Below, piece by piece: positions 1 through 64,000 of a DNA stretch of 64,000 nt. The DNA is taken from positions 22,297,168 to 22,361,167 of the forward strand of contig OZ316892.1 in NCBI GenBank assembly GCA_973895155.1. The letters run 5' to 3'. The notes under the pieces are model-generated. The model was not told where the DNA came from and ran no database searches. It saw only the letters and a list, made by a program, of their open reading frames with translations. The DNA comes from Marsupella aquatica (taxonomy: Eukaryota > Plantae > Marchantiophyta). A program made the position numbers and the translations under genes. Numbering within the stretch: the first letter of the stretch is position 1; each line of letters begins with the position of its first letter.

Positions 1-44
1 CTTTACTGGAACGAAGAGCACAAACCCTTCATAAACCCAAGGCC

Positions 45-518
45 ATGTTATTGCCAAAACATTTTTCCCAAGTGATGACAACTCCGGAATATAACTTCAA
101 CACAGCATTGGCATATTGGCGGGGCATTCAAATGTGGGAGCACAAGTACGTTTTAATCCCCGTCTACCGGCCAAAACACTGGGTACTAGTTGTGGTTGAT
201 ACTGCCTTGCGGCAACTGCATTTACTTGATCCGCTTGTGCCCGAAGCACAGGATGGCACAGAAGTGTTCAAAGTAGCTCAGTTTCTTTCGGACCTCTCCA
301 TCTTGCGGGGTCGTACCTTGTTATGTCCATTAGAATGGCCACGCATTTACCGAGATAACATTCCAGGTCAAGGGGATGATTACAATTGTGGTGTATATAT
401 CATTATCTACATGGAGCGTATTTTTGGAGGCGGCGTACTGAACTTTGACCCTGCACTTATATACATCATGCGGCAAAAGATTGTCGTGGACCTTGTCTGC
501 CAGACAATTACCCTGTAG
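45..518 (+). CDS. Ulp1/peptidase C48 (SUMO protease-like) catalytic domain, probably transposon-borne and 5'-incomplete
   Basis: Motifs IPVYRPKHWVLVVVD (catalytic His, Asp) and IPGQGDDYNCGVY (oxyanion Gln, catalytic Cys) are typical of the C48 family. It lies in TE-like context, left of a terminal repeat ending at 9365. Confidence 0.8.
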   Translation: MLLPKHFSQVMTTPEYNFNTALAYWRGIQMWEHKYVLIPVYRPKHWVLVVVDTALRQLHLLDPLVPEAQDGTEVFKVAQFLSDLSILRGRTLLCPLEWPRIYRDNIPGQGDDYNCGVYIIIYMERIFGGGVLNFDPALIYIMRQKIVVDLVCQTITL

Positions 519-1807
519 AGAGGATGGAAGATGGAGACGCAGCCTAGTGGAATTTAGTTCAGAAAATTGAGATAGACAACATCGTTGTAAAGTTTGGTAC
601 AAAGCTTAATAAAAAGTGTGTCATCGAAACGTTCTTAATGTGGCTCCTATTTGATATGCTATGTTGTACACGTTGCTGGGTATGTTTTCATCTTGGCGAG
701 CTCAGCCGAGATGGAACAACACTCCAAGGATATCTCAGAGAGGGCACCAAGATGGTTAGAAAGGGCACCAAGATGGTCAGAGAGGCAGCCGACATTACTA
801 ATTGTCCGAACCAAAACAATGTCGGAGTGGACGCCGATATAGGGTTTGACTGTGGGTGTGAATTAAGTCCATGTTGGCGGTGTCGCTGAGTTTTGGGCAC
901 AGACTGATATCAATGACTGATGAAAGTCACTGATAACTGATGAAGTTGTGTACCCCCATTTTAAGGCATTTTACCGATTGTATTTCCATCGGACCCCTTT
1001 AGGAAATCCAACGGGGAAATCTCACCTCTCCGATACCAAAAGAATCACATTTTGTGATGTAATTTGTATCGGAAAACGACAATCAGAAACCAATTGGAAC
1101 TACCAATACTAAAACATTAGGGAGTTCTGTCCTCTAAACTGTTGGGAAATACTATGTCCGATGCCCATTTAATTGGATGTCTATTCCGCACATTTTTTGT
1201 TAACGGAGGCGTCCAATTCTAGACCAATAGTATGGGCATGGAAATGCTCGATTGTTTTGACATCGCAAATGTCCGATTGTTTTTGGAACGGAAATTGCGA
1301 TTACAGTGGAATTGGACTTTGCGATACTTTGGGGATGGAAAAGTACGATGATTGTGGCATTGGATATGGATTGGTATCTATCAGAAACTATTTGGCGAGC
1401 TTGGTTGGGCCAATTTTCAATGGGGGGCTAATTGGGAGTTTAATTGGGGTGCAATTTAATTTTTTAACTGAGTTTTTATTTAGGGTTTAGAGAGGGCATT
1501 TAGTTGATGGATGAGAGACTATCCATTTTGATTGCACACTATGTACCTTAAAACCCAACATGACATGGCGTAACTATATCTTATATACAAAAATGAAATA
1601 TCTAGGGCAAAAGTACAAAAAATGGACATCTCCATGCATAGTGCCAGCTATGCTAAAGGCTGGGCATATCAAATGTACATAATGCCCTCCAACTATCCAC
1701 CTCGCTAGCTTGGTACTAGATCTAAATATGTCTACCTAGTCCACTATCCACACAAGTTATGTCGCGTCTTCCTCTTCTTCACACAGGAACGACTAGGCTG
1801 CTCTGCT

Positions 1808-3100
1808 CTATGATTGAGTCCGGGATTGAGTCTCTACCGCTGACACACTAGGTAGCACATCATGGTCTTGGCTACTTGATCTGCCTCCATCGTCATGTGG
1901 ATGAGGTGCAGAAGCAATCTCTGGTACTCCCCCACCTCCAGATGTGCCTGAACCATGGGAGGGCACTCCTTCCCCGACACAAGTGTGGAAAGAAGCCCCT
2001 CCAGCACCACCACCACTACCCCCCTCAGGCCGAGTCTCACCCCCACCACTATGACGGGAACCTCCCGACTGGGTGCCTACACCACCACTATGAATAGGAG
2101 ATGGTGTGGGCACATGGCCACCAAGGCCCCCCCCGGACTGTTGCAAACCAGCTGGTACACTACCAGGGCTAGCCCTAAACTGATGAGGTGCAACAACTCC
2201 ACCACCACCCCCCTTAGGGCGAGACTCACCTCCGCCACTCCAGCTGGAACCTCCAGATTGGATGCCTACACCACCACTATGAATAGGAGATGGTGTCGGC
2301 ACATGACCACCAAGGCCTCCCCCGGACTGTCGCAAACCAGCTAGTACACTACGAAGGCCAGCCCTAAACTGACAAGGTGCAGCAACTCCACCACTACCCC
2401 CCTCAAGGCAAGACTCACCTCCACCACTACGGCCGGAACCTCCAGACTGGATGCCTACACCACCACTATGAACATGAGATGGTGTGGGCACATGACCACC
2501 AAGGCCTCCCCTGGACTGTCATGAACCAGTTGGTACACTACCAGGGCCAGCCCTAAACTGACGAGGTGCAGCAACTCCACCACTACCCCCCTCAGGGCGA
2601 GACTCACCTCCACCACTATGGCCGGAACCTCCTGACTGGCCAACGACACAACCAGTATGAACACCAGCCCGCTGTCAAGACCCACCTGGTACAACACCAG
2701 GGCCAGTCCTCACGCGACCACCTGCTATGGCTAGAACCCCTCGGTTGTGACCTACGGCTGAAACCCAGGACTCACTCCGTCCACTCCTACCGGCTAATCT
2801 CTGACAAGAAGGAGGCATATCACCTGCTCTGCGCTCCATCCGGCGAGTGGAGCCACCTACACCCCAACTAGACTGGTGACGTCCACTCTCTCTCGGTCCT
2901 GACCTGCCACATGCACCAGTAGAACCTTGTACTAGAGCCTCGGCCACACTCCCCTCCGAAGCATTATCGTCCTCCTCATCCTCCTCGTCCTCCTCCCCCT
3001 CCTCCCCCTCACCATCCTCCTCACTCTCCAAGTCCTCCTCACCCCCTGACTCATCTTGCACATAGTAACAATCTCCAATCCATATGTCATTCCGCAACAT
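1808..3100 (-). pseudogene. Degenerate acidic/Gly-rich low-complexity ORF with ~183-bp tandem units, interrupted by the 3107-8474 insertion
   Basis: ORF pieces 2675-3100 and 1808-2491 encode repeated GGHVPTPSPIHSGGVGIQSGGS units. Removing the insertion and one TSD copy continues the frame into 8480-8630, with TGA/TAG stops compatible with C>T decay. Confidence 0.5.
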
Positions 3101-3221
3101 ACGTACTGTGATGCCTAGACAGGAATCACTCGGCCGGTTAAGTGGGTAAAGCAGGAAGGCACCCTAGGAACACCTTAGTATAGTGACAAAACAAGGAAAA
3201 TATAAACAATTAGGGGCAACC

Positions 3222-6200
3222 ATGGAACCCGGGCAGAGGCCGGAGGTAAGGCTAAGGGTGAAAACCCGATTAGGGTTAGGGCGCGTTAAGCGTCGGCGGC
3301 TAGGAAGGATCAACGGGAAGAAGGACCGGCAGAGGAGAGGGGTAAGGAGCGCTTGCAGGAGATGGTGGCTCATTTGCGAGCACGAACTAGGCAGACGACT
3401 ACGGGAGGCCAACTACTGTCAGCTGCTTAGGCAAGCACTCGGGGAGAGAGTAGATACCGACGATCGACCTAAGGAGGGTATGAGCAACATCAATCAAGCG
3501 GCACATTTCTGGGGATGCCTGTTCGAACGGGCAACTGAGTACATCAAGACTTACGAGGACGAGGAGTCAGAAAGGGCAGCTCGAGAACGGCAGGAGCTCG
3601 CTCGATTGTGGGAGCTGCAGAAGACGACTTTCTTAGGAGGCGAACTCATCAAGGATGAGTTCCTGTGGACGCCTACTTCCAATCAACTCGACGATCTTCT
3701 GTTTTGCAAAGACAGCGTCGTCGGCATCCGAGAGGCCATCAAGAACTGCAACGACATACACTGGGAATTAAAGGGTAGCACGGAAAGGTGGACCCGGGCA
3801 ACGGTGCTAGGAGAAACCTCCACGGCAACAGAGATGAAGAGGAAGGGAGCCGTCAACGATGAAGCCACCCCGGCAAAAAGAACGAGGTCGGCGGCACCAA
3901 AGAAGCCAGCCGAGCAGCAGAGCAGGAGGCAGGGAGAAGCCGAAGAGGAGGAGGTCGATCCCATCAAGGCCATTCCAACCAGGGATGACACCTGGAAGGG
4001 CTGGGCGGCAACCCTACCGGTGGAGGTGCAACTACATTTTGCACGGGAGGAGGATGCATGCTTTACGGCCATGCAGACCAAGAAGTACCAAGGCTTCATG
4101 GCCGGATCCGGCTTGGAGGCCTTTGTAAGATTACCATGGCTGAAGCCGGAGGTACCGGAGTCAGACCTATTAGAATTCGTGGGGTCATGGGAACCCGAGA
4201 CCAATTGCACGAGGATATATGGGAAGGATTTCTATCTTACTCCCAAGGTAATTGCCGAAGTGTTTGGCTTGCCGATGGGCAATAAGACCAAAGTTGATAC
4301 CAGGAAGACCTTGCCTGACAAGGAGTTCCGGTCGTTCCCCGGGCCATCAACGAAGAATGGCTTCTTCCGGAACACCTGCACCAACCCGCACATAGGAGAG
4401 ATGATCGACTTCTTGCGGGTGACCATGCATTGTAACTTGCCGAGGGCAGAGATCGGCAAGGCACAGGTCTATCTGGCAGAAAGGCCAGACCCAAGCCGGG
4501 ACTACAACGGGTACCTCCTCAACCAATTGAAGAAGATCTTAAAGGAGGAGCAGCAGGTAATCAGCATGGGGAGCGTGTCGCGGCTTGGCTATCACATGCC
4601 GCTGTTGTGCCGGTATGCCAGAGGTCAGACTTTTGCCCCGGTACTTCCCCTGCAGGTAAGGGCACCCGAGGAAGCTCCAACACCGAGGCCGTTGGCTGAG
4701 AAGCCTCCACCACCTGTTAGTCCTACGATCGAGCAGGTGTTTAGGCCCAGGAAGGAAGACTTGCCGATGCAGCAACCAGGCATGCAGAGTCTGCTGAAAC
4801 TACTGGAGAAAGAAAAGAAATTGGCATCGGCAACAACAACGGCAACGGCAACAATGCAGGACACTACTACAGAGGTAGGCCTACACCGGCTCACAAGAGA
4901 AAACCCCTTTGTTGGAGACAAGGAGAGAATCAGGCCGGAATCCAAGCCAGGTGTTCGAATGTACGTGGGAACCTCAAGCTCCGAATCTGAGGCAGAATTG
5001 CCTGAAGCTCCTACCGACGAAGAGGAGAGGGAGAAGCCGGACGTCCAAGAAGTAGAGGAGGCAGTGGAGGACTGCAGCCATGATAATTCCGGCTATGGGT
5101 CGGACCATCACGTTCCAGGAGTAAGGACTTGTGGCCGGTTTGTCCCCACACTTCCAAGGGTAGTGCGAGGGGACCCCAACCAGCAGAGTAGCCCTGAGTC
5201 TCCCCCACCAGATGTTGCTCCCCCAAGCTTCGACGGCATAAAACAGACGGTGCAGGAATTTCAGGAGCGAATCAAGCAGGAGGAAGAGGCCGCCCTGGCT
5301 AAGGAAAAGGATTTACCAGGAGGAGATTGGCCGGAGGACATCAGGCGGCTAGCCGAAAAAGGAAGCAAACCTCTAGCCACGATTGAAGAGATCCGCAGGA
5401 CGGCTTGGGAGCAGAGGCCACGATGGGCGATGCCGATCACTTCTACTTACTCCACCTACGCTAAGAATAGAGCCATGGAGTATGGTGAGATGTGTGGGGA
5501 ACTTGCGCTCGGCATCTTTGGAGAGGAGTTGGAGATAGGACCCTTTTTCCATAGGGAGCAGTTGGAGAAGCACCAATTAGAAGAAGCGGTGGCTTTAGAG
5601 AGAAGCAAGAAGGACGAGGTCATTCGGCGGCTTAGGAGGATGGGAGCCGAGATTGAAGATCTAAGGGCGGCCAAGAAAGCCCAAGATGAACTGCGGATTA
5701 AACAACATGAGCTGAACATCATGCAGGGGCAGTTGGACGCCGCGCAGGCTGATAATCATAATATCAAGGATAAACTGACTCAGACGCAGGAAGAGTTGGC
5801 CGACACGATCAAAGAGAGGGAAAAGTGGAAGCAAGAGCTGAAGAATACAGAGGAGGCCCACATAACAGCCAACAGCCGGGCCATGGCGGAGACCCAAAGA
5901 AAGGAATGGGCGTTGAAAGGGGAGCTCGAGAAAATCCGCGGAGCCCTTGAGCAGAAGGAGGTCGAGTTAGGGAAATCCTATCAAGGGATTATGGCGCTGC
6001 AGCAGGAGCTTGCGTCCCTGACGGCCAGCTTCAAGGCCGACCTAAGGGAGAAGGACGAGATGGTCGAACAGACTTACGCCAAGATGAACCAGATGGAGTC
6101 TGTCATCATTGCAGAGCTCGACAAGGAGCTAAGAGCAACCCAGGAGGAGAGGGCTACCTTGAAGAAGGAATTGGAGGAAGCCCACAGGGAGCAGGAGGAG

Positions 6201-6821
6201 GCCAAAAACGAGCTGGAGGGGGCACGTAAGGACCTGGATGAAACCCAAGAGGAGTTGGAGGAAATCACGAGGAAGATGGAGAACCTACAGCGGCGGGCCG
6301 ACAACCAAACAGAGCGGCTGAAGAAACAAGCCGCAGTATTTAAATGCTTAGCTGCAGCAGGTCCATCTCCCGTTGGGACAAACCAGTTACCAGGGGTGGT
6401 AATTGCCGAAGGACAAGCCGCGTCAACTGCACCAGTGCCGGAAGTAAGTGGGAAGGGGAAGGGACCAGCTGCCGAGCCACCAACGAAGAAGAAGCGGAAA
6501 CCTCCAGGGTCAAGGAGTAATACGACTTCACAGGCCGTGGTGATCAAGGAGGTAGACCCAGCACCGACCCCAGACAGGGTCACGGCTAAGGATCCAACTA
6601 CCCTAGGGGAAGGGGAGGCCGAAGCCGAGGGAGTGGCTGAGGCCGAAGCCGTGGGTATTGCCGAGGCCGGTGTCGAGGCTGAAGCCGAAGGTGGACCCAG
6701 TCAGGCCGATGGAGAGTTGACTCGGTCAAGGGCAGGTAATCTGTCAGTAGGCGGGCCAACGGCAGTGGCTGAGGAGGAAGTGTTGGGGGCGTCCATTGAG
6801 GATCCACCACCGGTGTCGTGA
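3222..6821 (+). CDS. Retroelement accessory ('extra') ORF, ~1199 aa, with a plant-transposon-like domain and long coiled coil
   Basis: Uninterrupted ORF, first ATG at 3222. The segment GLEAFVRLPW..LLEFVGSW..RIYGKDFYLTPKVIAEVFGLP resembles Ty3/Gypsy (Athila/Tat-type) extra-ORF/PMD-like domains. An E/K/Q/L heptad-rich stretch spans ~5560-6340. Confidence 0.7.
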   Translation: MEPGQRPEVRLRVKTRLGLGRVKRRRLGRINGKKDRQRRGVRSACRRWWLICEHELGRRLREANYCQLLRQALGERVDTDDRPKEGMSNINQAAHFWGCLFERATEYIKTYEDEESERAARERQELARLWELQKTTFLGGELIKDEFLWTPTSNQLDDLLFCKDSVVGIREAIKNCNDIHWELKGSTERWTRATVLGETSTATEMKRKGAVNDEATPAKRTRSAAPKKPAEQQSRRQGEAEEEEVDPIKAIPTRDDTWKGWAATLPVEVQLHFAREEDACFTAMQTKKYQGFMAGSGLEAFVRLPWLKPEVPESDLLEFVGSWEPETNCTRIYGKDFYLTPKVIAEVFGLPMGNKTKVDTRKTLPDKEFRSFPGPSTKNGFFRNTCTNPHIGEMIDFLRVTMHCNLPRAEIGKAQVYLAERPDPSRDYNGYLLNQLKKILKEEQQVISMGSVSRLGYHMPLLCRYARGQTFAPVLPLQVRAPEEAPTPRPLAEKPPPPVSPTIEQVFRPRKEDLPMQQPGMQSLLKLLEKEKKLASATTTATATMQDTTTEVGLHRLTRENPFVGDKERIRPESKPGVRMYVGTSSSESEAELPEAPTDEEEREKPDVQEVEEAVEDCSHDNSGYGSDHHVPGVRTCGRFVPTLPRVVRGDPNQQSSPESPPPDVAPPSFDGIKQTVQEFQERIKQEEEAALAKEKDLPGGDWPEDIRRLAEKGSKPLATIEEIRRTAWEQRPRWAMPITSTYSTYAKNRAMEYGEMCGELALGIFGEELEIGPFFHREQLEKHQLEEAVALERSKKDEVIRRLRRMGAEIEDLRAAKKAQDELRIKQHELNIMQGQLDAAQADNHNIKDKLTQTQEELADTIKEREKWKQELKNTEEAHITANSRAMAETQRKEWALKGELEKIRGALEQKEVELGKSYQGIMALQQELASLTASFKADLREKDEMVEQTYAKMNQMESVIIAELDKELRATQEERATLKKELEEAHREQEEAKNELEGARKDLDETQEELEEITRKMENLQRRADNQTERLKKQAAVFKCLAAAGPSPVGTNQLPGVVIAEGQAASTAPVPEVSGKGKGPAAEPPTKKKRKPPGSRSNTTSQAVVIKEVDPAPTPDRVTAKDPTTLGEGEAEAEGVAEAEAVGIAEAGVEAEAEGGPSQADGELTRSRAGNLSVGGPTAVAEEEVLGASIEDPPPVS

Positions 6822-7000
6822 CGGTGCAAGGGTGCCGTTCCTTTTAGGGAAGGCGGACGTGGAGGGAGGAGGCGTGAGTGGGCAGGGCGGGCGCGGATCT
6901 CCACGTTTAGGATTAGGATCAGAACCAGGAGCGGCCCTGACACTTAGCTTAGTGGGATTGCGGTCCCACTGGTAGGAGCAACACTTGTGCTCCTGCCTTG

Positions 7001-8474
7001 CTGTACATAGGTAGATTCGGGCAAGTAGATTACTGTTAAGTAGATTAGGCTTACGATGCAAAGAATGGTGGATCCACTACCAGGATAAGTACCTGGGCAG
7101 CGGGGAGCTCAGGGCCTCTTCTTTAGCAAGTTTTTAGTTTGCACCAGCCGGGCTGGGATCAAGTAGTACGAGAAGCTCTCAGTTAGTCATACAGTGACCC
7201 TTGTGTATATTCATGTTTCCTCATGCCTAAGAGCTGAATAGAGTTGGCCTCACGGCTTAGTTCGCAGAACTTGTGTATGAGATGTACTGTTTGTATGGCA
7301 AGTGCATGGTATGACTCAGTCAGAATGAGTCATTTTGCTATTTGTGTGTCGCATTAACTTGTGTGAAGAGTGCCCACATCAACAGAAGGAAGGAAAGTAA
7401 GCAGGGGAGTGAGAGTTGGATGTGTCGAGCTGAGAGAGGTCTTAGCGGCTTAACCAAGCCTATTGGGGATCATTCCGGCGGCGGAATCCAAACATACCTA
7501 ACAAGACGGAGGGGAAGACAGGGGAAGGCCTATATTAGGCCGGCTACGTATCTCATGACCCGATGAAGGATCTGTCCAGTATATGTGTGTAAAATGTTAA
7601 TAGTAGTAGTAGAAGGTTAGCAGCGTCCCATGCCGCTAAGCCGCGGAAACGGCCTCGCCAAGCACGAGACCTGCGGGAATCGGCTTGAGCTGGGGGGTTT
7701 CTTGGGTTTAGGGAGCCATGGGACGCACCACACTGTACATAGGTAGATTCGGGCAAGTAGATTACTGTTAAGTAGATTAGGCTTACGATGCAAAGAATGG
7801 TGGATCCACTACCAGGATAAGTACCTGGGCAGCGGGGAGCTCAGGGCCTCTTCTTTAGCAAGTTTTTAGTTTGCACCAGCCGGGCTGGGATCAAGTAGTA
7901 CGAGAAGCTCTCGGTTAGTCATACAGTGACCCTTGTGTATATTCATGTTTCCTCATGCCTAAGAGCTGAATAGAGTTGGCCTCACGGCTTAGTTCGCAGA
8001 ACTTGTGTATGAGATGTACTGTTTGTATGGCAAGTGCATGGTATGACTCAGTCAGAATGAGTCATTTTGCTATTTGTGTGTCGCATTAACTTGTGTGAAG
8101 AGTGCCCACATCAACAGAAGGAAGGAAAGTAAGCAGGGGAGTGAGAGTTGGATGTGTCGAGCTGAGAGAGGTCTTAGCGGCTTAACCAAGCCTATTGGGG
8201 ATCATTCCGGCGGCGGAATCCAAACATACCTAACAAGACGGAGGGGAAGACAGGGGAAGACAGGGGAAGGCCTATATTAGGCCGGCTACGTATCTCATGA
8301 CCCGATGAAGGATCTGTCCAGTATATGTGTGTAAAATGTTAATAGTAGTAGTAGAAGGTTAGCAGCGTCCCATGCCGCTAAGTCGCGGAAACGGCCTCGC
8401 CAAGCACGAAACCTGCGGGAATCGGCTTTAGCTGGGGGGTTTCTTGGGTTTAGGGAGCCATGGGACGCACCACA
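7001..8474 (+). repeat. Head-to-tail duplication of the element's 3' terminal ~730 bp (7001-7732; 7733-8474)
   Basis: Both copies run CTGTACATAGGTAGATTCGGGC...GGGACGCACCACA. They differ by a few substitutions and an extra CAGGGGAAGA in copy 2. Confidence 0.95.
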
Positions 8475-9453
8475 CGTACCAGCATGAAGCCATCTTTCAA
8501 ATCATTCTAGTATCCGCACTTACTGAGGCCAACATGTCATCCAAGGCATGTGAATCTTCAGCGCCTGAGCACCATGCTCCTTTGCCAGCTCTCTCTTTGC
8601 CGGCAACAATGGTCGTCCGTGCTCCTTCTCCTACACACCCCAACCATATGCCACCCCCAATACTAAGGTCAATTATAGCAACCCTTCCCTGGCCTAATTA
8701 AACACCTAAACCCTTCACCGTCAAAGACCCATAAGAACACTTAGCCGTTCATGCACAAACTATTCAAAAATTTGAATTTATCCGATACTAGTAGAATTGG
8801 TACCCTCGACAATTCCGATGCTGCATCCGATACTTAAAGGATCGGACTAGAATTGGACCTTACATGCCGAAAGCAAAAAAAACTAAGGCATGATCGAGCG
8901 ATCCACCTACGGGCATAGAAAGACCTATCGCGGGTTTGGAAGGGTTAGGCATTCGTCAATTGGCCTCTGGTGATTAGGGAGGAGGACTGTTGCTGAAGGA
9001 ATGCAATGAAAAGTACACTCAATGACCAATGAAAAGTAAGTCAGGTGCCATGACACAAAGGGACTACTTATGTCTGCACTTAATTCATTGTACTTTATAA
9101 TGATAATCAATTCAATAAAAACCATAAACTTAGGGAAGAAAGTCATGAGGGGAACTTAGACACCATGTGTTCACGTTTTGTTTAGAGTCATTTTTCTCTC
9201 TCATGAGAATACTTAAAAAACTTTGTTCAAGTGATAAAAACTAAAGTCATTGGAATTAAAAATTAAGAGGGCTGCCAAAATGAGTTCAAAATTCTTTAAG
9301 ATACCAAAAATTAAAAGGGTTCAAAAATTAATTAAAATCTATTTAATACAAAGGATGCCCCCTTGATAAAGCACATTATGACACAAATATTATGAATAAG
9401 ACAAAATAGTGCATTCACCATATAGCATACTCATCCTGGAACATGATGAGTTA

Positions 9454-9690
9454 TTTTGTCCTATGCAGGAGATAAAAAAGTTGGGGCAATGTGAAAGGGA
9501 TAAAAAAGTTCCGTATGCAGTGGGGCAAGGGGAGAGGTATCCAAGGGGAGGGGTATACAATGCAGTGATTTTGTCCTATGCAGGAGATAAAAAAGTTGGG
9601 GCAATGTGAAAGGGATAAAAAAGTTCCGTATGCAGTGGGGCAAGGGGATGGGCATCCAAGGGGAGGGGTATCCAATGCACTGGGGGCAAG
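9454..9690 (+). repeat. ~115-bp tandem duplication at the Replitron left end
   Basis: ATTTTGTCCTATGCAGGAGATAAAAAAGTTGGGGCAATG... occurs twice. Confidence 0.9.
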
Positions 9691-9834
9691 GGGAAGGGCT
9701 TGCGATGGGCAAGGGGTCGACAAGAAGGGGCTGGCAAAGGGCAAAGGGCTGGGGAACGCAGGGCAAGGCTCACATTGTGAGACGATCAAATTCGAGGGGG
9801 CAAAGGGCGGCTGCGGCGGGTGCTGAAAGCTTGA

Positions 9835-10260
9835 GCTCGAGCTGCTGTCTGATCTTGCGAGCTGGGCTTGGGAGCTTGCTGGACTCGATCGATAGGGCTT
9901 GCAAGCTTGCTGGACTGGACTTCATGTTGCTCGTCTGATTTGATGCTGCTCGTCTGATTTGATCTCGCTGTCTGATCTCGCGAGCTGGGCTTGGGAGCTG
10001 GAGGCTGGGATGATTTGATGCTGCTCGTCTGATTTGATCTTGCGAGCTGGGCTTGGGAGCTGGAGGCTGGGAGCGATCGATAGAGGCTCGTGAGCTTGGT
10101 GGCTGCTGGCTGGAGCTTGGTGGACTGCTGCAGTGCTCGTCTGATTTGATCTCGCTGTCTGATCTCGCGAGCTGGAGGCTGGGAGCGATCGATAGAGGCT
10201 TGCGAGCTTGGTGGCTGCTGGCTTGGTGGCTGGAGCTTGGTGGACTGCTGCAGCCACCAA
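9835..10260 (+). repeat. Shuffled modular GC-rich repeats
   Basis: Recurring modules GCTCGTCTGATTTGAT, GCGAGCTGGGCTTGGGAGCT, GATCGATAGAGGCT and GAGCTTGGTGG. Confidence 0.85.
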
Positions 10261-11739
10261 GCCAGCAACAGTGTTGTGGGTTTCGGAGTGTCGAGAGATG
10301 ATCGAGAGATGTGGAGGTGGGATCAGTGCCTCGAGACAAGAGAGCAAAGGAGAAGAGCGAAGGAGAGATCAGGGCACTTGCTCACTCTTGCTTTTTGGGC
10401 CGTATTGTGTTCTCGCGGCATGAGCGAAAGGATAGGCTCTTGCGAGAGAGGTGAAGACCCTTTTCTTGCTTTTACGAGAGTTGTGATCTCGATTGTGTTC
10501 GGTTTTGCTCTTGCAAGTTCCTCATCTGCTCGTGCTGCACTTCTTTGGCGGATCCTGTAGCTGTTGTGTTGCTGTTGTCTGGGATGTGTAGCTTGGAGAC
10601 TGTAGCTGAGTGCGTCGTCAGCACCCCTGGTGTGGGGGCAGGATCGATCAGGCTCGATTGTAGCTCTGGTGATTTGGGTGTGCTTGCAATGCGATGTGAT
10701 GTGAGGCTACTTGTTGATGATTGTGTGCGTGGCCTTGTGCAACGAGGGGTGAGTCTCACAAGCTGCATTGTCTCAAGAGTTTGCCTGAAATACTTTCTCT
10801 GATTGGAGCGAGTTCTTCGGAGTTCAACCCGGCTGCCTGCCTGTCTGGACAGCCAGGATCTATAGGAAGGCGAGGACGAGTTACAAATGGACTAAGTAGG
10901 ATATTAGCTTGGTGAACCGTGACGACATTGGAGACATACTGCCCGATATAGCTCTCCTCCCGTGTGCCCTGCTTATCACTTACAGAGTTCTCATTGTTTG
11001 TGGAGTTTGTCTTACCAAAGTAGGAGAAGGCTGGTCAAGCGCATTTAGAAAGGCTGCAGGGCCCGTGAGAGTCCAGCCTCAGCTCGATGCTGCTCGTCTG
11101 ATTTGTGATCGTTGCTGCTGATAGATCGCTGCTATCATTGAGCTGCTGTTGATGCTCTGCTGCCCTTGGGGGTGCCCCATCATCGGAATAGTAGAGCAGG
11201 AGGGCGGAGAGAGGGAGGAGGAGCGTTGCTAGACTCCATGGCTGCTGCCTCTCGTTTTCAGCTCTCCAGGATCGAGAGGACCTCCTTGTCTGATCCATGT
11301 ATCTTGGAGATTTCCAAGTATTTTGGAGTTTGAAAGTATGAGGAAAAGTGAATGTTGCATATAATCTGGTCTCCAGGCTAAATGTTTTGGGTGACTCACC
11401 TTAGCATTTAGTCTGGGGAGGAGATTAGACTTCCTTCATAGCTACTTAACCTGAGCTCCTTTCTCAGTTCAGTATCTCCCTCCTTGTTCAGTGAATCACA
11501 GTGCGCAGCTCTGCCATCACTTTCTCAAGTCTTAGTGATTAGGCTCTTTGGTTGGCTCTGCCTTTGCTTTGCAGGGGCTTTGCTCTGCTTTGCTCCCATG
11601 CAGCTGCTCTAATCGTACTAAACCCAGTGGGCTTTCATTCAGTGCCATTGCTTCAGTGCTCACCTTTGCCATTGCTTTCCAGTGGTCTCCTTCAGTGAAA
11701 GTTCAGTGCCATTGCTTCAGTGTTCAGTTTGAGACATGA

Positions 11740-12160
11740 GAAGCTAAACTCGGATAACTTCCTACTCAGTTCATGTTGTTGTAATTGTCATCTCGGTCAC
11801 TAACCCAGAGCTGTCGGCTCAGTTATCTTTTTGCTCTTGTCTCGTTCACTAACCCAGAGCTGTCGGCTCAGTTATCTTTTGCTCTTGTCTCGGTCACTAA
11901 CCCAGAGCTGTTGGCTCAGTTATCTTTTTTCTCTTGTCTCGTTCACTAACCTAGAGCTGTCGGCTCGGTTACCTTCCTACTCAGTTCAGCTTGTTGTAAC
12001 AGTCATCTCGTTCACTAACCCAGAGTTGTCGGCTCGGTTAACTTCCTACTCAGTCCATTTTGTTGTAACAGTCATCTCTGTCACTAACCCAGAGCTTTCG
12101 GCTCTTTTCTTTGTGCAATAGAAGTCATCGCTCACTAACCTAGAGCTGTTGGCTCAGTAA
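11740..12160 (+). repeat. Degenerate 51-69 bp tandem repeats
   Basis: About 7 copies of TCACTAACC(C/T)AGAGCTGTCGGCTC. Confidence 0.85.
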
Positions 12161-12223
12161 CTGTGACTCTGTTATCTGTGCATGAGTTATCAATCTGTCT
12201 TTTGAATAGTCCTAAGTTTATTA

Positions 12224-12661
12224 ATGTCCAATGTGGAGTCACAGTTGATAGGAGAGTTGCCAGAAGACTCACAATTGCCAGAAGACTCACAGTTGCCAGA
12301 AGACTCACAATTACTAGGAGACTCACAGTTGCCAGAAGACCTGATCGCTCCTTACACAACATCAGACATTGGAAATTTCATTTTAGAGAACATAGAAGCA
12401 ATAACCCCTCATTGTGTAAGAGACGTAGAGTTTTGTTGGGTGATTTGTCGTCAAGGTAACCATAAAATACTTGCTGGTCCATTTAGAATATTAAAACCCA
12501 CAGAAAAGACAGGGGAAGAGGAAACTGTTGTGGAATCAAAAGCCAAGGTTTTGTTCACTGTGAAAGCAGACGATATTTATCCTGTCATTTTGTTTGAGCT
12601 ACTTGATTGTATTTGTTCAACCTCTCGTGAGTTGTGTGCACATTTGACATGGCTTCTTTGA
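12224..12661 (+). CDS. Replitron upstream ORF, or frameshifted N-terminus, with 18-bp PEDSQL repeats
   Basis: 145-aa ORF overlapping the Rep ATG by 13 nt, with 4-5 copies of CCAGAAGACTCACA(G/A)TTG. Confidence 0.4.
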   Translation: MSNVESQLIGELPEDSQLPEDSQLPEDSQLLGDSQLPEDLIAPYTTSDIGNFILENIEAITPHCVRDVEFCWVICRQGNHKILAGPFRILKPTEKTGEEETVVESKAKVLFTVKADDIYPVILFELLDCICSTSRELCAHLTWLL

Positions 12662-13725
12662 AACGTAAAGCTTGTGCTATCATCCAAGAAGATGTTTCTT
12701 TAATGGACAGTGTCATGGAACTCAGTATTACAGTGGGATATCTTGGTGCAATTGTGCATACTGAAGAGTTGAGTTTGATGGACACACTAATCCGAGAGCA
12801 CTGTTTATCTGGTCTAGTAGCTCTAGAGAGAGGAGAGTTAGAGCGTCATTTGCACATGCAGATGGTTGTAAGAGCCAGAATCAAATCTGCCAGGTCGTTT
12901 GGTGTCCTTGTTAGGAAATACATGGGTTGGCAGGGTGTGAAGAATATGAATCCTGTAGGTAAAGTGATGTGCAAATCCTTGAGTAATAGACAATTGCATA
13001 CATTCAAAGGAATGATAGGTTATTGTTTGAAAGATATGGGTAAAACTCATTTCTTGCATGCAATGTATAACATTTCTGATGAAGATGTGATTGCAGGAAA
13101 CAGTTGCATTCTATTTATGGGCGAGCTGATCTAAAGTCCAGAGTGACTTTGACTAACAAAAATGTTGCAGAAAGAATGTATGTTTGGTATAAGTATAGGA
13201 CAGATAGACCTTTGTATGCCACATTTCTTTCTACACTAACTGAAATGGTGAAATCTGGGATTTTTATTCCTGCATCTAGTTGGATAATTCCACTAAATGG
13301 ACACGGCATGGAAAAATCCAGAATGACATGTCTTTGGAAATGTATAGTTGACCCATGCAATGTGACTAAGGTTGAAATTGAAGAAGTTTTTGTAAGAAAA
13401 CCTAGGACTGGCAGTTGGGGAAGATATCATACTGATTCTGAATGCAGATGATGAAGAAGCTTCACCAAGGAGTACAAAAACAGAGCTTTCACCCCAAAAG
13501 AGCTGTTTTAAGAGATTGAAGGTGAAAACAGAATCTAATAGAAAGTCTGTAGGCTTTGATGATCTATTTACAGAGTCTGTCATTCTTGGAAAGGGAATAA
13601 CATTTTGTGATCCCCTTGGTGAGTATGTACCTTTGAAAGATAGGCATAGGATTCCCAAGAATGATTATTTGGAGACAATTGACTTGTTGGAACAGCCTAT
13701 TGCAGGGGTGAGGAAAGGGAAATAG
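12649..13725 (+). pseudogene. Replitron HUH transposase, frameshifted near 13105 and 13445
   Basis: Shows LSITV (motif I-like), ALERGELERHLHMQ (HUH) and TFKGMIGYCLKD (catalytic Tyr). It continues in another frame as LHSIYGRADLKSRVTLTNKN...MVKSGIFIPASSWI...MTCLWK, matching the Replitron C-terminal domain pattern. Confidence 0.85.
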
Positions 13726-14489
13726 AAGGTAAGCGATGTGATAGAGATGGTAGATTTGTCCTCTGATGATGAGGAATTAGCTCCAGCTGCTGTCTATGTG
13801 GATAGAGGCCAGAGTAGTCAAATGAGAAAGGAAAGAGTCTCTATGTTTGGAAAATCTCTTTGCAAGGTGAAAAGTGAATTTTTCCACAAGATTTCATAAG
13901 GTATGTTTGTGTTATTTTTGTATGTGTATAAAATGTTCTATTTTTGTTTTTGAAATGGCTGTGATGGCGGGAAGGGTGTAGGGGCTAGTGGGTAAGATAG
14001 GGGGGGTTCTCTGCTTGGAAGGCTGCATCTTGCAGTTTGGGGTTCAATTCTCCATCAGAGATATTTCTGAGTATTTAAGATACAAAATAATGAATTTGCA
14101 AAGGTTACCCAAGAACTCCAATAACTTACTTCCAATGTATAAAAAACTTGTACACATTTACTTTATTTTCCTTTGAATGTCGGCAAAAAAAATTCCGGCA
14201 TTGTTTGTTGGTATTTATGCAGGTATTAATGCAGGTATTATAGCACAAATTAAATTGTTAATTTATTTTATGGCAGTAAAATAAGAAAAGAAACACTAGT
14301 GTTTGTTTTTTACATAGAGGGGTATGGACTTGATCATATGGTCGATTTTTTTTGGAAATACATTACTGCAAGAATATATTAAAAGTTTAATTTGCCCAAA
14401 AAAAATCCAGAATAAAAAAACGTAACGTGGTTGCGCCATAGCAATGTCGGAATTTTCACCATATAGGAGCTTCAAAAATTTCGGGACTA

Positions 14490-14715
14490 AACGAAGGCGT
14501 TAAGTAGGCGGTAAACGCAAGAGTGTCGGGTAAAGGAAGGCATTAAGTAGAAGGTAAACGCAATAGTGGCGGGGCTAAACTAAGCCATTGAGTGCACGGT
14601 AAATACGCAAGAGTGTCGGGTAAAGGAAGGCATTAAGTAGAAGGTAAACGCAATAGTGGCGGGGCTAAACTAAGCCATTGAGTGCACGGTAAATGCAATA
14701 GTGACAGGGTAAAAC
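14490..14715 (+). repeat. ~91-bp tandem duplication upstream of the host gene
   Basis: CGCAAGAGTGTCGGGTAAAGGAAGGCATTAAGTAGAAGGTAAACGCAATAGTGGCGGGGCTAAAC... occurs twice, plus partial copies. Confidence 0.85.
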
Positions 14716-16141
14716 GAGTACACGGCGCGGCCGACTCAACGAATCGATTTGGAAGCAGCGTGACGGAAACGGACCATTGACAGGCGTAGAAGCTACTTCT
14801 TGAGTAGCAGAAGGAGAATGATTGGGGCCGGATGCCAATTGACGCGACAGCATGAATGTTCGGCATCGGTTCGGTCTCTACTGTAGTTTTCAGAATCTCC
14901 GTCCAATTGCGCGTGCTGTGACGTTGGGTGACGGTGGCAGAGACCTTCGGGCCCGATTCGAATCGTAGTGGGTGGTTCAAGTTGAAGGTCTCAACCCTAC
15001 GCTGGAAAGTTGCATCACAGGCCTCACGGAGATCAAAAAGCACATTCGTAACTGCGACTCTATTCCCCTACTCTGAATCGTGACCGCCCATCGATTTTGT
15101 GGACGGTTCAGAATCCGTATGAGTGCTTGCATTTTGTCATCACCCACTGCGGGATGCTGTCCCTGAGGACAACGGTAGCATATATTATTGGTTTCGTGAT
15201 TCCGGCGGCGGGAGTGGGCATGGTGCTGTGCTGGTGGGGGTCGGAAACTGCAAGTTGAGGAAGAAGGGCAATTGGTTCAAGCAAAGCAGAGCCTCAGATC
15301 CTATAAATATTGGTATTCTAATGTTGAGGATGGTGTAGCGATACGCTTGATGAGGAAGGCTCGCGACACGATCATCTCTCCTCGGATGTGGACCGAGTCC
15401 AGCAGACAGGCTCCCATCTCTGTGCCCATGAATTGACAATTTGTATTTGCAGAGGAAGGCGTCCTTTCCACCCCCTCTGGCCTTTGGTCGTGCTGTAGAT
15501 TCTGGCTCTTTCCACTAGTTTGGAAACAAGCTGACATCCAATTTCATTTAATTATCGACTTCAGTCGGGGAAGGGGTCGGACTCTGGGACGGACGCTGAC
15601 TGTAATGGTCCTTCACTAAGTAGCCACTGTGAAATTGCACGTACTCAAGTTATTTCGTCCTGGGACCAACGATTTGGGGATGATCTGGTGTGAACAGGAG
15701 TTGGAATCAGTCTTGGGACACGGTTTATAAGCAGCAAGTAGGTCATAATCAAGTTTGAACGGGAATTGCACTTGGTTTGGGGTCAGAGCAGCGATCAATT
15801 GGACGATGACCCTGATTGGAAAGGAATGCCATGTATTCTGGTGATTTCGTGTTAGTAGGAGTTTCAATTTAGGGGATGACCTGGCACGAATAGGAATGGC
15901 AAGCATCGAAGGAATTGGGATCAGTATGAACAATTTGGTGATTCATAGGTATGAGCAGGAATTGAAAGTATTGTAGTGATTGCGTTCCGGAGCGTACTTG
16001 GATGATGACCACTTATGAACAAACTGAAGCAGCATCGGCGCTATACCCGAGCGGCAAGCTCGAACAATCCATAAGGGGCAATACTTCTACTGTCTAATTA
16101 TCCGAACGAATAGTGGCAGTGAGGACAAACGTGTGAAGGTC

Positions 16142-17404
16142 ATGGGGGAGGTGGGATTTCTGTCATTGGAGAAGCGGGGGCAATACCCGAGACTCAACTT
16201 TGTCAGCAGCTCCACGGCAGGTTTGGAGTTGTCCGAAGAGGAGAAGTGGAGTTTGGCGAAAGCTTTACAGGCCTTAGGGGTGGTAATACTCTATTTCATG
16301 TCCTGGTTTGCTCGGATCCTCTTGGTCTTTATACCCCAGGGAATTCCTTTGTATGGTCTGTCCAATGCTCTCGTTAGCTTCTCGTCCAACACCAGCGGTG
16401 GCCAGGACCAACATTTTAAGTCCAGTGAAAGGGAGCTAGATGAAGTGAATGTGCCCACCAGCGGAGGACCAATTGGGCGAGCACTTCTCCAGGTACTGTC
16501 TCTGGTGAATGATCTTCCCGCCTCTTCCGCAAAATACTCATTTGCGCGATCTCTGGCAGAGAAGATTGTCTTGGAGAACGCAACTCATGGGCATGGCTAT
16601 GAGTGTGTTAACCGTGCTGCCCTCTCAGCAGGCTTTGAAAGAACACTCGTTCTGATGAATCGATCTCTGGAAGGCATCCATCAGCAGAGGAGTACCTCGG
16701 GAGATTTATGGAGATTGCCAGGTAGGTTACTTCGGATGATTCCCGGCGGAGGGTTCAATCTTGTTCTCCCTCCCAGTCTGTCACTCGTAAGGACCCAGCT
16801 TGGCTACTTCATTCCACGGATCGCTAGTTCGACAACCATTTGTAGTAACTCGGGGGATACTTTCACAGGTTCGGCTCTCAGTGCATTTCCTGTCGGGAAC
16901 ATAGAGATGGCAGAAAAGCTAGCACAGGAATTGCTTTGGCTGGCGGAAAAGCTAGCTGAGATTTCGGCTTTGGACGAGGGCATTGCACAATGGAGTTCTT
17001 CCTCATCGCTGGCCTCTATATCTCTGAGGTCATCTCCTCATGTCCAACGAGCTCTTGTTCGGCTCTCTGCTCTCTTTGTGAAAGAGCTTGTTAAGAGAAA
17101 CTATGAGGTAGGTAAGGATGTCGAGTTCAAGTTGCTTTTGCGTTGGCTTCCCCTGTTCTGTGCAGCCACTCATGGTGGTGATGGTCCTATCTTCACCGTC
17201 TCTGAAAGGATGGATTTCGAATATAGTCTTGACAGAGTCGTGAAGGCTCTTCCTGATTCAGATCAAGAAGTAATCTTAGCAATCTGGCTTCAAGAGTTTG
17301 CGTTATCGTCATCTGATTGGCCGAATCTCCAGCCCTGCTACGATTATTGGTGCAACACCACCCGCAAGTTGAGACATTTTGGAAGAAGTCTTGAGACTCT
17401 TTGA
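16142..17404 (+). CDS. Conserved plant protein of unknown function (420 aa), At5g64230/At3g19920-like, C-terminus related to the At3g05675/At3g50780 BTB-associated helical domain
   Basis: Long clean ORF from ATG 16142. Motifs AEKLAQELLWLAEKL, LLRWLPLFC and LPDSDQEVILAIWLQEF...DWPNLQPCYDYWC are recalled from that plant family; family assignment is from memory. Confidence 0.75.
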   Translation: MGEVGFLSLEKRGQYPRLNFVSSSTAGLELSEEEKWSLAKALQALGVVILYFMSWFARILLVFIPQGIPLYGLSNALVSFSSNTSGGQDQHFKSSERELDEVNVPTSGGPIGRALLQVLSLVNDLPASSAKYSFARSLAEKIVLENATHGHGYECVNRAALSAGFERTLVLMNRSLEGIHQQRSTSGDLWRLPGRLLRMIPGGGFNLVLPPSLSLVRTQLGYFIPRIASSTTICSNSGDTFTGSALSAFPVGNIEMAEKLAQELLWLAEKLAEISALDEGIAQWSSSSSLASISLRSSPHVQRALVRLSALFVKELVKRNYEVGKDVEFKLLLRWLPLFCAATHGGDGPIFTVSERMDFEYSLDRVVKALPDSDQEVILAIWLQEFALSSSDWPNLQPCYDYWCNTTRKLRHFGRSLETL

Positions 17405-19739
17405 GTTGGTGAGGTGTGCACGTACATACGTTGACGTTATCTGCAGATTGAAGGGTTTCTACTTTTGGGGAGTAAAGCATTTGCTAGCTCATAATTAAGT
17501 TCAAGTGCCGAAGTGCATTAAAATTCATAAGTGTAAGTTTAGGAGAAGTACTATGACATTGTATATGGTGGTTCCTAGATAGCACAGTAGGGCTCATTGG
17601 ATGCAGTTTCAACACTGTCCCTAATGTTGAAGCTTTGAGCACTGATCGTTGAGATGGCAAGACGCGGGAAAGGGAGCCGGATGCTGGAGCTACAAGCAGA
17701 TCATCCACCACACGAGCAGAGTCAGAGGTAGTCATATCTTGCAACGCCCATGCTTTTTGGGTAGGGACTGGCACTTGCAAGACTGCCAACAAGCTCACAC
17801 CGTCTACAAGTTGCATGAAACCCGGACAGATTTAGCAGATCGCTTTAGGAGACCATGAATTGCACACTCTGGTAAGAATTTCATTGCTAGTGGCCCCTTC
17901 CATTGCCTCCACACTTTGCTGCCTCTGCCTGAGTGTGGAGAAAGTCTTTCCCACAAGAACCAGGCATGTGCTACTAAAATCATTTCAGTCAATGCAAAGG
18001 GCGAGAGAGAACAGCATAGTTTGTAAAGTAGTTTCTAGTTATGCACTTAGGGTAGCGGCTCTTTTCTCTCGTTCTCTAGTTGTTTGCTCTTGAGACAAAG
18101 CTCTCTTGCCTTCCTTTGCTTCATTTATTTATTCATTCATTCATTCACTACTTTCAATGATGGAGGTATGTGTGGTTGATAGAGCTAGGCTTAAGTGCTG
18201 AAGGGAGTGCTCGATCAGTACGTTTTCATTCCAGTCTGATATCATTGAAGCTTATGGGTCAGTGATTCACAAGTGAATAGCCCTAAGAGTTTTGCTACCA
18301 TTGAAGGACAGTTCTTCTACGAAATACCGAGTAAATTTCGCAGTGTTTCGAAAGTTCAATTTCGCAGTGCTAGTGCCTCTAGCACCATCATCATAGTATG
18401 CACTCATCTTGTTAATACACATTTCAACAGTTTTCAATGTTTGGTCCCAGGTTATGCTTACAACCACTAAGATTGCAGACTCTGGGCCTTCGTGTTATGT
18501 TCTCAGTTGTCGGTCCAGACCGGGGAAAATGATTTCTATGCGATTCGTACAAGGAAAGGAGCAATTAATAGTCTGATATTTTTTACAGCAAGTTAGCTGT
18601 GATTGACACTTCCCCAATAACCTGTGACAATATATCTCTTTAGGATCATAAAGTGGGTCAGATTTGTGGTGAATCCGGTTTTAAGCAAGGGAAGCTGTAG
18701 ACTGACTACGACACCACAATCATCGACCCCGAGGTAGAATTACATCTTACTATGACCAATGAATACATAAAACAGTTTTCGATAATGTTACACGTTCCTC
18801 TGCCCGTGGTCCAAGAACATACGATCTTTCTTGAGTACTCTCATTTCCCAGCGCACTATGAAAGAGATGGTTTTGGATTTGTACACTCCCGTGTACACTT
18901 TCCTCTTGCCTGGCTTGAGTAAATACAATTTAATTTCCTTTCTGTTTTGTTAAATCAATCCTCAGAATTGCATCCTCAAGCTAATGTATAAATTATTATA
19001 CATAATTTGACTTCTGGGTTGTAATTTCTGGGTAGCTTTCATTGCAGCCTTCAGTTATCTTTGTGATAGCAAATGTTACCAATTCTGAAGCTTTGGAAGG
19101 CTGACTAGCTATTGACAAGCACCATATTAAGTTTGATTGGAATGCACAATCTCCAGTCAATATCTCTCAGAATAGAATAGCATGTTGGAGAAAGGGACAA
19201 AATGTAGACTTCGCCACAGGACTTTTCTAGGTACCTCAGAATTGGTAAATTTGTACCTGGCATCTAGTACCCCTAGCTTGGGAACACTCGGGAAAGAATT
19301 TTTTTCCCTCCTGGATGGCAATTTGGAGCGGCCGGTTGAAGTCTTCGGGCTACTGTACATTGCAATAATTAATTAACTACAAATTGACACTTTACCCATC
19401 CTAAAGTTCTCCACTACGTACTGGATTCCCGTGCATTCATTTTATTGGATAGGATCATTACAGGCTGCGCATACTCTTTCAATTGACTCACCAAATCTAT
19501 TGACAAATTGGTATTGTCGTTGTTTTGGATGACTGATTGGCCGAACGACGTCAAGTGGTTCTACAGTTCCCTAGTGGACGCGTAATGTCTGCCCCCTCAA
19601 TTACTATATACACCATTAGATGACTGTAATGTGGCCAATCCCTTTCAATTTTGTTCCACTCTACTGTATTCAGGCTTCCAATAATTCCATCTTCAGTGGC
19701 GTCCTTGGGCTTATACTCATCCCGAGATAACATTTTCCG

Positions 19740-22340
19740 CTATCACGGAAAATGTTTCACTGTGTAATTATTCACGCGTAATCACGTACAGTGGTCTCAC
19801 CAAATGAGAAGCGAGCTCGGTTGGACTATTTGAAGGCTGGGCAGAGACTGTCTGAGATATCAGAAGCAATTCGCCTCGAAGCAATTAGATACATTGACTT
19901 CCGCGATACACATTTAATTTCTTTCTTTGAGTATCCTGTTAATTTGATAGTTGCATGGCTTACAACACCCATGAATGAAGCCTGTCCTGGGATGGACTAT
20001 TAATTTGAAACTTCGGAATTTGTCGACGTGCAATATATATGATTTCATTATATGGATACAAACAAATTCGAATCATTGATTCTTCCTGGCTACTGTCTGC
20101 TCATCAGAAAAATAAAAATTCAGCCTCATTAGGAATTGCCGAGTCTCCTCCAGTAACTATACTAACGTAGAAATCATCAGGAAACAGTAACTGGATAAAT
20201 TCGGATGTAAAAAGAATGCGCCTTTATAATAAATTTCTCAGTGAAAACATCTGAGAGAGAAGGCAGTAAACATCCATGATTGTTTTGAATTCAATAATAT
20301 GCCAAGTCTTTCAATTGTGGCCATCTGCAAGTCAGACCACGAGTCAACTCAAGGTCTAATTATATGGAAATGTGAAAGGTACTGTTATGGTCCATGGTGA
20401 AGTCCTTCAATGCGAAAGCCTAGACTCTAAGATCTTATCTGGCACTGAGCCTAGGACGTCCTAGTCGCGAAAGAATACTTTCATTTCTGGATGCATTGCG
20501 ATGTAATGCGTCCGGCAGTAACAGGCTGCAAGAAGTTGTGGAGAAGACGGCTTATAATATCTAGACTGGTGACTCTATTAAAAGCTAAAGCACCGTTCGA
20601 TAAGGTTTTGCTAAAAACAATAAATATCTGGAATGTTGTACGCTAATAGCTGCCCGATCGAGAGAGTAGAGCTTTGGGAAGTGTTCAGATCATAATTACC
20701 CGACATTACCTTCAGAAGCATGTACACGTTGATCCGATGTACATTACCACATTAATTCAGTTAATTTTGTGACAAGCCCTCTAGCTAATGCAATGACTGT
20801 CCTACCTTCAAGATTATATCAATGTATATCTCGCTGTCAATTAGGCCATTAATTTCATATTTGATACTTTTATCCGTCGGGCGTGGTTTTTCGAAGTCAT
20901 GAACCTCTAATTTATTCAAGTGGTCCCATTAAAAAATTTATTCAAGTGGTAGTTAAAGGCGAACTATGTTGGAGGTGAGCTGTGGTCCGTAGGTTTCAGT
21001 AAAAACAATATATGTGAACATGCATGTATCCGCTTGAATCGAAGAAACTCGATCACTTCAACTAATTGCCAGTACAATCGGGAGTAGAATTCGTAGAATC
21101 TAGGTTGGAGATGCGTACGTTTGAGACTTCTTAATTAGCTATGGAGTCAGGATTTCCGGGAATTCTCAGAAAATCACAAGCAAATACATCGGACTTCAAA
21201 CCTAAATATTCAAGGAATAAAGGCGACGTACATGAGGACAGAACAGTGTCAGGCAAGCAGAAATATGTCTGGAGGTCGGATGATGCGTACCTGGTACTAA
21301 CCTTCTGCAATGTGTTTTTTGGTAGCTGTCCAACTTCAAACTAATATGTACCACGTACTCTCAATTTAGAATTCAGTTTGATTAATTTACTCACTTTTCG
21401 AGCGCATTCCTCATTTTGCGATTGCAGTTCTCGCCAATGCTGAGAGGTAAGACTGTCCACTTGGCTTCCTTTAAAACCAGTGATAGACCGTGACACAAAG
21501 TCATTCCCAACTTAGAGTTCATGCTGTGAACTTGCATCCCTTGTATATCGTTCTACCGTGACTAGCCTCCCCCCTGAGAATTAAGAATATGTAAATCGTT
21601 CCAGTCAGTTCATTCAGGAGAACGAAGACCCAAACTTGACCATTTGTTTTTCGTGAGCTCTGCATAACCATCCCTACACCTTTGTCGTCGGCCTTGTCGA
21701 CGTAGCATGGGCTCTCAATTAGCTTCCTTCCTCTTGCTTTCCTCGTGTTCCTCTCCAGCAGTGAAATATTGATAGAGCGAGCAATAACTACCTCAACTGT
21801 ATCGCCAAATCACAGCGAAGTCCATTTTGTGGAGATAGGATTGAATGACGCGAGCTAATCGCCGCATGCCCTCCGATGAAATCCTGATCCAGAAAAGAAA
21901 CTGGAGAAGTCTGTGAATCATATGCAGCAGCTCGGGAAGTACATATTCAACCGGATCTCACCCTAGCTACCAGGCGGCGTCGACTTCCGTCTCTGGATCG
22001 AGGCAAAGAAGCCATCAGTCTCGTTTCTTCTTAAAATTTCCAAGTCCATGGCTGCGAGCGAAAGACGAATTTCCCAGTCTAAGGCTGCGAGCGCAAGATG
22101 AATTTCCCAGCCTATGGCTACGAGCGCAAGATGGACCTTGGCCTGGCCCAAACCGGCTGAATGGATGCTTTTTTCTGTAGCATCGCTGACTAACAGCCAA
22201 CCCGGACTGTGAACATAAAACTTTTCCAACCCTGTCGACGGACTGGAGGACAACACCAGTCAATCCTGGCTGATTGTCTCCCCGGGTCAAAAACGCTGAC
22301 CCCGGTTGCACGAACCTGGTTGCGCGGGTTCAGTCTGTTT
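19740..22340 (+). repeat. Partial copy (U0) of the peptide-cluster segmental unit with the peptide genes deleted
   Basis: 19760-20520 matches 36650-37830 and, in part, 53275-53600. 20566-21270 matches 40427-41280 and 55871-56730. 21590-22340 matches 42110-42900. Confidence 0.85.
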
Positions 22341-23925
22341 TCCTCATTTAAAAAAAATGACAACGTGGTTTAAATAATGTAGGAAGCTTCTCCTCTAGTT
22401 AAGTCTCCCCTTTTATAATGTAAGAATCTTCTCTTCTACAGTAGTAAGTTGTCCCCCCTTTTTTGTGTCTCTTGTCTTTTGATATCCTCTCCCAAATTTG
22501 CTTCTGATTTGACACTCTTTTTTATGGGCGCACAAAAGCTACAGGTTACCCTATATGGAGGATCCAAACTCACAATTTATTTATTTTGTTGGGTGGTTAA
22601 TGCAACAGAAATGTTACCATAATTTTGGTTGGTTATTTTTGTGTGAAAGTGATAGATGCTGTTGGGAATTGGGTTGGGAAGGGCCAGGGTGCGGTAGGGC
22701 ATGGCAAAGCATAAGACGGCCCATGGTGGCTGGGGGGATTGCACTGGCACACAGTGCTAGATACTTGAAGCAAGAACACCTTTCTTTTTCTTCCTCAATC
22801 TCCCTTGCCTTCCCTTCCTCCCTTGCTTTACTCCTGCTGCCCTCCCCGTGCACCTGCCCACTTCCCCCCCCCCACACACACACACACACCTTGGAAAAAC
22901 TTTTATTTGTAGAGTTTTGGGGTGACTGTGATCTATGGTTCAAATTGAGAAATCCCTTGAGATCTACAGATGGGTGTTCTCCAATATAGCAATGATTGAA
23001 AAATAATATTAGTTATATTCCTCTCCACTATATGCTACCTGCACTAGTTGTGCCTCCCCCAAATGTAATAGAGACCCTATATTCCTCACAATACTAATCA
23101 TGTGTGTCAAATAAGCCTCACCCAGATGATTACCTACACATCATGATGGTTTAACTATTGTGGGTTGTTCATCCTAAGCAAGTATAGCTTTTAGGTTATG
23201 TACTTAAAGTTGATCAATTTTGGGTGTACTTTTTAAGGTGCTTGGTTCCTGGAATTCCCCTAGCACCCCCTCTGAATTTACAACAGGCACCCCAAATAAG
23301 GTTTCTAGTTCACTCTTGCACCCTCACACTGAGTCATCCGTAATTATACCTTCTCAGATTTTCTATATAACCATGATGGCACCTTTTTCAGTGGGTCACT
23401 ATGTGTTATCCTCTACAGCTCTCTAGGTAATAAATATAATAAATTCAATCTAAATTACGGGTCTGTCATTGTGTTTTGTTTGCCATTTGCAAACATACAA
23501 TACTTACCGACAGTTAGCAACAGTATGTTTTTGCCCTGTTTCCCCCGGCCCTTTGTTGGGTCTTGTATCTTTTGTTTCCTGTGTCCCAGCTCTTCCCGTG
23601 TTTCCCTTCATTGTGGGGTCATATTTTTTACTCTTTGGTAGTACTATAATATATTTACTTACAACGAACCCACATAAAGACCAATTGAGGTCACCAGTAG
23701 ATTTCTTGCTTCATGTTTTTGTATTATGCCGGCATGCACTCGGCGGCGGCATTATCCTTCCTCTCTCGTTGCCACCACGACCGACCTTGTAACAGACTAC
23801 AGGGTCCACCACTCGGTTTGGCCCTCGATCTGTGGTCCGATTATACCTACGCTGGTCTTACGGATGCCGGTGACCAAGTTGCTGACCATGCCAGGGAGAG
23901 AGCAAGTTCTCACAGAATGATCGAG

Positions 23926-23933
23926 TATATAAA
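23926..23933 (+). promoter_or_regulatory. TATA box of type A array, U1
   Basis: TATATAAA followed ~25-30 nt later by a pyrimidine/CA-rich initiator-like tract; conserved at 46380. Confidence 0.65.
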
Positions 23934-24192
23934 GTACTCCGACCGTTCTCAATATTCAACAGCATTCTTCTACACATTCAGCTAGTCACTAAGTTAGTAA
24001 GTGAAGCTCGATCTCCGAAGGAAAAGCTCACAACATTCAGGATCTACTGTAGAAATTAAAGCAGGTGCTCCATCGCTTGGACCTAGCTGTCGATCAACAT
24101 CGAGTAGAGAATCTCTCTTTTCCTTGTTGTCGCATTCTTGGCACGGCTACCGGCGACGGTACACATTTGCTAGTCATACGTTTGTTGCCGAG

Positions 24193-24267
24193 ATGGATCC
24201 CAACGACATGTTTTATGGCGATGACGATCCAGCGTGGTTGAATGCCACCAACGATGACGACCAATGA
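24193..24267 (+). CDS. Acidic micropeptide A1 MDPNDMFYGDDDPAWLNATNDDDQ
   Basis: ATG in gagATGG context; member of the 14-copy family. Confidence 0.8.
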   Translation: MDPNDMFYGDDDPAWLNATNDDDQ

Positions 24268-24517
24268 ACGCGCAGCCTGCTCCAACTCGATCATTCTGCG
24301 GGGAGCTCAAATTTCATGCGTCGTTGGTACTTACTAGTATGCAACGTTAGCTCACTCATTTGGCTAGAGACAGATCCAGGATCATCCTGAAACAAGATAG
24401 ATTCTAGCTCAATTCCACATTTTTATCAGTTTATCAGTTATCTAGTATCAAAGTTTAGGCTTTGGAATTTTGGCCCGGATTTCGAAAGAAAAATTGGGTT
24501 GTGCCAGTGTGACTGAA

Positions 24518-24589
24518 ATGGATCCCAACGACATGTTCTATGGTGACGACGATCCAGCGTGGTTGAATGCCACCAACGATGACGACTAA
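24518..24589 (+). CDS. Acidic micropeptide A2 MDPNDMFYGDDDPAWLNATNDDD
   Basis: gaaATGG...TAA, with synonymous differences from A1 (TTT/TTC, GGC/GGT, GAT/GAC). Confidence 0.8.
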   Translation: MDPNDMFYGDDDPAWLNATNDDD

Positions 24590-24706
24590 TGAACGCGCAG
24601 CCTTTTCCAACTCGATCCTTCTGCGGGGAAATTGATGCATCCTTCGTACTTACTAGTATCCAACGTTAATTAGCGCAAAGCTAGGTGCTGCCGTAGTGTG
24701 ACTGAA

Positions 24707-24778
24707 ATGGATCCCAACGACATGTTCTATGGTGACGACGATCCAGCGTGGTTGAATGCCACTAACGATGACGACTAA
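24707..24778 (+). CDS. Acidic micropeptide A3 MDPNDMFYGDDDPAWLNATNDDD
   Basis: gaaATGG...TAA; synonymous ACC/ACT change relative to A2. Confidence 0.8.
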   Translation: MDPNDMFYGDDDPAWLNATNDDD

Positions 24779-24915
24779 TGAACGCGCAGCCTTTTCCAAC
24801 TCGATCATTCTGCGGGGAAATTGATGCATCCTTCGTACTTTATCCAACGTTAATTAGACACGTGTGTTAATTAGCGCAAAGCTGGGTGCTGCACTGCTGC
24901 CGTAGTGTCACTGAA

Positions 24916-24987
24916 ATGGATCCCAACTACATGTTCTATGGTGACGACGATCCAGCATGGTTGAATGCCACCAACGAGGACGACTAA
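24916..24987 (+). CDS. Acidic micropeptide A4 MDPNYMFYGDDDPAWLNATNEDD
   Basis: gaaATGG...TAA. Confidence 0.75.
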   Translation: MDPNYMFYGDDDPAWLNATNEDD

Positions 24988-25101
24988 TCAACGCGCAGCC
25001 TTCTTCAACTCGATCATTCCGCGGGGAGATCAATTTTCATGCATCTTGGGGCCAGTATGCAACGTTAGCTCAAAGCTGGGTGGTGCCATAGACTCACTCA
25101 A

Positions 25102-25173
25102 GTGGATCCCAACGATGTGTTTTACGGTGATTCTCCACCATGGTTGACTGCCTCCAATGGCAACGACAGCTGA
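25102..25173 (+). pseudogene. Disabled or near-cognate-start micropeptide copy (V)DPNDVFYGDSPPWLTASNGNDS
   Basis: ATG changed to GTG and one Asp codon lost; frame otherwise open to TGA. Confidence 0.7.
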
Positions 25174-25309
25174 AAATTTAGATGGCCTTCTGCATCGTTC
25201 CGAGTTGATACTTTAGAGCCTTACAAACTAAGGCAAGATCTGTCGGAATTTGAATGAACAGGTCCAGTCCAGTCGGCTCGATTTACTCAGGCTTAATTAG
25301 CTCGCAACA

Positions 25310-25441
25310 ATGTCATTCAATCGACCCAAAAGAATGACTTCAGCCTGCAGCTGCAGCGAGAACTATGGGAGATCTGAAACATTGGCTCAGCCTCAATTGC
25401 TGACGTCCAGGGTACAACACCGCTGGTACCATCGTAGATGA
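25310..25441 (+). CDS. Putative basic HRW sORF MSFNRPKRMTSACSCSENYGRSETLAQPQLLTSRVQHRWYHRR
   Basis: The ATG context GCTCGCAACAATG is homologous to 36124, 47557 and 52761; shares the C-terminal motif. Confidence 0.4.
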   Translation: MSFNRPKRMTSACSCSENYGRSETLAQPQLLTSRVQHRWYHRR

Positions 25442-26278
25442 AAACGCCATCTGACTCTTGTAAAATATGAAAAACGCCGTCATCTGGACTCTTGTAAAAT
25501 ATTAGATAAGTAGGATGTAGTAGTAGTAACGTTCTCATTATTATGAGCAACACTCAACTGTCTGCACATTTGCAGAAGATAGAAATTGACATCATTTTTT
25601 TATCCATTTGATTCAATGTATCAGAACTGCCCTATTCTTTACAAGTAAAATAAATAATTCTTTGTTCGAAGGACCTAATTTCGACCATTTCTACTACAAG
25701 TCGATCACCTAGCAAACTGCTTAAATAGATGAATTATGTGGCTCTATGTACGTGAGGCATGCTATCTGTTTCTTGTTCCTAGTAAGAGTGGAATTTTATC
25801 ACACTGTATGATCATTTCCATCACCTGCTGACCAATGAATCCTCTCAAACTAGGACGTTGCACTCACATTTCAACTGAAACAATTGTGGGATTTTCTCTG
25901 AATGGGATGCATTTTAGTGTTAACTTGATTCTCGCCATTATTTTTCTCAGTCTACTTTTCAGTAATTTAGGTCAGCAATACCTAGCAAAAAACTTGTATG
26001 CTACATATTGCAACAAATAACACTTCATTTGAGAGCATAAATTCAACTAGCATAAAGTTATTCAAGTTAGTCCAGTAAGTTAATTTTTTCCCCATCTCTC
26101 ACTGGAAAACCCACATACTTCTCCTCCTCAACTCACAGAAAACCGGGCAGAAAACCAACTGAACTTTTCTCACTGTTTAGTTACATGTAATTTTGAAGTT
26201 GCTATTTGCTATATGGGAAATGAAATTTTCAGAATTTGTCTTATTCATGATTTTTGTTTCATGTATTTATTTCAACAT

Positions 26279-26600
26279 CAAGGGGCATCCTTTGTATTAT
26301 AGAAATTTTAATTAATTTTTGAACGCCTTTAATTTTTGGTTCAAAAACTAATTCTGGCAGCCCTCTTAATTTTTAATCCCAATGACTTTAATTTCTATTA
26401 CTTTAACAAAGTTCTTAAGTTTTCTCATGAGAAAGAAAAATGATTCTAAATAAACTTGAACACGTGGTGTCTTACTTTCCACTCGTGACTTTCTTCCTAA
26501 GTTTATGGTTTATAAGTGCACACATCTTAGTGTCTTTGTGTCATAGCACCTGAGTGTATTTTTCATTGGTCACTATGTGCATTTATTTGCATGTACTATT
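26279..26600 (+). mobile_element. Left terminus of a DNA transposon of the same family as the element ending at 9365
   Basis: Reverse complement of ~9000-9365. Followed by AT-rich TE-like sequence with short tandem duplications (27620-27710, 27750-27848) and ATTAGTGTTA repeats (28460-28780). Right end not found. Confidence 0.65.
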
Positions 26601-29600
26601 CTAGTTCTACTCTCTTATTTTATCCATTTACATATCATTACAAGACAAAATATCAAGCATGTTCCAGTATGTGCTTGCTATATCTCACACAATTCATTTT
26701 GTATGAGTTTACATGCAAAGCATCACAGACGACCGTAAGTAGTGTGTACGTGACACTGATTAAGGTCACAATTCAAGTAAAATAGTCTCACACAAAATTG
26801 TCTCACAAATCCTAAAGGGAATAATCAAAATCTGCACATATTTGATGACAGATCACAAAATTCACACATGCTGCTCACACGTACATATATTGAAGCAAAC
26901 GTTCAATTCTGTACAAAAAAATTCAGCACATTCTAATGGTACCATAGTTCCAACCAGAATTGGCAGTTACAGTCAAGGATAATAAAAAATGCAAAGACCA
27001 TCATTGCTGATTGCAAAAACTTTGTCAACATGTCAAGAACGACATCAAACTTTGGAAATTTCACTAAACAGTGAGAGTGAAATACACTGAGAGTGAAATA
27101 CACTCAAAATGGTTCTGAAACCCAAAGAGGCTACTTTGTGGTAGCTTACTTGAGTAGAGATTGATAGATCTTGGGTTCAACTATTGTGAGCTAACCTTCC
27201 CAACTATTGTGGCTGACTCTTCCCTTTCTATGAGGTTTCACAGATTTCAGTTTAAAAAGATAAATAAAAATAAAAATGTTTCTGAAGACTTAAAACTTCT
27301 TAGCCTAACAATCAATGACAAAAGGAATTTCCTTCTATAAGTCACGGGAATTGAATTGAATGCTATCCGTTGTGCAGGCAGTCACTGCCGGTAGCCGGTC
27401 GGTGCAGGTTAGCTGTGCATAGAATACAGTTAAATACGTCAAATGTGTCACTGGTAACATCCAACAGGCCATGTCCTGGTGGTAGATGGGTGAGAGTGTG
27501 GCAAGAGAGGGTGCGGGTTTGAATCTCACCTGCCCCATTCTCCCTTTTAACACAGATCCCCCCAAAGTGGGATATAGAGGTCTCTAGTGACATTAGTATT
27601 TGTTTTTATTCTACCCCAGAGTTAACACACATTCTCCCCAAAAAGTGGGGTTCACTAGCACCTAGTTAACACACATTCTCCCCAAAAAGTGGGGTTCACT
27701 AGAACCTAGTGACACTTAGAATTTTTTCATTCAAGGAGATGAACCCGCTGTAGCAGTTTCTGGTCAATGTTCACTCAACTACAAGACAACATTAATTGTA
27801 GCAGTTTCTGGTCAATATTCACTTAACTACAAGACAACATTAATTGTAAAACATGTGACTCGTAGAAGTGAGTCAAAAGGAGATGCAAATTACAGAACTT
27901 GTAACAGTTTGATTTAATATTGCACCTTGAACGGGACCAAGTTCACTCTTGTTCTCTACTAGTCAATCTTTGACACAAAGCCCAATCATGTTCTCAATCA
28001 GTCAATCTTTGACAACAAAGTTCAATCATGTTCTGTTCAATGATGTTCTCAATCAGTCAATTTTTGACAGCTACTAATAAGCCAAAACACAAGAAGACTT
28101 TACAGCTGACATGCACATAAACACATGTGACTTCTTAACACATGTGACTGCTGCTCTGCACGCATTAAAGAGGATTCAGCCGATGGTTTCTTCAGCATAT
28201 GAATTTTGGTTCCCCATGCATCGATTAGACTTAGCATTTAAGCCCAAATTGTTTTTAAATTTTTTTCTGGAAATTTTCACCCTCATCTTTTCTTGCTCCA
28301 CAGGAAAGAAACTTTATGGTCGGCTAGGGTACTAGTGGGAGACCTTGGGGAAACGGTTTCAGGATAAAGGGTGCACATGAACTAGGCTACACTAGCTAAG
28401 GGCTTCAAATGAACTTGACACCATAGGATAAGGCACCCACCTTGATATACTACTACACTGTTCACCATAATCAGTGTGACTAACACTAATTCAAGAGTGC
28501 CCATTTTCAGGGTCTATTCGCGAATTAGTGTTAGTCACACTAATTTTGTGCTAACACTATTTTTGCGCACATGAATTAGTGTTACTATGGTCTTAAGAGT
28601 GACAAAATAGAGAGAAAGAAACTATTTTGAAAAATCCACAATAATTAGTGTTACTTTTGACTAAATATTATCCATTTTTTTACAAGAAATTTAAACTAAA
28701 GTGAAAAAATATGTTTTGAAAACTAACAAAAATTAGTGTTACTTGGACTCAAAATCAGTTTTACCAAAATCAGTGTTATGTGAACAGCGTAGATATACCA
28801 GCTTTTTTTTAGTGGCAAAAATTTGCTAGATTCCACCTCCCCAAAATCCACTTTTGGCAAAAACTGGCTACTATTTTGTTGTCTCATTAGCCAGAATCTA
28901 ACTGTCAGCCTTAAATCTAGGGAGATCAGACTGTGAAACTTTTTGAGCATCTTCTCCTGCACACACTTTACACTGGCCAACACACTTTACATTGGCCAAC
29001 TTTTTGAGTATCTTCTCTTTCACACACTTACATTGGTCACCGGCTAAACAGTGAAATCCTTACAAAAATACATTGGTTAGTACCCATTGCTGCTGTTCAA
29101 GGCTACTGTCTTGAGGATTATTAGTAGCCGACTCTCTAGAACAACCAGGTGGAAAGTCCAGTCAAACTTTGACTGTCCTCCAACATGCAGAAAGGGAAAC
29201 TCAAGTCCTAGATGCCAACAGTAATTCATAACTGCACGTTTTTTAAGTTTTAAAAGCACAATTGGAGACACCCCATTCTCCAATGTCATTTCCAATAAGT
29301 CAGCCTAACGATATATTAAGGTTGTGCTTTCTAACATTCCCAGTGTGATTGAGCATTTAGAGAAATATATCGTGGTGCAAAGGATATTGTTGAAAAAGAA
29401 ATTTGTTAGAATATACTATTGCACAAAAAATGTTGTTGGGTAAAAGATATCATCAAAATACGGGAGACCGCAGCCACAAAACTTTGATAAAATGAAAATA
29501 GTATTTTCTCTTTATATTTCTTTTTTTATCTTTTTCACCTTGCACAAAAAATATTCTTGAATAAAATTAAGGTGTCATTGCACAAAAGACAACTGTGACC

Positions 29601-31113
29601 TATAACAAAATGAGAGGTGTTTTTCTTTATTTTTCTCTTCTGTTCCTTTTAAACCTTACCCCCTCCTTTTCTCTCATTTTCACTAGTTTTGGTCTCTGTT
29701 TTTTCTCATTCACCATCACTCTACTCGCTCCCCCCCCCCCTCCTGCAAGGCTGGAGCCCTTTGAGGGCCCGCCCTACATTCCAAGTGCGCCTCTAGCCCG
29801 ACACCTTGCCATCAATGCCTATGCCATGCTCTTTACTTTGCCTTTGGTCCTGAATGCTTTTGTTTTTTTGCATTGAAAATTAGAATGCAAATGATTGTAA
29901 GAATCACCACAAATATTAGGAGAATAGTTTTTTTATTGATTAGTGTATGCAATACTCTATTGACTAAAATACTATATGCAATTAAGCTATTCCTACTAGT
30001 ATAATTACACAAAAATATGTTCCATCACAATATTGAATATGTATAATATTTACTTGCATATGAATATGTACAATATTTACTTGCATGTGAGTATGTACAA
30101 TTTTTACTTGCATGGACAATGGAGGGTACTTTCAGGGTAGTGCATTGTGTTAAACTCTTGCACTTTTGTTGTTGTCTCATTTGATTTTTTATTGCTTGGA
30201 CAATTGTGCAACTCTTTTTGAGTCGCACTAAACTAAATTCACACTTTGACTTTATTCCTTATCTTTGACCCAATTTTTCAATTTTTGTGGCCTGCACATT
30301 TGAATTTTTGACGCATCTTCGTATTATAGTTTTTGATGAGGTTGTGACCATGCAAGGGCTCTAGCAAGGCAATATTTTGTCATAGGTACACAATCTACTT
30401 GTCTGGATACCCCTCCTAATCTAAACTTGGTCATTTCCAAGATTTCTCATTGGTTGGTGTTTTAATCATCAAGAACTATAATTAACATGTTGATCATTTA
30501 TTTTGCAATGGTAGTCTTTCAAATTTGCAAGGCCCAAAAAATAAAGAATCTTACAAAGAGAAAGAATAATAAACACAAACACAATTACATTTAGTGTGAA
30601 GAAAAGAGTGACACTTTTTTTCCAAGCAAGAAATGTGACTGCCAAATGATACACAAGAATCAAGTCACCATCACCATCCATGCATATAAATTGCTACTCC
30701 CTCTATCTCCCTCTACCATTCTTCACCACTATATCACCTATCCCAGATTGTCCCTTTACAAACTAATTAAAAAGGGAACCAATCTTCACCCTTCCAATCA
30801 TCAAAACATTTTTTTCACACCATCAAATTTATCCATACACACACAATCTAGAATAAATGGCTGCCCAAACTGCCCTTAGTCAGCTCGCATCTACCCAAGA
30901 TAAAAATTTGAAAAGCTTTGAATATAAATAAATTTTAAGATATTAATCTCTCTAAAAATTTAAATGAAGAAGAACATTATATTTCCTGTCACTTGATTGT
31001 GCTTGGACTCTATGATGTGGTGTCCGCTATCTTGCATCTCGCCCTGTTCACTGCCCATCCTAGTCCCCAATGCGTGTTGCTTGCCCTGGCTGGCCCGCTG
31101 GCTTGATTGACTT

Positions 31114-31808
31114 CTCGGGGGGGGGGGGGGGGGGGTCACTACATGGAGGGCCATACATCGCATGCGACGTTTTAGGGTTTGACCCCCCTAACTTATAAGT
31201 GAAATTTTTTTTTGTGCAAAACTCTTTCTTTCTTTAAATTTTGTCATTTTTACTAAAAAACCCCTAAAAACTTTAAATGTTGAGCATAGACGACATTCGC
31301 AACGGCAAGCCCATGAACCATCCAACGCACAATAGTCGACACACAGAGATACGTGGTTCACCTCCACATGAGGCTACGTCCACGGGAACACACAAGAGCT
31401 TTACTGCACTCTAGGCCAATCGGCCATACCAAGCATCCACAGCACAAGCTCTCCCTATCTCTCAACTAGCTCCATAACAATGAGCCTAAGTTCCACCAGG
31501 GTCTGGCATCAGCCCTGGCTATATACACAATAACACTACCGCTAACATTAGCTAAGTCCTAACCCAAGTTAGACTAACTGTGGTTAGCTCATGAGTCACA
31601 AGACTAGAGGAATATCTAACATTAAAGAAAGTATTTTTTACAATTAAATAGGCCTATGTGTTCTTTAAAGTTGATTAGTCAATAAAACATGCCCTATGTG
31701 TTCTTCCACCAAACTTTGAAAGTCTTCCGCCACACCTATTTAAATGGGCCTATACTTTGTTGCACGTGATGTGCCACTTCCGTGGAAGTGACCCCCCCCC
31801 CCCCCGAG
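31114..31808 (+). mobile_element. MITE with CTCGGGG..TCACT / AGTGA..CCCCGAG TIRs and 8-bp TSD, containing a solo LTR
   Basis: TSD ATTGACTT at 31106-31113 and 31809-31816. Confidence 0.85.
31278..31621. mobile_element. Solo LTR (344 bp)
   Basis: TGTTGAG...CTAACA with TSD TTAAA; inverted homolog at 59428-59780. Confidence 0.85.
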
Positions 31809-32159
31809 ATTGACTTTGGTTTGTACTCTGGTATCAACAACTTGGGTTTGTGTCGTGGTGCCCTTCATTTTTTGTGACCCCTCTATTCATAGATGGAAGC
31901 TTAGGCCGTGATACCACTTGCAATGTGAAGGATGAGCTTAAGAGTGTTTATAAACTAATAAACACAATTTAAATAATTATAGAGATTTTTGGCAAGAGCA
32001 ATAATTGCAACTATTGTGGGGCCTGGGGGTCTCACTATATGGGGCTCCCATCACAGGTGGAATATTTAGAAGTCTCCAACACCCCAAAACTTCAGAAAAA
32101 GTTGGAATTTTTTTAACCTCTAATAATATTGGATAGTTCAATACATGTGCATTGCATTT

Positions 32160-32535
32160 ATGATGTCGTGTCGGCCAAGATGTTGTTGAGAAAAAAGATA
32201 TTGTGTCACCCAAGATGTCATTATGTGAAAGATGTTGCCAAGAAAAAAATATGCCGTAACTAAGAATAATGAAGTTGTGTTGCCAAAGATCTCGTTATGT
32301 GAAAGATGTCATGAAGTAAAAAGATGTCGTGAAGTAAAAAGATGTTGTGAAGTAAAGAGATGTGGGGAAAAGGTGTTGAGAAGTAAAAAACTGCCACGGC
32401 GTGAAAGATGTTGCATCATGTAAAATGTTGTGAAGTAAAAATATGTCATGATGTCAAAGATGTTGTCAAGTAAGGATGGTGTTATGTGAAATTAAGATGT
32501 CACAAAGTAAAAAGATGTTGAGGCGCCTAAGATGT
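32160..32535 (+). repeat. Degenerate ~18-20 bp AAGATGT(T/C)GTGAAGTAA minisatellite
   Basis: More than 15 recurring AAGATGT cores, downstream of a GGGGGTCTCACTATATGG terminus at ~32025. Confidence 0.75.
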
Positions 32536-33615
32536 TGGAGGTTTGGAGATTTTGTTATTTTTATCTCCTTAGAGTTGGGGTTTGGGAGGGAGAGATGAGC
32601 ACAGGGAAGATGGCAGCACGGGGGACTGGGGGGGGGGGGGGAGTGACAGGTGGTTGCACTGCTGTGCATTGAGGGTTAAGAGGAGAGGGTTGCAGGGAGA
32701 GAAGTGGAGGGACAGTTTTTTCAGCTTTATTCCTTTCTTTTTACAGTTTTGGTACTAACTTCCCACCCAAAACGTCACGTTAAATTCAAATGATGGCCAC
32801 AACATTTTTTGATAGGGATAACAAAAAGCAAAAGCAGTAAACAGGAGACCTTAATTTCTTCTACTTGCAAACATTTACAAAGGCTTTCATAATGGAAAGT
32901 GAAAACTTTGAACAATGTTCATATCCTCCAATGCACACATCTATAGTTCTCTTGGAGACCAAATGCAGAAGAAATAGGTCTTTACAATGGCCTTTGTAAT
33001 GACCTTCAAATAAGATAATCTATCTCTAATCACTTTCCTAGCTTAATGTCATTCATGAATTATTTTATTTTTGTAATTAATTTCAGGGCATTTATCAGTA
33101 AAAATGCACATTCAACGCATGTATCGCCACATTATTTTATTTCTCCTCTGCTTTTACTAAAGTAAGGAAAAAATAATTTTTAATCTAGCTTCAGGTGTGT
33201 TAACTTCTTATTCCTAATTATGATCAATATTAATTCTCAAAACTTGAGCTAAAATGTATGCTCATAGAGACTAAATGTTTTAGGGTTTGACTGGATTTTC
33301 TTCTACACCGCGTCATGTACAACTTACCTCAATCACAACAATTCACAATTTTTGTACCCTTCCCCTTGTAAAGAACTTGTTGACCACAGTTGAAATCTAG
33401 TACCCGCTGACCTTAAAATCCATTGGTCTTCCTTACTGAGTGTGCACTCCAGCACCCTTAAGGCAGGGCGGGGCTGGCATGGAGGAGGAGGAGGAGGAGG
33501 AGGGACTTGGGCGAGGCAAGGCAAGGGAAACATGCAGCGAGGGAGCAGAAGTTGCGGCAAGGAGAGAGGATTGCGGACGGTGGGCTTGTGGGGGCTTGTC
33601 AAGGGAGGGAGCGAG

Positions 33616-33916
33616 CTTGGGGGTCTCATTTAATGGAGTCCCCGATGGAGGCCTCCCCATCACCTGCAACATTTTTAGGCCTCGGACCCCTTAAAATGTA
33701 GGAAGTAACTTATTATTTTTTTCAACCCCTATAAAGTTGGAATATTCCAAATTTTTTGTTAGAAGGGCCCTAATGTTCTTATAAGTCTCAAAATTAGATC
33801 TAAAAAACCTTATTGTTTTTTTGAGAAAATTCTTAAGTCTTGCCTTTGAATCAATAAAATGACCGTATCCTTCGTCGCACGTGATGTGTCAGTTTTGTGA
33901 AAGTGAAACCTCTGAT
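33616..33916 (+). mobile_element. MITE, 8-bp TSD family
   Basis: CTTGGGGGTCTCA...GTGAAACCTCTGAT with TSD GGAGCGAG/GGAGCAAG; body similar to 63385-63657. Confidence 0.8.
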
Positions 33917-35581
33917 GGAGCAAGGTAGTCGGGGCATGTTGGGGAGGGAGCAAGATTGCGAGACGGTTGGGCTTGTCAGGGCTCGTTAGGATGCCGTGGA
34001 ATAGAGGCGCTGGAGGGATACCGGGGTCACTTTGGGACATGTGCACTCGGTTTTTTTCTGTTTATAGCTTCCACTTTTTTGAGTGTCAATGTTTCCACCC
34101 AAAATGCCCTGCCAATATGAATGACGACCACGTGAAAAAAGGCACAACTTTGTTCCTTATGTATATCAAGGAACCTCCTTATGTATGGATCAGAAACCTC
34201 CTTGATACTCGTGCATGTGTCCTTTTTTGGTGTCCCATTTGTTTGGAATGCACTTGATTCACTTTTTGGGGCACACTAATTTAATACAACTTTGATTCCT
34301 TCTATTTGCTACAATTAACTTTGTTTTGGACAGTGCAAATTTGAATAACAACCACTGCCAAAAAGCGCGCAACAGTGTATTATAGTTTAGAATTCTTGCA
34401 ATATTAAGAAACTTGATTAAAAACCATTTCTATCTTAAGACCCTTTTGCTAGTGTTCTCACAAAAACAAGCCTTCCCTCAGAGTTACCATATTAATGGTA
34501 ATTGGTTATATTGGTTCATTGCATGTGCATAACCCGGTGCATAAAATGATCTTATTGGTTCATTGCATGTGACTTGTTGTCGTTGCCTCAGTGCCCACCT
34601 GAGTGAGACACCTAGAAACCCCAAAAGAGGGGGACCCATGATGATTTTTCCAGAACATAAACCAAGACGACACTGTCAACCATGACTTTTACCCAAGTAG
34701 CAGCTTCGCCTGAACACTTGTACTCTGTTAGCAAGCCAGCCATGGCTTAGTTTGATGGAAGAAAGTGTTGCTAGAATAGCAACTAGGACTCCAAAGGGAA
34801 GAAGCATGGAAGATGCATGGCAGATGATCAACTAAGACTGTCCATGAAAGCTTTGATATTGAAAGAAGCCAAACACTCATCACAGTACAAGATAGAGGCA
34901 AGGGCAGAGGCTTGTGTATTATTGACCAAGTTAAGTATGTACTTTGCAATTACCCTAGTTAATACCAACCAAACCGAGATGGAAAACAAATAATGGAGTG
35001 GCTAAATGCTACCTAGCTTCAAGTTTGTTCATCTATTATTTTGTAAATACTTAGTTGTAAGTTTACCTTTCACACTGCAAGTTATACAATAGCTGCAGGT
35101 CTTGGGAGTGGATTGAGGTCAGTGACAAATGGAGGGTTCCAGAACACAAACCCAAAGTTGATGCCTACACACAAACCAATGTCAATGGGAACTACCAGTA
35201 CATATAGAAGACTCGGAGGGGCAATGTAAAGGGCCCCAAGAAAATTGGGTTGACCTACACATAACGCGCCATTTATGAAACTTTCAATTTTGTGACTGGG
35301 TTTTCTAATTAGGTATTTCATGCGCGTCTCAATTAAGTTAAGACTACTATATAATACTCCGCGTGGCGGGTACATATTCATAAATATTATTTGAGTAACA
35401 CACAATCAGAATGACTGACTTTGTAAAACCGACGGAGGTCTTGCTCGTCCAGTCCATCACAGGGTTCAGCGTTCTTCGCACATGGTTGACCAGGCCTCCG
35501 CTGCAGTCAGGGCTTGGCACAATCGTCGAAAAACGAAACAAGGCTCGCTCCTCACTCATCATCAGTCCCTCGATCACCCAA

Positions 35582-35588
35582 TATAAAA
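35582..35588 (+). promoter_or_regulatory. TATA box of type B gene, U1
   Basis: TATAAAA ~225 nt upstream of the sORF; homologous TATAAAG at 51894. Confidence 0.6.
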
Positions 35589-35806
35589 GCATAGCCGCCG
35601 TTCTAATTGTTCATCAACAACTTCTTCTTGATTGAATACCAATTTGTCATCGTTCAACATCAACTTTTCTTTCGTTCGTACCTCACTCATTACGCTCGAT
35701 CGATCAGCTCTCAAAAACTTCCAGTCCTCAGCTTTGGATTTTCATTCGGCCTATCGTCACTCCATTCACAACCAGTTGCAGAGTTGTTTGATTTCTCGCT
35801 GCTCAA

Positions 35807-35878
35807 ATGGATCCCAACGATATGTTTTATGACGATGACGCTCCCGCGTGGTTGACAGCCTCCACCGATGACGACTGA
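35807..35878 (+). CDS. Acidic micropeptide B1 MDPNDMFYDDDAPAWLTASTDDD
   Basis: caaATGG...TGA; same length as type A although the flanks are unalignable. Confidence 0.8.
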   Translation: MDPNDMFYDDDAPAWLTASTDDD

Positions 35879-36123
35879 TGATGAACTTTGCCATCGGCAT
35901 TCCAGGATTAGGAAGATCGTGGACATCAAGGATTCAGCTCGAGTCCAGCTCCCGCTCCAGCATAGAGCTTTTGCTCAGTAGATTGATGAGAGATTGAGGA
36001 TTTGAAAAATACTCCAATGACTTCTGCTGAGAGGAAGTTTGGCTCAGTCTCCGCAGAACTTCAATGAACAACACAGGTAGACCTTGGGAGGGGGTCTAAT
36101 TTCCACCGGCTCAGCTCGCAACC

Positions 36124-36237
36124 ATGCCGTTCGAGGGACACAGAAATGACTCCAAATCACGAGGAGAGTTGGTGGACATGTCGAATCAACCTAAACAAAA
36201 GAGTTTCAGGGTGAAGCACCGTTGGATAAGGTCTTGA
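36124..36237 (+). CDS. Putative basic HRW sORF MPFEGHRNDSKSRGELVDMSNQPKQKSFRVKHRWIRS
   Basis: Homologous ATG. Two indels (-2, -7) relative to the 52761 copy restore the frame before the motif. Confidence 0.4.
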   Translation: MPFEGHRNDSKSRGELVDMSNQPKQKSFRVKHRWIRS

Positions 36238-36879
36238 GAGAGCGACGTGTCATTCGAATGATTCATAATAGGTAGTAGCTAAAGATCGATTCTTTGGGAC
36301 GTGCTCAATTTCAGCATCCCTTCATAGATACAGACAGTAGTAGTAGATCTCAGTGGACACAATACCTCGTAAACAGCGAGTTGCAGAAGACATGGATCAT
36401 TTTATCAAATCCTGACCTCCTTAACACACTTTTTCTGCAAATGAAAAGCACATTATTTGGGAGAAGACCCTAAGACGCTGAGGCTTCCACCCTCAGTTTC
36501 AACAATGATTAGAAACACCTGTAATTTCTGGGATGGTAATCGATCAGGCTTGCGTTCCATTCATCTTTCAGTGCCTCAGAGCTGCGGTGTATTTGAGTGT
36601 CCGTTACAAGAGATAAATTGTGCGTTATCTATTTTCACGAATCAATTGTGTAATTATTCACGCGTAATCACATCCAGTTGTGTCACCGAATGAGGAGCGA
36701 GCTAGGTTTGATTTTCTAACACTCGGGAGAGACTAATAGAGATATAGAGGCAATTAGAGACATGAACGTCCAGGATCCGCATTCAGTTAATTTGTCTGAG
36801 GATCCTGTTTGGCAGATTGACCGAGCATCCTCTTTCGTAGCTGCATTGCTTACAGAACTGGAACTTTGAACAGCATGGA

Positions 36880-37199
36880 TGGGCGAGGGATTGAAGCTAG
36901 GACACCTTCGCTTCATTTCCAACATACTCTCTTGAGCCAAATTGAAACTAGGAAACCGTCCCTTCGAGAGTGGGTTATTTGCAACACTCTCGACTCTTGA
37001 GCCATATTCGTTTCAAGAACAACTCTTAAAATTCCCCTTTGGCTCTGATACCATGTTGATTCACCAGCAGGGATCAAGTAGGAATTTTACGTAGGACCTC
37101 TCATGTACATTGTAGGTCTCTACCACTGAGCTACAGGCCCTCTCGTGCTTGCACTATCATTTGTTCAGTTCGACTGTGGTTCATTTCGAATATACAACA
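36880..37199 (-). mobile_element. TRIM-like non-autonomous LTR element with a tRNA-derived LTR segment (Helenus-like)
   Basis: Minus strand: 146-bp LTR 37199-37054 (TGTTG..CAACA) and PBS TGGTATCAGAGCC (37053-37041). A purine tract and second, deleted LTR follow from ~36924. The LTR contains GGGCCTGTAGCTCAGTGGTAGAG (37140-37118). Confidence 0.7.
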
Positions 37200-39876
37200 C
37201 CCTTAAACCCACATGAATGAAGTCTGTGCTGGCATGGCCTATTTGATACAGATTACCGAAACCTGGGGATTTGTCGACGTGCAATTATGTGTGATTTTAT
37301 GATAGAGATGCAAACAGATTCGAATAGTCTTCCTGGCTACTGTCTGCTCATTAGAAGCGGGAAAAAACAGCCACGTCGAAAGGAATCTCCAAGTCCCCTC
37401 CGGTGACGAAACTCACGTAATCATCAGGTAATCATCAGTAAACAGTCACTATCTAAGTTCGCATTTAACTAGAATACGGATAATCAATCAATCACAGAAC
37501 AATCACTGGATAAATTCGGATTTAAGTGGAATACGCATAATCAATCGCTCTGGGAAAACTTAAATATATATCACTGTGATTATGTGCTAGAGAAGACCAT
37601 TAAACATCGATGATTGTTTTGAATTCAATTCCTCCAATTATGGTCATCAAGTTAGACTCAAGTCAACTCACGGTTTGTCGCTGTGAAATATACAGTTACG
37701 GTCGATAGCGAAGTACTCAATGTGAGAGCCTCAACTCTAAGATCGTGTGTAGCACTGAGCCGAGGGCATCCTTGTCAGACCACTTGTATTTTCTGGATGC
37801 GATGTGATGTAATACTGGCTTCCTCAGGCGGTCAAGAAGTGAACAATATTGCGTTAGACTAAGCCAAACGCAGAACTGAAAAGTAACCCAAAGTTCAAGA
37901 ACGTCGGAGTCCGACATGACTTTGTGTCAATCAAGAAGGAATTTTAAGCTTGTAGGCTTGAAATCTAAATATTGGTAGCGGATTCCTTGTCAGATATATG
38001 CTTACTCGCCTCCATCAGTATTACTGTGAAGTTTGTTTAAAGCAGAGAGTCTGTAATATCTGGGAGTGACGAGTCACCTCTTCAAAGTACTGCGATAACG
38101 CAATTATTTTTCATAATCACGAACGATGAAACTCCCACCTACGAAGATTCGTTTTTGGTCTCCTTTCAATCTGCTTGGACCCAGATTGGATTGGTATAGT
38201 CGCGTACAGTGTAAGCAAGTTCACTGGGAAACTTCGGTAACAAGAGTCGGGGAGTGTCAACGAACTAGGGAACAAGGCAACAAGCACATGTGCAGACTTT
38301 GGCAGACAGCCGCAATTCTGAAAAGCTTGTGGGGACCACGCAGGCGATCAGGAGAGAATGATACAGTGTACGACAAAGCGCTCGGATTTCAAACGGACGA
38401 AGTTAGCTTTTGGAGCATTTAAATCATAAAGGATGCAGAGAGTTGACTGACCAGTCAGAACAGTTCTGGTAGCTAATGAGTAAACTAAAACTCAAAAGAA
38501 TTTCCAGATTGGGGGATTTCATAAGTACAGTCATTAAGTTGTGAGATCTGAGTCACTTTATGCATGAGGAATTGCCCTTTTGCACACCTTGAATAAATTC
38601 ATCCCTCATGCTTGAGTATGACACTGGTTAGGAAGGAAAACTACTTGAGCCCATTCATGAAAGGCGATTACTGGATACCATTCCAAACACGATGAAGTTT
38701 CATGGTGGAGTACAAGCCGGGACCATGTGAGTGAGCAAAGAGCTGAAGGGTTTGGGCAGCAAGTAAAGAGGCCCATATAGGATGCTTGTGTAGGGAACCC
38801 AAATGGCAATGGGTTTCTCACATCTCCCCATTAATTGTCTTAATGATAGTAGCAAGACAAGTAAGTCTCTATCGAACGACTTTATAGTATGGAGTGGAAT
38901 GAAGCAACACTTGCATTTTTCATATACTTCTTGACTTCACGTTCCATAGTATCACTGGCTCGTAGTGTCACAGTGTCCCCACCGGAGATTAGATCGTGAT
39001 ATTCACCACTTTGTTGAGGCAACAATTCATAATGTAAGAGACCAGGTGTGGGACTCAGGTGCTCTGAGAATTTGAGACTCTCCCACTTGTACTACTAAGC
39101 AATGGTTAGTGAAGGTGCAACCTTTCATAGCATGATGTAAGGTGTGAAAAACGAAACTAAACTATGGCCGAGAAAGAAGATAATCTCGCCTAGGTAGATC
39201 GCTACTTAAGGGGTAGCTTACCCTTACTAATATCCGCTTACTAGGAGGCATCACAATCAGTGTCTTTTGGTGGTGAAAATTCAACTTCACTTAAAAGTCT
39301 GGCCAGATTCTAACTTTTCCTCTAGGAGTAGCGAGTTCCTCCGTGAGTCACAAAAATATACTGTGCCGGAGGTCTTATAGTAGTATAATCTAGTCAAATT
39401 AGAGCTAATAATCTGGAAAGTCGGAAAGTGCTATAATAATTTCCTTTGTGCTTATAACTTGAAGATTATGCCAGGATAGACCTCCATATTGGACACAAGG
39501 CACCCTCCTACTAGTTTTTGGTGGTTCATGGGATTTTTTTTGCATATAACCTAGATTATAAGTCTTAACTCTTACATCTTTTCAATATTGGCCATCGTGG
39601 AGAAAATGAAAATACCTTAGAAAGTACCTTGATCACAATGCACTTCATCTCCCTTATCGAGATGTCTTGATTCCGTTCCCTGGTTTGCGCTGTCATATTA
39701 TTACCGTCAACTATTTGCGGCGAACTGCGCGTTGTTGTTGGTAGCTGACTTGGTCCGGTCATACCCAAGGAAGGGTCCACTTCTCTCGCTTTGGCCGTGC
39801 GGTTTGATGGTACGACCGGGACGAGCTTCGGCAAGTAGGCGAGTGGCGACCTGGCTTGATCGGAGGATCGCAGTAC

Positions 39877-39883
39877 TATAAAG
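39877..39883 (+). promoter_or_regulatory. TATA box of type C gene, U1
   Basis: TATAAAG; the homologous position in U2 (~55333) reads GATGAAG. Confidence 0.55.
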
Positions 39884-39932
39884 TCCTGTAGCCGATCTCA
39901 CATTCATCAAAACACGTAAGCTATTTCATTTG

Positions 39933-40023
39933 GTAAGCTTTCTCATTTCGTTGCTCAGCTTTCTCAAACAGCTGCTTCTTCTCTTCGACCCAGGAAGTTC
40001 CTTCATTCATAAATTATTTGCAG
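39933..40023 (+). other. Predicted 5'UTR intron of type C gene
   Basis: G|GTAAGC...TTATTTGCAG|G, 91 nt; both sites conserved at 55389-55475. Confidence 0.65.
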
Positions 40024-40157
40024 GTTTCGGACAATTTGCAAACCACGAGTCGAATTGAGATAGCAATTGAGCACTAACTTGTAAGGTCAGACTCGGGTGT
40101 ATTCTCCGAGTGATTGAGGTTCTCAATCGATTCAGATCAGCCCCTCTTGTGCATAGA

Positions 40158-40232
40158 ATGGATCCTAATGATATGTTCTACGGCGATGACGCCCCAGCCT
40201 GGTTAACGGCCTCCAACGGTGAGGACTGCTGA
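40158..40232 (+). CDS. Acidic micropeptide C1 MDPNDMFYGDDAPAWLTASNGEDC
   Basis: agaATGG...TGA, with many synonymous differences from types A/B (CCT, AAT, TTA, ACG). Confidence 0.8.
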   Translation: MDPNDMFYGDDAPAWLTASNGEDC

Positions 40233-40366
40233 AACTGGATGTGTCACGACCATCAATTTCTGGGGTCTGACCAGTTGTGATCGACGGTCAGGGGCCCTAA
40301 TGCGATTTTCCATCGTGATCAACGTATTCTACCGCTACATGGTCCAATATTGGGTTTTCTGATTCG

Positions 40367-40468
40367 ATGAGCTGGCTCGGAAGACTTCACGGCCGTCAAA
40401 GGCTGCACGTTATGGACACTAGTTACTTGGTGACTTACAAGCTAAAGCACCGTTGGATAAGGGCTTGA
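40367..40468 (+). CDS. Putative basic HRW sORF MSWLGRLHGRQRLHVMDTSYLVTYKLKHRWIRA
   Basis: Relative to the 55.8-kb copy: synonymous CTT/CTG, CGT/CGG, CAA/CAG, TTG/CTG, ACT/ACA and a 3-nt indel. Confidence 0.45.
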   Translation: MSWLGRLHGRQRLHVMDTSYLVTYKLKHRWIRA

Positions 40469-43400
40469 TGAAAACTCTCAATGCTTTGGAATCTTGTACG
40501 CTAGTACTTCGATAGAGAGAGCATACAGCTTTGGGAAGTGTTCAGCTCGAGCACCCTTCAGAAGCACACAGTAAACGTTTCGGCGGACACGATAGTTGTA
40601 GATGTTGAGAAGCCACTTTGGCCTATTGAAATTGATTTCCGGAGACATTGACCCGGGGTACATTACCCTATTAATTCAATTTATTTGTGACAGGCCCCTA
40701 ATGCATTGGCCCATCTTCAAGATTATATCAATGTGTATATATCCTGCTGTCGATTATGTAAAATATATATTTGATGAATCTATCTGTCTGAGCAGAATTG
40801 CACGTGGTTGGTCTATTCGAACCACATGAACTTTTGATTTATCCACGTGATCTCATAAATTGAAGGCGAACTATGTTGGAGGTCAGTTGTGTTAGATTAC
40901 AGTAAAATAATTTGTGAACATTGGCTTTTAGTAGAGGAAATCTCTAATCCCAGACTACTGGAGGTCAGTGTAGCTAGAGGCGTTCTTGTCGACCAATTCA
41001 GTACCTTGATCCATATATATTCTGTAGATTACTTGTGATGCCCCGGCCCGGCTCCCACTAATCAATCGAATGAAATCGGCCATCTGACTATCAAGTGTAT
41101 TTGGTGATGTATCCGCTTGAATGGAAGAAACTCACTACACCTACTTAGTTGAATCTACGTTGGACATGCGTACGTTTGTGACTTCTTATTTAGTTGGGGA
41201 GTCGAAATTTCTCAGGAATTCTCAGAAAACGGGCTCCGAGAATGACAGGCCGGATGGTGTCAGGCAAGGAGGAAAATACCTAGAATTTTGAAATCAGAAC
41301 CTGAATGGATCTTACAACCCATTTCGTGTTCTTTTTTGAATGATAGCCTCCAGACCAAAAGATCATTCAATTGACGTTTGGCATATGCTACTCCCTTCAA
41401 TTGATCGAATGAAGGAGCCACGAAGGAGCCAAGGTTAAGAAATGTAAGGAAGGAGCAAATATTTGTACTAGATCTTTGGTAGTTTTCTTCACTACTAGAC
41501 AAAATAAGGATCCACGTCAACACTTACTGGGCCCACGTACTGCTGGCAATGAAGTATCGTGTAGACACCAAATGTGAATACCCCACCAGTTCTTGGAGTT
41601 CTTGTGTAGCCGACTTTAGCTGTTTCTGCTCATTACGCTACCCAGATAAATTGATATATCGTTGAGTTAAATACAGACGACAGTAGATCCAAACTTCTTG
41701 TAAAGCCACCCTTCTATCCCAGACTCAGCAAGAAACTGTCCAAACTTAGATGAGTAGGGGGATTTTGTGCTCGGGAGGTCGGATGATGCGTGACTGCCAA
41801 TAACTTTTTGTAAATATTGTTTTTTTCTAGAGCTGCCCAATTTTCAAGCTTCCTTGTGTCCAATCTTAAGGTCCTCACTTATTCTTATGGGTAAATTAGC
41901 GAAAGACAGTACTCACTAGGATCTCCTGTCATTATTCATATTGCCTACTATGTATCACTCTCGTTTTAGATTTTAATTTGATTAGCCGGCGATTATACTG
42001 CTTTATTTCCTTTCGAAGGTGTTCTTTGTGTCCGATGGCAATTCTCGCCAATTCTGAGAAGTAAGGTTCCATTCCATGAACCAGAATTTGATGAACCAGA
42101 ATCAAGAATGTGTAAAACCATTTCAGTCAGTTCATTCAGGAGAACGAAGACCCAGATTGACCAATTTTTCTTTCATGAGCTCTGCATGTCGACCAACCCA
42201 AGTACCTTACCTGCCTCCGATACTCTTGGTTCAGCTCGTGGACAGCCTTGTCGAGGTAGCATGGGCTCTCAAGCTTCCTTGCTCTCGCTCGGACTCTCAT
42301 GGCAGGAGTATTGATCAAACGAGCGATAACTTTCTCAACTCTATCAGCCATCAACTCTAGCTTTACGCAAGGTGAGAACAAATCACAGCGAAGTCCAGTT
42401 TGTGGACCTGGGATAGAAGTACTTATTTATCGATGCATGCCCTTGGATGAAATACTGATCCGATAACGAAAAGTCTGTGAGTGTATCATTCTCAGCAGCT
42501 CGGGGAAGTACGTATTCAATCGGATCCCACCCTCGCGATCAGGCGGCCTCGACTTCCGGCTTTGGATCGAGGGGAAGAAGCCATCAGTCTCGTTTCTTCT
42601 ACTTAGAATTTCCAAGTCTCTGGATGGAGGCGAAGAACCGATCAGGCGAATTTCTTCTCCGAAGAATTTCTGAGTCTGGCTGCGAGCGCAACATGCTTCT
42701 TGCTTTCGGTCACGGGACCTTGGCCCAAATTGGCTGAATGGATCTTGCTTCTGTAGAGTCGCTGACTAACAGCCATCCCTGACTGAACAGACTTTTCCAA
42801 CCGTGTCGACGACTCGAGGTAAACAACAGTCAATCCTGGCTGAATGTTTTCTGAGTCCAAAAAGCTGACCCCTGACCCTGGTTGCGCGGGGTTTAGTCTG
42901 GTCTCCGTGTACCAAGTTAAATAATGTTGGAATTGTTTCCTTTTCAATTAAGCCTCCCCTTTATTGGGCCTCCTGACTTTTGGTAGCTTGTCTCCCAAAT
43001 GTGCAATTGTCTCTTGATCTCAACCATTTTCAATTAACTTTTGGGGACTTAAATTGTTGTTAGTGTTATATATATAACCCGAGCCCAATGCTAGTGAAGT
43101 GTGAAAATCAAGACAAGGGTGGCTTTCAAAGAAGGTATGGGCACGTATTTGTGAACTTTTCCCACCAAAGCTAACTGCAAGTCCACAAATTAGACATATG
43201 ATAGTGTACTACTGGTATTTTGGAATCAATTAATGGCAATATCTGAGAAAGTTATTTTCCATGACACTTCTGTAGTTATTTGGCTAGAGCCCTTCTTGCT
43301 CTAGCAAAAGAAGATCGGATGTAATGAAAGACATGTGAGTCCACTTTCACAGCAATTAAAAGACTCAAACTATGGATGGCCGGACCAAGCAGCCAAATTT

Positions 43401-43869
43401 TTTAATCACAAGAACTCTAGTAATGGTGGTATGGAAAATTGGGACAAGCAAAATCTGGGCCTCACAACAGAATAGAGAGAAATGGCCACCAACATTTTGT
43501 TCCACATATGTAAAGTGAACTGCAGTTGTATCTCCCAAGGGCCTTGGGAGTGATCATCGCTTGTACGGGCTCTCGGAGACCAGACAAACATCAATACTAC
43601 CTAACGTCTTGGAAAGCCACCCTGACACAAAGTACAAGTTGTTTCAATATTAGTGTCTAATTGGGTGTTTCACAATTATGCGATCATGTTCTTGTTACAA
43701 AATTGTTGTCATGACTTAGTTTGGTTGGATGGTTGTTTTTGCCAAATAATAATCATTTTGGTTGATGTTAATATTGTGAAAGTGATGCTCTTGAGGAACG
43801 CTTGGGGTGACTGACCACAAAACAAACAATGGTGGACAGTGCATCGCAGGTCCAGCTGTGAAGTCCTGA

Positions 43870-44450
43870 AACTCGATTACCCTAACATTTAACTCCGGTG
43901 TCACTGACTCCGACGTCAAGTTCCTCTATGATCCAAGCCTCTGGAATGGCCATCCAAAGGGACTAAGTATGGGAAGACTAGTGAGCAACAAAGCGTTGCA
44001 CTAGCAAGGGCAAGGCGCTAAGTCGATGATGCACACTAAGGATTAGGCTAAATAGCATGGAGCTGGTTGGGTCATGGAAAGGGCTGGGGTCAGGGTGGAT
44101 TGTCTGGACCCCAGACAGACTTTAAGTTATGAGGGCTTGAGTGAGAGCTCCTCTTGGGCCCAAGGTTAAAGAAGTTTACTTCGTGCGCAACGGACTATGA
44201 CAGTTCACTTACAAAAATTATGGTCCGAACATAGCAAGTTAATTGCGTGTCCATGCATGCGGGTTGGAGTCCGGGTTGAAGGCAAAATACAGGGGACCCA
44301 AGCCGGTTCGGGGGTGGCAAATCTCCACAAGTATACATGGAGGGAGTGGTGTACGTACCTCTAGGGCCAAAGGCGAGTTCAAGTCATGAGCCACGACGGT
44401 TGCGAACCTAAGGAGAAATGCTAAACGGAAATGATAACAACTCCTCAACG
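43870..44450 (+). repeat. Dispersed repeat (LTR-like fragment), homologous to ~59985-60890
   Basis: Shared GTCACT(G/A)ACT..GGACTAAGTATGGG.AGACTAGTG..CAACAA and downstream blocks; termini and TSD not resolved. Confidence 0.6.
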
Positions 44451-46379
44451 AGAAAACCGCTGGAGGACTTCTTGGATGCCTTGGAAAGTTCTTGAGGGAG
44501 GACTACATCCTCTTTAGCTCAGTTGGGTCTAGGAATGCCTTTGGGTCCCAAGATTTGAGGCGGCTATCTTGCTCACTTGCCAAATCTTGCCAAATCAGTA
44601 GCAAAACCGTGTTCTGTTTCTCACAGCACCTTGCATTGGGGAGGTAAATAATGCATAGTAGGCACAGGTGTTGAGCTCGAGAAGTCACTTTCACAAATGT
44701 TGACATCATGTGCACACAAACAAAGTACGGGGCATTTTATTCATTTTTGGGAAGTACTTAGAAGTAGTGAGGAAGTAAGTAACGGGGTAACAATTGATTC
44801 AAAATGTGTCACTTGTCATCACATGATTCATTGCCTACCACATGTCAATAAATGATTGGTGACGTTTTGGAGCTTCTTGTTCTTTTTAGAGAGAGTGGTT
44901 AAATAGGGCGTTTGCAGCACATTCAAGGTATACACCAATTTCATAAGGTGAACCCCTCAAGTTGTTGAGGTCTAGGTGCATTTGGCCCCTAGACTATCAG
45001 TTAGGTGGAACCTTAGGGATGGTTGCTAGAGTCACGACAAAACTGTTCCCGACATTTAGGACAAGCTTGAAGACTTGAAGCTAGATTTCTTGGGCCAAGA
45101 GCATGACCTAGAGGTAGGGCAGTCAGTGAGTGACAAATAAGAAGTGGGGAAGCACAGGCGGCACTCAAAGAAGGGCTGTTATGAACGCACATTAGGTGTC
45201 AGCTCTGGCTTCGGCTTATGGCAAGGTTGTGCGGGTCTGGGAGATTGATTTACTTTCCAATGTCGGTTGAGCTTGAGTCAAGACATTAGTCTTGGAGTTC
45301 CTAGATCCTATAGTGTTACTTAAGTCTGCGACGTAAGTTTGGTTGCTTGCACAGAGAGTGAAGACCGTTGAGCGGTGGTCATGTTAGGAGCAAGTGCATT
45401 TTTGTTTGGGAGTTGCCTTTGGAGGTGCTACGGGTACCAAGTTGCTTGCTCAGGGAGTTTTTTATAGGCGTTTGGGCACCAAAGGCACTTAGGTGAAGGT
45501 GTTGAGATTAGTGAGAGGATTGGTGAGGGCACTGGGCGGTTAGGTCCACCACTTGTAATCACACACAACTACGCGTGTGCATATGGGTGGAGGAGAACAC
45601 GTACATATATTCCATCCCCGCCCCTCTTGCCCCTCCGAAACAGGGCAGGAAGAACAATAGTGACCCAAAAATTATTCAAATTTTCACTCCTCTACAAGAG
45701 AGGGCCAAAAATCACTGGTACCTGTGACTCTATCTTCTGGCATAATAAAGTATAGCATGCACATACATGTGCTTTATATTCTAGTGTAGACGCAAGGTAT
45801 CCCCTTTGGCAATCTTTTAAGTCAATCCAAGCGTGTAAACCTTGTTAGTTTCATGGTTGACACTTAAAAAAATATGGAGTGAGTCCCACATCCAAATATT
45901 ATACACTATCAAATTTGCATTTTAGTCAGACTTAGCTTGTATCTCCTTGTGTGTGATTGATCCTTACCATGGCACGCTATTTCAATGTGGCCACTTATTC
46001 TGTCCTTGTGGACGGACTAAGAGACCGAACGAAGTATTCTTCCAAAGCTCCCTAGCTAAGGAATATTGTTTTACGTAGATTATAGGCTATCTATGGATTT
46101 CTTTGGGTTGCTATCATTTGTAGACGTAAACGAGTTACAAGGAGGGACAGGACATAGAGACCCAGAGACCCATGAGTGGTACCTCTGCACTTTCTTGCTT
46201 CACACTTTTTATTAAAAGGTAGTGTGTCCTCCCTCTCTCTTTGTCCGCCATGACCTCCTCAGCAGATGACTAGAGGGTCCACCACTCGGTTGGGCCGTGC
46301 GGTCTTATAGTGCCTACGCCGCCGATGACCAAGTTCATGACCATGCTCAGGGAGAGCAAGTTTTCAGAGAATGACCGAG

Positions 46380-46387
46380 TATATAAA
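46380..46387 (+). promoter_or_regulatory. TATA box of type A array, U2
   Basis: TATATAAA, homologous to 23926. Confidence 0.65.
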
Positions 46388-46648
46388 GAACTCCGGCCAT
46401 TCTCATTATTCAGCATCATTCTTCTACACATTCATTCAGCCAGACAGTAAGTTACTAACGGAGGCTCGATCCCCAAGGAAAATCTTGTATCATTCTGCTT
46501 CTACTGTAGGAATTATAGCAGCTCCGCAATAGCTTGAGCTAGCCGTCTATCCAGATCCAGCCGAAAATTTGTCACTTGCTTGCTGTCTCATTGTTGGCAA
46601 GGTAGTGACAGGGCGACGATCGAGATTGCAATTACGTTTGTTGCTGAA

Positions 46649-46720
46649 ATGGATCCCAACGACATGTTCTACGGTGACGACGATCCAGCGTGGTTGAATG
46701 CCACCAACGATGACGACTAA
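46649..46720 (+). CDS. Acidic micropeptide A5 MDPNDMFYGDDDPAWLNATNDDD
   Basis: gaaATGG...TAA. Confidence 0.8.
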   Translation: MDPNDMFYGDDDPAWLNATNDDD

Positions 46721-46908
46721 TGAACGCGTAGCCTTCCCCAATTCGATCATTCTGGGGTTATCAATTTCATTCATCCTGCGTACTTACTAGTGTGGAACGT
46801 CAGCTCACTCATTTGGCTAGAACAGATCCAGGATCGTCCTGAAACAAGATTTGGAATGTTGGCCCAAAATTCGAAGGCAAAGCTGGGTGGTACTATAGTG
46901 TGAGTCAA

Positions 46909-46980
46909 ATGGATCCCAACGACATGTTCTATGGTGACGACGATCCAGCGTGGTTGAATGCCACTAACGGTGACGACTAG
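46909..46980 (+). CDS. Acidic micropeptide A6 MDPNDMFYGDDDPAWLNATNGDD
   Basis: caaATGG...TAG (stop codon swap). Confidence 0.8.
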   Translation: MDPNDMFYGDDDPAWLNATNGDD

Positions 46981-47096
46981 TGAACGCGCAGCCTTTTCCA
47001 ACTCGATCCTTCTGCGGGGAAATTGATGCACCTTCGTGCTTACTAGTATCCAACGTTAATTAGCGCAAAGCTGGGTGCTGCCTTAGTGTCACTGAA

Positions 47097-47168
47097 ATGG
47101 ATCCCAACGACTTGTTCTATGGTGACGACGATCCAGCATGGTTGAATGCCACCAACGATCGAGACTAA
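47097..47168 (+). CDS. Acidic micropeptide A7 MDPNDLFYGDDDPAWLNATNDRD
   Basis: gaaATGG...TAA. Confidence 0.75.
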   Translation: MDPNDLFYGDDDPAWLNATNDRD

Positions 47169-47386
47169 TGAACGCGCAGCCTTCTTCAACTCGATCATTC
47201 TGCGGGGAGATCAATTTCCATGCAACCTTGGTACTTACTAGTGTGGAACGTCAGCTCACTCATTTCATTAGACACGATTCCAGGATCATCCTGGAAACAT
47301 ATCGATTCCAGCTAATTTCGGCATCTTCATCGGTCGAATTTGGGCCGGATTTCATTTTAGCCGGGTAATGCCATAGTCTCGCTGAG

Positions 47387-47460
47387 ATGGATCCCAACAA
47401 TGTGTTCTACGGTGATGATTCTCACCATGGTTGACTGCCTCCAATGGCGACGACAGCTGA
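47387..47460 (+). pseudogene. Frameshifted micropeptide copy (MDPNNVFYGDDS//PWLTASNGDDS)
   Basis: A 1-nt deletion (TCTCACCATGG vs TCTCCACCATGG at ~25131) gives a stop at 47432-47434. Confidence 0.75.
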
Positions 47461-47556
47461 ACATTCAGATGGCCTTCTGCATGGCAACATCTGGCGGAAC
47501 TTGAATGAGGAGGTGCATTCTAGTCGGCTCGATTTACTTCGGCTTAGCTGACAGCA

Positions 47557-47721
47557 ATGTCATTGAGTGGACCCAGAAGAATGACTTCAGCCTGTAGCTG
47601 CAGCGAGAACTATGGGAGATGTCAAACATTGGCTCAGCCTCAACCGCTCACGTCCAGGGTAAGGCACCGTTGGTATCCAGTGTATATGAAAAACCCCGTG
47701 ATCTTGACTTTTCTAAACTAA
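47557..47721 (+). CDS. Putative basic HRW sORF MSLSGPRRMTSACSCSENYGRCQTLAQPQPLTSRVRHRWYPVYMKNPVILTFLN
   Basis: Frame shared with 25310 through HRWY; synonymous TGC/TGT, CTG/CTC, CGC/CGT, TAC/TAT. Confidence 0.4.
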   Translation: MSLSGPRRMTSACSCSENYGRCQTLAQPQPLTSRVRHRWYPVYMKNPVILTFLN

Positions 47722-48506
47722 TAGGTACCTAGGATACAATAGTGGGACGTGACCATTTCGATCACTCCTTCAGAAATACTCAAGAAGTAAGGTTCTCATT
47801 ATTTAGAGCTTGGAGCTTCTAAAGTTCTGCACATTTGCAGAATCTACAAATTAACATTTAGTTTTGATACATTTGATTCAATGTACCAGAACTGCTATGT
47901 TTACAAATAACAAGAACCCTTAGTAGACCAGTCCAAGGCTGTCATCTGGACGCTTGTAAAATATTAGGTACCTAGGATACAGTAGTAATAACGTTCTCAT
48001 TATTTAGAGCAAAACGCACCTGTCTCCACATTTGCAGAAGAAAGAAATTGAAATTCATTTTCTGATACATTTGATTTAGTGTACTAGAATTTCTCTTCTT
48101 TACAAATAAAATAAAGAATTCTTTGCTGGAAGGACCTAAATTCGAGCACTTCAGTCTACAAGTCAAAATCAGAAACTGCTTATATTTTATGGATAACTGT
48201 AAGTCAAGTATGTAAGTCAAGTATGCTATCTGGTTTTCTTTCTAAGCCCGGGTTTCTAAGAGTATAAATGCTTATCACACTGTATCATCGTTATTCACAC
48301 TACGTGTACAGAACCATTCAACCCTCTAACAAGAACAATCATTTCCATCAAAACAAATAATTATGGAAGAAAAGTCTCAAGCCAAGGCAATTCATTTTTT
48401 TGTCTGACTGCTGTGAAACGACGCATTTTTGACCAGAAGTTTTCAATTACTTTCTCAGGGACTTGGGTGGTAGCTAGTCAAAATATTTGTTTGCTTGGGG
48501 AAACTA

Positions 48507-59244: not shown

Positions 59245-59929
59245 CTTGGGGTCCTCACTTCTTTTCTTTTAATTGACCCATCGCAAGCAAAAAAGCAAAG
59301 AAGAAGTTAGGGGTTTTTTAAATTCAATTGGACATAATACTTTTAAATTTTTTTTTGAAGAAAATAAGGGTGATTTAATCAAATTTTGAGAATTATAAGA
59401 CTTAAGGGGGTTTTCAATCCAAAATTGTGTGAGGTATTTACTCTTGGTCTAGGGTTACAACTTTGACTGACATAGTTAAATAAGGGTTAATTATCTTAAT
59501 GGTAGACTAGTTAGGTTAACTAGGTTACACACCATATCCCAAATGGTGATTGCTTGGATAAAAGAAACTCAGGCTCATTGTTACAAAGCTAGTTGAGAGA
59601 TAGGGAGATCTTGTATTGCAAAGACATAGTATGGCTTATAGTGCAATAAACCTTTTGTATGTTCCTGTGGAGATAGTCCCAAGCTGAGGTGAACTATGTA
59701 ACTATGATCTCTGTGTGTCAACTACTTGTGTTTGGGATGGTTTATACGCTTGCCGTTGCAGTTGTTTTCTATGCTCAACAAATTGGGCATATTCCTAGAA
59801 TATTCATAGAGTTAGGGGTTAAAAATAAGTAAAATATATACTTTATTTTCTTAAGTTTTACAGAGTTTTACTACTTCAAAACTTTGCGCATATTATGGGA
59901 CCTCCCTTGCAGTGATTGATGCCCCTGAG
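59245..59929 (-). mobile_element. MITE (8-bp TSD ATGGCAAC/ATGGCAAT) containing a solo LTR
   Basis: CTTGGGGTCCTCACTTC...GCCCCTGAG termini. Confidence 0.75.
59428..59780. mobile_element. Solo LTR (353 bp), same family as 31278-31621
   Basis: TGTGAG...TGCTCAACA with TSD AATTG. Confidence 0.8.
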
Positions 59930-60999
59930 ATGGCAATAGTCACTTCTTTCCAATGGAGTTATGCCTGTTTTGTAATACAATTGCGGAACTTGACTAGGTA
60001 CCCTAACACTTAGCTTGGGCGTCACTAACTTCGACATCGAGCTCCTCTATGGACCAGGCTCCCGAATTCGCCATCCAGTGAGGACTAAGTATGGGGAGAC
60101 TAGTGGACAACAAGGCATGGCACTAGTAAGGGCAATTTGCTAAGCTAGTAACTAACGCACACTAAGGGACTTAGACTAACATGGAGATGGTCGGGTCATG
60201 TGAAAGGTTGGGCTTAGGGTGGACCATTGGAACCCCCCGACTGACTTTGAGTTCTGCGGGCTTGAGTGAGAGCTTCTCTTGGGCCTCCTTGGGCTCTATG
60301 CCCAAGTAAAATTAGTGAACCCCTGCAATGGTGACCCTTGCTCTTACCCCTTGCTATTTAAGTTTTTCTATAAAAATTTGTCTTGTTATCGGTAATATTA
60401 ATAATTTTTAGTTCAAAATGGATAAAAACCAATCTTCAAGCGTTTGCACATATTCCATGTATTATTTAACATTGAGGGCCCAGGGTTAGGCCCAAGACTA
60501 ACAAAGTTTACTTTATGAGCAACAAATATTTGACCCATGAGATACAGCGCGGCCTAGGTGTGGCCAACCAAGACCCCCTACTAGTGATGGGTTCTGAGGG
60601 CTTAGACATGAGCATTGGGCTGACCCGACTTCAATGGGCTAAGGCACTTCACTTATGGGCATCTAGCTAGCTAGAAAGTTATGGGCATACTAGCAAGTTA
60701 GTTGAGTGACCGTCCGTGCGTGCGAGATTGGAGTCCAAGTTGAGGGCCAAGTATAAAGGACCAAAGTTGGTCCGAGGGTGACAGGTCTCTCAAAGTATAT
60801 ATGAGGGGAGTGGTGTCTCCTTGGGGGCCAAGGGCAAGCCCAAGTCTTGAACTATGACGGTCACAACACTAAGTAAACACCGAACGGAAACTCATTTGCA
60901 ATCTAGTGTAATGTTATAGAATCACATTGATTACAAGTTAGGTTACTTTTCAAATCTTCCTCCATTTTGTGATAACCTCAAGCAACCCTTGTGTCTAAA

Positions 61000-61800
61000 A
61001 CAGCCTGCTATACTCACAACAGAGTCTCTACGTGGATGGAAAACATCCAAGCAATAACTTGGCTCACAATGCCATGTATTTCCCCAGGCTGATCATCCAA
61101 AATCCCGGAAATATCAGAAGATATACCCTTCCATAACACGTACTCGATGCTCACCTCTCTCTACCCATAAACCCAAGCAAAGCAAACTCATCTGACCAAG
61201 ATCAACAAATTCACACACACCTGAACCTGAACCTAAACCTAAACCGCTGCCTGTTCAGGACCCATCCTCTTTAAAGAACTTCAAAATCCCGCTCTAACCA
61301 GGATGTAGATCCCTAGAATCAGTCTTCTTTGGCCTGCCCCTCTTCCCAGACCTCACGGCCAGCATTCTTGTGTCATGCCTAGTTTCCAATGCATCCAAGT
61401 GATCTTGACTCACTAAGTGTGTCCTCAAATTGGACTCCAAGGTAAGCTTCTTGGGGCACAAGTCAGTGTGAAGCATTCCACAAACAGTACAGCGAAAACA
61501 AGAAAGAACTATTTGCATACTCAAGAGTACTGGGATCAGGAACAATAGAGTAGAGTTTGCCATCATCCCCAAGCCCCACATTCACCTGCTGAACTATCTC
61601 AACGCCTACTTTGATGGCGTCTGCATGATCATAATTATTCTGGCTTCTCAGAGATGTCTGCTGCCTGAACCAAAGTAGAAGGAATCCCCTTCTCCTACAA
61701 TAGTTATCCTTGTGCTTATTCATGACCAAGTGTTTGGTCTTAAAATTAAAATTGGAGATGGATTTAGGGTTCTGAGAGTTGTCTACCATTACCGTCGGAC
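61000..61800 (-). pseudogene. Degenerate ORF fragments with a C2H2-like zinc finger (probably transposon protein)
   Basis: FRCTVCG...LESNLRTHLVSQDH followed by an AT-hook-like GKRGRPKK; multiple frameshifts. Confidence 0.45.
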
Positions 61801-61949
61801 AAAATATCTTTGTCGCCTCCTTTTCTAAGTAACCATTCCTGAGGTTTAGTGCTTCTGCTGATCAAAATGCAACACTACTAGTGACCACAATTATGACAAA
61901 ATGTCCACACTAATAAAACTGGGTAGTACCACCCATGATGCAACTTAAG

Positions 61950-62640
61950 TAGTTTGTCTTACTCATACCCCACTAAGACGTTGAAACCAAAGTATAGCTT
62001 TTGATCATTATTCAGATCACTAGATCCATGAAATGTGGTCCATGGTTGGAGTGTTGAGGTGTGGATCAATAGGATGACGGGGACAATAAAATATTTGTTG
62101 TTGTTGTCCATGTGCTTCATGGTCCCAGATGTCCCTTTCATGAGCAAACCTTTTGCTTTTGATCATGTGGAGACAATCTGTATTCCAAGCATTTGGACAC
62201 TGTAGACATTGTACCATGTTCTTGACCATCTCACCCTCAAGACCCGATAACATGTCCAACATGATTGTATGCAGTGGGCAGGACTTTGCATCAGCTACCA
62301 AACACCCAAAGCAATAAAATCAAACACAAAAATGATCAGAGCATTTAAATTGCACAATTTTAGGTGATGGTCCCACAATGAGTCACCCATAACACATGGC
62401 CTGATCCTCATTACAATTTGGGCAAAACCATGGCTTCCCTCCATGATGGAGGGGAAGGACTACACAAGGGCAAGAGTTGTTAGGGGCTTCATTGCCAACC
62501 ACAAAATGAAATTGCCTCTGACCTGGCCCATCACAAATTACCAGCTTCCCACCATGCTCACAAATTGCACAAACACCCGCACAAACATGAGGGCTGGTTT
62601 GTAGATTCTCTTGCTCAGAGAACAACTGAATACACAATAC
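61950..62640 (-). pseudogene. Decayed EDM2/NSD-type PHD-finger cluster
   Basis: CAICEHGGKLVICDGP..RQFH...CPC...WFCPNC...C, then CPLH...VQCLQCPNAWNTDCL...IFYCPRH, parallel the tandem PHD fingers of EDM2-like proteins. Some ligands are mutated. Confidence 0.65.
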
Positions 62641-63384
62641 CTCTTCAAAGAGGCTCCTCCATCAGCAGACTGTTACTTTCTTTATGTTTGAAGACCTTGT
62701 CAACTGCAATCATCACAAAGCACATCACATATTAGAGTGACCTGTGTAATAGTGGGCAATCCATACACAATTAAAGATTTAAGGTTAATTGTAGATTGAA
62801 GTAACTAGTTGCAAACCTGCTCCAATTATTTGCAAACCTCCCTCCCAGCCGGTGGTCACTCAAAATGAATAGACGATCATGTAAGTCAACTAATGTTCAG
62901 TGCAACCTAGAGACCACCAACCAAGACATACATAAATACACTGCAACCTTGCAAAAATTTGCCACATAATGGGAATGAAAATGATTCTCATGAAATATAT
63001 CACAGATGGTACAATTGCAACCTTGCAAACAAAGGCCTAGTTATGAACAATGCATCCATGGGCTGTAACCTTAGCTTTATATGGAATACTATCTGGGACT
63101 ACAATATCAAGCTCAGTTATATGTGGAATACTATCAGGGACTACATTATCAAGCCTATCCGGGATGTCAATCTTGCGTAAAAGACACTCATTTTGAGGCC
63201 AAAGGGTTGACCTTATACAAGAGCACAATTTTGCCATGCTTTGCCATGTATGTCCTAGTAACAAGTCTTTCACACATTTTCAAGCAGAAGCAATGGAACC
63301 ATTCAAAATTGCCATTGCCAACCCTGCACTTGACACAGGATTCACACCAACAGCATTCATCAGGATGCTGTAAAAGGAGCTTCT

Positions 63385-63657
63385 CTCGGGGGTCTCACTA
63401 CATGGGGACCTCCCCATCACCTGCGACGTTTTTAGGCCTTGGACCCCCTAAAATGTCAGAAAAAAAATTATTTTTTAACCCCTATAAAGTTGAATTGAAT
63501 TAAAAAGGCCCTAATGTTCTTATAAGTCTCAAAATTGAATTTAAAAGACCCTATTGTTCTTCTACAAAAATTCTTAAGTCTTTCCTTACAACCAATAAAA
63601 TGACCCTATCCTTCGTCACACGTGATATGCCATTTTTGTGGAAGTGAAACCCCCTAG
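63385..63657 (+). mobile_element. MITE with perfect 8-bp TSD GAGCTTCT
   Basis: CTCGGGGGTCTCACT...AGTGAAACCCCCTAG; TSD at 63377-63384 and 63658-63665. Confidence 0.9.
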
Positions 63658-64000
63658 GAGCTTCTCATAATTCTCCTCTAATGTAATGCCCAATATAGCC
63701 ATGGCACTACTTTTTTGTACTTGGTGAATGGCTAGGCCAACAACTTGCAATTAAAGGCAACTTACTTACTAAGAAGACAATGTACAATTCACTAGGTAGT
63801 ACACTATGTGTTATACCAAAATGCTTCACCACAAGAGTTGGTGCTTGCTGTTGCAAGCATTGATGACAACCTCCACAATTGCTTTTGCAACCTGTGAACA
63901 CAAAATTGCAACCAACATTTCAATTCCTAAGTTACTTTTACATGGAGACAACCATTTGGGCATGCTGCCACAACAACAAACAAATAGGCTCAATAGACCT

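Follow-up and report, generated by a model that had tools for sequence, protein, structure and literature searches.

Locus A lies in a 64-kb stretch of DNA from the liverwort Marsupella aquatica, the whole of which was analyzed here and is called the window. It raises the question of whether a plant gene can carry several near-identical, stop-separated peptide ORFs behind one promoter and translate more than the first of them. The first-pass annotation of this DNA had described five such ORFs behind a single TATA box and proposed that they are read from one mRNA. The parts of locus A, its paralogues B to F and the gene remnant G, described below, are on the forward strand.

Layout of the repeat array and its gene unit

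The TATA box (TATATAAA, 23926..23933) is, as had been claimed, the sole TATA-like site in 23900-25450. With a start site predicted about 30 nt downstream of it, the putative 5' leader (23956..24192) contains no ATG, compared with 3.7 expected. The repeats start at 24193, 24518, 24707, 24916 and 25102, giving the spacing of 325, 189, 209 and 186 nt reported earlier, and the spacers between successive ORFs measure 250, 117, 137 and 114 nt. Four of the units are ORFs with an ATG and a stop, namely A1 (24193..24267, 24 aa) and the intact A2 (24518..24589), A3 (24707..24778) and A4 (24916..24987), each of 23 aa. Together these ORFs (24, 23, 23 and 23 codons) encode MDPN(D/Y)MFYGDDDPAWLNATN(D/E)DD; the A3 peptide is identical to that of A2, and A4 has D5Y and D21E. 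The fifth unit, A5 (25102..25173), had also been credited with a start and stop of its own, but it is broken, with GTG for ATG and one codon missing. The spacers differ by indels and ORFs 1-4 have none, again as first described. Start-to-start distances modulo 3 are 1, 0, 2 and 0, so that the frame shifts between units, and tandem stops end most peptide copies; the frame shifts and stops rule out a polyprotein, which the first-pass annotation had likewise dismissed.

The array is not an assembly artefact, because exact-match contigs from sequencing run X1 cover most of the region (22500-24252, 24232-24535, 24811-24961 and 24948-26384), with no listed piece covering the entire array. The four sequencing runs gave even coverage of the flanks and behave as DNA. 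Over 23953-24349, runs X2 and X4 contain a second haplotype or paralogue that is ~8% diverged from locus A, has Cys in place of Gly9 in ORF1 and differs at the spacer joints; the layout of the array appears to vary.

The promoters of the six loci described below (A to F) align with one another, with the TATA position shared by five (A to E; it is mutated at F) and an initiator-like TTC(T/A)CA stretch behind it. The leaders of A to E lack any ATG (1.7-4.0 expected in each), and that of F has four. Downstream of the last unit, the 3' regions show homology in each of the 15 locus pairs (z of 3.0 or more). No second TATA or AATAAA was found in the locus A spacers (114-250 nt); the missing TATA, which had been pointed out before, is weak evidence on its own, with 0.8 expected per 1250 nt. 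The spacers resemble leaders or 3' regions weakly. Because each locus shares a homologous promoter and a homologous 3' region, sequence comparison describes locus A as one gene unit, a single-gene chassis like that of the single-ORF loci C and F, inside which the ORF has been multiplied. The proposal of a single transcription unit is thus borne out at the level of homology to the single-ORF paralogues and of spacers free of TATA and AATAAA. The first AATAAA after the TATA box (25649..25654) is homologous to that at 48105 in locus D, and an mRNA of ~1.7 kb ending near 25649 is predicted.

Among the 3' elements, the one best conserved across the loci, AAGCACCGTTGGATAAGG-like, was found at 25415-25426, 36214, 40445, 47662, 52864, 55889 and ~20590. 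At five of the six loci it reads (K/Q/R)HRW within a basic ORF that opens with ATG and encodes 33-54 aa; at locus A the motif is CAACACCGCTGG, reads QHRW and lies in a 43-codon ORF (25310..25441) of doubtful coding status. This basic ORF probably reflects a nucleotide motif rather than coding, since pN/pS is about 0.5 in two pairs, the frame is shifted in E and third positions are not more variable. Between the element and the 3' end of the peptide ORF there is partial complementarity, perfect over 10 nt in C, and the element may serve as a regulatory site in the RNA or encode a second peptide. A hairpin-like segment (GGGA.GUG..loop..CAC.CCUUC) occurs in the 3' region of B (~36295-36322), C (40531-40557), D (47743-47769) and E (52943-52968) with some compensatory-looking changes; it is deleted in A, and its folding z-scores were not significant. 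At the other end of the genes, GGTCCAC is present in three of six promoters (A, C and D; e.g. at ~23804) with four occurrences in the whole window, and is a possible shared cis-element. GTAC/CATGC enrichment in the promoters gave nothing clear. An intron-like GTAAGC...TTGCAG segment is conserved in the leaders of C (~39933-40023) and F (~55389-55476).

The peptide family and its paralogues

A BLAST search of the 64-kb window with one ORF revealed 13 recognisable copies of MDPNDMFYGDDxPAWL at six loci, five of them at A, four at D (46649-47387) and one each at B (35807), C (40158), E (52077) and F (55615); the five loci besides A had escaped the first-pass annotation. Similarity between distant paralogues is essentially limited to the ORF. 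Paralogue D (46380..47721) is the sister array, with a TATA at 46380, intact ORFs at 46649, 46909 and 47097 and a frameshifted terminal copy at 47387. Its second copy, D2, is distinguished by G21, and its third, D3, by L6 and R22. In paralogue B (35582..36237; TATA 35582, 3' motif 36214) the ORF at 35807-35878 is followed by a heavily decayed second unit near 35990-36030, and in paralogue E (51894..52880; TATA 51894) the ORF at 52077-52148 is followed by a decayed second copy at 52590-52637 (MHRNDFFNFGDDAPW). Single ORFs are present in paralogue C (39877..40468; TATA 39877, ORF 40158-40232), which has the intron-like segment in its leader, and in paralogue F (55330..55915; ORF 55615-55689), which has upstream ATGs. 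The six loci belong to a block of B-, C- and A-type genes that has undergone segmental duplication, and a C-type remnant near 20.6 kb (G, 20561..21274) consists of the 3' portion of such a gene without a peptide ORF. The X2 and X4 contigs include copies that match solely over the ORF and then run into sequence absent from the window, and four of five flank motifs of these extra copies have no window match within 2 mismatches, indicating that further family members exist elsewhere.

Across the 11 intact window copies, a minimum-change count gave 19 synonymous changes in 11.4 sites and 16 replacement changes in 51.6 sites (p=1.6e-6), and variable codon positions comprised 16/22 third positions, 5 first and 6 second. 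The same pattern was missing from the other five frames of these 11 copies, or the frame has stops. The family codes for protein and has been subject to purifying selection, and the peptide pattern is more than chance because this selection acts at the codon level over all 11 intact copies. The peptides are 23-24 aa long (GRAVY -0.6 to -1.4) with a core of F..DD.PAWL, in which F7, D11, P13, W15 and L16 are invariant. The A copies have 7-8 acidic residues, zero basic residues and no hydrophobic signal stretch. We found neither an N-terminal signal peptide, as in the secreted plant hormones PSY, CEP and CLE, nor a conserved in-frame upstream extension. It is about an even bet that the peptide is an intracellular short linear motif that binds a protein partner and that selection acts on its dose; metal binding would be an alternative function. 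A 64-codon open frame upstream of A1 was rejected as a candidate, as it is not conserved in D, and so was an ORF behind each peptide entered through a stop-start overlap (UAAUG/AUGA), which is absent in A4 and D2 and has 3 codons in D1.

The IRON MAN/FEP peptides are small, intracellular, Asp-rich and encoded in gene clusters, and the IMA motif closes the peptide with APAA. The GDD.PA of the liverwort peptide bears a surface resemblance to that motif, but PAW is internal in all liverwort copies and is followed by 8-9 residues. Membership in this family was rejected on the position of the C-terminal motif and the lack of a Pfam match.

A profile search of 1.84 billion representative proteins returned two matches. 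P0087, encoded on a 1269-nt Logan contig (E 1.5e-7), is a true homologue that retains MDPNDMFYGDDxPAWLTA, and is the sole one among these representatives; P0088, a Chloroflexus repeat protein, was rejected as low-complexity. No polyprotein form of the peptide was seen in the same search. P0087 has a partial repeat, VDPNFMF, in frame 13 codons upstream, which suggests an independent local duplication of the ORF start. A word-indexed protein search with A1 and 16 upstream codons gave no match, although it also missed P0087, which is present in that collection. None of nine sequences was present in an exact look-up, none of eight peptides matched Pfam, and the ESM Atlas held no usable match for A1. 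Pattern searches of JGI metagenomes gave 0 matches in one case and, in another, a lone match at a contig end, followed by an early stop and rejected as chance; a PDB match at E=1 was also rejected. Rfam had nothing near the loci, its two weak matches (E 0.8-0.94) both lying away from the ORFs.

The locus A peptide is therefore a conserved 23-residue acidic peptide, previously unnamed, that belongs to a real micropeptide family, and this family stands regardless of the polycistron claim. It is conserved yet falls below normal annotation limits, and is without a Pfam or PDB match. A literature search over paper listings and the openings of abstracts, mostly outside the subscription journals, turned up neither a plant mRNA with repeated near-identical peptide ORFs nor an earlier account of the peptide, which may have been described in a liverwort sORF catalogue. 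We regard the micropeptide family as new and its gene architecture as resembling that of tal.

History of the array and translation of the downstream ORFs

A tree of the ORFs separates type I (A1-A4, D1-D3, B and E) from type II (A5, D4, C and F) with a support of 0.84. In B and E, decayed type II copies lie at a homologous place ahead of the shared 3' region; because of these copies and the split in the tree, the two-ORF layout likely predates the separation of A/D from B/E. The tree describes an ORF that duplicated within the gene to give types I and II, followed by further amplification of type I in A and D. Units A2, A3 and D2 are just 2-4% diverged, spacers included (3.7% over the entire unit for A2 and D2), compared with ~22% in the leaders, and the two arrays look homogenised. 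A1 and D1 differ by 4 synonymous and 0 replacement changes in codons 2-22.

Our preferred reading, with a probability of roughly 0.5, is that locus A gives one ~1.7-kb mRNA in which ORF1 would supply most of the peptide and ORFs 2-4 would add lower amounts via post-termination re-initiation; polycistronic translation itself carries about the same odds. A scanning ribosome would enter the AUG-free leader and translate ORF1, and some 40S subunits would resume scanning once the short ORF ends, bypass the AUGs 46-72 nt past the stop, most of them weak, and begin again at the following strong AUG, 114-250 nt downstream. Peptide yield would drop with each step, leaving ORF1 dominant. Because of this proposed stepwise drop, the last copy would lose constraint and decay once extra copies upstream had pushed it far downstream. 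The first-pass annotation had left the choice between re-initiation and leaky scanning. Re-initiation fits the geometry, and leaky scanning is unlikely because ORF1 has a strong context (-3G/+4G) and eight AUGs lie between its start and ORF2. The limits for re-initiation quoted for tal are an ORF of <35 aa and a spacing of 40-200 nt (PMC1852585); locus A has ORFs of 23-24 aa and three of its four spacers (114-137 nt) in range, with that of 250 nt outside. The -3G/+4G context is shared by all of A1-A4 and by 1/26 other ATGs in the array, although the four contexts are copies of one another and the +4G is forced by Asp2. The spacer AUGs 46-72 nt past the stops of locus A mostly have a pyrimidine at -3, and ahead of every following ORF there are 4-8 AUGs. 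In locus D, decoy AUGs lie 53 nt before D2 and 19 nt before D4, each with a purine at -3.

The same mRNA might be usefully translated from ORF1 alone, the other copies being by-products of unequal crossing-over that sit in the 3' UTR and stay intact through youth and gene conversion from the selected first ORFs. We consider this doubtful but a serious competitor. The low divergence of A2, A3 and D2 means that youth or gene conversion can explain intact frames without selection, and selection was not detected in the internal intact copies (A2-A4, D2 and D3; n=5), which have 2.5 synonymous and 6.5 replacement changes (ω~0.56, indistinguishable from neutrality, p=0.49), with D5Y and M6L falling at positions invariant in first ORFs. 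The first or sole ORFs (n=6) have 16.5 synonymous and 10.5 replacement changes (ω~0.14), but the contrast between the two groups is not significant (p=0.12-0.15). The strong ORF1 context, the many AUGs in between, the homogenisation of A and D and the existence of the single-ORF paralogues C and F also favor translation of ORF1 alone, as does the fate of the terminal ORF, which different lesions have broken in A and D and which has decayed in B and E, so that it is lost or decayed at four of four multi-unit loci. The same terminal ORF, however, supplies the evidence against it. Between A and D it differs at 4/71 sites, compared with 129/690 in the pooled segments outside the ORFs (Fisher p=0.005) and p=0.06 against the 3' flank alone; the flanks are 14-22% diverged, and 7 positions differ within the 27 nt immediately upstream. 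Against C and F its pN is 0.08-0.11 and its pS 0.49-0.82. The heavy decay of the same copy in B and E shows what neutrality looks like; thus the low divergence and low pN imply that the terminal ORF was long constrained while downstream. Recent conversion from first ORFs fails to account for this, since the terminal ORF has residues of its own (V6, S12 and P14). In the X2 and X4 contigs, which come from runs of one study, the terminal copy is full-length and in frame, with 2 synonymous and 2 replacement changes listed and the start codon not among the listed positions. Indel rows over the array are 12/12 in spacers, 3 nt long or mutually compensating, in contigs that include locus D and first-position copies. 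For four indels, the probability that all fall in spacers is 0.15; eight would give 0.02.

Two further explanations have less in their favor. Each ORF could be the first in its own mRNA, via alternative splicing of the leader or TATA-less internal starts, in which case the locus would be multi-copy and not polycistronic. GTAAGT donor-like sites occur in both array leaders (23998 and 46447), a YAG lies 10-12 nt ahead of each downstream start codon in 7/7 spacers, and C and F have the intron-like leader segment. The two GTAAGT sites, however, are at non-homologous positions, the YAG lacks a pyrimidine tract and 8/21 of the last spacer columns are invariant anyway, and the spacers hold no clear promoter remains, so that we consider this arrangement improbable. 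Still less probable is that the repeats are a non-coding RNA element (a miRNA precursor cluster or structured RNA) or encode a polyprotein through readthrough or splicing. The 3' region has a conserved AAGCACCGTTGG-like nucleotide motif and the conserved small hairpin-like segment, and the homologue P0087 has its partial N-terminal repeat fused in frame. Nevertheless, third codon positions take most of the changes, spacer folding is no better than that of shuffled sequences (z +0.5 to +1.2), Rfam has no match near the loci, and frames shift from unit to unit, with tandem stops in most copies.

Similar gene systems and other features of the window

The arthropod gene tarsal-less (tal; polished rice, mille-pattes), known from insects, has similar short, stop-separated ORFs in a ~1.5-kb unit, strong 5' start contexts, a non-conserved trailing ORF and variable copy number (PMC1852585). 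In its genomic anatomy locus A is alike: its gene unit has several similar short, stop-separated ORFs, the 5' start contexts are strong, the spacing would permit re-initiation, copy number varies between loci and the trailing ORF is not conserved. The liverwort peptide lacks LDPTGxY, the core of the tal type-A ORFs (PMC1852585), and at 23-24 aa it is acidic and longer than the 11-aa tal peptide. Single-ORF paralogues accompany the liverwort array, and downstream translation is proven in tal and a prediction in locus A. By analogy locus A likely works like tarsal-less, but it is not a member of that family. That a land plant independently evolved a tarsal-less-type gene, with every intact copy translated by serial re-initiation to raise dose, is a tentative proposal that falls somewhat short of even odds. 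If the downstream ORFs are translated, locus A would be a plant counterpart of tarsal-less, and the one-ORF, decayed two-ORF and four-ORF paralogues side by side would record the birth and trimming of a eukaryotic polycistron. With single- and multi-ORF paralogues in one cluster, nature offers a series on which serial re-initiation in plants could be tested and from which the design of polycistronic plant transgenes could profit.

Within plants, the ENOD40 transcript of legumes contains more than one small ORF and its peptides are not secreted (PMC12744755, PMC10638237), as is predicted for locus A; the two ENOD40 peptides differ in role and the RNA structure matters. The locus A ORFs, in contrast, are near-identical repeats with unstructured spacers, and no match to the ENOD40 RNA family was found in Rfam. 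Nuclear mRNAs with more than one translated ORF are also found elsewhere in the green lineage, in green-algal bicistronic loci, where leaky scanning accompanies a weak start context at ORF1 and a small number of upstream AUGs (PMC11892635), and in the plant CDC26-TTM3 bicistron (PMC12744755). Locus A differs from the algal loci in its strong ORF1 and the 4-8 AUGs before each next ORF, and from both in repeating one peptide rather than joining unrelated proteins.

Several other features were seen in the window. An intronless At3g05675-like BTB/POZ-ankyrin gene lies at 16142-17404; its product shares 83% identity with a Calypogeia fissa protein and 50-55% with Marchantia and Riccia proteins, one Marchantia homologue being named MpLDPS2 by its source. 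At 12206-13451 a Replitron HUH endonuclease and its C-terminal domains are in two separate frames (HUH remnant 12631-13451), and this transposon is probably broken. A 1217-codon ORF at 3168-6821, with a coiled-coil region and no confident Pfam match, is flanked by GC-rich 189-nt tandem repeats (2002-2661) and is probably an accessory ORF of a mobile element. Finally, a MITE- or foldback-like 319-nt inverted repeat, 91% complementary and with arms 546 nt apart, was found at 57844-59027.
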